From Eledone cirrhosa (Eukaryota), in contig OZ024742.1 in the NCBI GenBank assembly GCA_964016885.1, forward strand, positions 112,344,001 to 112,408,000: a DNA stretch of 64,000 nucleotides. The letters are read 5' to 3'. The position numbers and the translations under genes were made by a program. Under the pieces are notes generated by a model. The model made no database searches and was not told where the DNA came from. It worked only from the letters and a program-made list of their open reading frames with translations. The stretch's first letter is position 1. Each line of letters opens with the position of its first letter. Positions 1 through 64,000 of the stretch are shown here, in pieces.

Positions 1-78
1 ACTTTTTTCCATATAAAACAAGTAACATTCAGAGGCCAACCAGATGTGAGAAAAACTACAGACCTTCCATCAACTCTA

Positions 79-114
79 CTTTTGAAAAGCAGAAAAACTG
101 CGAAACCGGTAAAG
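79..114 (+). ncRNA. Degenerate minimal type I hammerhead ribozyme
   Basis: CTT-TTGAAAA (core CTGAAGA mutated)-GCAG AAAAA CTGC (stem II)-GAAAC CG GTA-AAG. The region also has a direct repeat, ~143-190 / ~325-366. Confidence 0.45.
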
Positions 115-233
115 GAACGAAATAAATATATATATATTTTTTTAAATAAGACTACAGTTGCATTTTCGATTTCATCTTTTTTTTCTTTATACTTCCACTC
201 GGTTATTTTTCATTTTGTAAAAAAACCTCACTT

Positions 234-274
<41 letters not shown>

Positions 275-361
275 TGTAGGCGGGAAGCCGCTAGACTTGG
301 TTGAAGACTTCCTATATTAAAAAAAATAAGACTCCAGTTGCATTTTCGATTTCATCTCTTT

Positions 362-432
<71 letters not shown>

Positions 433-435
<3 letters not shown>

Positions 436-1381
436 CAGGTAAAATTCCCGAGATCCATGGACGAGTTCTCTCCAGCGGTCTCTGTCCATCATCATCATCA
501 TCATGTCCTGCGTCTCCCAGAGACCAAATGTCTGTCCTTAGGTCATCAATATATGTCAGCCGGTGTCTCCCTCTTATAGTTTGTCCGTGTAGAGGCTCCC
601 AAGAGAGTACCGAGTACATTGTCAACTCTGAATATCTGTGATCATGTCCAGCAAACTTCTATGTTACTTACGAGCTGACTGACATTTGGCGGGGCTCTCG
701 TACATTCATCGTCAGTGTACACTGACTAATATTCAGTTATCCTTAGCATTCTCGTGTAGCACCCATCCACCATCTGAGAGGGTTAGTGTCCAAATTTCAG
801 ACCCGTACAGTAGCACCGACTCCACTATTGCAAAGAAAAGACGGATCTTCAGTTCTTTACGAAAATCCACCTCCACACCGATCTTAAAATGTGGCACACC
901 GTCCAAGCTTTGCTCTTCCTCTCAGACACATCATCCTCTGTTCCCAATTGTTGCTCCCAGATACAGGAAGTCTTCAGCCAAGTCTAGCGGCTTCCCGCCT
1001 ACATTCATAAACTGGGGCTTCTTAAATTTCTCTACTAGATACTTCGCCTTAATCTCCATCTTTTTCAAACCCACACTCGCGACATAGTCTCCAACTTATG
1101 CCTCAACTCCACCGACTCTTTCACTGTGTTTGGCACCAGATGTATGTCGTCAGCCAATTCTGTGTCTGATATGTTTTTGGCCTTAATTCTCCTGCTCTGA
1201 GCAAGTGCCACAGTAAATGAAGAGTCATGGTGTTTCTCTAGCGCGAGTCACATAAAGGTACGGACCCATGTATCTCCCGTGATCATTCCGGCCAGTTTCT
1301 CAAAGTACTCTGTCCTCGCGTCAAGTGTAACGATTTGGTGTAGAGCAGTCATATCAGGCTCACTATCTTCTTGGCGATCCA
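433..1381 (-). mobile_element. RTE-clade LINE, 5'-truncated and degraded
   Basis: Minus-strand translation gives IVESVLLYGSEIWTL and WEPLHGQTIRGRHRLTYID, typical RTE RT C-terminal motifs. The 3' end abuts (TA)n, and the same 3' end recurs at ~30373 and ~40267. Confidence 0.85.
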
Positions 1382-1465
1382 TAAATATATATGTATATAT
1401 ATATATATATATATGGGATCCCCAAGAAGATAGTGAGCCTGATATGACTGCTCTACACCAACTCA

Positions 1466-1957
<492 letters not shown>

Positions 1958-2061
1958 ACATATTTATATATATACATATATAGATATTTATACATATATA
2001 TATATACATATATGTATATATATACATATATATGTATATATATATATACATATATAAATAC

Positions 2062-2091
<30 letters not shown>

Positions 2092-2092
<1 letters not shown>

Positions 2093-2589
2093 AATTCTCA
2101 AGGAATTTACCTTCTAATACCAGTACAAGAACTCTCCCTGCCACAGTCCACAAAGGTCGTCAAATCTTATTCAAACCATCATCTACACCTCTCACAACAC
2201 ACACACCCACATACACACCCACTCGAAACCCCACCATTTGCCGCTACTCTCTACGCTATAGAATATGTACGGATAGTGGCTGCAAATTCACCCATTTACC
2301 TAGGACAAAACGGACTATCCCCACAAACAGCCACCACCATAATACATACTCTAATTTAACACCAACACAACCACCAATAACTCAAACAAGGAATCCACAA
2401 ATCTGCCGCTTTTCCCTGCGAGACAGATTGTGTTTAGACCGGGATTGTCCCTTTACCCATCTCCCGGGGACCCGTCGGACAATAAGATTAAAAATAAAAG
2501 CAAAAACAAAAACCATAACCTACATAAAAATAACCACTACCACAGTCACCAACAGTCTTCTAAACAGGAAACTTCTTCCTCTTTTTTAG
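2092..2589 (+). pseudogene. LINE ORF1 C-terminal part with two tandem CCCH zinc fingers
   Basis: [19 protein letters not shown] and CRFSLRDRLCLDRDCPFTH (C-x8-C-x4-C-x3-H) directly upstream of ORF2. Confidence 0.75.
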
Positions 2590-2668
2590 CCATAATGAAT
2601 CTGGAAAAAAACATTCGAGCTATCACCCAGCACCACCCTCCACTATCACCCCACTGCACAAACTCCCA

Positions 2669-5656
2669 TTGCTGCCATTAACAAACAAACAAATTAACAA
2701 CACACCAAAACAATTAAAACCATCCACTCTCGCATCTACATTTTTGCTTAACGCCCAAGGCATCAGCCCTTCCACCAATACTAAAAAATGGAAGATCAAA
2801 TTCCTGGAGGACTGGATTGATGTACATCCAAACCACATCCCTTTCTTCGTCCTCACTGAAACCCATCTCAGTAACTTCCACGAGGTGAAAGTGAAAAATG
2901 TCAAAGCCATCCGTGCTGATCGCGCTGGCAGAAGAAAGGGCGGGACTGCCATTTATGTCCATAATTCTTTCTCAACAGAGGCTATGAACATATTCAGTAA
3001 TGGATACTGCGAAGCAGTCACTGTATTCAGTCAAACCAACAACCTAATAGTAGTTGGGCTCTATAGGCCACCCCAAACGCCTGTACCATGCTTCAAGGAA
3101 TGCCTCAACAGCATAAAGTGTTTCATCCAAGAGTGTCACCCTGACAACATCTTAATGATGGGGGACTTCAACCACCCCGGAGTTGACTGGTCCACAAACA
3201 GCCTGCCACCAGGTTCTTCTGCCTCAACCTCTGACAGGGAAGCAGTGGAATCGCTTCTTGACTTCATGGATGATTTCTTCCTGTCCCAACTGGTGCTCGA
3301 ACCAACGAGGTGCCACAAAAACGTCCTAGACTTAATTTTCAGCAATCACACTGACAATATCCACAATATTGCAGTGGAGAAAACTCTACTCTCTGATCAT
3401 GACATGGTTCTCTGTGATCTTAGATTCCACCGTCCAATATACAAACCCAATGTCATCTCTCCTGTCCATCCGTTTGACGCTATGGATTTCCACAATGCAA
3501 ACTGGGAAGCGTTCATTCATGATCTTGCACATGTCGACTGGTCCTTCACGCACACTCATACACCCACTAACATCAAAAAGTCCTGGCAGACATTTGTGGA
3601 CACTGTTACAAACATATGTGCAAAACACACCCCATTAACAACTATAAACAAATCTAAGAGCAGAATCCATAGAAATAGAAAAACGCTCATCAGGAAAATT
3701 AAGAGAACGAACAAAAAAATCAACAAGCTGAAATTCTGTCAGCAGCAACACATCAATTTGACTGCCATTTCATCACTAGAGATTAAAAAACATAACCTCC
3801 AAAACAACATGATGTCTATCATCGACAATCAGAGAAGAGCTGAAGAGGCCTGGGCCATTGAGAAGATCAAACACCAAAGTGTTCTTTTCATTTGCAAAAA
3901 AACACAAAATCACTGGCTCTACTGTTGGCCCTCTAATTGATGAAAATGGCACTCTTCAAGACAATGCTAAAACCATGGGTGAGATACTGCAGAAACAATA
4001 CTGCTCTGTTTTCAGCAATCCTGTATCGGCGATGTTACTCCCCATTACACCTTATCGGACATAACGTTTGGCGCCCCTGATGTCTTAGCGGCAATAAAGG
4101 AAATCAAGCATAATTCAGCAGTAGGTCCCGATAGGTTCCCTGCTTGTGTCTTGAAGGCGTGTCAACACCAACTTGCATCTCCACTTGCCAATCTGTGGCG
4201 GAACTCACTGGATGCTGGATATGTGCCAGAAAACCTTCTGTCCCAGTCTGTTGTTCCAGTTTTCAAAAAAGGAAACAAATCCCTTGCCGTGAATTACCGT
4301 CCAATCTCACTCACCTCTCATATCATTAAGGTATTTGAGAGAGTGGTGAGATCGCAAATGACCCACTTCCTTGAGAGTAACAATATGCTGAACTCCAACC
4401 AGCATGGATTCCGTAATGGAAGGGATTGCCTGACGCAGCTACTGCATCACTTTGATGACATTTTGAGAGCCTTGGGAGAGGGTTCCAACACTGATGTTAT
4501 CTACCTTGATTTCAGCAAGGCCTTTGACAGGGTTGATCACAACATTCTACTGAGAAAACTGTCCAATATTTGTGTCACTGGAAAGCTGCTGCAATGGATC
4601 AAGAACTTCCTGTCAAACAGAACCCAACATGTTGTAGTTGAAGGTGTCAAATCCAGCCCAGCCAAAGTCAGTAGTGGGGTCCCACAAGGCACTGTGTTAG
4701 GCCCACTTCTCTTCATCATCTATATTAATGACATCACTGACATCATCAAACACAGCAACATTAAAATTTTCGCTGATGATTCCAAGCTCCAAAAGGTCAT
4801 CAATGGCGTGGATGACCGGATAAGCCTTCAGTCAGGACTACTGGCTGTTACCCAATGGGCGGAAAAGAACAACATGTTACTGAACGAAGACAAATTCGAA
4901 CTGATCCACTTTGGGAAAGAGGATGCTCTGAAACTCCCGTACTCCCTTCCCTCCGGTGAAACTCTCGTGGCATCTAACAACATCAGAGACTTGGGAGTAA
5001 CCGTGGACAGCAACATAAGCTGGGCCACGCATATAAGCAGCAAAGTTGACATGGCCCGTAGAATGTGTTCCTGGATCCTCAGAACCTTCCAGTCGAGAGA
5101 TTCCCACACCATTATCCTTCTCTACTCTACTTTTGCCCGACCACACCTTGAATACTGTTGTCCACTGTGGTCTCCCCACACGAAACAAAGTATCATGAAA
5201 CTTGAAGCTCCTCAAAGGGCAATCACGAAAATGATAGATGGCATGTCAGACCTTGACTACTGGGGTCGACTAGAAAAGCTGAAACTTTACTCACTCCAAC
5301 GTCGCCGTGAGCGTTATATTATCTGCATGATGTGGAAAATGTTCCATCATCACTGCCCAAATGATGTTGGCATCGCCTTCAAAATACACCCAAGGCTTTG
5401 GCCCCGTGATATCCGTCCCCCCAAAAAATCTAAATCGCAACTCATAACAACAATACGGCACAATTATTTCACCTCAATTGGCCCTGCTCTCTTCAACATC
5501 ACACCAGGACACGTCAAAACAGAAAATGACCACACAAAATTCAAGAAGTCTTTGGACAAATTCCTCCAAGTAATCCCGGACAAACCACCCACACCCGAAT
5601 ATGTCTCCGCAAACAGTAATTCTCTTCTCGAATGGGCCATGGTGCCCAAATCCTGA
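2669..5656 (+). pseudogene. LINE ORF2 (apurinic endonuclease + reverse transcriptase) with about two frameshifts near 3870 and 4050
   Basis: Endonuclease: LNAQG, LTETHL, YRPP, MGDFN, LDLIF, SDH. RT: NYRPISL, QHGFR, YLDFSKAFD, GVPQGTVLGP, FADD, LQRRRERY. Confidence 0.93.
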
Positions 5657-5740
5657 ATTGAAAGACTTCGCCAGGTGGTGCTATTAAGTTAGACATGGCC
5701 TGGGCCAATACTGGCCAAAACATTTCAAAGTTATATACAC

Positions 5741-6501
<761 letters not shown>

Positions 6502-6588
6502 TATACATACGTAGGTCCCGGGTTGAGTCGGGGATAACCACAGTAAGTAAGGTACTCAATACATGGCAATACATGGTACTCAATACAT

Positions 6589-6641
6589 GAGCTTCCTGAA
6601 GATTTCATCTGAACGAAACAGTACTAGTCCTGTAGAAGCTC
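6589..6641 (+). ncRNA. Type I hammerhead ribozyme in a small PLE-derived element (6510-6660)
   Basis: GAGCTTC-CTGAAGA-TTTCATCTGAAC-GAA-ACAG(TACTAGTC)CTGT-A-GAAGCTC: stems I, II and III all pair; GTA cleavage triplet. Confidence 0.85.
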
Positions 6642-6660
6642 CTTCTATAAAATAAAAATA

Positions 6661-6780
<120 letters not shown>

Positions 6781-6789
6781 TATATACAG

Positions 6790-6836
<47 letters not shown>

Positions 6837-6837
6837 C

Positions 6838-6874
<37 letters not shown>

Positions 6875-6921
6875 TTAATATATAAATATATATATATATA
6901 TATATCTATATATATATATTA

Positions 6922-6968
<47 letters not shown>

Positions 6969-6977
6969 TATATACAG

Positions 6978-7022
<45 letters not shown>

Positions 7023-7149
7023 CATATATATATACATATATATATATTCATATATATATATATATACATATATATTTATATATATACACATAAATGTAAG
7101 TATGTATGTATATACACATATATATACATATATAAATATACATATATAT

Positions 7150-7215
<66 letters not shown>

Positions 7216-7251
7216 ATATATAGTTATGTAATAAACAACATAAGGCAATTA

Positions 7252-7312
7252 TTTCATCTACCAGTGGTTTCTTGAAAGCAAACAAATTTTGCTTTCAATC
7301 ATCAGAATGAAA
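7252..7312 (-). ncRNA. Type I hammerhead ribozyme
   Basis: Minus strand TTTCATT-CTGATGA-TTGAAAGCAAA ATTTG TTTGCTTTCAA-GAAAC CACTG GTA-GATGAAA. Confidence 0.88.
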
Positions 7313-7613
7313 AAATTCTGGTATATTTATTGACATTTGATTTTAAAAACAAAAATATAATCTATATGAAAGTGAGGCTGGAAAAGGAAGAAGGAAAGGA
7401 AAAATAAACACACATGCCCACACACACATACACAAACAATTACATACACACACATATATACATACACATATATATACATACATATACATATATATATATA
7501 TGCATACATACACATATACGTACACGCACAAATACGCATACATATATATATATATATTTATACATACACATATATATATATCAACATATCCATACATACA
7601 CATACACACACAC

Positions 7614-7656
<43 letters not shown>

Positions 7657-7940
7657 TATATATATATATATATACACATAATCATACATATATACACACG
7701 TACATACACACACATACATACACATATGTTATAAACGCATACATACGCATACACAAATATAAATATATGTACACACACCTACATACATATACACACACAC
7801 ATACATATAAATACTTACACACATACAGGTATGTGTGTAAAACTCATTCTTAGATGTATTCATTGAACCTTGTTTAGCTCTTAAATACATATATATATAT
7901 CTAGATGTATATATATACATTTATATCTATATATATATAC

Positions 7941-7971
<31 letters not shown>

Positions 7972-8120
7972 CATATACACACACACATAAATGATTATAT
8001 AAACATACACATATACACACACCCACACATATTTACAACAAGTTACGTCACCACCTTAATAAAGATACACACACACACACATATAAACAAACACACACAC
8101 GCACACACACATATAAACAA

Positions 8121-8179
<59 letters not shown>

Positions 8180-8760
8180 TGAGATTCTACAGGACTAGAA
8201 CTGTTTCATTCCTTAGAAATAAATATGCAAAAATAAAAAAAGGTGGGTGTGTAAAGGATAAGGTAGAAAGTAGGGGGGAAAAGGAAAATAAATGAGATAG
8301 GAAAAGGTTTAAATATAAGGGGAGATAAAGGAGAAAAAGAATATAAAAGTACAGAAAGTGAGTTCAGAAGTTAGAAAAATCGTAGTGGATGTAAGGCGTA
8401 GGGAGCAGAGAAGAATTTCAAGGTGGTTGAATCATCGTAAGAATGTCAATCCAGTTACAGATCAGATGTGATTTCAGATGAGGAGAACATCTGATGATCT
8501 CGGTTTTGGAATTCAGGCAAGTTGATGTGGTTTCCAAGTTTTGTAAAATCCTAAATTTTTCAGTGGTACACAAACAACAATTCTTTGTGCCCCTTTGGTA
8601 CTCCCTCGAATGATCTAAAATAGACCAATCGATAGAGTACGGGATGCTTTTATCCTTGAATTCCCACACCTTATTTCGACGAGCCGTTGCCTGTCCTTTT
8701 ATCGGACTGTTTAAAAGAAGCGACATGTGCATAAAACCTGGTTTTAACCCTTATGGTCCA
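8180..8760 (-). mobile_element. Naiad-like PLE 3' fragment (GIY-YIG C-terminus, 3' UTR, partial HHR)
   Basis: ORF 8418-8732 VWEFKDKSIPYSIDWSIL...CCLCTTEK...LNSKTEI...PH. The end at 8186-8220 matches the 3' half of the HHR at 6589. Confidence 0.8.
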
Positions 8761-8762
8761 TT

Positions 8763-8814
<52 letters not shown>

Positions 8815-8845
8815 TGGTTACACAACAGTTAGTTCACCATACAGA

Positions 8846-8878
8846 GAATAATTGTTTCACCTCGCGGATCTTCAGCTC
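8846..8878 (-). ncRNA. Probable degenerate minimal hammerhead
   Basis: Minus GAG-CTGAAGA-TCC GCGA GGT-GAAAC AA TTA-TTC; stems I and III are weak. Confidence 0.45.
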
Positions 8879-9870
8879 GAGATGTGTATGGTTATAGGAA
8901 CAAGAAGGACAACCGTACGAACGCGCATGCGCAGAAACTCGATCACTTCACACAGGCAATACTAGACTGCGTGCGGTGGTGCAAGGGAGATAACTGCGAA
9001 AGTCCGGAAATGTTTTTGGTTGAAAATAATATGAATAAAATTAAAAATAAAAATACAAAGAATCAGTCCGGACCTTGTAGCTATGCAATAGATGTTTGGT
9101 GACGTGTTGATAACGTGTGAACAATTCACCTCTCGTGTTTAGGCAATCACTATTGCGTAATCTCTTTAGGATAGTTATTCATTCGTAATATATATATTCT
9201 GTTTCCGCCAATCAGTTTGCGCCAATCAGTGTATATATTTTTTAAAGGTAGCTGTAACTATATCTATAGCTTTTTATAATGGATCTTGAAAACATTCTGG
9301 ATATTGCTTCAAACTCTGATATGATCTTTTCACGAAAGACTCGAATCCTCGTAGAAATTAAATAAATTATGCAATTTATTTTTGGTTTGTTTTAACTTAT
9401 TTTCTATATTTCTTTTTTATATAAATAATAATTTATATACCAATTTTATATTATGTTAGTATTTGCCCGAATGCCACTGTCTGTGACTTTGTCACAACAA
9501 TACACCTCCTTAATTAGTTTACGATAGATGTCTCGTACATAAATACGTTCACACTGAACAATATCAAAACTATGTAATATTTCATGCACTAATTATATAT
9601 CGTTTTTGACGAAAAAATAATTACCACACTTCAAATAACGTATTTTTGTGATCATATTTTTTCTAATTTCAAATCAACTTAGTTTAGCTATATAGTTTCA
9701 TCAATTGTAGTAGTTTACATTAACTACCTAATTATATTAAATCTAGATATTTTTGTATTTCCATTTTGATTTTTATCATTTAATTTTTTTTTTTTTTTTC
9801 TCATTCTTGAAAAATATATAAAACCAAGCATGCAGAAAATCAGATATCGTCTGTAAAAGCCGAAATATTT

Positions 9871-9975
9871 CACCGAGTTTAACTTTGCTTGTGATTCTTA
9901 CGGGGTCGATAAAATATAGTACCAGTAATGCACTGAATAATCGCTGGCTATGTGCCAAAAGTAGAAACAAGTATT
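9871..9975 (+). mobile_element. SINE fragment (octopus-type Nin-domain SINE)
   Basis: CTTTGC...GGGGTCGATAAAATA..TACCAG...GCTGGC..TGTGCCAAAA.TAGAAAC, shared with the copies at 16311, 46881 and 52757. Confidence 0.65.
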
Positions 9976-11088
9976 GTAAAATTTAATGTCCTGTTTGAAA
10001 TGTTCTACTCTACAAAACCTACCCTTAACCCTACCGTGTAGTTCTTACTGAATACTCTGTTCTATTTTCCCTCCACTGTAGTGTTAAATTATTTTTAAGC
10101 TACACAGTTCAGAAATGAGTACGAAATGATTGCAAATATGATTTTCTTGCAATTGCATATAATATGATATAGGATTACATACGGTGACTGGGGTATCATT
10201 CTATTGCTTATTAAGTATAGGATGGACATCGGCCATGACAGTTTTCTGAGAGAATGACATATGGCTGAAAAGTTAACATCAAAGCACCAAACTTGCGTAA
10301 ATGTTATTATTAGGGGGGTATATATTAGATGTGTTTATCGTACTACAATGTATTGAAATATATACTATATATATTGATTTACAATAAAAATTATCATTTA
10401 CTCTTTAAAAATAACCGCGTGAAAATGAGTATTAATATTTTAAATTCTCTTTAGAAGCCACACACACATTTACGTGCGAGTTTCGAGAGAATTACAATAC
10501 GGAAATCATTAGAACGTCAGATAGACTGCAATGCAGTATACTAACCTCTTCACTGAACTCACTGAATTAAAAGTCTTGCACTTCTTTGTGCTTTGGATAA
10601 AAAAGTACGAATCCGATACTAGGTCCTTTCTTCGTCTCTTTTTCTCATTATGCCAGTCTTGCGTAGAGTAAAATCGACTGTGTTTAGACTTGGATAATGA
10701 ATGGTTGCCGCTAGACTTGAAGTACCTAGTTCACGTCATTTGGAACACCGATGCCCCTATAGCTTTAGCAGATGTTACCTGCCCTTACATATAAACAAAT
10801 ATTAACCCGCAACATCAGAGTGAAGTCAGTGGGCCATAAACATATATTCAAATACTTACGAGTAACCCTTCATCTGGAGCAAATGAATTCGTTGTATGTA
10901 TTAATCGTATATCTTGCAAGCTCCCGTAGCTTTTAATTTCAACATATATTATTGCTTTATTGGATATTTGACAAAATGTCCTGTCACAAGTATTTAGCAG
11001 ATATACTGCTCTATATATGAGCTAATTAACCAACCCTCTATGCCTGCTGACTGCCTCTAAGAACCCTCCACCCCCATCTCTCTGCCCT

Positions 11089-11165
<77 letters not shown>

Positions 11166-11780
11166 TTGAGCATGCATGTATATATGATATTATAATACAA
11201 TTCATATTCATATTGAGGAAGCTGAAGGAGTGAATAACAATCTTTAAATAATATACCTAGATTATAACATGATCAAATTCCTATTCGCGTGTGGGCGGTG
11301 GTTTGCATTATAATCCACCAATCAGGTTCCACATCCAGATAGAAGACCAGTTCAAAGCGGAATGCAATTAAGTGACTGACCATTCATTTCTAATTATGTG
11401 CGCTTTCTTATCCACCATGCAAATGCACTGGAATGATTACTGGTCATGAGTGTAGTTTAGTTCATTCAAATTCTGTAAGAATCGATATTATTCACGTGCC
11501 CGTTAATGATTATATGACGAGTAAACCATTGACATAATTGATCCTAAGTGTATCCATCTCATATTACATGCAGCTAATCCACTAAAAATGAAAGAACGAC
11601 GCCATTAAGATTTCGACCATTCTGACTGGAGACATCTATATGAGTAGGCTAATAACATAGACTGGCTGTACTGAAAGCAATAAAGTTATATTTTACATAA
11701 AAAGAAGTTCTCGGAAGATGCAGAACAGTGGGATTGAAAGTTAAAAAGGATTACGTATTTTTATTATGGGAGAGATATTA

Positions 11781-11812
<32 letters not shown>

Positions 11813-11842
11813 CATACATACATATATATATATATATTTATG

Positions 11843-11972
<130 letters not shown>

Positions 11973-12002
11973 GATAGATAGATAGATAGAGAGATAGATA
12001 GA

Positions 12003-13310
12003 TCTCTTTATTTGCTAAAAGGGCGCACAACATAAGAGGACGATACAAATACATACCGGGGATTTTACATACAGTTTTTAAAAAATATAAAACAAACAAT
12101 TACAACAATCGAAATCCCAAATAGAGGGGCAGCGCCACAAATGGGTTGTTTTAATACCCCGTCGATAGAACAACCCTCAACTCCAGGAGCGTGTTGTGCA
12201 AGTGCTCCTTTTTCCCTTTTGCTCTCTTCTTTAACCTACAGGCTTATAAATAGAGAAGGGCCCCCCAATCACTTGGGCTATTTTCGCTTCATTCACCCAC
12301 CTTTCAGTAAATTTACTGGGGTGCAGTGCCTCTCTCTTTCCACTCTGATTCTACTAAAGTGATACTTAAAGAAGGGAATCAATTGTTGTCCGGAGATAAA
12401 GGCATCTGTCCTCAGTACTCTCAATCTCGTCCACCTTATAACTTCTTTCACCATAGCCACTATACAAAGGAAAACCGACTCTCTTTCGTTTTTGAAAGAG
12501 GCTGGTGGCTTGATCCTTACTATAGACTGGGCAGTCAACTAGATTTGTCCCATACGCGACAGAAGTTGTTCTGCATAGTTCCACAGGTCGGTTACGCCCG
12601 GGCAGTGTACAATTGCCTGCACAAATGTTTCAATGTCCTGCGCGCATCTTGGACACGTCCTCTTTGAAGGATCCGTACCTGTAGATCTTATCACGAACCG
12701 GTAGAGCTCCTCAGTAGCACTGCCAGGCCAGGGACATCTGGAAGTAGTCCATAGGTCCCGGGCTGAAAGTCCTACCAAAGAGACTGGTGAGCTCATCGTC
12801 TTCGACACCAACAGTCTCTCCGAGCACGTTGTCGCCCGTGTAACGTACAATCCCTCAATAGAATGTCGAAGTGGAGTCTCCACTGATTGGTCCGCCCGCC
12901 TGCCAGAGGACTGTGAGCGCATGAGCACATTGAATGTGCCAGGCAACCATCGTTTTCGGTCTTTTCAGCGAGACGGGCTGTGGGAGAGCCTGTCTCACAA
13001 ACCGTGCCCACGCCGGTTGGGGGGTCGCTGAGGAATAGCTGGAGATGCCGCAGCCTCAGCGCATGTTTGCGCATCATCAGCCAGGGCATTCCCATCCCTC
13101 CGTTGGAAGGGTACTGACAGCAGACGGATTTCCTCACCAGCGGAGCCTGCTTCTTCCACAGAAACTGGAAGAGCATGCGTTCCATCATGGCGAGGTATTC
13201 ACGGGGACAAGGCACGACAGTCAAGCGGAAGTAGATGACGGACGCTATGAAAGCGTTCGCCACTTCCGCTCGACCATTCAAGGACAGTTTTCACTCTGCC
13301 CATTTCCGTG
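12003..13310 (-). mobile_element. Tx1/L1-clade LINE 3' fragment
   Basis: Minus ORFs GRAEVANAFIASVIYFRLTVVPCP...FLWK...GGMGMP and zinc knuckle CPRC..DIET...IVHC. AATAAA then (TATC)n/(TA)n at the 3' end. Confidence 0.85.
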
Positions 13311-13316
13311 CTGAAA

Positions 13317-16310
13317 TAAATAATACCTGGAACAAAGATACGGCCATTGAGGAAATGAATGCTGACGGACTAGGACAAGATTTGGGCGATATCCTAAACT
13401 TAGTGGTAGATGAAATGAACAATGATAATGGGAAAGCTATGAACCTAAGATTTGTAGACAGGAAAAAGTTAAAATAAAACAAGAGCTAAGGTAAAAAATG
13501 TCATACCATACATTGAGGCGAGGAGCCTTCACCAGTGCAACAATATCCTCAATGCAACAGCAAATGCGGTGAGGAAATTACTTGGCATAAAAGCGAGAGG
13601 AAATTACTTGGCATAAAAACGAGAGGAAACAACAAATATTAAGATCAGAACCTTGGTGGAAGAAACGACTGAATGGTCAAATCAGGCAAATCAGAAATGA
13701 CATTAGAAAACTTGAGTCCCTACTGAATGCGACACTAAAAAACATAGACTGGAAATAAAGTACAAAACTAGGAGGAAAACGCTAAATAATATCAGAGAGG
13801 AACTGAAGCAACGCATTGTAGCAAAGAGGGCAAAATTTAGGCGATATGAGAGCAGAGTCAGTCAGTATAGACAGAACCGCATGTTTGACAACAACCAGAA
13901 GATGTTGTTTGGACAGCTTGAAGGGAAAGAAAGAGGATACGACTTGATCCCTGAGGCTGAAAATACTAAGACATTCTGGAGAGGAATATCGGAGCAGGAT
14001 GTTAAACATAATGACCAGGCAGTGTGGTTTGAGACAGTACAAAAGGAGATTAGTGAACAGGCACACCAACAAACTCATTTGAGTATCACAGTTGAAACTC
14101 TTAAGGGGCAGGCCAAAAAACTAACCAACTGGAAATCATCAGGCCTAGATGGTGTGCGGAGGTATTGGATTAAACATATAAAATCCCTCCACTCGAAACT
14201 GACAACCATGTTCAATGACTGCTTGATGTCAGGTGAGGTACCAGAGTGGTTGACAAAAGGTACCACAGTTCAGGTAATGAAAGATATAATCAAGGGTAAT
14301 GATGTTACCAACTATAGACCTATCACATGTCTGTCCGTAATGTGGAGACTGTTAAGAAGCATTGTGTCTGAGGAAATCTACCATCACCTCCAGATAAACA
14401 ACTTGATACCGGACGAACAGAAAGGATGCCGAAAGAAGTCCCGTGGTACAAAGGACCAGTTACTTATTGATAAGATGGTAATGAGGAATTGCAGGAGGAG
14501 ACACACTAGTCTTGCTATGGGATGGATAGACTACAAAAAGGCATTCGACATGGTGCCTCATTCATGGATCACGAAAAGCCTAGAGATCTTCAAGGTGGCA
14601 GATAACATCAGACAGTTGCTGAGCAAAAGTATGAAGTCCTGGAAAACAGAGTTAACATCGGCTGGAGAATCCTTGGGAGGCGTGAAGACCAAGTGAGGTA
14701 TCTTCCAGGGAGTTAGTCAGTCCCCTCTGTCGTTTTTCCTACCTCTGATGCCCCTGACCATTATACTGGGAAAAGTGAGAGCAGGAAACACGTTGGGAAT
14801 GCGAGAGCTTACCATCGATCACCTCCTCTTCATGGACGATCTCAAGCTCTTCGGGAAGATAGAGAAGGAGTTGGATGTGCTTGTTGACACTGTCCGTATT
14901 TTCTGCAATGATATATGTACGGAATTTGGTATTATTAAGTGTGGAGTCCTTGTGATGAAGAGGGGTAAATTGAGCAGAAGCAACGGAATCCAGGTACCAA
15001 CAGGTGAGATGATAAAGGAAATTGACACTGAAGAAGGATACACATATTTAGTTGCTCTGGAGGCTGATGACATCAAGAACAAAAAAATGAAGGAATTGAT
15101 AAGATCTCAATACGTTCAGAGAGTAAGGAGCGTATTAAAATCACATCTGAACAGTAGGAATGAAAAAAAAAGAGCCGTAGAACAAAACGAAATGGATAGG
15201 AAGACTAGGAAGCTATTGACGATCTACATCATTTCCAGAAGTGGACTGATGTCCATAGACTCTACTTAATGACATTTGAAGGTGGAAGAGGTCTTATCAA
15301 CATAGAGGACTGTGTTCAGATGGAGAAAAACAACCTACACAAATACGTGACTGATAGTAGGCAACCAATGCTCAGAATTGTACTGAAGGAGAGCATAATA
15401 GACCAGGGGATGTCCAAGGAGGAAATAACAACAAGGAAAAAGAGCAACCTTCATGAAAAATCCCTTCATAGTACCTTTTTTGAGAAAACTGAATTCAGAG
15501 ATCCACAGACATGGAACTGATTGAAAAGAGGAGACCTTAAAAAGGCTACATAAGGAATGCTAATGGCTGCGCAAGAGCAGGCCTTCAAAACGAAGTGGTT
15601 GAAGCACCATATTTACAAGGAAGAGGCTAGCTCACTGTGTAGGATCTGTGGAGAGAGAGGGTAGACTGTGGCGGACATTGTATCCGAGTGTAAACACCTA
15701 GCCCAGACTGACTATAAAGGCTAGAGACATGATGTGATGGGCAGGGTGATCCACTGGGACCTATGCAAAGTAAACAAATTACCACATTCTGAGAAGTGAT
15801 ATGAGCATAAGCCAGAGTCGGTGATAAAAAACGATTAGGTGAAGGTGCTGTGTGATTTTAGGATACAGACGGACAAGAAATTGGAACACAATAGACCTGA
15901 CCTTGTGGTTTTGACTAGGAAAAAAAATCGTGCCTGATTGTGGATGTAGCGTGCCTATTCGACACGAGAGTGCAAGAGAAGGAGAGGGAGAAAATTAACC
16001 GATACCAGGACTTAAAGTGGGAGGTAAAAAGGATATGGAACTGCCATGAAGTCAAAGTGGTCCCGATTGTCATAGGCGCACTAGGTACTAACTGAAAGAG
16101 GTTCCAAGGCTGGTTAAAGAAAATGTGTCCCGCCCCGCTTTTTGGAACACTTCAAAAGGCATGCTTGCGAGGAACAGCAAGAACTCTCCGATACGTCCTG
16201 AATATCTGAGGCTGGAGGTAGTGGCTTGATATTCATTTCAAGAAACTTCCCAGTTAAATAATATCAATGACTGAGACTCAAACAACAATAATAATAATAA
16301 TAATAATAAT
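13317..16310 (+). mobile_element. R4/Dong-clade LINE (RT + restriction-like endonuclease), 5'-truncated, multiple stops and frameshifts
   Basis: NYRPITCL, EQKGCRK.SRGTKDQLLID, WIDYKKAFDMVPHSW, HLLFMDDLKLF, GGRGL, CRICG zinc knuckle, RHD, HNRPD, VVPIVIGALG; (TAA)n tail at 16288-16310, as expected for Dong. Confidence 0.9.
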
Positions 16311-16452
16311 GGTTGCTTGTTTAGTCACAAGGCCAGCAATTTTGGGGAGATGAAATGGATTAAATCGTTCACAGTTCTTCACTAGAGTACTTTATTGTAT
16401 CGATGAAAGGTAAAAGTAATATCGGAGGGATTTGTACTCAGAACGTAAAGGA
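16311..16452 (-). mobile_element. SINE fragment (same Nin-type family)
   Basis: CACAAGGCCAGCAATTT...GATGAAAGGTAAAAG...TCGG.GGGATTTG.ACTCAGAACGTAAAG. Confidence 0.65.
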
Positions 16453-16588
16453 CCGAAAATCTATGTCACGTAAAATGGTGTCCGAGGGAAAAGGAGACCA
16501 TTAAGCGTACCAGGCATTTGGAGTGGGAATTAAAACGGATCAAGCTCATCCCGATTGACATAGGAGTACTAGGCACTACCTCGAACAA

Positions 16589-17023
16589 GTAATTGAACAA
16601 GTACTTTCATGCTTTCGCAATCTTCAGGTTCATAGTGTGTGGTGACAGTCAAGTTTACAATGTTCAACTGTAATGAGATGGGTAAATTGTGTATCTTATA
16701 TACAGTGAAATTTGGCTCCAGAATGCTAAATCTTGCAAACTTTATTTCGACCAACCGGTCGAAATACAGTTTGCAAGATTTAGCATTCTGGAGCCATTTT
16801 TCACTGTATATAAGTTACAAAATTTACCCATCTCATTACAGTTGAAAATTGTAATTTTGACTGTCACCACACATTATGAACATGAAGATTGCGAAAGCAT
16901 GAAAGTACTTGTTTAATTAACACTTACAATTTAATATTCTATCATACTATTTCATTATGATACCATTATAATTTTTAAAGGATTGTAAATAAAACAAGTA
17001 AATCAGACAAAGTTGGAATTCCT

Positions 17024-17027
<4 letters not shown>
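16589..17027. mobile_element. Palindromic head-to-head HHR-bearing non-autonomous element (same family as 51934-52320)
   Basis: Arms 16589-16752 and 16757-16918 are inverted. HHR on minus 16594-16632 (TGAAC-CTGAAGA-TTGC GAAA GCAT-GAAAG TA CTT-GTTCA); core-mutated copy on plus 16877-16915. Confidence 0.85.
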
Positions 17028-17071
<44 letters not shown>

Positions 17072-17104
17072 CATACAAATATGTATATATATATATATAT
17101 ATAT

Positions 17105-20100
17105 ATTGGAATAAATGCTCTGAAATAGCGATATATATGTGAATATAGACATAGAATATTCGAAAATATTCTGTATGTTTATAATAAACATTTTGAAGAC
17201 CTAATCGCTATATAATAGAATACGTCACGTATTACAATTAGATTCTCGATAAAAGCAAGGGAAGTAATCTACGCGTTTCATTCTCATTAGAAATCATCAG
17301 GACTACATATCCAGTGCTTTTATCGAGAATGACACAGCTAGAGACTTATAGAATACTTAGCTGTGTACAGGAACTGGTTTGAAAGAGCGGTTGCCGGTCC
17401 GGCAGAAATTAGAAATTGGAATAAATGCTCTGAAATAGCGATATATATGTGAATATAGACATAGAATATTCGAAAATATTCTGTATGTTTATAATAAACA
17501 TTTTGAAGACCTAATCGCTATATAATAGAATACGTCACGTATTACAATTAGATTCTCGATACAAGCAAGGGAAGTAATCTACGCGTTTCATTCTCGTTAG
17601 AAATCATCAGGACTACATATCCAGTGCTTTTATCGAGAATGACACAGCTAGAGACTTATAGAATACTTAGCTGTGTACAGGAACTGGTTTGAAAGAGCGG
17701 TTGCCGGTCCGGCAGAAATTAGAAATTGGAATAAATGCTCTGAAATAGCGATATATATGTGAATATAGACATAGAATATTCGAAAATATTCTGTATGTTT
17801 ATAATAAACATTTTGAAGACCTAATCGCTATATAATAGAATACGTCACGTATTACAATTAGATTCTCGATAAAAGCAAGGGAAGTAATCTACGCGTTTCA
17901 TTCTCGTTAGAAATCATCAGGACTACATATCCAGTGCTTTTATCGAGAATGACACAGCTAGAGACTTATAGAATACTTAGCTGTGTACAGGAACTGGTTT
18001 GAAAGAGCGGTTGCCGGTCCGGCAGAAATTAGAAATTGGAATAAATGCTCTGAAATAGCGATATATATGTGAATATAGACATAGAATATTCGAAAATATT
18101 CTGTATGTTTATAATAAACATTTTGAAGACCTAATCGCTATATAATAGAATACGTCACGTATTACAATTAGATTCTCGATAAAAGCAAGGGAAGTAATCT
18201 ACGCGTTTCATTCTCGTTAGAAATCATCAGGACTACATATCCAGTGCTTTTATCGAGAATGACACAGCTAGAGACTTATAGAATACTTAGCTGTGTACAG
18301 GAACTGGTTTGAAAGAGCGGTTGCCGGTCCGGCAGAAATTAGAAATTGGAATAAATGCTCTGAAATAGCGATATATATGTGAATATAGACATAGAATATT
18401 CGAAAATATTCTGTATGTTTATAATAAACATTTTGAAGACCTAATCGCTATATAATAGAATACGTCACGTATTACAATTAGATTCTCGATAAAAGCAAGG
18501 GAAGTAATCTACGCGTTTCATTCTCGTTAGAAATCATCAGGACTACATATCCAGTGCTTTTATCGAGAATGACACAGCTAGAGACTTATAGAATACTTAG
18601 CTGTGTACAGGAACTGGTTTGAAAGAGCGGTTGCCGGTCCGGCAGAAATTAGAAATTGGAATAAATGCTCTGAAGTAGCGATATATATGTGAATATAGAC
18701 ATAGAATATTCGAAAATATTCTGTATGTTTATAATAAACATTTTGAAGACCTAATCGCTATATAATAGAATACGTCACGTATTACAATTAGATTCTCGAT
18801 AAAAGCAAGGGAAGTAATCTACGCGTTTCATTCTCGTTAGAAATCATCAGGACTACATATCCAGTGCTTTTATCGAGAATGACACAGCTAGAGACTTATA
18901 GAATACTTAGCTGTGTACAGGAACTGGTTTGAAAGAGCGGTTGCCGGTCCGGCAGAAATTAGAAATTGGAATAAATGCTCTGAAATAGCGATATATATGT
19001 GAATATAGACATAGAATATTCGAAAATATTCTGTATGTTTATAATAAACATTTTGAAGACCTAATCGCTATATAATAGAATACGTCACGTATTACAATTA
19101 GATTCTCGATAAAAGCAAGGGAAGTAATCTACGCGTTTCATTCTCGTTAGAAATCATCAGGACTACATATCCAGTGCTTTTATCGAGAATGACACAGCTA
19201 GAGACTTATAGAATACTTAGCTGTGTACAGGAACTGGTTTGAAAGAGCGGTTGCCGGTCCGGCAGAAATTAGAAATTGGAATAAATGCTCTGAAATAGCG
19301 ATATATATGTGAATATAGACATAGAATATTCGAAAATATTCTGTATGTTTATAATAAACATTTTGAAGACCTAATCGCTATATAATAGAATACGTCACGT
19401 ATTACAATTAGATTCTCGATAAAAGCAAGGGAAGTAATCTACGCGTTTCATTCTCGTTAGAAATCATCAGGACTACATATCCAGTGCTTTTATCGAGAAT
19501 GACACAGCTAGAGACTTATAGAATACTTAGCTGTGTACAGGAACTGGTTTGAAAGAGCGGTTGCCGGTCCGGCAGAAATTAGAAATTGGAATAAATGCTC
19601 TGAAATAGCGATATATATGTGAATATAGACATAGAATATTCGAAAATATTCTGTATGTTTATAATAAACATTTTGAAGACCTAATCGCTATATAATAGAA
19701 TACGTCACGTATTACAATTAGATTCTCGATAAAAGCAAGGGAAGTAATCTACGCGTTTCATTCTCGTTAGAAATCATCAGGACTACATATCCAGTGCTTT
19801 TATCGAGAATGACACAGCTAGAGACTTATAGAATACTTAGCTGTGTACAGGAACTGGTTTGAAAGAGCGGTTGCCGGTCCGGCAGAAATTAGAAATTGGA
19901 ATAAATGCTCTGAAATAGCGATATATATGTGAATATAGACATAGAATATTCGAAAATATTCTGTATGTTTATAATAAACATTTTGAAGACCTAATCGCTA
20001 TATAATAGAATACGTCACGTATTACAATTAGATTCTCGATAAAAGCAAGGGAAGTAATCTACGCGTTTCATTCTCGTTAGAAATCATCAGGACTACATAT

Positions 20101-23100
20101 CCAGTGCTTTTATCGAGAATGACACAGCTAGAGACTTATAGAATACTTAGCTGTGTACAGGAACTGGTTTGAAAGAGCGGTTGCCGGTCCGGCAGAAATT
20201 AGAAATTGGAATAAATGCTCTGAAATAGCGATATATATGTGAATATAGACATAGAATATTCGAAAATATTCTGTATGTTTATAATAAACATTTTGAAGAC
20301 CTAATCGCTATATAATAGAATACGTCACGTATTACAATTAGATTCTCGATAAAAGCAAGGGAAGTAATCTACGCGTTTCATTCTCGTTAGAAATCATCAG
20401 GACTACATATCCAGTGCTTTTATCGAGAATGACACAGCTAGAGACTTATAGAATACTTAGCTGTGTACAGGAACTGGTTTGAAAGAGCGGTTGCCGGTCC
20501 GGCAGAAATTAGAAATTGGAATAAATGCTCTGAAATAGCGATATATATGTGAATATAGACATAGAATATTCGAAAATATTCTGTATGTTTATAATAAACA
20601 TTTTGAAGACCTAATCGCTATATAATAGAATACGTCACGTATTACAATTAGATTCTCGATAAAAGCAAGGGAAGTAATCTACGCGTTTCATTCTCGTTAG
20701 AAATCATCAGGACTACATATCCAGTGCTTTTATCGAGAATGACACAGCTAGAGACTTATAGAATACTTAGCTGTGTACAGGAACTGGTTTGAAAGAGCGG
20801 TTGCCGGTCCGGCAGAAATTAGAAATTGGAATAAATGCTCTGAAATAGCGATATATATGTGAATATAGACATAGAATATTCGAAAATATTCTGTATGTTT
20901 ATAATAAACATTTTGAAGACCTAATCGCTATATAATAGAATACGTCACGTATTACAATTAGATTCTCGATAAAAGCAAGGGAAGTAATCTACGCGTTTCA
21001 TTCTCGTTAGAAATCATCAGGACTACATATCCAGTGCTTTTATCGAGAATGACACAGCTAGAGACTTATAGAATACTTAGCTGTGTACAGGAACTGGTTT
21101 GAAAGAGCGGTTGCCGGTCCGGCAGAAATTAGAAATTGGAATAAATGCTCTGAAATAGCGATATATATGTGAATATAGACATAGAATATTCGAAAATATT
21201 CTGTATGTTTATAATAAACATTTTGAAGACCTAATCGCTATATAATAGAATACGTCACGTATTACAATTAGATTCTCGATAAAAGCAAGGGAAGTAATCT
21301 ACGCGTTTCATTCTCGTTAGAAATCATCAGGACTACATATCCAGTGCTTTTATCGAGAATGACACAGCTAGAGACTTATAGAATACTTAGCTGTGTACAG
21401 GAACTGGTTTGAAAGAGCGGTTGCCGGTCCGGCAGAAATTAGAAATTGGAATAAATGCTCTGAAATAGCGATATATATGTGAATATAGACATAGAATATT
21501 CGAAAATATTCTGTATGTTTATAATAAACATTTTGAAGACCTAATCGCTATATAATAGAATACGTCACGTATTACAATTAGATTCTCGATAAAAGCAAGG
21601 GAAGTAATCTACGCGTTTCATTCTCGTTAGAAATCATCAGGACTACATATCCAGTGCTTTTATCGAGAATGACACAGCTAGAGACTTATAGAATACTTAG
21701 CTGTGTACAGGAACTGGTTTGAAAGAGCGGTTGCCGGTCCGGCAGAAATTAGAAATTGGAATAAATGCTCTGAAATAGCGATATATATGTGAATATAGAC
21801 ATAGAATATTCGAAAATATTCTGTATGTTTATAATAAACATTTTGAAGACCTAATCGCTATATAATAGAATACGTCACGTATTACAATTAGATTCTCGAT
21901 AAAAGCAAGGGAAGTAATCTACGCGTTTCATTCTCGTTAGAAATCATCAGGACTACATATCCAGTGCTTTTATCGAGAATGACACAGCTAGAGACTTATA
22001 GAATACTTAGCTGTGTACAGGAACTGGTTTGAAAGAGCGGTTGCCGGTCCGGCAGAAATTAGAAATTGGAATAAATGCTCTGAAATAGCGATATATATGT
22101 GAATATAGACATAGAATATTCGAAAATATTCTGTATGTTTATAATAAACATTTTGAAGACCTAATCGCTATATAATAGAATACGTCACGTATTACAATTA
22201 GATTCTCGATAAAAGCAAGGGAAGTAATCTACGCGTTTCATTCTCGTTAGAAATCATCAGGACTACATATCCAGTGCTTTTATCGAGAATGACACAGCTA
22301 GAGACTTATAGAATACTTAGCTGTGTACAGGAACTGGTTTGAAAGAGCGGTTGCCGGTCCGGCAGAAATTAGAAATTGGAATAAATGCTCTGAAATAGCG
22401 ATATATATGTGAATATAGACATAGAATATTCGAAAATATTCTGTATGTTTATAATAAACATTTTGAAGACCTAATCGCTATAGAATAGAATACGTCACGT
22501 ATTACAATTAGATTCTCGATAAAAGCAAGGGAAGTAATCTACGCGTTTCATTCTCGTTAGAAATCATCAGGACCACATATCCAGTGCTTTTATCGAGAAT
22601 GACACAGCTAGAGACTTATAGAATACTTAGCTGTGTACAGGAACTGGTTTGAAAGAGCGGTTGCCGGTCCGGCAGAAATTAGAAATTGGAATAAATGCTC
22701 TGAAATAGCGATATATATGTGAATATAGACATAGAATATTCGAAAATATTCTGTATGTTTATAATAAACATTTTGAAGACCTAATCGCTATAGAATAGAA
22801 TACGTCACGTATTACAATTAGATTCTCGATAAAAGCAAGGGAAGTAATCTACGCGTTTCATTCTCGTTAGAAATCATCAGGACCACATATCCAGTGCTTT
22901 TATCGAGAATGACACAGCTAGAGACTTATAGAATACTTAGCTGTGTACAGGAACTGGTTTGAAAGAGCGGTTGCCGGTCCGGCAGAAATTAGAAATTGGA
23001 ATAAATGCTCTGAAATAGCGATATATATGTGAATATAGACATAGAATATTCGAAAATATTCTGTATGTTTATAATAAACATTTTGAAGACCTAATCGCTA

Positions 23101-24209
23101 TAGAATAGAATACGTCACGTATTACAATTAGATTCTCGATAAAAGCAAGGGAAGTAATCTACGCGTTTCATTCTCGTTAGAAATCATCAGGACCACATAT
23201 CCAGTGCTTTTATCGAGAATGACACAGCTAGAGACTTATAGAATACTTAGCTGTGTACAGGAACTGGTTTGAAAGAGCGGTTGCCGGTCCGGCAGAAATT
23301 AGAAATTGGAATAAATGCTCTGAAATAGCGATATATATGTGAATATAGACATAGAATATTCGAAAATATTCTGTATGTTTATAATAAACATTTTGAAGAC
23401 CTAATCGCTATAGAATAGAATACGTCACGTATTACAATTAGATTCTCGATAAAAGCAAGGGAAGTAATCTACGCGTTTCATTCTCGTTAGAAATCATCAG
23501 GACCACATATCCAGTGCTTTTATCGAGAATGACACAGCTAGAGACTTATAGAATACTTAGCTGTGTACAGGAACTGGTTTGAAAGAGCGGTTGCCGGTCC
23601 GGCAGAAATTAGAAATTGGAATAAATGCTCTGAAATAGCGATATATATGTGAATATAGACATAGAATATTCGAAAATATTCTGTATGTTTATAATAAACA
23701 TTTTGAAGACCTAATCGCTATAGAATAGAATACGTCACGTATTACAATTAGATTCTCGATAAAAGCAAGGGAAGTAATCTACGCGTTTCATTCTCGTTAG
23801 AAATCATCAGGACCACATATCCAGTGCTTTTATCGAGAATGACACAGCTAGAGACTTATAGAATACTTAGCTGTGTACAGGAACTGGTTTGAAAGAGCGG
23901 TTGCCGGTCCGGCAGAAATTAGAAATTGGAATAAATGCTCTGAAATAGCGATATATATGTGAATATAGACATAGAATATTCGAAAATATTCTGTATGTTT
24001 ATAATAAACATTTTGAAGACCTAATCGCTATAGAATAGAATACGTCACGTATTACAATTAGATTCTCGATAAAAGCAAGGGAAGTAATCTACGCGTTTCA
24101 TTCTCGTTAGAAATCATCAGGACCACATATCCAGTGCTTTTATCGAGAATGACACAGCTAGAGACTTATAGAATACTTAGCTGTGTACAGGAACTGGTTT
24201 GAAAGAGCG
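17105..24209 (-). repeat. 310-bp tandem array, left arm (~22.9 units), retrozyme-like, HHR on minus strand
   Basis: Exact 310-bp periodicity (17105, 17415, 17725...), near-identical units, one HHR per unit (first at 17260-17312). Confidence 0.95.
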
Positions 24210-27200
24210 TATAAGTCTCTAGCTGTGTCATTCTCGATAAAAGCACTGGATATGTGGTCCTGATGATTTCTAACGAGAATGAAACGCGTAGATTACTTCC
24301 CTTGCTTTTATCGAGAATCTAATTGTAATACGTGACGTATTCTATTCTATAGCGATTAGGTCTTCAAAATGTTTATTATAAACATACAGAATATTTTCGA
24401 ATATTCTATGTCTATATTCACATATATATCGCTATTTCAGAGCATTTATTCCAATTTCTAATTTCTGCCGGGCCGGCAACCGCTCTTTCAAACCAGTTCC
24501 TGTACACAGCTAAGTATTCTATAAGTCTCTAGCTGTGTCATTCTCGATAAAAGCACTGGATATGTGGTCCTGATGATTTCTAACGAGAATGAAACGCGTA
24601 GATTACTTCCCTTGCTTTTATCGAGAATCTAATTGTAATACGTGACGTATTCTATTCTATAGCGATTAGGTCTTCAAAATGTTTATTATAAACATACAGA
24701 ATATTTTCGAATATTCTATGTCTATATTCACATATATATCGCTATTTCAGAGCATTTATTCCAATTTCTAATTTCTGCCGGACCGGCAACCGCTCTTTCA
24801 AACCAGTTCCTGTACACAGCTAAGTATTCTATAAGTCTCTAGCTGTGTCATTCTCGATAAAAGCACTGGATATGTGGTCCTGATGATTTCTAACGAGAAT
24901 GAAACGCGTAGATTACTTCCCTTGCTTTTATCGAGAATCTAATTGTAATACGTGACGTATTCTATTCTATAGCGATTAGGTCTTCAAAATGTTTATTATA
25001 AACATACAGAATATTTTCGAATATTCTATGTCTATATTCACATATATATCGCTATTTCAGAGCATTTATTCCAATTTCTAATTTCTGCCGGACCGGCAAC
25101 CGCTCTTTCAAACCAGTTCCTGTACACAGCTAAGTATTCTATAAGTCTCTAGCTGTGTCATTCTCGATAAAAGCACTGGATATGTGGTCCTGATGATTTC
25201 TAACGAGAATGAAACGCGTAGATTACTTCCCTTGCTTTTATCGAGAATCTAATTGTAATACGTGACGTATTCTATTCTATAGCGATTAGGTCTTCAAAAT
25301 GTTTATTATAAACATACAGAATATTTTCGAATATTCTATGTCTATATTCACATATATATCGCTATTTCAGAGCATTTATTCCAATTTCTAATTTCTGCCG
25401 GACCGGCAACCGCTCTTTCAAACCAGTTCCTGTACACAGCTAAGTATTCTATAAGTCTCTAGCTGTGTCATTCTCGATAAAAGCACTGGATATGTGGTCC
25501 TGATGATTTCTAACGAGAATGAAACGCGTAGATTACTTCCCTTGCTTTTATCGAGAATCTAATTGTAATACGTGACGTATTCTATTCTATAGCGATTAGG
25601 TCTTCAAAATGTTTATTATAAACATACAGAATATTTTCGAATATTCTATGTCTATATTCACATATATATCGCTATTTCAGAGCATTTATTCCAATTTCTA
25701 ATTTCTGCCGGACCGGCAACCGCTCTTTCAAACCAGTTCCTGTACACAGCTAAGTATTCTATAAGTCTCTAGCTGTGTCATTCTCGATAAAAGCACTGGA
25801 TATGTGGTCCTGATGATTTCTAACGAGAATGAAACGCGTAGATTACTTCCCTTGCTTTTATCGAGAATCTAATTGTAATACGTGACGTATTCTATTCTAT
25901 AGCGATTAGGTCTTCAAAATGTTTATTATAAACATACAGAATATTTTCGAATATTCTATGTCTATATTCACATATATATCGCTATTTCAGAGCATTTATT
26001 CCAATTTCTAATTTCTGCCGGACCGGCAACCGCTCTTTCAAACCAGTTCCTGTACACAGCTAAGTATTCTATAAGTCTCTAGCTGTGTCATTCTCGATAA
26101 AAGCACTGGATATGTGGTCCTGATGATTTCTAACGAGAATGAAACGCGTAGATTACTTCCCTTGCTTTTATCGAGAATCTAATTGTAATACGTGACGTAT
26201 TCTATTCTATAGCGATTAGGTCTTCAAAATGTTTATTATAAACATACAGAATATTTTCGAATATTCTATGTCTATATTCACATATATATCGCTATTTCAG
26301 AGCATTTATTCCAATTTCTAATTTCTGCCGGACCGGCAACCGCTCTTTCAAACCAGTTCCTGTACACAGCTAAGTATTCTATAAGTCTCTAGCTGTGTCA
26401 TTCTCGATAAAAGCACTGGATATGTGGTCCTGATGATTTCTAACGAGAATGAAACGCGTAGATTACTTCCCTTGCTTTTATCGAGAATCTAATTGTAATA
26501 CGTGACGTATTCTATTCTATAGCGATTAGGTCTTCAAAATGTTTATTATAAACATACAGAATATTTTCGAATATTCTATGTCTATATTCACATATATATC
26601 GCTATTTCAGAGCATGTATTCCAATTTCTAATTTCTGCCGGACCGGCAACCGCTCTTTCAAACCAGTTCCTGTACACAGCTAAGTATTCTATAAGTCTCT
26701 AGCTGTGTCATTCTCGATAAAAGCACTGGATATGTGGTCCTGATGATTTCTAACGAGAATGAAACGCGTAGATTACTTCCCTTGCTTTTATCGAGAATCT
26801 AATTGTAATACGTGACGTATTCTATTCTATAGCGATTAGGTCTTCAAAATGTTTATTATAAACATACAGAATATTTTCGAATATTCTATGTCTATATTCA
26901 CATATATATCGCTATTTCAGAGCATTTATTCCAATTTCTAATTTCTGCCGGACCGGCAACCGCTCTTTCAAACCAGTTCCTGTACACAGCTAAGTATTCT
27001 ATAAGTCTCTAGCTGTGTCATTCTCGATAAAAGCACTGGATATGTGGTCCTGATGATTTCTAACGAGAATGAAACGCGTAGATTACTTCCCTTGCTTTTA
27101 TCGAGAATCTAATTGTAATACGTGACGTATTCTATTCTATAGCGATTAGGTCTTCAAAATGTTTATTATAAACATACAGAATATTTTCGAATATTCTATG

Positions 27201-27827
27201 TCTATATTCACATATATATCGCTATTTCAGAGCATTTATTCCAATTTCTAATTTCTGCCGGACCGGCAACCGCTCTTTCAAACCAGTTCCTGTACACAGC
27301 TAAGTATTCTATAAGTCTCTAGCTGTGTCATTCTCGATAAAAGCACTGGATATGTGGTCCTGATGATTTCTAACGAGAATGAAACGCGTAGATTACTTCC
27401 CTTGCTTTTATCGAGAATCTAATTGTAATACGTGACGTATTCTATTCTATAGCGATTAGGTCTTCAAAATGTTTATTATAAACATACAGAATATTTTCGA
27501 ATATTCTATGTCTATATTCACATATATATCGCTATTTCAGAGCATTTATTCCAATTTCTAATTTCTGCCGGACCGGCAACCGCTCTTTCAAACCAGTTCC
27601 TGTACACAGCTAAGTATTCTATAAGTCTCTAGCTGTGTCATTCTCGATAAAAGCACTGGATATGTGGTCCTGATGATTTCTAACGAGAATGAAACGCGTA
27701 GATTACTTCCCTTGCTTTTATCGAGAATCTAATTGTAATACGTGACGTATTCTATTCTATAGCGATTAGGTCTTCAAAATGTTTATTATAAACATACAGA
27801 ATATTTTCGAATATTCTATGTCTATAT
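24210..27827 (+). repeat. 310-bp tandem array, inverted right arm (~11.7 units)
   Basis: Reverse complement of the left-arm unit; junction GAAAGAGCG|TATAAGTCTC at 24209/24210; ends in (TA)n. Confidence 0.95.
24248..24300 (+). ncRNA. Minimal type I hammerhead ribozyme of the 310-bp unit (representative copy)
   Basis: GGAtatGTGGTC-CTGATGA-tTTCT AACG AGAAt-GAAAC GC GTA-GATTACtTCC; palindromic stem III ACGCGT; predicted cleavage after 24290. Confidence 0.92.
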
Positions 27828-27849
27828 ATACATATATATATATATAAAT

Positions 27850-27900
<51 letters not shown>

Positions 27901-27903
<3 letters not shown>

Positions 27904-28319
27904 TTTTCACCGCCCACCCCACACTAACAATACTAACACCTCCACTCCACCCCTCATCTAACCACCCTTCCCCAACTAACATACTAACATCCCTTCCCCC
28001 CCCTCTTCTCCTCCCCTCCTCCTTATCACACGCACACACTTACACCACCCACCCCACACGCAACTAACATCACTAACACCCTCCAACCCCACGCACACGT
28101 ACCCACACACCCTCGTACACCACCAACTCTACACACCCTACCCCAACTAACCCCCACTCACACCTGCATTCCACCCCTCCCCACCTCCCGTCTACTAACA
28201 CCCACTAACACCTCCTCACCAAACTACACACACACCAGTACACCACACTCCCTCCATAGAACCACACACACCCTTCTCTCCCCACTCCACACTCACTCAT
28301 CCCACTAACACCCCTACTA

Positions 28320-28366
<47 letters not shown>

Positions 28367-29316
28367 CCTCACTCCAACTCTCATACCTACCCATCCTCGC
28401 CTCCCTACCATTCCGCTGACTGCTGCTATGCCCTTCCGACCACTGTCTCAGCACCAACTGACCACAGCACTTCCACTGCTGACCACTTCCTGTTGCGCGC
28501 GCAACCCACATCTCTCCTCTTCCGACCACCGCTTCTTGGATTACCCACACGCGTTTTGACTTCCAACCAAAATCTCCATACATCCGTGTAACTTACCACT
28601 TTCAACCATCCTCTAACACCATCACCTATATAACTCACCCACACACACATCCCAAAACAAATTTTTTTATCAACACGCCACCCACACCCACAACACGCTT
28701 AAACCACACACACGTGCTTCCCACCACATATTTACACCCTCAGCCCCCTGATTCCTCTCCCCCCACCCCCTATCCACACACGCACATACCCTCCGACACA
28801 CAAACCCCCCCCCCCCACACACACCTTCCTGAACATGCAACTCCGTTCTTCTCCCAACCCTCACTTTCACATACACACACACACACACGCACGCACACCT
28901 AACCACACACCCCAACTTCAGCCCTCCCCGCCCGGACACCCCGTCTCCCTCTCCCCACTCCACACGCCTCCACCTCTACTCACCCCACACCCTTCCACCA
29001 CCTGTTTACCCCCCTTTTAATTTCAGTTTATTTTGATCATGCCTTTATTTTTAAATGTTCTCATTCCTTGTATTTTGATCATGCTTTATTTTTATTTATT
29101 ATTTATTATATTTTTGTCTTTATTTGTTAATTTTTCATTCGCACCGTTTCCTTTCGCTATATGTCTCTCAACCACTACCCTACACACCTTTTGAACTCTT
29201 ACCTGAAGAAGGGCTTATGCCCGAAACGTCGTCCTCCACCTACCCCCCACTCTCCTGAGCGTGAATCTAATAAACATTTGTCGTACTGCCTCTCTGTTCT
29301 GTCCCTGTTCAATTTT
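27901..29316 (+). mobile_element. C/A-skewed non-coding retroelement 3' region with terminal hammerhead-like core (PLE-like)
   Basis: Strong C/A strand bias. AC-CTGAAGA-aGGGC TTAT GCCC-GAAACGTC-GT at 29201-29232, then AATAAA and (TA)n. Stem I is weak. Confidence 0.55.
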
Positions 29317-29317
29317 T

Positions 29318-29352
<35 letters not shown>

Positions 29353-29409
29353 TAGATAGATATATATATATATAAATGTATATATATATACATATATATA
29401 TATATATAC

Positions 29410-30698
29410 ACAAATATAAATTATCGAGAATCGTATTTCGGCTTATGAAATAACGAAAAACAACTTCCGAGATATGTGGCAAGTGCTCAATGATTCAAAT
29501 GAACCAGAGCTATAACAAACGTTAAAGGCCAAAAACACCGAGACGATGGTTAAACAATCATCCGCACGGCCCAAAAAACGATCAAGTAATTCGGGTCAAA
29601 CAATTCAAAATATATGTGATTGAAAATTTACCCGGACCCCTGGAAGGTTGGTAAAATCCAGCATTTGGGGTTCTGCGACTCCTAAATAAAGTACTGTCCG
29701 CTTACATAAATATTGTTAGGCTACTGGTAAGATGATTGAACAAGAAAGCCGCTTTTTCAACAGGTTTTATTTCAATGCTAATTTAAGGAATGATAATTAC
29801 TGACCCCACGTGGGGATCGGCAAGGGAGGCAACCATTATTTTAGGCGAATGAAGTTTGGTTGTGTATATTATTGTAAGAATTCAAAACATCACAAATCGA
29901 ATAGAGTTCTCTACAGAAAGGTTAAAATTAACATAAGCTATTCATCAGTCAATAGAATCAACTAAAAAATCAAGAGAATTAACTGGTCAATAGCTGGAGT
30001 CTGGAGATTGATACAAATATAAATGATCAAGAATCGTATTTCGGCCTATGAAATAACGAAAAACAACCTCCGAGATGTGGGGCAAGTGCTCATTGATTCA
30101 AATGAACCAGAGCTATAACAAACGTTAAATGCCAAACACACTGAGACGATGGTTAAACAATCATCCGCACAGCCAAAAAAAACGATCAAGTAATTCGTGT
30201 CAAACAAGTAAAAATATATGTGATTTAAATTTACCCGGACCCCTGAAAGGTTGGTAAAATCCAGCATTTGCGTTTCTGCGACTCCTTAACCAAGTACTGT
30301 CCTCTTACATAAATAATGTTAGGCTTCTGGTAAGATGATTGAACAAGGAAGCCGCTTTTTCAACAGGTTATAGTTGGAGACGCAAGACATGGCTGCGATG
30401 ATGAGGGACAGAGACCGCTGGAGAGAACTCGTCCATTGATCTCGGGAATTTTACCCGCGTTAGATAGATAGATAGTTCAATGCTAATTTAAGGAATGACT
30501 ATTACTGACCCCACGTGGGGTTAGGCAAGGGAGGCAACACTTATTTTAGGCGAATGAATTCAGTTGTGTATATTATTGCAAGAATGCAAAACATCACAAA
30601 TCGAATAGAGTTCTCAACAGAAGGGTTAAAGTTAACATAAGCTATTCATCAGTCAATCGAATCAAGTAAAAAATCAAGAAAATTAACTGATCAATAGC
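29410..30698. repeat. Tandem duplication of a ~600-bp unit (29410-29995, 30011-30698)
   Basis: Both copies run ACAAATATAAA..ATC.AGAATCGTATTTCGG through GTCAATAGCT; the second contains a ~100-bp RTE tail insertion. Confidence 0.85.
30373..30476 (+). mobile_element. RTE 3'-end fragment with (TAGA)n tail
   Basis: GACAGAGACCGCTGGAGAGAACTCGTCCAT.GATCTCGGGAATTTTACC matches the 3' end of the RTE at 433-560; absent from the first copy of the duplication; ATAGTT at both ends may be a TSD. Confidence 0.8.
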
Positions 30699-30815
30699 TA
30701 TATATATATACATATATGCATATATATATATATATACATGTATATATATACATATATATATACATATATATATAAATATATATGTATATACATGTATATA
30801 TATATATGTATATAC

Positions 30816-31019
<204 letters not shown>

Positions 31020-31513
31020 ATATATATGATGAAACACAGATACCAACACATCTGTATATATATTGCAAAAGAAAATTTAGCCAGAATGAAAGATACTAAT
31101 TATTATACTACAGTTTGTCCATATCGATTTAAAATAATAAATCAACAAAAACGAACTGCATTGCCAAAAGGCTATGATGTTTAGACACATTTAAATTTCA
31201 AAATCAAACCTGTTCCGTAGATAAGTTTAAACTTTAAAATCCAAATATGTTTCGAGATAAATAAGTGTAGGAATATAATGTCCTGCTCTCCTCAGTAAAC
31301 ATCCAGGGACAAATTGATATGCCTCACTTCTAAATAATTTAAAAGACTGTGTGACGCACATGGTTTAACAGTTTCTGGCTAGTCTCATAACAGTACTGCT
31401 AGAAATAACAGTCGTATATATGAGGCGGCTTTCAGCTCAGACTAGGAGCAGTTATATTATTAAGAGTAAGGAATTCTTTTACAATGGAATTAGCTCGAAG
31501 GAGGAAAATCCCC

Positions 31514-31547
<34 letters not shown>

Positions 31548-31570
31548 ATATATATACCTATATATATATC

Positions 31571-34126
31571 CATTGACATGGATACCTTTCTAAACAAACT
31601 GCGCACCACTAACGGGATTATTGTCAAAGCGGATAAAACATCTAACGTGTACAAAATTGACATTAATACTTACTACGACCTCATACGAAAGGAATTACAT
31701 AAACACATATAAGAAAACCAATAACAAAGCACTACTTAACATCAACAAACAAGCACGCCATATTGTCAAAAGTCTAGAACTTGAAGATAGACCTGAGCCC
31801 ATGACAACTTGCACCCCCACCTTTAATCTTAAGGACCACAAATTAGTTTTCCTAGATAATCCCACTATTAGATTAATATGCCCATCTAAGTCAGACATAG
31901 ATAAAATTAGCAAGCATATTTTAGATAGAATAATAATACAATTAAGGAATAAACTAGTTATTAACCTTTGGGACAATACTAGCGACACAATTAAATGGTT
32001 TAATAGTATAGATAACAAAAATACCTCTAACTTTATACAATTCGACATTAATGACTATTACTCCTCCATATCACCCGATACACTAAACAAGGCACTAGAA
32101 TTTGCGAAAGCCAACTCTGACTTAACCGACGACGAAATAAACATTATCCTAGCAGCTAGAAAGACGATAATTAAATTTGAAAATAACTTTTGGATACGTA
32201 AGGATAGAATAGATAATTTGACATAACTATGGGTGCTAATGACTCAGCACAAGTTACGGATATTGTTGGTATATACATAGCCCACACCTTACATAATAAA
32301 GTTAGTCACCTTCAAGGCGGAATATATAGAGATGACGCTCTCCTATCAGTTAAAAACATGAATAAACAAAACATAGAACGAATCCGTAAGAGCATTAGAA
32401 GAACCCTAGATCGCCTCGGCCTTAAAACCACCTACGAATATAGTACCAAAGTAGTTAACTTCCTAGATGCCACCTTCAACCTCAACACCCAAATTATCAC
32501 ACCCTTTCACAAAAAACAATGAGAACCTCAACTACATCCACACTAGCTCTAACCACCCACTATCTATTATAAGGTCCGTACCACATAGTATATCACTTAG
32601 AATATCCCACCTCTCATCTAACCAACAAATATTCAATCAACACGCTGAATACTACAACACTGCATTAGAACGGGCTGGCCACACCGACAAACTAGAATAC
32701 ATGGACCCAAACAACCATAAAACACATAACCACAGACACGCCAAACGCCCCACAAACACCCGCACACACGCACCTAGACCCCCTAATACTAACCACACCA
32801 CAAATAAAACTGCAACATCAAAGCAAAACAGAACACGGAGTAGATCTTACATTTTGTATAATCCTATTTTTAACTCTTCTATTAGCTCTAACTTACCTTC
32901 CACATTCTACAAAATTATAAAAAAAACACTTTCCAAATTCCCATAAATATAATAGTATACTTAATACCAAAACAATTAGACTATCTTATTCCACTGCACC
33001 AAACCTAGACGCACACATTAAGATGCTCAACGCCAAAAAACTCCGTAACAACAACAGCCCAATCACTCAACACAATAATACACCTAATACACAACCACCC
33101 ACTAACAATCAGTATGCACAAAACACACTCACACACACATCCCAACCCACCTATAACTCCACAATTGCCCATAACAGAAATTGTAATTGCCACCTTCCAG
33201 AGACTTGTCCATTGAATAACGAATGTTTGCATTCAAACCAAGTGTACAGGTCCTCGGTTGAGTCGGGCAACCAAACCTGGCACTACATAGGCAGCACTGC
33301 AAACACCTTCAAAACTCGTTCGTACACGCATCGTTACGCATTAAATCTCCACCAACACCGTTACGTAACGACTCTCGCCGACAAAATTTGGCACTTAAAA
33401 GGGAGTAACCGACAATACACCCTTAAATGGACCAAACTCTCACATGCTCCTCCATACCGGAGTGGGATGAAAATGTGCCCGTTGTGTAATAATTAGCTCT
33501 TCCATATCCTAAGCTCAAGCCACCAACTACTCAACAACAAAATTGAAAGGTCAATTTTTTGCCAGCATTAACTGAAGGCGAAATTCTCACACTTCAAACC
33601 TTCAACCAAATCCTAACACTACCTATCTTTCTACCCTAAATAACAATTATACACCCCTAAAAATAGACTATATATGAAATTTAATACTTTCTTCCTTCAT
33701 CTATTCTCTGGTAAGACTTTCGCCTGTCCACTTCCAAATGCCTCTTAAAATTCTATCTTCCTTCTCTCTCCCTCTACTCATCACAACTTTTAGCACATAA
33801 CCCTCCTTTCCCTCCCTATACAAATCCTCTCACACAACACTATCTCTTTCTCTTTCTCTCCCTACCTCCACCCCTTTTCTCTCTCTCTCTCCTCTCTTTT
33901 GCCCCTCTCTCTCTCTGTTCCTCTATCTTACACTACTACCCCTTATTTCATTTCCTAAGATCATTCCAACTTTGTAATTTGAAAATTCAGATGCTACAGT
34001 ATCTTTCTTGATTGCCTATTATAACATAGTGTAGCAATAATGGACTGAAATTCTGATGAAACAATTGTTAATAGGTGGAATAAATTATTTTGTAACTGTT
34101 TACCTTCGTCCTATTTCTCTTCTTTG
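31571..34126 (+). mobile_element. Naiad-clade Penelope-like element (RT + GIY-YIG), 5'-truncated and frameshifted
   Basis: KADKTSNVY, RLICPSKSDI, FIQFDINDYYSSI, MGANDSAQ, GIYRDDAL, NFLDATFNL, YIHTSSNHP, CNC....CPL...C, YIGSTANTFKTR, CPLC; pyrimidine-rich 3' UTR ending at (TA)n. Confidence 0.88.
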
Positions 34127-34221
<95 letters not shown>

Positions 34222-34276
34222 TATATATATACACATATATACATATATACATATATATAAATATATATGTATGTAT

Positions 34277-34358
<82 letters not shown>

Positions 34359-34359
34359 G

Positions 34360-34438
<79 letters not shown>

Positions 34439-34602
34439 ATATATATATATATATACATGTATATATATATATATGTATATATGTATATATATATAGCTAT
34501 TGACCAGTTAATTTTCTTGATTTTTTACTTGATTCTATTGACTGATGAATAGCTTATGTTAACTTTAACCCTACATAAATATATACATATATACATATAT
34601 AC

Positions 34603-34646
<44 letters not shown>

Positions 34647-34790
34647 AAAGTTATATTTAAATTGTTGGGTTAACAACGAGTAAATATTTATAACTGATAT
34701 GAAATATTTTTTACTGCCAAATCAACTTCCCAAATGCAAGTCGATTGAAAGGTATGTCGTATCTATATATTTATAAGACTGTTTATATTG

Positions 34791-34856
34791 TATTTTGTCT
34801 GAAGAAGGCATAACATATTGTTAATATGATATCCCTGAAATATATATAATGAAATA
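34791..34856 (+). ncRNA. Type I hammerhead ribozyme
   Basis: TATTTTGT-CTGAAGA-AGG(long stem II)CCT-GAAAT ATAT ATA-ATGAAATA; stem I pairs with G-U wobbles. Confidence 0.7.
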
Positions 34857-34916
34857 AATATGGTTTTATAAATATAGTTTCCATTTATTTAATATCATAT
34901 ATATATATATATATAT

Positions 34917-35110
34917 AACGAAGGAAATGTGGTAAGGAATCAGGTGGACCATAACGCACCAAAGTACTCAATACTTAGGGTAGTAGAGTGGGTAATAGGA
35001 ACAAGTAAGACCCCGACGGCTGAGCTCAAGCCGTTTCGACGGCTAATTCTGTACAGAATTAGCCGTCGAGACGGCTTGAGCTCAGTCGTCGGGTCTTAAT
35101 TGTTCCTATA
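34917..35110. mobile_element. Small PLE-type element with a palindrome made of two HHR 3' halves (related copy 45914-46092)
   Basis: 34996-35109 is a near-perfect inverted repeat centred on AATTCTGTACAGAATT; each arm has GA(A/G)AC-GGCTTGAGCTCAG(C/T)C-GTC. Confidence 0.65.
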
Positions 35111-35133
35111 CATATATATATATATATATATTA

Positions 35134-35195
<62 letters not shown>

Positions 35196-35201
<6 letters not shown>

Positions 35202-37424
35202 TGAAACAAAATGAAAACGAAATTTCATTTCTCACTCTTAGTATGGCACTTACTTAAATGTAAGTATGCATGTATACGTACATACATATATGTATACAGA
35301 CGTACAGTAGCATGCACATATATATATATATATATACACATATACATACATATGCATACAGGTACACATACATATATGCACGTATCAGTTTAGCGGCGCT
35401 AACGTCGCTTTGTTCGTTTGTAAACAAACTGAACAGCCTCAATTTATGCCATACGGTGTTAAGGCAACCACGTCACCTTTTTGTTCAACACTGACACAGT
35501 AACGATGTACTAGTTTCAAGCTTGTTAGCTATCATCAGCACCGTTTACCCATCTGCCAGATAGTTGAACGTTCGAAAGTATATACTTTCCTTATGAAAAT
35601 TAACGGCTGAGCAGCCTAATTTGCATATTGAGTGAGTTAAATCGGTCAGGCATACCGAAAACGATAAATTGAATCAGAATGAAAACGAAATTTCATTTCT
35701 CACTCTTAGTATGGCACTTACTTAAATGTAAGTATGCATGTTTACGTACAAACATATATGTATACAGACGTACAGTAGCATGCACATATATATATATATA
35801 TATACATATATACATACATATGCATACAGGTACACATACATATATGCACGTATCAGTTTAGCGGCGCTAACGTCGCTTTGTTCGTTTGTAAACAAACTGA
35901 ACAGCCTGAATTTATGCCATACGGTGTTAAGGCAACCACGTCACCTTTTTGTTCAACACTGACACAGGAACGATGTACTAGTTTCAAGCTTGTTAGCTAT
36001 CATCAGCACCGTTTACCCATCTGCCAGATAGTTGAACGTTCGAAAGTATATACTTTCCTTATGAAAATTAACGGCTGAGCAGCCTAATTTGCATATTGAG
36101 TGAGTTAAATCGGTCAGGCATACCGAAAACGATAAATTGAAACAAAATGAAAACGAAATTTCATTTCTCACTCTTAGTATGGCACTTACTTAAATGTAAG
36201 TATGCATGTATACGTACATACATATATGTATACAGACGTACAGTAGCATGCACATATATATATATATATATACACATATACATACATATGCATACAGGTA
36301 CACATACATATATGCACGTATCAGTTTAGCGGCGCTAACGTCGCTTTGTTCGTTTGTAAACAAACTGAACAGCCTCAATTTATGCCATACGGTGTTAAGG
36401 CAACCACGTCACCTTTTTGTTCAACACTGACACAGTAACGATGTACTAGTTTCAAGCTTGTTAGCTATCATCAGCACCGTTTACCCATCTGCCAGATAGT
36501 TGAACGTTCGAAAGTATATACTTTCCTTATGAAAATTAACGGCTGAGCAGCCTAATTTGCATATTGAGTGAGTTAAATCGGTCAGGCATACCGAAAACGA
36601 TAAATTGAATCAAAATGAAAACGAAATTTCATTTCTCACTCTTAGTATGGCACTTACTTAAATGTAAGTATGCATGTTTACGTACAAACATATATGTATA
36701 CAGACGTACAGTAGCATGCACATATATATATATATATATATACATATATACATACATATGCATACAGGTACACATACATATATGCACGTATCAGTTTAGC
36801 GGCGCTAACGTCGCTTTGTTCGTTTGTAAACAAACTGAACAGCCTGAATTTATGCCATACGGTGTTAAGGCAACCACGTCACCTTTTTGTTCAACACTGA
36901 CACAGGAACGATGTACTAGTTTCAAGCTTGTTAGCTATCATCAGCACCGTTTACCCATCTGCCAGATAGTTGAACGTTCGAAAGTATATACTTTCCTTAT
37001 GAAAATTAACGGCTGAGCAGCCTAATTTGCATATTGAGTGAGTTAAATCGGTCAGGCATACCGAAAACGATAAATTGAAACAAAATGAAAACGAAATTTC
37101 ATTTCTCACTCTTAGTATGGCACTTACTTAAATGTAAGTATGTATGTATACGTACATACATATATGTATACAGACGTACAGTAGCATGCACATATATATA
37201 TATATATATATATACATATATACATACATATGCATACAGGTACACATACATATATGCACGTATCAGTTTAGCGGCGCTAACGTTCGCTTTGTTCGTTTGT
37301 AAACAAACTGAACAGCCTGAATTTATGCCATACGGTGTTAAGGCAACCACGTCACCTTTTTGTTCAACACTGACACAGGAACGATGTACTAGTTTCAAGC
37401 TTGTTAGCTATCATCAGCACCGTT
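35196..37424 (-). repeat. 468-bp tandem array, left arm (~4.8 units), HHR on minus strand
   Basis: Unit starts at 35196, 35664, 36132, 36600, 37070; each contains the reverse complement of the HHR at 37522. Confidence 0.93.
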
Positions 37425-37451
37425 AATTTCAGCTGCTCACCGTTAATTTCA

Positions 37452-38279
37452 GCTGCTCAGCCGTTAATTTTCATAAGGAAAGTATATACTTTCGAACGTT
37501 CAACTATCTGGCAGATGGGTAAACGGTGCTGATGATAGCTAACAAGCTTGAAACTAGTACATCGTTCCTGTGTCAGTGTTGAACAAAAAGGTGACGTGGT
37601 TGCCTTAACACCGTATGGCATAAATTCAGGCTGTTCAGTTTGTTTACAAACGAACAAAGCGACGTTAGCGCCGCTAAACTGATACGTGCATATATGTATG
37701 TGTACCTGTATGCATATGTATGTATATATGTATATATATATATATATATGTGCATGCTACTGTACGTCTGTATACATATATGTATGTACGTATACATGCA
37801 TACTTACATTTAAGTAAGTGCCATACTAAGAGTGAGAAATGAAATTTCGTTTTCATTTTGTTTCAATTTATCGTTTTCGGTATGCCTGACCGATTTAACT
37901 CACTCAATATGCAAATTAGGCTGCTCAGCCGTTAATTTTCATAAGGAAAGTATATACTTTCGAACGTTCAACTATCTGGCAGATGGGTAAACGGTGCTGA
38001 TGATAGCTAACAAGCTTGAAACTAGTACATCGTTCCTGTGTCAGTGTTGAACAAAAAGGTGACGTGGTTGCCTTAACACCGTATGGCATAAATTCAGGCT
38101 GTTCAGTTTGTTTACAAACGAACAAAGCGACGTTAGCGCCGCTAAACTGATACGTGCATATATGTATGTGTACCTGTATGCATATGTATGTATATATGTA
38201 TATATATATATATATATGTGCATGCTACTGTACGTCTGTATACATATATGTATGTACGTATACATACATGCATACTTAC

Positions 38280-38281
<2 letters not shown>
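37452..38281 (+). repeat. 468-bp array, inverted right arm (~1.8 units)
   Basis: Reverse complement of the left-arm unit; ends in (TA)n. Confidence 0.93.
37522..37566 (+). ncRNA. Minimal type I hammerhead ribozyme of the 468-bp unit (representative copy)
   Basis: AACGGTG-CTGATGA-tAGCT AACA AGCTt-GAAAC TA GTA-CATCGTT; palindromic stem III ACTAGT. Confidence 0.92.
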
Positions 38282-38318
<37 letters not shown>

Positions 38319-38350
38319 CATACATATATATATATATTTATACACCCACA

Positions 38351-38408
<58 letters not shown>

Positions 38409-38415
38409 CATACAC

Positions 38416-38446
<31 letters not shown>

Positions 38447-38608
38447 CATATATACATATATATACATATATACATATAAGTATCTTTTGAAACAGTGAGC
38501 AGGTTTGAAATTAGAAAATTGAATAGCTTTCACCGTATTTTTGACTAAAGGAATTTTAGCCTGATAATGGGGTTTAGAACCCTCAGATAAATGGAAAAAG
38601 ATGAGTAT

Positions 38609-38679
38609 TGACGTACATGGGAGTCGAACCCACGTCTTTGGTTATCGCGACCACTGTGCTACCATTACACCAACACATC
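38609..38679 (-). pseudogene. tRNA-like sequence (tRNA pseudogene or SINE head)
   Basis: Cloverleaf GATGTGT/GTACGTC, D arm GTGT-AATGGTA-GCAC (A box), anticodon arm TGGT/ACCA, T arm GTGGG-TTCGACT-CCCAT (B box); several G-U pairs and no U33. Confidence 0.7.
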
Positions 38680-38729
38680 ACCCATATATATATATACATA
38701 TACATATACACACACACACACACACACAC

Positions 38730-38803
<74 letters not shown>

Positions 38804-38806
<3 letters not shown>

Positions 38807-38854
38807 TATGTATGTATACGTACATACATATATGTATACAGACGTACAGTACCA

Positions 38855-38915
<61 letters not shown>

Positions 38916-39329
38916 GCATACAGGTACACATACATATATGCACGCATCAGTTTAGCCGTCGTGAGTGAGAAATGAAATTTCGTTTTCATTTTTTTTCAAC
39001 TTATCGTTTTCGGTATGCCTGACCGATTTAACTCACTCAATATGCAAATTAGGCTGCTCAGCCGTTAATTTTCATAAGGAAAGTATATACTTTCGAACGT
39101 TCAACTATCTGGCAGATGGGTAAACGGTGCTGATGATAGCTAACAAGCTTGAAACTAGTACATCGTTCCTGTGTCAGTGTTGAACAAAAAGGTGACGTGG
39201 TTGCCTTAACACCGTGTGGCATAAATTCAGGCTGTTCGCTTTGTTGACAAACAAACGAACAAAGCGGCCGGCGTTATAGTAAACGTCGGCTAAACTGATG
39301 CGTGCATATATGTATGTGTACCTGTATGC

Positions 39330-39415
<86 letters not shown>

Positions 39416-39536
39416 ATATGCATGCTACTGTACGTCTGTATACATATATGTATGTACGTATACATACATACTTACATTTAAGTAAGTGCCATACTAAGAG
39501 TGAGAAATGAAATTTCGATTTCATTTTTTTTCAACT

Positions 39537-39537
<1 letters not shown>
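38804..39537. repeat. Separate diverged insertion of the 468-bp HHR unit (short inverted arm 38804-38960 + ~1.2 units on plus)
   Basis: HHR at 39123-39167; private variants (GCACGCATCAG, expanded internal TA) shared by both arms. Confidence 0.88.
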
Positions 39538-39604
<67 letters not shown>

Positions 39605-39637
39605 CACATTCATATATAGATATGCATATAGATATAT

Positions 39638-39687
<50 letters not shown>

Positions 39688-39690
<3 letters not shown>

Positions 39691-39899
39691 AAGGATAAAG
39701 AGGACGATTGATTATTTCTTCATTGCATTTATTGTAGGTGACGCGCGTTATAGCATTTTAAGAGGGTCCGTCGAGCTGCAGATTATTGTGTCGGGTAGGA
39801 TCGATATATATCGAACCTTGAGCTGAACAGGGGCGACACGCGCGACAACTATCAATAAATGCTATGAAGGAATAATCAAACGTCCTTTTTATCCTTTCT
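39688..39899. repeat. Element with ~60-bp terminal inverted repeats (MITE-like or inverted pLTR)
   Basis: AGAAAGGATAAAGAGGACGATTGATTATTTCTTCATTGCATTTATTG ... CAATAAATGCTATGAAGGAATAATCAAACGTCCTTTTTATCCTTTCT. Confidence 0.7.
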
Positions 39900-40008
39900 A
39901 TATATTACACTCTGTATAGCTCTACACCTCATAACAGAAGGGAACCTAAACATCAAGTGTTCTTCCGGGTGAACCTGCGGTAACTCCTAGTTACACCCCC
40001 TGGATATA

Positions 40009-40264
<256 letters not shown>

Positions 40265-40266
40265 CG

Positions 40267-40420
40267 TTAACGAAAGTTGACGTATGTTGACGCCCTAAGG
40301 ACAGACACTGGTCTGTTGGAGATGCAGGACATGGCTGCGATAATGAGGGACAGAGACCGCTGGAGAGAACTCTTCCATGGATCTCGGGAATTTTACCCGC
40401 CTCAGATAGATAGATAGATA
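40267..40420 (+). mobile_element. RTE 3'-end fragment with (TAGA)n tail inside (TA)n
   Basis: Matches the RTE 3' end at 433-560. Confidence 0.8.
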
Positions 40421-40425
40421 TATAC

Positions 40426-40511
<86 letters not shown>

Positions 40512-40513
<2 letters not shown>

Positions 40514-43320
40514 AGGAGTTTTTAGTTCACTTGAAGCACTGTGTAATGACGTATAAACGTTTCGATATGTATAATAAAGCCAAAACATTGCAGGTATGGA
40601 CATAGAAAAAAATGCAATTGCAAAAGATATTGTTGACAATTCGTCTTTTGCCTTAGATTTATTTTAAACGTCCTTAATTTTCGAGATAATATCTCTTCTT
40701 CAGAGGGAAATAAATGTCTCAAACCAGCGTTCTAAATATCTTGCCAAGCCATGCTGACAGGAAATAGTATAGAGTACCTGTTCCATCTCTAATGTCAAAG
40801 AGTTAAAATTAGGTTTGATAAAGTGTAGTCTCCCTTTAAAAGGGGTTTGTTTAGGTTTTTTTTTTATTTATATACATGCCTGTTTAAGTGTGTGGGAGAA
40901 TGCATGAAGGTGTAAGTATGTGAGTGTGTGTGTGTGTGAGTGTGAGAAGATAAGTCTATTCGTAAATGTGTGGGATAGGTGTTATCTGGTGTTAGAACTG
41001 GTTTTGTGTGTGTATGTGTGAGGGAGAATAAGTGGAGGTGTAAGTGTGTGTGTGTATGGGGCGTGTAAATATGGGGCTAGAAGCCCTATCAAGTTATACA
41101 TTGGGTGTTGAGTTCTTGTCTATTATTGATAGGTGGTAGTGTTTTATCTATAATTAGTGCTTCTTTAATTCTAAGATTGCCGAGGTTTCTTTCCTTAGTT
41201 TCTATCCTAACTGTTATGGTTTTGTCGGTGTTTTTGCATTTAACTAGGTGTTTCTTAAATGAGGAAGCGTTAGTATTGAGGTGTTCTTTTATACTTATGT
41301 GGTGTGGTCTGGTGGTGCTACCTACGTAGAAGTTGTTGCATCTGTCACACTCTAGTCTGTATACGACGTAAGCCTGGTGGCATAGGTCTGTGTCGTTGAT
41401 GGAGCAGTTGGCTAGTCTGCAACAGTTGTCATGTCTGGTGGAGTGTCTTTTGGTTAGCTGTCCGCGTAGAGAAGGACCTGAGTGGGCCAGTTGGATATCT
41501 AGTCTCTCTCGTCTGATGGCTCTGCGGATGGCTGTTGTTGTTTCTTCTCTGAAGTGTGGGAGCTTCAGGAAGCAAGTGTTAGTGCCTCGGGTGTGGTGTC
41601 CTCTGTTCTTTCTGGCACGGTTTGTGGTGGATGTCGTGTATCCGTTCAGTTTGAGTACTTCCAGGAAATGTGTGGTGTGTGTGTCTCGGTCTCCAGCGTC
41701 GGTGCATTTGTTCCGGATAAGTGCCAGTTCGTTCCTTATGTATCCGAACTTGGCACCGAGTGGGAGGGCCGATGTGAAATGTACGAACAGGTCCCTGCTG
41801 GCGGCTTTTTTATAGAAGCAGGTGTGGATGTTGCCTTCCTCTGTTACCCTGAGTTGGAAGTCTAGTAGGGATAGGGATCCGCGGTCATCGGGGTGTTCCA
41901 TGCTGAACTTTATACTGGCGTCCATGCTGGAGAATGTTGTGTATATTTTATCTGCCTCCTCACGGGATGATGTAAGGATGAGTATGTCATCTACATATCT
42001 GGTGAAGAAGGCATGGGAATGGCAGGTGTTGAGGGCTCGGCATTCTAGCTGGTTCATGTAGGTGATGGCCAGCAGGCCCGATAGGCTGGATCCCATGGGT
42101 AATCCTGTTGTCTGTCTGTATGTGTGGTGGTGGGAGGTGAAGTACGTGTTGTCTACTGTGAAGGACAAAAGCTGGTGTATGTCCGTCGGGTGGAGGCCGT
42201 AGCAGTGGATGTCCTCTGCGACCACGCAGTCCGTCAATAAATCGACAGCTGGATGAGCGAGGAGTGTAGTGTAGAGGGAGACAACGTCAAGGCTAAAGGC
42301 GTATTTATTTAGTTTAAGTTGTTCTGGCTAGAGTTGGTGTAGTCTACGTATAACTTCGTCGGAGCTACTGACATGCCCGGGAAAGGTGGAGAGTAGAGGC
42401 TTGAGGACCTGGGAGAGGAGCCAGAAAATTTTGTATAGGGGTCCTTCTATGCTCGAGACGATGGGTCTTATTTGCGTCCTAGTACTATTCTTCTGGGTCT
42501 TGATGAGGTGGTAGAAAGTGGGCAGTCTGCTATTTCTAGTGGTGTAGTTGAGCTTAATTTTATTTGGGAGTTGTCTTCTCCTACAGATATCGAACCAAAT
42601 GGAGTTGGTCTGTTTTTCGATCTGGGCTGCAGTCATGTCCGGGATCTCTGTGTATAATTCATTGTCGCTTAGGTGTTCAAAGGCTAGGTTATTGTATGTG
42701 GCTTGAGAGATGACGCAAAACTCTTTACCTTTGTTGGATGGTAAGTATATAAGTTCCCTATTCCGTAGGTTCTTCAGGGCGAGTTGTTGTGTCCTGGAGA
42801 TGTTTGGGGCTATCTTCTTCTGTTTCCGTAAGATGTTAAATACGGAATGTTTTAGTCTCGAGAGTTTTTCTTCAAGCTCGCGGTTGGCAGGCGGTGGACA
42901 GAGTGGGCGATCAAGTTGGTATATCGGGAATCTGGGTTTGATAGATTCCGTGGTGTTGTTGCCGAGAGTCGATATCCATTTTAGTTGGTAGGTAGCCCGA
43001 CAGAAATTCGTTTCTATGTCGAGCCATAGTTTGTCGTCCAGTCTCTGTTTCAATATGAACTTGGGACCCAGGCTGAGGAGGTCTAATTCCTCTCGGGAGA
43101 GGGATCCTGTCAAGTCTGTCAGGAGGTGTTTTGCGTCAGGTGTGTTGTTGGTCGGAGCACCGGTGTTGGTACCGTCTTGTTCGTCTCTGTTAGTGCTTAG
43201 AGTTGGGATGTTGTTAAGACAGTTGGCTGTCCTGAGTTTAAGAAATTTTTGCGTTAGACGTATTTTCTCGTAGTCTCGGCGATGGTGGTATGACCTGTCT
43301 ATAGTAGCGGAGATGACTCT

Positions 43321-43322
<2 letters not shown>
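40512..43322 (-). mobile_element. Penelope-like element (RT + GIY-YIG), 5'-truncated, single in-frame stop
   Basis: ORFs 42328-43320 and 41089-42237 are in one frame, split by TAG at 42328-42330 (continues YAFSLDVVSLYT). Motifs LSLGPKF, IRPIVS, GLPMGSSLS, RYVDD, LLDF, VVYRLECDRCNNFYVGST, KEALII. Both ends in (TA)n. Confidence 0.92.
40671..40708 (-). ncRNA. Minimal hammerhead in the PLE 3' pLTR region
   Basis: Minus TCCCT-CTGAAGA-aGAGAT ATT ATCTC-GAAA ATTA-AGGA; loopless palindromic stem III would need a dimer. Confidence 0.6.
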
Positions 43323-43392
<70 letters not shown>

Positions 43393-45534
43393 CGGCAAAT
43401 TGAATTCGTTCCGGTTCTCTGAGTTCACAGTCTACTGATGTCAAGTTCTCTTCTTATCTATCTAGGTCGATAAAAAGGTAGCAGTCTAGTTCTTGGGTCG
43501 ATCTGTCTCTCTCTGGAAGAAATCCTCTGTACTAAGTACTGTAGAGGGTGGGCTCCGCTAGGCTTAACATGCCCAAGAAACTCCGTATGGCAAGACGGTG
43601 CCCTTACAACTCATTCAGGAATTACGGGACCATACATATATACATATTGAAAAGTGAACAATAGAAATTCAAATTTGTAATTAAGTTCATATATAATTAT
43701 CAAACTAGTATACACCAATCACGCGTTTCCCATTGATAATTTTGTTATATTTACATACTAGAAATGGAAGCAGATATTCTTTTCTGTATTTTATTTATAT
43801 ATATATTTCTCTTTTATGATTTGTTATGACTGGCTTACTTTTCGAAAAGGTAGCGTTGGTTACAATTATGTGATTCACTATACTGAAACTGTGTTGTGTT
43901 TTCTTTTACAGTCCTATGTTTTCGATCGTTTCTCTAGCAAACATGACTTTCTATTGCAACTTTGTGCTAGCCTCAAGATTAACATTCATCTAGAATCCCA
44001 ACTGATAGGTAAGCCTATTTAAATAACAGTTACCTGGCTACTCTCTACTTACTTCGGTCGAGAGAGTGAGATATAAAAGAAAGAAATTGTGAGAGATTGC
44101 AAAGATAAAGAAATAGTTATATACGTATATGATCAAAAGTAGCACTGCATTTTGTCGAATTACAAATTTGAAAACCCAAGTTTATTTTAAAAAAATTGAC
44201 ATTAGCATGCAAATGGTCATGGTATATATTATTTTATTATTTTTTATTCGCTAATTTGTAATGTAATTATAGTCTAGCAATCTAATTAAATACAATGTAC
44301 GTTAGTTACAATATAAAAAACCTATGTATATTAATACAATACGTGAATGATTAACGTAAAGAAATATGCTAAATTATTCAGATTTAGTTTAGATTATCAG
44401 CATTATTGGAGTAAACATCGAAAAAAACGATTCAAAGGAAAACATTTACACGAACATCTACAAAATTAGTCACTTTGTCATTCTAATAAAAAAATAAAAA
44501 ATCACCGATAAACGAAACACATATATTTATATGGCTCTATCAATAATTTGTATTGTAGGTCGAGGGTACACTTATTAGATATTGAGATAGTTTTTAATGA
44601 CAGCAATAATTAGCCAAACATGAAAAGGAATCGTTTCGTATATCTTTAAAAACATGAAAGTCAATCATGATATTTAAATAACTTTATATACAATTCTACT
44701 TCAATAGAACAATATCAATTTTAAGTCGATTATTTATATATTCAATATTTCTGTTAACATTATGTTTAAAACATTGTTATACTTTTGGTGGGCCATGCTG
44801 TAAAATATTTCATAGAAAAACTATATATTGTTTGACAGGAATATATGATGCATTTTACTTCTTGTTATCAAGTTTTTCAACGATACGTTTTAAACTATTT
44901 CATAAAAAATCAAACGTTTCGTATCCTGTAATAGGTTAATGAAACCATAGGAATTATAATCATTATAACCTCGCCCGCCCTCATTACGCACTCAGTGAGA
45001 CGATATTTGAATATGAAAACAAGCAAAATTCTATCCAGAGTATAGACAATACGTTATTCGTAATCAATTCACTGGACGCCGAATGTGGCAAATTTACACC
45101 ATTGTCTCCGAATATGAACTTAGATTTTGCTAGTAAATACTGATCCGAGACAAGCGTCTGCATTTGTCCGTCACAGATGTTTCACCTGTCAAAAAACTGT
45201 CGAAACCTAATCTATAGAGGATTCATCAATTTATAGTCTTTCCGAATCAAGAGTGGGCTTTAGTGTTTGCTACATGTACTACAGTAATACTTACTACTCT
45301 ACTAAAAGAACAGTCATCCAGCAGCAACACGTGGCGTCATGTCAGTCCGACATAAACAACAGGTTCCACATAACATGAATTGACGAGAATCTCAAAAAGA
45401 ATTTGGAAATGACACTCACACACACACATACAATCACACACACGCACTTACACACACACACACACACATACGCACGCACACGCACACACATGCGCCCCCC
45501 ATATATATATATATATATATATAAAAACGCACTT

Positions 45535-45790
45535 CGGTCATGAATGACCATGTGATAAGCACATAGAAATTTCTCCTCTGAGGCACAATTCTAGGTAAGA
45601 TTGATTGTGGAAGACCAGTAGTCACCCATGTATAACCTTCACCCCAATCCACGCCACGAATATTGTCCAAGGAAAAGGGAATAGCCGATGCAGCTTTACA
45701 CCTGTGACGTTGCAACTCATTTCTACAGCTGAGAAAACTGGAGCAACGTGAAATAAAGTGTATTGCTCAAGAACACAACGCAACGTCCAG
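45535..45790 (-). mobile_element. CORE/Meta-type SINE fragment
   Basis: Minus GTTGTGTTCTTGAGCAA.ACACTTTATTTCACGTTGCTCCAG core; LINE-like tail. Confidence 0.6.
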
Positions 45791-46106
45791 TCCGAGAATA
45801 TATATATATGTGTGTGCGTGTGTGTGTGTGTATAGATATGTATCTCTCTCTCGCTTTCTCTCTCTCTTTCTTTCTCTCTCTCTCTCGCTCTCTCTCTCTC
45901 TATATATATATATAACGAAGGAAATGTGGTAAGGAACCAAGTGGACCATAACGCACCAGAGTACTCGATACTTTGGGTAGTAGAGTGGGTAATAGAATAG
46001 GAATTACCCACTCTATTGGCTATTTCTGGACTCCAGAAATAGCCGTCGAGACGGCTTGAGCTCTGCCGTCGGGGTCCTGAACTGTTTCCTATATATATAT
46101 ATATAA

Positions 46107-46296
46107 GTTATTCCGGGTTGAATCGGAGGTAACCACACTAAGTAGGGTACTTAATACATAGCAGGGTATAAAAAGTTTTAATATAGAAGAGCTACAGGAC
46201 TAGAACTGTTTCATTTGTGAGAAATCACCAGGAAGCTCCTGGTGATTTCTCACGAATGAAACAGTTCTAGTCCTGTAGAAGCTGTTCTATATTAAT
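46107..46296. mobile_element. Small PLE-derived element with head-to-head HHR palindrome (46181-46293)
   Basis: Same family as 6510-6660; two inverted HHRs, both with CTGGTGA core, joined at GGAAGCTCC. Confidence 0.8.
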
Positions 46297-46880
46297 ATAT
46301 ATATATACCAGTATATATCATGTGTTTATGATTGTATGTATGTGTGTTCGGTGCTAGATTTAGAAATTGGGTACATAGAGCGCTTCAGATTTGGAGGGAT
46401 CCTTCATACACAGCAAACATCCAATTGTCGATATCAAAGTTTGTTTGGCGCAAGCAATTGGAATTAAAATATCATACTTATAGGCATATAATTAACAAAC
46501 AAATTACCCAACCTCATTTTACGTCCACCAACTCCATACTGGCATATATTGAACGGCTTGCCATTGTCCGAGAGCGTACATATCGGACCGACATCAGTTT
46601 GTTTATACATTGCTTATTTGGCATGTTTTCTATGGATGGATACTCTTCCTAACATAACCACTTCAGAGTGTTTCCTTGGTGCATTGTTTTTGGCATACAG
46701 CGCAACCACTTTACACAGTTGACGAGGTATATTATGTAACAATTGTCAGGATTTACTGGGTGCATTTTATTTTGTCATTAGTACTAAACGGCCATCGCAA
46801 GCGTTCCCTTAAACATTATATTGTCTGCAAAATGGTGGATTGGCAGGCACCATATTTAGCAGCATAGAGTTGTGGCCATT

Positions 46881-47005
46881 TACGTTCTGAGTTCAAATCC
46901 CGCCGAGGTTAACCTTGCCTTTCATTCTTATAGGGTCGATAAAATAAAATACCAGTAATGCACTGGGGTAATTGCTGGCCTTGTGCCAAAAGAAGAAACA
47001 ATTAT
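46881..47005 (+). mobile_element. SINE fragment (Nin-type)
   Basis: TTACGTTCTGAGTTCAAATCCCGCCGAGG (B box)...GGGTCGATAAAATAA...GCTGGCCTTGTGCCAAAA. Confidence 0.7.
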
Positions 47006-50000
47006 ATTGTCTGCCTAATACTCTAGCTTCCGATCTCTCACCAAAGTTACTGTTACTGTCCCACTGCATGGAATGTTGGCCATGCCTTTTGTATTATGGT
47101 ATGTCATTAATGATCTCCTTTGTCGGGTTCAGTTTGCTCATGTCATTCTTTACAACTTCGTCCCATTTTTTTCTTCGTCTTCTACTTTTAGAATTTGGTA
47201 CACTTCCTTTTCATACAACATCAGTACTCCTTTTGTATCAGATGTCCACTTCAGTTTAATCATCCCTCTCGCACAGTATGTTCTAATAACATTTCCTCTC
47301 TGCTCACTTTTGCTCTGTCGTTCACATTCACTAACATTGTACAGTGGCAAATTGTTTGCTAACACACATGAAAACAGACACATACACACGTACACTTACA
47401 CACACAATGCCAGAACCATTCGAATAAGAATGTTTATGATTTCTTGTAAACAACAACATCAAGTACTTTCTATTAGAATATTGTTCGATGTCTCTAGAGT
47501 TGAGAGAATTTTATTAATTTTACTTCAGTACGGACATTAATAATAAAAAAAAAAAATAGTTCGGACCGTCGCAGTTGGGGCCCTGCTGCTTGTAGTGGGA
47601 AGGGCACCTGTCTCCATATCCCCCATTACATCCGAGTGTCGACGTGCCCGTGTTGTATTATACTTAGAATTATGTTCTAGTAATTTGTCCTTTTATTATG
47701 ATTACATCGGAGTTTTTTTTTACAACACATACTGTTATAATATAATAAGTATAAACGTTACTAAATGGTTTTGTATTTTGATACTTACATTTTATCCATC
47801 ACCAATATTTCTTCTCATGTCTATTTGAAGACGATCTTCTGTATTGCTTCTAATATTATACTTTTCTTTCCTGGTATATTTTTTCTAGAATGTGAAAGTG
47901 TTGCGCATAAATGTGTTCCGAAATATCGTGTTTTCTTCTGTTTATGTAATTCATTTTTTTTTTTTTGCAATAACTTGGTGTGTCCGCAGTCGATGATGTA
48001 ATTAAATAGTCCTGATATTGTTGAAAACGGGAAGTATACTGCTACTATGTTAGCAATTACTTTTATGACAGACAATATTGAAAACCCATATGTTCACGGG
48101 CTTACATGCTTGTGTATTTAAACTGACAACAACATTTTATTTTCAGTGTATTAGTGGTTTACTGCAAAGTCGTTTGTGGTCTATTTATGAGAGTTTTATA
48201 TCTTCATCTAATGTTGATAAATGCAGTGTTTGCTGCGTTGATATACAGGCAGCAGCATCAGAAATAAATGATTATGACTTTACAGAAACATTGCTAGTGG
48301 GTTTAGTAACTATGTTTACTATTTCAAAATCGTATTAAAATAGGGAAGAACTGTATAAACACGAAACTTCTGAAGGTAATTGCGTATTCAAAACATCTTT
48401 CTAAAGAGACCTGTTACAAATTCACAAACACCCACACATTCGTACATGCCTACATATATATATACATACATATATACATATATACATACATGCATACATA
48501 CATACATATGTGTGCGAATGTCTATATGCACGTATGCAGCTTTATAGTTAGTTAATATTACATTTCACTACACTATTCAAGGCTATGTGATAGTCAAATA
48601 TATTAAGTACATCGTCTCAGAAATCATCAGGTCTTAAAATCTAAAAACGTGCCGATCGGTAATTTGCGGAAAAACCATTAGAACACGATCAAATTCTATA
48701 TTATTTATGACCAATGACGACAACTTATATATTTATGTATTTACGTCCGTAGTATCATTGTGTTAATTGTGATTACATATTAATGGAAATATTACAAGTC
48801 ACTGATGAATATTTCTATGGTTGAGTAGGTTTGATGTCCATCACAGTGTGTCTCTCCAGTGGAGTGTATGGAGAATTATAGCCAGTTATTTAAAGGGGGA
48901 AAGTAGAGCTATATATTATGTAAATATATATAAAGGTGTATGGCGTTGACAAAGACTATAATTAATGTTTATAACTTTGGAGAAACTTGTCAACGTTCTC
49001 TTTATCGTGAATAGATATTTTGGAGAAATATTACAGGGAATTGATCATTATTTATGAAGTTGAAGAAGGAATGAAAGTTGCTGTCCGCCACACTGACTTC
49101 GTACGGAGAAAAAATAGAGACTGGTATTACAAACATACGAAGATAGTTAAATCAAGCAGAGGCTCGATCGTCGCAGAAGATCATCTAGAGTTGGGGGTAA
49201 AGAGCTTTAACAAAGTAGTCGGTCAATTGAGTTGTTTTTTTTCTAAATTAAGGTGCAGGCGAGGTTACTTCGCAAGTAGGTGATCTCGGGTTCTGGCCAA
49301 GTCAGAGCTACATTGCGCAAATATATTTTCTCATAACCACAGAGCAGTATCACAACTACTTCTGAGCGGTGTAGTTTGAGGGTTATCGTGTCAATCTGTC
49401 GGTGTGCACACAAGTAAACCCACACACATGCATATAATCCCTTTAGGCTGTCTATAAATAAAACACAATGCTAAACTTCATTCAGATAAACATTTTTACG
49501 AGTAGAAGCATGTGGTTACCTTCGTGTGGGACGGGAATTATCACCGCCCTGAGGAATCTTGAGGCTTGGGACTTTAAATGTGAGTACATATATATATGTG
49601 TCTTTGAGAAAGAGAAAGAGAAACAGAAAGAATGTGTATGTGTGTGTTTCTGGAGAAATAGAGTAAAAAAAATGAGGACCAGTATCTAGGCGAAAAGGAG
49701 TGAGAGAGTTACCGCCATAATTAAATTTGGTATTTCTGCTAAAATTGTTAAAATAAATAATGTCTCCCATCATTCATGCTTAGAAAGTATTTTGTCAAAA
49801 TGTTCATCCGATACATACCGACACTATTATTGCAATAAAATGGGATGATGCGCAAATGTATTACTAATACTGTGAAATTTTTAATAGAATTACTAATAGC
49901 CCAGTTTGTATATTAGTGGGGAAACAGTATGTTGTAAGCAGTAGATTATTCTACAGCCATTACAGTGATTGCAATATTATGAACCGGAAATTAAGGTAGA

Positions 50001-50971
50001 TAAACAACATAGCCATGAAATGCATAAAAGAATAAATCATTATAAATTATTCTATATATTATCTACTCATCGTGCAATTTGAACACAAGACGGAGAAATA
50101 TATCAAATAAATAGTTTTGAAACCACTTCACTAATTCCGAATTCATAGTTAATATGAAATAAGGGTTTCTCTTAGGAATGAATTTTTAAAACAATACAAT
50201 GTTATAAATATAACGACACGTGTATCTGTATGGGTTAAATACAAGAAACGAATGCGGTAGATGTGGTTATGTATAATCCTGAGTAGATTTCATCAAAAGT
50301 AGAATCAACGAGTTACAGCGTAAAACCAATGATAGAATGCTTGCAAATCTAATATGCTAGGGACTATTGAGATGGCAATAATGAATGAGTACATATATTC
50401 TTGTTATTATTGTGATGCACGTCCAATAATATCATAAGTGATCGTCAAGATTTGAGCTTAGGCTGAAGAAAGTGGTATGGTTATAGTCAGTGACGATCTG
50501 GTCAACTACTCAGCTGGCCTGATGTCAAGTGAGCGCTATTAGTTATTAGTAGGGGAAATACGAAAATGAATAACACTAAAAGTAGTGTTTCATAAATGAT
50601 ATAATATACGAAGCCAGTATGCAGATATGTGGTATAGATACGTATATATTTTGATCTTCTTCTAGTAACTAAAAGTGATATTGTGAGATTTCGAGAGGTT
50701 TTCAAGAAATCTGGCTTCCAGATGCAACGTAAGGCTAAAATGCGTGGCGGAAGGAGATTCCGTATATGTATATTCGGTTATATTTGCAGAACACACTCGA
50801 GCGTATCTATGAATATCTCTGTAGACATGTCAGAACCTCTCTCTCTCTCTCTCTTTCTCTTGTTCTCTCTCTCACTCTCTCTTGTTCTTTATTTCTATCA
50901 TTCTCTCTCTCTCTCTCTCTCTTGTTCTTTATTTCTATCACACTCTCTCTCTATCTTGTTCTTTATTTCTA

Positions 50972-51048
<77 letters not shown>

Positions 51049-51676
51049 GGGGGGGGGACTTGGTCATTTGTCAAGATAAGCTTGGAAATAAATAAATAGA
51101 AGTAAATATTAAACTTTAATAATTGATAGAATATCGGTTTTTCTATCAATTATTAAAGAATAATATTTACTTTTATTTATAATTATTTTACACCTACATA
51201 TACACTTAATCAAATATATTATATCGTTGGTATCCAATGATATAAAATATTTAAGTAAGTATATATATATATGTGTAAATTGTAAGTCTCAAAGATAATA
51301 TTTAGAACACAACATTGCAAAAAATAAAAATACGAACAGCTTCGGTGGTGTCAGGTAACATTGCAGATTATATAATTGTATAATTCGTAATTTTACATAG
51401 AACAGACTGTTCAGCGTTCAATCTCGTCACTTGAAGCTCTGGCTATAACTTCCTTTGCTTTAGCCATGCTAAAACTACCGCTCGCGTCGGAAGCTCTAGC
51501 AGTTGCTTTGGGACTATAGCCTCCTTCGGCTTAGACGTGGTAAAAGCACCAATTGCCTCGGAGGCACTAGCATTGTGAGTATGAAAATCATCAAGTACAC
51601 ATATTTACACAGACACACAGTCACAGAAACACATACATGCATACGCATTAGCACACATATATGCATGATGATTTTC

Positions 51677-51727
51677 GGCTTCCGGATGATTTCTCCCGAA
51701 TGAAACTCTTCTAGTCCTGTAGAAGCC
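51677..51727 (+). ncRNA. Degenerate hammerhead (6589 family)
   Basis: GGCTTC-CGGATGA-TTTCTCCCGAAT-GAAAC...CTAGTCCTGTA-GAAGCC. Confidence 0.6.
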
Positions 51728-51750
51728 AATTCTATGTTAAATTTATACAT

Positions 51751-51837
<87 letters not shown>

Positions 51838-51933
51838 TATACATATATTATATATACATATATATTATATATATATCTATATATATATATAGGTAAATAT
51901 ACACGGGTGTGTATTATTGTGTATAGAATATTA

Positions 51934-52315
51934 TATTAATAAAAGAAATTCCAACTTTGTCTGATTTATTCGTGTTATTTACAATCATTTAAAATGTATA
52001 AATGGTATTAGAATGAAATAGTATGGTAGAATATTAAATGTTAAGTGTTAATTGAACAAGTACTTTCATACTTTCGCAATCTTCAGGTTCAGATTCTATG
52101 GTGACAGTCAAGTTTGCAATGTTCAACTGTTGAAAATTGTAAACTCGACTGTCACCACAGAACATGAACCTGAGGATTGCGAAAGCATGAAAGTACTTGT
52201 TCAATTAAAACTTAACATTTAATATTCTATCATACTATTTCATTCTAATACCATTATAAATTTTAAAGGATTGTAAATAACACGAATAAATCAGACAAAG
52301 TTGGAATTCCTTTTA

Positions 52316-52320
<5 letters not shown>
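51934..52320. mobile_element. Palindromic head-to-head HHR element in (TA)n
   Basis: ~190-bp inverted arms centred near 52128; HHRs at 52053-52091 (minus) and 52165-52203 (plus, CTGAGGA). Confidence 0.88.
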
Positions 52321-52363
<43 letters not shown>

Positions 52364-52756
52364 TATATATAAATCACATATTGACAGTGGTAAACGAAGC
52401 TCATTACTGCTATTTTGAGGATGCGTATATTTCACAAGATCTTTTTATTTGAGAAGGTAAGACATTGTTAATATATTCTATAAACCGTATTTTTTATTTA
52501 CAATCTTAGTCAATTGCATACACACAAATAGAGAGGATTAAAAAAAGATAATATCTAATCAATATATAATTTTAGTTGTGCCTCAGCACCTCTGTCTCTT
52601 CCTGCCACTCAATATTTCACATTGCTAAAGCATCTGCCGAAATCACATGAATAACCATGTAACAAATATATATCATCGAATGAATAATTATGGTGAATTA
52701 ATCCCGTCTTAACTACCAGAGGGTCGGACACCATGCTTTCCAGCATAGTTACGTCC

Positions 52757-52865
52757 CTTTACGGTCTGAATTTAAATACCGTCGAGGTTAACTTTACCTT
52801 TCATACTTACAGGGTTGATGCACTGGAATAATTACTGTCCTTGTGCCGAAAGTAGAAACAATTAT
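52757..52865 (+). mobile_element. SINE fragment (Nin-type)
   Basis: Similar to 46881-47005. Confidence 0.6.
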
Positions 52866-52884
52866 GTGACCCCCCTCCCACCCT

Positions 52885-52955
<71 letters not shown>

Positions 52956-54287
52956 ATGTGTGTGTGTGTGTGTGTGTATGTGCGTGTGTCCGTGCATATA
53001 TATATATATATATATATGAGTCCACGTATGTGTGTGTGTTTGTGTATTCATATATACATAGATATAAATCGTCATTTATTAGAAAGTATAAACGGGAGGC
53101 GCCAATACATCTTAATATAACCAAGTAATAATCATCAGCGATATTGCAAAGACGTCAAAAGTGTGAACTAAATTATGGTCAACATATTGGAAACCATATT
53201 TGAAACATTTACATTGTTACCCTTGAAATAAATGACATTATAATATGATGATAATCTAATAATTGAAATTATAATATGATGATAATCTAAAAATATTGAA
53301 CCGATCAAATTAAATTTGATATATGCTAATTAGAAAGAAATGATATTTCATCTGATATAATCTTATGATAAAATATCGACAACAATATCACCAGCCACCT
53401 AGCCGGCTTTGATATATTAGAAATTGTAATAAATAGCCGTACCACCAGAGTAGCTAAGCTTGTTGAATGGAGCAGCTATAGTAGTCCGGTGTAGATACCT
53501 GCTATAAATGTTTGTTTCGAGAATGTGTAATCCAAGGAATATCCCGTGGAAATATGAGAATCATATAAAGATGTAAAATACAAAAAAATTCAAATAACTA
53601 AAGTTTCTGGATATATAAACTTGTCGACAGCACACTAGAAACAAATATAGAAATAAAACAATAAACGAAAAGAAAAAAAAACGAAACATCACACCATACT
53701 AGACATGAAAGTCAGCTTACATCAAAACATCTTTTCTAAATTATAAAGAATCCTCCTGTATGAATAAGGACATATCGGGTTTAAAGTTAATAGTCTATCG
53801 TGAGTAAAAAAATATAATTCAACAAAACATAGATGAAACAGAACAGATATCTATCATGCTAACAGCGTGACAGGTAGCAGATGTTGGTAAATAGTAACGG
53901 AAGGATTTGTATAGCTACAAAATATGTAAAAACGAAAAATAAAAAATTATGGGAAGTGATAAATACGAAATATTAATGCAAATTATATAGAATACAGGCA
54001 AGAGTTAGGCAAACAAAATATAAAATATACATCCAAAATGTTTTATTCCCTAATCACATCTGACATTATTGGCTGAAATATTTGTTTACATAAACATAAG
54101 CTTCCGCCTATATATATTATCTATTTATTAATTTCAAGAACGTCAGTATTCCGTGTGTCATAATTCTAGATTATCATGGGTTCATAGGTTTCAAACGACT
54201 AGCCCACCTCAACGACGCCAAACTGAATTTAATATGCATAATGTCAATGAGGGAGTGCGAGGGGAGAGCGTGAACGCTGTGTTCAAT

Positions 54288-54912
54288 AACTATTAACATG
54301 TGTGCGTGCGTGCAGCATTCCACAGAAAGTAAAAACTAGCAACATTGGTGAATGGGTGCTTGTGTAAGTTTGCGTGCGTGTGCACGTTTCCATACGTGTA
54401 TGTGTGTGCCTTTCCACAATCGCCCCGCAGTTGATCTGTCTGTGTGCATGTCTGTCGGTTTAACATACACAGAGTTGTGAAGGGAGTAAATAGGGAACTT
54501 TCTTTACATTGACGGACATTTTTTATATTTATTATTGTGTCATTTTAATACACTATGTATATGTGTCAGTGTAGAGACATGTGTGATCTGTGTGGAAATA
54601 TGAGGGGAAGGAAAGCAATAATTATTAACATGTGTGCGTGTGTATGTACGTGCGCGTATGTTTATAGGTGTGTGCGTGCGTGCAGCGTTCCACAGAAAGT
54701 ATAAACTATCAACTTGTGTGAGTGTGTGCGTGTGTAAGTTTGCGTGCGTGTCCGCGTTTCCATGCGTGTATGTGTGTGGCGTTCCACAATCTCCACGCAG
54801 TTTATCTGTCTCTGTGCCTGTCTGTCCGCCTAACATACACAGAGTTCTGAAGGGAGTAAATAGGGACCTTCCTTTACCTTGACGGACATCTTTTATATTT
54901 ATTATTGTGTAA
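54288..54912. repeat. Two tandem ~250-bp Helitron-associated repeats; terminal motif recurs at 57389-57435
   Basis: GTGCGTGCGTGCAGC.TTCCACAGAAAG...GTAAATAGGGA.CTT...GACGGACAT.TTTTATATT. Confidence 0.75.
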
Positions 54913-54923
54913 TCTTTTGACAC

Positions 54924-57299
54924 TTGCTCGAAATTAATACTGATAATAAAAGCAATTCGACTTTATCAAACAGTGAACTACAGCGGCAACGGCGTGCAGC
55001 CAGCAATAAACAAAAACGGACCGAACAGCGCCATCGGAACGCCGAACCTCAGATGCGAAGACATGCCGCCATGAATGAAGAGGAACTGGCTGAACAACGC
55101 CTACGAAACACGCGACAGCGTGCTGCGATGGTTGAAATCGAACTGGCTATGCATCATCAGCAGATGGCCAGAATTCAGCAGCAACGGCGTGCTGCGATGG
55201 ATGAAGAGGAGCTGGATGAACAGCGCCGGCGCAATACAGATGTTCAGAGATTGTGTCGCGAAAGTGATCCTCATTCCAGTAAAGAGGCTAGAAGGCAAAC
55301 GAATGATATTGAAAATGGATCATGGCAACCGTGTCATTTTCAGATTGGTGGACGAGCAGAGTGTCCACATTGTGGAGCATTGCTTTGGAGGCACGAAAAG
55401 ACGTGGACCACAATGTGCTATCATAAATGAGCAGTTCAACTAGAACCTTTGCGAATGCCGGATGATGAGGAGTCAACGGAGTTTAAAATACTAAGTATGT
55501 GTGGTGCTGAAGGAGACCGAGGTAGATTACTGAGCAAATATTCGCGGCAAATTAACAATTCATTAGCTTCAGCATTGCAGAGAGTTAGTGAGATGTTTGA
55601 GAGTGGAGCATGGCAGCCGAATGTAGTCATTCAAGGCCGTTTGTATCATTGCATTGGTAATTTAGAAGTTACCCCAGGAAAGAGGCCTCGATTCGCTCAA
55701 ATTTACGTGAACAATCCAGATTATAGTGAATCGGAGGATGATATCAGGATCGGTTGGATGAAGTTGCCGGGAAATATAACTGAACTAGAACGGCAAATGT
55801 TAAGTGATTTGATCCGTGATTTGCAATCATAACTTAGACAGTGTAATCTTTATATTATGGATTTCATGTTGGTGGGTGAACTGCAAAATGTTCAGCAGCA
55901 AACATTACTGATTAATGCTGACACAGTGCCAAGGAATCAACACGAACGGCGATATAATGCCCCTGAAGGATTTCGTGAAGTTGCTGTGTTGATGGACGAT
56001 AAGCCTGGATCGAGAGATATCGTCCTCAATCGAAGATATGGTGGTCTGAAGACTATCAATGAGTCAAATAGGGCATACGATCGATTGCGTTATGTTCTTT
56101 TATTCCCAAAAGGTGAAGATGGATGGAACATATCTGTTCATTTAGATGATCATGAGAATCAGCATCAACAGGGAGGTGGCAATAGACACAATAATTCGAT
56201 TCGCGACTTTTACTCGTTCCTTTTGAAAGAGAGGAATCAACAGAGAAATGCGCTATTTCAAGCCAGAAGATTGTTCCAGGAATACTGTTGTATGGCATTC
56301 GCAAAGATCGAAAGTCAAATGCTAAATTATATAGCTACACATCAGCAACATATCAGAGCTGAATTGTATAATAATATACAGGATGGGTTAACAGCCGATG
56401 ATGCCAATTACAACCAAATTGGTCGACGCATCATTTTGCCATCGGCGTTCATCGGCGGCCCGATATATCTGAACATTCGCTATCAGGATGCAATGGCTAT
56501 TGTCAGAAAGTTTAGAAAGCCAGATTTGTTTATAACGGTTAGATGCAATCCTGAATGGACTGATATTAAGGATGAACTTTTGCCAAGTCAACAGCCAAAG
56601 TACCGTCCTGATATTGTGGCAAGAGTATTTAAAGGATATCTGAAAAATATAATGGATTATGTGGAAAAAGAGGGAATGTTTGGGGGTATAGTTGCTTTTA
56701 AATACGTAACTGTTTTCCAGAAAAGAGGATTGCCATATGCACATTTTCTGATCATTTTACATAGAGATTGCAAATTGAGATGTGCTGAGGATGTCAACAG
56801 CACTTTGTGTGCTGAACTGTCGGAGAATGAGGCACTACGCAACTTGGTGGCAAAGTCAATGGTGCACAACGAATGCGGTGTGGCAAATCAGAAAGCGCCT
56901 TGCATGAAAAATGGTATATGCAGTAAGCACTTTCCGAAATCTTTTGTCACGAACACTTTCTGGAACGATGGGGATGCTTATCCCTCATACAGTAGACGGT
57001 CACCTGCAAATGGCGGTTTGGTCGAAAAGCTAAACATTCGACAGGTTACAAATCAATGGATTGTGCCATACAATCCATATTTGATTATGAAATATCGTTG
57101 TCATATTAATGTGGAAATGTGTAGCTCATTGAAAGCTTGCAAATATGTACTAAAATATGTTTACAAAGGTCATGATCGAGCAATGATCTATGTCAGGAAT
57201 GATGAAGCGAAACAAGGAGATGAAGTTGGCAGGTTCCAGGATGTTCGCTCGATTGGATCTTGCAGGAAACATTCCGGCTACTTTTTGTGTCATATATAA
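54924..57299 (+). pseudogene. Helitron RepHel, zinc finger + HUH Rep domain only; two in-frame stops; helicase missing
   Basis: Three same-frame ORFs: CPHCGALLW, IQGRLYH, RRYNAP, YVLLFPKG, ILPS.F.GGP, KPDLFIT, RPDIVARVF, FQKRGLP.AH, CSKHFPK, VPYNPYL, HINVE, KYVYKGHD. Confidence 0.93.
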
Positions 57300-57448
57300 T
57301 TTGTTGTTTTATTATTATAGCTGACCACTTATAGATAATCATGTTATCCATATCCATATTAATTTGGCATTTGTATAAATCATTTCAAGTAAATAGGGAC
57401 CTTTTTCACATCGACGGACATCTTTTATATTAATTATCTATATTTATA

Positions 57449-57786
57449 TCTACATATAATATAAAAGATTGGAACTTCCATCATCCTTTTGGGAAACGTG
57501 GAACAACCACGTCTATACAATGATACACGTTTTACAGTCAGGCAGAAGATGAACCATCTCCTAGAGATCATTATTCTAGGTGTGAGCACCTAGAATTGTT
57601 TATATACTATGCACAAACGGTACAACGAAGAGTCGTGTATATCTGGAAGATTTTTTTTACTGTTTTTGGTATCACCCCGGACTCACCTCATACTGTAACC
57701 AGACAAACGTCCAATACAATCTTTTCTCTTTTACCTGTCTTCTCTCATCATCTGTTTACCCGGGCGAAGCTGGGTACTTCAGCTAG
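57449..57786 (+). mobile_element. Helitron 3' terminus or small non-autonomous Helitron
   Basis: A|TCTACATATAATATAAAA start; GC hairpin CCCGGGCGAAGCTGGG then CTAG|T at 57783-57787. Confidence 0.65.
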
Positions 57787-58933
57787 TTATGATTAACAAT
57801 GAAAGTAGAACATTCTATATGTTTGTGTGGGTTTGATTTTCTCTTACTAAGGAATAACTAGAAGCTGCTTATAGCGTATGGTGTGCATAAAGTTCTTATG
57901 ATTAACATGATGTTCTTACTATGAGATGCATTGGGATTTCGTGAAATATTAGTCGTGCATAATTTAAAACATATAACATTACAGTATATCAAATGTATGA
58001 TTATTATATTGAAAATCATGCAGCAAATAGGAGAATTATAACACGCTATCAATATTATTCAAAATATAAATATTCAAAGAGGTCACACCTGGCAGAAACA
58101 CATTGAATTACAATGTTAACCGAGATGCTTAGGGATTCAAGTTTTATGAAACATTCATTAGCAATCCTCTTGACTCTTTTCTGCAGATATAATTAGATCT
58201 CAAACATTAGGATGCACAAATTTGATACAGAAATGGAGAGGAATTTCACACTCTAAATATATGAAAGTATAAATTTATGTTGGGCTCACCAAATACAAAA
58301 ATTACAAGAACATCTCGACATCAAATAACATAAGATATATAAACGAAACGGATATATGGATGCACGGATATACGGAATACTGATGAATAATTTAGGTAGA
58401 GTAATAGTAAAGATATGTAATATTGCAAAATGACTGTACCCATTGAAATACTACTGCCGCCAAACCAAATATAATCCTTTAAACTAAGTGTATCTTAATC
58501 GTTTTTTTCTTATTTTCTATTATGTCATCATACTATTGAGCGATAAATCATAATCATATGATAAGTCTTATTTCAACATAGACATATGATCTCTTATACA
58601 AAGAGGCAGATATGCGAGCTCAAGCAAACTCAGACAAATTACTAACTCAAATAAACAATCCTACTCAGACTTTAGCACAGCAAACAATATCGGTACCTCC
58701 ACATACCACTATCTCTTGCGATAGCCTTACCAATCAAAAAGGAATTACAGTTTCGATGATATCACAAATGTATATATGCTTGGGCGGTTGAAAATTCACT
58801 CTTGCTGTTACCATTTCCAGCACACTAGCATCGGCTTTTGCCTGATGATAACTAAATTAGCATACATAGGATATATGTGCAGGTGAAACTTTGAAACGTC
58901 AGGTTACAGGATTTGTGTTGGGATCTTATTCAT

Positions 58934-59017
<84 letters not shown>

Positions 59018-59552
59018 AAATTAAATTAAGGGTGCCATGTCCGAGAAAAGCGCCATATCCACTGTAGAATATGGTCAAAGATTACAATGAATAGATCCGA
59101 GTATTTTATATGAACTAGAAATTGATTGACATATATATATCTAAAATAAACACATGAAACAATCATAGGGGATAATTTCTGTAGTGTGTGTATCACACGC
59201 AGCTAGGTAAGTAACTAATTAAAGTGTAACTAGAACTTCAAATATAGATACCTTTTAAAATGATTAATCTCCCTTGTATATATTTCATTAAAGAAATATA
59301 TTTCACCATTAATCCGTAAACCACAGTAGTCACATCCTTCATTTTCAACAAGTGAGAAGATTTAACTATCTATGTTTACACAGCAAATGCAAATCTGCGA
59401 ATGACCCATCGCACGTGTTGCATTTTTTTTTAAATACATACATCATATCAGCCTCATCCCAGTGGCGTGAATAGGATTATCGACAGCTAGAAATAGCTGC
59501 CGAGTTCTTTCAACTGAGTTAGTTCTACAATTAAGGGGTCGTATATAAATCC

Positions 59553-59703
59553 AAAATTAAATTAAGTGTGTCATGTTCGAGACATGCGCCATATCCACTG
59601 TAGAATATCCAAGATTACAATGAATAGATTCGAGCATTTTATATCAACTAGAAATTGATTGACATTTATATGGCGCATGTCTCGGACATACAACTTTAAT
59701 TTG
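59553..59703. repeat. Short element with terminal inverted repeats; partial direct copy at 59017-59132
   Basis: ATGTTCGAGACATGCGCCATAT ... ATATGGCGCATGTCTCGGACAT. Confidence 0.6.
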
Positions 59704-61363
59704 CAGTCTAATCAATGCTGATTTAAACTGTCAATACCGATGCTACTGACAGATAACATGACAATAATTTGAATGAAACTGTCGTTTAAGCAACAGTGGA
59801 TAAATGAACACTTATTATATATGGGTGTGACGAAAAACGTCTATGAGAATATTTATTAAATACAAAAGTGGAAATTATAGATGGTGCTATAAATGCTATG
59901 CTAAGGCACGAAAGAGAGACAATTCAAATACATGCTATATGAAGAATAATATAAAATGATTTTCTGAAAAACCAGAGGATATGTGAGAATGTATAAATAC
60001 TGGTGAAAAGACTATCCTGGAGCACATATATACGTGCGATTAGAGGATTAATGACAAACTGTGATGATACCATTATTATTAACAACAAAGAAAAGATGTA
60101 AGTTAATTTGACTTTTAATTAGACCCAGAATAAAACCTCTGCTTGATAGATTTTGAAAAAGTAATGCAGCCTGAAATATTGTGTATAACTATTTTTTGTA
60201 GATTGAAGAGTGAAGTACTCATTGTTGTATTTGATGAACATTTATTATAAACAAAATAACATAAATAATCAAATATGAATACTGTACGACTTACAGAATG
60301 TACACAGTGTACATAACCATTACGTCTAGAAACAACGTACACATAATAAATTATTCATAACTTTGTAGTTAAATTATATAAACATATGGCAGTTGCGCAT
60401 ATAAAGCCTGCAGCAAAACGATGCAATGCAGAATAACAAGTCCAGTATAAATATGAAGGATATGGAGTTCGCTTTATTGATATAACATATACAGTATAGT
60501 GGAAAATTTGTAACAGAAGATATGACGTAAACATTTTAATTCGCAACTGCCATCACAGATATACGTCTAAAATATTTTAAGTAAAATGGTTAGCAGCAAA
60601 ATATTTAGGTTGTGAAATAAGAGAATCTATAAAACGCATAATATCACTGTAAAAGTATATATGAAATAAGAAATCTAAGTCAAACAAAAAGTATAGAACG
60701 TAAAATGATCACTAGAAACTTGTAGGCTAGTTTCATTAAATTTTATAGAGGCATCACCTCCCAGTCTCTCTATACAATTTGACTTTAAATAACAGTTGAT
60801 ATTGAACAAAAAAATTACCTCTTTCCCCGAGATATTTCATATTCATCAAACTATCATGGTTTCTTCAGTTTATTACATGTTTGACCAGCATTAGCGGACC
60901 TATCTCCCTCAACATTTCACTTTTATCCCTAAACGGAAATTATATTACATAATGTTGTACTGGGTTCGTTTTTCTTAATAGTAGCGGGAAACATAAAAGT
61001 TGCGGGAAAGTCAACACTGGAACGGTTTTCATCATCGCTAACCACTCAGTATATAAAAACACCCTTTTAAGACAAAAAGCAAAAACATTTAATGCAATCA
61101 ATACTATTGAAATGTAATGTTCCTATCATTTCCATGGTTACGTTACATCTTAAACTCTTATAGACTTAACTAAATTCTACACAAAATCTATGTCATATAT
61201 TCCAAACTCACCACACACTTGAGAACAACAATTAAATACTATTGACAAGAATATTTATATTAAGAATATTCAAGTTCATTTCGCTTTTCGTTTCTTATAT
61301 ATTTGATATATATTTCTCCTTATCGAGCCCTCTTTGGATTTTAGTCTTCAAATTTATTATTAT

Positions 61364-61414
<51 letters not shown>

Positions 61415-61499
61415 CTTCGTTATTATATTTTCTTTGCAAGATTTCTTATCTGAAAACTTGTGTTGAAACAGTTATTGGTATATTTTGAAAGGGTCATTC

Positions 61500-62790
61500 T
61501 GCCGATAAAATGGCACGCACCTGTTGGTTTCATCGCTCTACGCGCACCCTGGAGAGGCGTGTCTGATATTCCTTCCATCCATGTAGAGTTTAGCTTGAAC
61601 TAGCAACTATACTCGGTAGCACTGCAAGGCCATGCATTTCTAGAAGTCATTCGTGGCCCCTCGACCGAAATTCCTGTCGAAAAGTGTGTCTAGTTGATTT
61701 TCGTCAACGCCCAGAGTTTTTCCAAGGAGGTTATCGCCCACAACACCCACTAACCCTTTATAGAACGGTAATGTGGAGTTTGCGACAATCATACTGCTCA
61801 ATTGGCTGAGGGATGTAAGCGCTTTAATACATTCCAGTTTCCAAACGCCCCCTTTCGGATTTCGCTTGACCAAAGATTGCAAGTCCATGAAGGACTTAAG
61901 CTGTTGCAAAACGTGTCTAGCGAATGTCGACCACACATGTTCACAACCCAGGAAATTTGGAGATGCTGAACCCTTAGCGCAGGTTTGCACATCATCAGCC
62001 ACAGCATACCCAATCCTCGACGTAGTTGGTGTTGACAGCAGATAGAGCACCTGACCAATGGAACCTGGCCCCTCCTCAAAAGGCGAAAGAGTTAACGCTC
62101 CAGAGCAATTAGACGTGGGCTTAGACAACGTATGACGGCCAGGTGTTAATAGATGGCGGTTGCGATATACGTGTTCACCACGTCTTCCCAGCCTTTCAAG
62201 GATAGCTTACTTTTGGCACATTTGTGGGTTAGAGAAGCCATCTTGCATGTTACGTCGTCCCAGTTTTGTCCATCTGGAGGTCCGATCCTAACCAGATCCC
62301 GAATACTTTAAACAGTCAGTCCGTTCAGCGCCCAACAACGCTGTTGGAATGCATGGACATACCTCAGCAGGTACCGAGCTGCAGGCTCACCGACCTTTCC
62401 GGGTTGACATTTGCTCCTGTTACTGTTTCGTACTTCCCGAGAGCGGGTCTGCTAATCTCAATATGTTTAGTGTACGTCACAACAACAGTGACGTCGTGGC
62501 ATATACTGACATGGATCTTCCACATTCTAGTTCATGCGGGATGCCTCTCAAAGTCTTCAATTTGTGTAGTAATGGCACATGAATCAACACATGCAAAAGC
62601 GACGAAAGGGGACAACAATCTCACAGATCCAGCACATGATGTTGAATAGTTCCAATAGTTGATCGTTTAGTCTAACCACAGAGCAGATGTCGTTGTGCAT
62701 TTCAGCGATGCAGCTCATGAAAACGGGTTTAAAGCCTCCTGTTTGCGGACGGCCGCAAGGTAGCGATAGTAGAACCTATTGAAATCTTAT
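61500..62790 (-). mobile_element. Degraded Tx1/L1-clade LINE RT fragment
   Basis: Minus-strand broken translation: CPLSSLL, YETVTGANVN, FGIWLG.DLQMDK, KLSLKG...NTYIA, GG.W; related to 12003-13310. Confidence 0.75.
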
Positions 62791-63199
62791 TGATTGATCT
62801 AAATCAAATGTATCACATGAAACCCATGTGCATCAGCAATGCATAGGTATGCATGTATCTGTTTGGGGAGTGTTTGCATGGAATATAATCTTTTGGAAGT
62901 TCCATTTCCAGGTTAACATACACTTTTATGGACTTATTTTCCCAAGTACGTTTAGTAGTATTCTGAAATGGATTTACTAATTCGCATGTTTACATATTTA
63001 CGTATTAAACATGTGGGTATTTATATACATATTGAGGCAATATTTGTCGCTATGAATTTTTAAGCTTGTGACATCTTGGAAAACTGTTGATTCTGGCGTA
63101 GTTGTATGAGTTAATATTTTTTAAATTAATGTTTGGTTATACAGCGTATACTCGTGCGTGTGAGTGAATGAGTGAGTGAGTGAGTTAGTGAATGAGTGA

Positions 63200-63249
<50 letters not shown>

Positions 63250-64000
63250 GTGTGTGTGTGCGTGTGTGTATGTGTGTGTGTGCGCGTGCGTGTGTGTTTT
63301 GTTGCAATAATGCAGCTCTGAGTATAAGTACGTGTTTATAAGTGCGTGTGGGTTTGTTTGTTAATTTGTTGTGCTTGCCTAGTGTTGTTGGTCTGTACAA
63401 GCTTTAAAAGTGTGTGTTTCTGAGCGTATTATAGACATAGGAAGGAACCCAGGGGGACAGTGTTTGCGAGCATGTGTAATAGCGTACGAGGTAGGAATAA
63501 CAATGGCTAGGGGTATAGATGGAAGGGCAAACGTGTATGTGTAAGATTAAAAGGTTGGGTTGGGTGTTGTGTACATATAGGAAACTGGACCTCCCGTTCG
63601 TGCTTTCCTCATATTTATGAGTACACTTTATTCAGCAACTACACAGCCCTTGTTTCTTCTTAAATTGTTATCATGTTTTGCTCTGACCTGTTTTCTCTTT
63701 CTTCCTATCTATTTTGTTGCTATCAGCTCTCCCCGCTCTTTCCTTCTCTCCCTCTCACTTTCCCTCTACTTCTCTCTGCTAGGAACTCCACTGCTTCTCT
63801 CGCCTTTTCCTCTAGCTCTCTCTTTCTCGCTTACTCAAGCGGAGGTCAGACGTTTTTTCCCTCGTCCACACAATCTCGAACTTAAGTTCAGTAATTGGTG
63901 TTGAATTTAAATTTCACTCTCTCTTCCACTTGCTCACACACGTGTGATTCGTGTTTCCCTCTTCGGTTTGTTGTTTCCCGTTTTTCGGTGTTTTTTTTTC

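Follow-up and report, generated by a model that had tools for sequence, protein, structure and literature searches.

Paired, fixed outer ends of head-to-head 310-bp hammerhead arrays in Eledone cirrhosa, likely written by a Penelope-type enzyme from both ends of a broken target

Metazoan non-LTR retrozymes are non-coding tandem units of 150-450 bp with a GC content below 45% and one type I hammerhead each, and the available parts of the relevant papers describe them as having no ORF, LTR, PBS or PPT (PMC7229834, PMC7761336). According to the same partial texts and a preprint, they are dispersed as dimers to multimers and co-occur with Penelope-like elements (PLEs), whose enzyme was proposed to carry out rolling-circle reverse transcription of the retrozyme circle (PMC7229834, PMC7761336, bioRxiv 10.64898/2026.07.22.740005). 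The PLE link of retrozymes was thus already proposed (bioRxiv 10.64898/2026.07.22.740005, in the part available), and circular RNA was demonstrated for other retrozymes (PMC7229834, available sections). No motif points to the mobilising element, according to the accessible portion of PMC7761336, and the role of PLEs as mobilisers of animal retrozymes rested on co-occurrence and on similarity to pLTRs.

PLE insertions often carry an inverted, 5'-truncated copy together with a 30-40-bp tail at one end, and some PLE clades favour (TA)n targets, as stated in the available text of two papers (PMC8557442, PMC3846280). In work with purified PLE protein, both strands of the target were cut and extended, and synthesis began at two neighbouring positions inside the RNA that have no homology to the DNA; the tail is the sequence between these two start sites, and the protein is predicted to be dimeric (PMC11167929). 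No difference in start site between the strands was observed there (PMC11167929). Inversion was ascribed to self-priming, and the tail to endonuclease resolution or alternative starts, but the accessible portions of these texts do not assign one start to each end of a single insertion event (PMC3846280, PMC8557442, PMC11167929). The origin of the inverted repeats with a one-end tail has been called unresolved in the sections of the PLE literature at hand.

Retrozymes, their proposed PLE link, inverted pLTRs, the tail and the two start sites are already known. A literature search, mostly of papers outside subscription, did not turn up any account of retrozyme arrays with two arms, of the pairing rule described below or of twin priming in PLEs, and older PLE papers may state parts of these. 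In twin priming of L1, reportedly described by Ostertag and Kazazian in 2001, both target ends are said to prime cDNA on the sense RNA, which leaves an inversion whose 3' ends point outward and whose junction shows microhomology; the second primer reportedly lands at a variable internal site, and such inversions are said to be a minority. Unlike in L1 twin priming, the 310-bp unit has its second site at a fixed distance of about 35 nt, and its insertions are as a rule two-armed.

The window analysed here is a stretch of 64,000 nt from Eledone cirrhosa (contig OZ024742.1, positions 112,344,001 to 112,408,000), and the coordinates below are positions within it. Both flanks of the locus are repetitive. 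A left (TA)n target tract (17026..17104), which likewise serves as the 3' flank to an older palindromic element with a hammerhead (16590-17025), is followed by a left arm on the minus strand (17105..24209, 22.9 units), a right arm on the plus strand (24210..27827, 11.7 units) and a right (TA)n target tract (27828..27901). With phase 1 of the 310-bp unit set at position 24210, the left arm has its inner 5' end at phase 272 and its 3' end at phase 246, and the right arm runs from a 5' end at phase 1 to a 3' end at phase 208. The hammerhead-sense strand is minus in the left arm and plus in the right, so that both 3' ends face outward onto (TA)n, as a preliminary description of this DNA had stated. 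That description was also correct in the letters it gave for the outer ends, in placing these ends at different unit positions, neither of them at the predicted cleavage site (phases 246 and 208 versus a cut after 81), in noting microhomology with (TA)n at both (2 nt left, 5 nt right), and in calling the inner junction clean and asymmetric. The joint at 24209/24210 (24171..24210) is blunt, with 0 nt shared and 0 inserted, and a 39-nt spacer (24171-24209) separates the palindrome arms. Absent from the earlier account was a haplotype switch within the left arm, where the outer 17 copies (17105..22264, minus) carry haplotype A (47A, 138A) and the inner 6 copies (22483..24209, minus) carry haplotype B, that of the whole right arm; the change falls in the interval 22265..22482 (minus). 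A 38-nt tail (phases 209-246; 17105..17142, minus) is present at the left end only, with no counterpart at the right end.

The repeat unit has 35% GC, and the array contains no ORF of at least 150 aa. One type I hammerhead motif per unit can be read from the sequence. In the first right-arm unit (24254..24296, plus, as are all positions of the motif), the 5' strand of stem I lies at 24254-24259 (phases 45-50, paired with 82-87), followed by CTGATGA (24260-24266, phases 51-57), which from the consensus we take to be the core, by a short stem II, and by GAAACGCGTA with a palindromic minimal stem III (24281-24290, phases 72-81). A further helix of 16 bp prolongs stem I (24230-24245 paired with 24303-24318), and the predicted cut is after phase 81, here after 24290. 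The fold of the unit is more stable than 100 of 100 shuffles (z = -3.6). Rfam called no match, the motif lying below the gathering score, and the 11 core positions were changed in 0 of 33 array-wide variants versus 5 of 120 singletons, a difference that is not significant. The 310-bp unit is retrozyme-like, with a predicted type I hammerhead, and resembles metazoan retrozymes in its non-coding tandem unit, its size, its low GC, the hammerhead in each unit and its dispersal, with about 1,000 exact T-end junctions (see below) genome-wide. Circles and cleavage have been demonstrated for metazoan retrozymes; in the 310-bp unit cleavage is a prediction from the sequence, and the signs of a circle are indirect. 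In the accessible texts retrozymes are described as head-to-tail arrays only (the word 'inverted' occurs 0 times in the available part of PMC7229834 and once, in a reference title, in that of PMC7761336), whereas the 310-bp arrays have two arms, and their outer ends are fixed, paired and of PLE type.

The outer phases had been regarded as arbitrary, a view that did not survive comparison with other loci, since 246 and 208 belong to the two fixed end sites of the family. The T site lies mostly at phase 246-253 and the N site mostly at phase 208-220, with an offset of about 35 nt. A similarity search of the 3.0-Gb genome itself (40 of 195 candidates scored, 150 of 305 matches listed) gave 22 loci, and the window plus 19 fetched loci made up a similarity-only set of 21 insertions, 20 of them head-to-head and 1 single-armed. 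In this set, free of choice on ends, all 41 outer ends fell inside two short intervals of the 310-nt unit, and 20 of 20 two-armed insertions had one T and one N end. Among all fetched loci 95 two-armed insertions were found, 2 of them cut by the end of a stretch; the 93 complete ones, including this locus (246/208), were T/N without exception; 40 of these had entered the set as pattern pairs. The tabulation leaves out L087 (which duplicates L125 and lies next to a gap), the second L077 pair (the same as L121) and arms shorter than 40 nt. The T and N arms stood in one order in 49 insertions and in the other in 44, a tail of 30-40 bp was present at one end only in 93 of 93 (38 nt here), and no tail-to-tail junction occurred among the fetched loci.

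Exact end patterns were found genome-wide 1034 times for phase 246, 1208 times for phase 211 (too high a count, because a C212T variant matches in internal copies as well) and 497 times for phase 220, and the reversed control patterns of the three end junctions gave 0 matches. In C1:1-256 Mb, the region common to all three end-pattern lists, coordinates alone gave 67 minus-then-plus pairs, comprising 65 T/N, 0 T/T and 2 matched as N/N; one of the latter (L133) was T/N once fetched, and 39 bp outside the other lies a match to the T end. The first 40 of the 87 ends left over from this pairing formed a one-end-chosen set with 27 two-armed insertions (26 complete, T/N in 26 of 26), 9 single-armed ones (8 N, 1 T), 2 with an inverted stub of 12-20 nt, 1 that abuts a gap and 1 duplicate. 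Exact ends on (TA)n (n = 174, many of them pattern-chosen) were divided into 84 at 208-220 and 90 at 246-253, and all outer ends lie on (TA)n or a few bases off. Target homology is often just 1-2 nt, as at phases 246, 248 and 211, and since so little suffices the start sites appear to be set by the RNA. Arbitrary outer phases are ruled out by the fixed T and N sites across the fetched loci. Of what the preliminary description expected from other arrays, the outward 3' ends were confirmed, while permuted outer phases and priming by TA microhomology failed, only the inner 5' ends being permuted. It had also set fixed ends with random orientation against its own reading; the ends are indeed fixed, but orientation is non-random.

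Paired outer ends at about ninety sites indicate that a Penelope-type enzyme likely copies RNA from both broken target ends in one event, and that the insertion was likely written by a borrowed Penelope-like RT/endonuclease. The offset of about 35 nt between the T and N sites matches the PLE tail (PMC11167929), which gives the 310-bp insertions a PLE-type signature. They share with EN+ PLEs bearing an inverted pLTR the head-to-head layout, 5' truncation, one-end tail, (TA)n targets, two adjacent start sites and a hammerhead in the repeat. Unlike those elements, they have no ORF (no RT or GIY-YIG) and their arms are arrays of up to 27 units; unlike the published accounts of EN+ PLEs, they offer a near-obligate, measurable pairing and arm haplotypes that trace the template. 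The reading that we consider likely is that a separate cDNA is primed from either end of the cut (TA)n, one at each start site, and that repair joins the two. The borrowed enzyme would cut both strands of a (TA)n tract, and a dimer on one RNA may hold the two target ends at the T and N start sites, so that both free ends would be extended on the RNA from sites about 35 nt apart. Each cDNA would then run over several units, either rolling on a ribozyme-made circle or passing along an uncleaved multimer, and would drop off at random, after which host end-joining would presumably fuse the two cDNA 3' ends and fill in the second strands. The proposal already made for this locus, that a (TA)n break primed synthesis on its two sides, has gained in the fixed T/N pairing a support beyond what had been predicted, and the link then drawn to the inverted pLTRs of PLEs is supported by the fixed ends, the one-end tail and coding PLEs with the same rule.

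The arms of one insertion usually match. In 54 of 57 loci the majority haplotype of one arm is also that of the other, against a mean of 6.6 and a maximum of 16 over 10,000 shuffles, in a test of loci with at least 2 units per arm from which L064, L111, L050, L061 and L108, mis-chained or cut, were left out. Such agreement could also be accounted for if one cDNA folded back, or a self-primed antisense template was used (PMC3846280, in the part available), the second arm being a DNA copy and the tail coming from endonuclease resolution (PMC8557442, likewise from partial text). Fold-back could account for the 6 inner B copies at this locus, and with a long loop would share variants in the outer register, as is seen in L104, L131 and L141. 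This locus is, however, an exception, its arms having started on different haplotypes (left A, right B), and L038 likewise has arms that begin on different haplotypes; because the outer parts of the arms differ in both, neither arm was copied from the other. Fold-back would also need an extra rule for one T and one N end each time, and the longer arm can be either one (N in 24 insertions, T in 41, with the arms within one unit of each other in 28 of 93). Arm lengths are only weakly correlated between arms (Spearman 0.21).

Minor variants were mirrored across the inner junction in 0 of 44 cases and common to both arms in the outer register in 2 of 68, and 38 of 40 minor substitutions in the overlap of the arms were unshared, which speaks against fold-back but tests it only if these variants are RT errors. 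A sense-strand excess of T>C over A>G (17 versus 4, p = 0.014, or 17 versus 6 in another subset; post hoc) weakly hints that many of them are. Their counts per locus are overdispersed (p = 0.0002), suggesting that some arose after insertion; further noisy loci were left out of both tests. Fold-back is on these grounds unlikely, and the earlier alternative of one cDNA switching strand is disfavoured in general and excluded for the outer parts of this locus by their different haplotypes. A preformed palindromic template would make inner junctions recur, but 91 of the 93 are distinct.

Within two-sided priming, the template is a question of its own. For a private variant to fill an entire array, the template must have passed through a bottleneck of one unit, which favours a circle; the circular template that had been suggested is plausible for the 310-bp arrays, and on balance we lean towards a circle as what is usually copied, multimers serving in some of the events. 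Two-sided priming might instead always take place on linear, uncleaved multimer transcripts of genomic arrays, without a circle. Each arm of L141 begins with two outer copies of one haplotype, followed by copies of another, the order being the same in both arms, and L104 and L131 each have a one-copy variant common to both arms in the outer register, as expected from a linear multimer; these three loci argue against a monomer circle as the sole template. In vitro, the reaction mainly used uncleaved RNA, and insertion was not lowered by mutating the hammerhead (PMC11167929). Of the two loci whose arms are discordant, one has a T arm that ends 64 nt before the N start phase and the other a T arm that ends 7 nt beyond it, which would fit L1-type twin priming on one linear RNA (n = 2). 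Linear copying by itself can only shorten arrays, however, and 16 of 22 haplotypes were found at one locus only, yet fill all copies of both arms. The lengths of 78 arms, which average 4.6 units and reach 27, also follow an exponential distribution (KS p = 0.38), and 5' ends do not accumulate in this analysis as would be expected at the end of a donor, and only 4 of 184 inner 5' ends lie within 3 nt of the ribozyme cut, about 4 being expected, so that there is no excess there. An exclusively linear template is therefore a tenable but less probable reading. At this locus the left cDNA would have begun on haplotype A and moved to B after 17 units; this switch fits either a jump between two circles or a single chimeric A/B multimer, in which case the right cDNA would have started further upstream on the linear molecule.

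The inner junctions look like repair products. Microhomology of at least 3 nt was found in 26 of 71 versus 6.6% expected by chance, inserts are present in 21 of 92, and the insert of L045 is a copy of host DNA about 470 bp beyond its left end. The 184 inner 5' ends fall on 130 distinct phases, mildly clumped (chi-square p = 0.014) with a peak at 94-124; arm-length and phase statistics leave out L064, L068 and L070. A fixed relation between where one arm stops inside and where the other starts, of the kind that the offsets of 64 and 65 nt at this locus might suggest, did not hold in general, differences and sums of the inner phases being uniform (Rayleigh p = 0.64 and 0.54).

Satellite amplification at the DNA level, in which a short insertion grows by slippage or unequal exchange and the inversion is made in repair, has some footing in duplications seen at L069 and L220, which repeat whole blocks including the TA flanks, and at L121, which has two variants repeated seven units apart. 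Such recognisable duplications are rare, however, and amplification gives neither paired fixed ends, nor the same rule in coding PLEs, nor arrays with private variants that are nearly all single-copy, making it very improbable.

No contig listed for sample S1 crosses the junction 24209/24210, and no independent read across it was found, as would be the case if the inversion were a fold-back read or an assembly artefact. S1 is nearly without the 47G variant of this locus and is thus probably another individual; it holds many variant contigs of the unit, with a summed depth near 400,000. Contigs of that sample end on (TA)n at phases 220 (at least 10 contigs) and 251 among the ends listed, and the strand switch of L041 was found in two of its runs. 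Together with arms that differ in their unique flanks, lengths and haplotypes, and with one biological rule across 93 loci, this makes an artefact very unlikely, its probability being close to negligible. Among the runs listed, the unit was found in at least 20 runs of at least 17 studies, none of them an RNA run. Runs X4, X5 and X11 each gave one 340-nt cyclic contig (depth 365, 6.7 and 34), and raw reads of X23, with the organism label of X4, contained the unit 0 times in 1% of the run; these single contigs fit cross-sample carry-over and are not taken as evidence of horizontal spread.

Two protein-coding PLE families of the Eledone cirrhosa genome obey the same T/N pairing rule. An element encoding 905 aa with RT and GIY-YIG domains (Pfam) has ends 44 nt apart and was T/N in 14 of 15 two-ended loci and N/N in 1 (22 examined). 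A second coding family, which from its motifs we take to be PLE-like, has ends about 128 nt apart and was T/N in 6 of 6 complete loci (24 examined); Pfam gave no match for its two fragments in the window. A 468-bp hammerhead family, with one copy inside the 64,000-nt window, gave 11 T/N and 1 N/N among the 12 readable of 21 loci (by eye), and a diverged relative of the 310-bp unit was T/N in 9 of 9 (15 examined). The 310-bp arrays carry the insertion signature of PLEs, although any target-site duplication would be masked by the (TA)n repeat. The near-obligate rule of one T and one N end, in about 130 insertions of five families, gives a sharp prediction for the in vitro PLE system, in which the 310-nt unit would be a substrate for testing the pairing; its arm haplotypes trace the template.

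A broader reading, to which we give an even chance, is that PLE integration is by default a paired, two-sided reaction in which an RT dimer on one RNA extends the two ends of a cut microsatellite from two fixed adjacent sites, and that this alone would explain both inverted pLTRs and the one-sided tail. Ribozyme circles would exploit this reaction: with the two subunits rolling on one and the same circle of 310 nt, palindromic arrays of several kb would have been made at an estimated 1,500-2,000 sites, a figure extrapolated from C1. The present locus would record the jump of a subunit between circles.

Some observations stand against two-sided priming by a PLE-type enzyme. N/N exceptions occur in 1 of 15 PLE loci and 1 of 12 loci of the 468-bp family, and 9 of the 40 one-end-chosen loci are single-armed. 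The start-site data in the available part of PMC11167929 do not explain an enforced pairing of one T with one N.

A partner PLE was sought through junction inserts, two PLE protein searches, the diverged relative and an element with a similar hammerhead, and none was found; in the three coding families sampled, of very many candidates, there was no autonomous PLE with the end sequences of the unit. Another head-to-head element has a 28-nt hammerhead match to the unit, with no ORF seen upstream of it. Just 5' of the N site, a hairpin at phases 179-198 (27798..27817, plus strand) is a candidate protein-binding signal, and in two diverged relatives its fold is kept while the letters of the stem are changed (three sequences only).

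Several other elements carry hammerhead motifs or share sequence with the 310-bp unit, both in the window and elsewhere in the E. cirrhosa genome. Diverged relatives (L071:1-460, L211-L224 and L243; 1203 candidates) have in common with the unit its 3' half, including the hairpin and both end sites, and differ from it in the 5' half, which contains a long stem III-like palindrome. A hammerhead core near-identical to that of the unit is also found in an abundant element present at L257:4231-4900 and at many further loci. This element has its own pair of ends, about 70 nt apart, and frequently occurs as small palindromes; no ORF was seen within 1.5 kb upstream at 16 loci.

Within the window, a second hammerhead-bearing tandem family, with a 468-bp unit, occupies positions 35199-38280 and, as an additional fragment, the sequence from 38826 onward; it has 623 candidates genome-wide. 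Its ends lie about 60 nt apart in phase, and its arrangement is likewise head-to-head, on (TA)n. A third hammerhead-bearing element forms short head-to-head palindromes at 16590-17025 and about 51890-52320, and the 310-bp array inserted into the (TA)n where the former copy ends.

Two protein-coding Penelope-like element (PLE) families are represented in the window. The first, encoding RT and GIY-YIG domains (21,803 candidates), is present as a degraded copy at 40511-43431 on the minus strand; copies outside the window have open 905-aa frames and are arranged either in partial tandems, about 3.16 kb in size, or in head-to-head pairs. The second, PLE-like family has left a remnant at 31594-34127 on the plus strand, and its tail, of about 128 nt, is unusually long. 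Its C-terminal part yielded 65,205 candidates, among them a 67% identical subfamily in whose 3' region no hammerhead core was seen. Further features are a tRNA-like sequence within (TA)n tracts (38609-38679, minus strand, 41 bits) and degraded ORFs at 2564-5656, 13716-15269 and 54921-57299, which by their motifs we label LINE-like and Helitron-like.

Three sequencing runs bearing other organism labels (X4, X5 and X11) each yielded a single cyclic contig of 340 nt, near-identical between them, that represents the unit. It is likely the result of carry-over, although it may reflect low-copy presence.

Some loci were duplicated at the DNA level after insertion. At L069 and L220 the TA flanks are repeated along with whole blocks, and at L121 two variants recur in a seven-unit repeat. 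At another locus a 272-nt insert (L078:1617-1888) occupies the inner junction.
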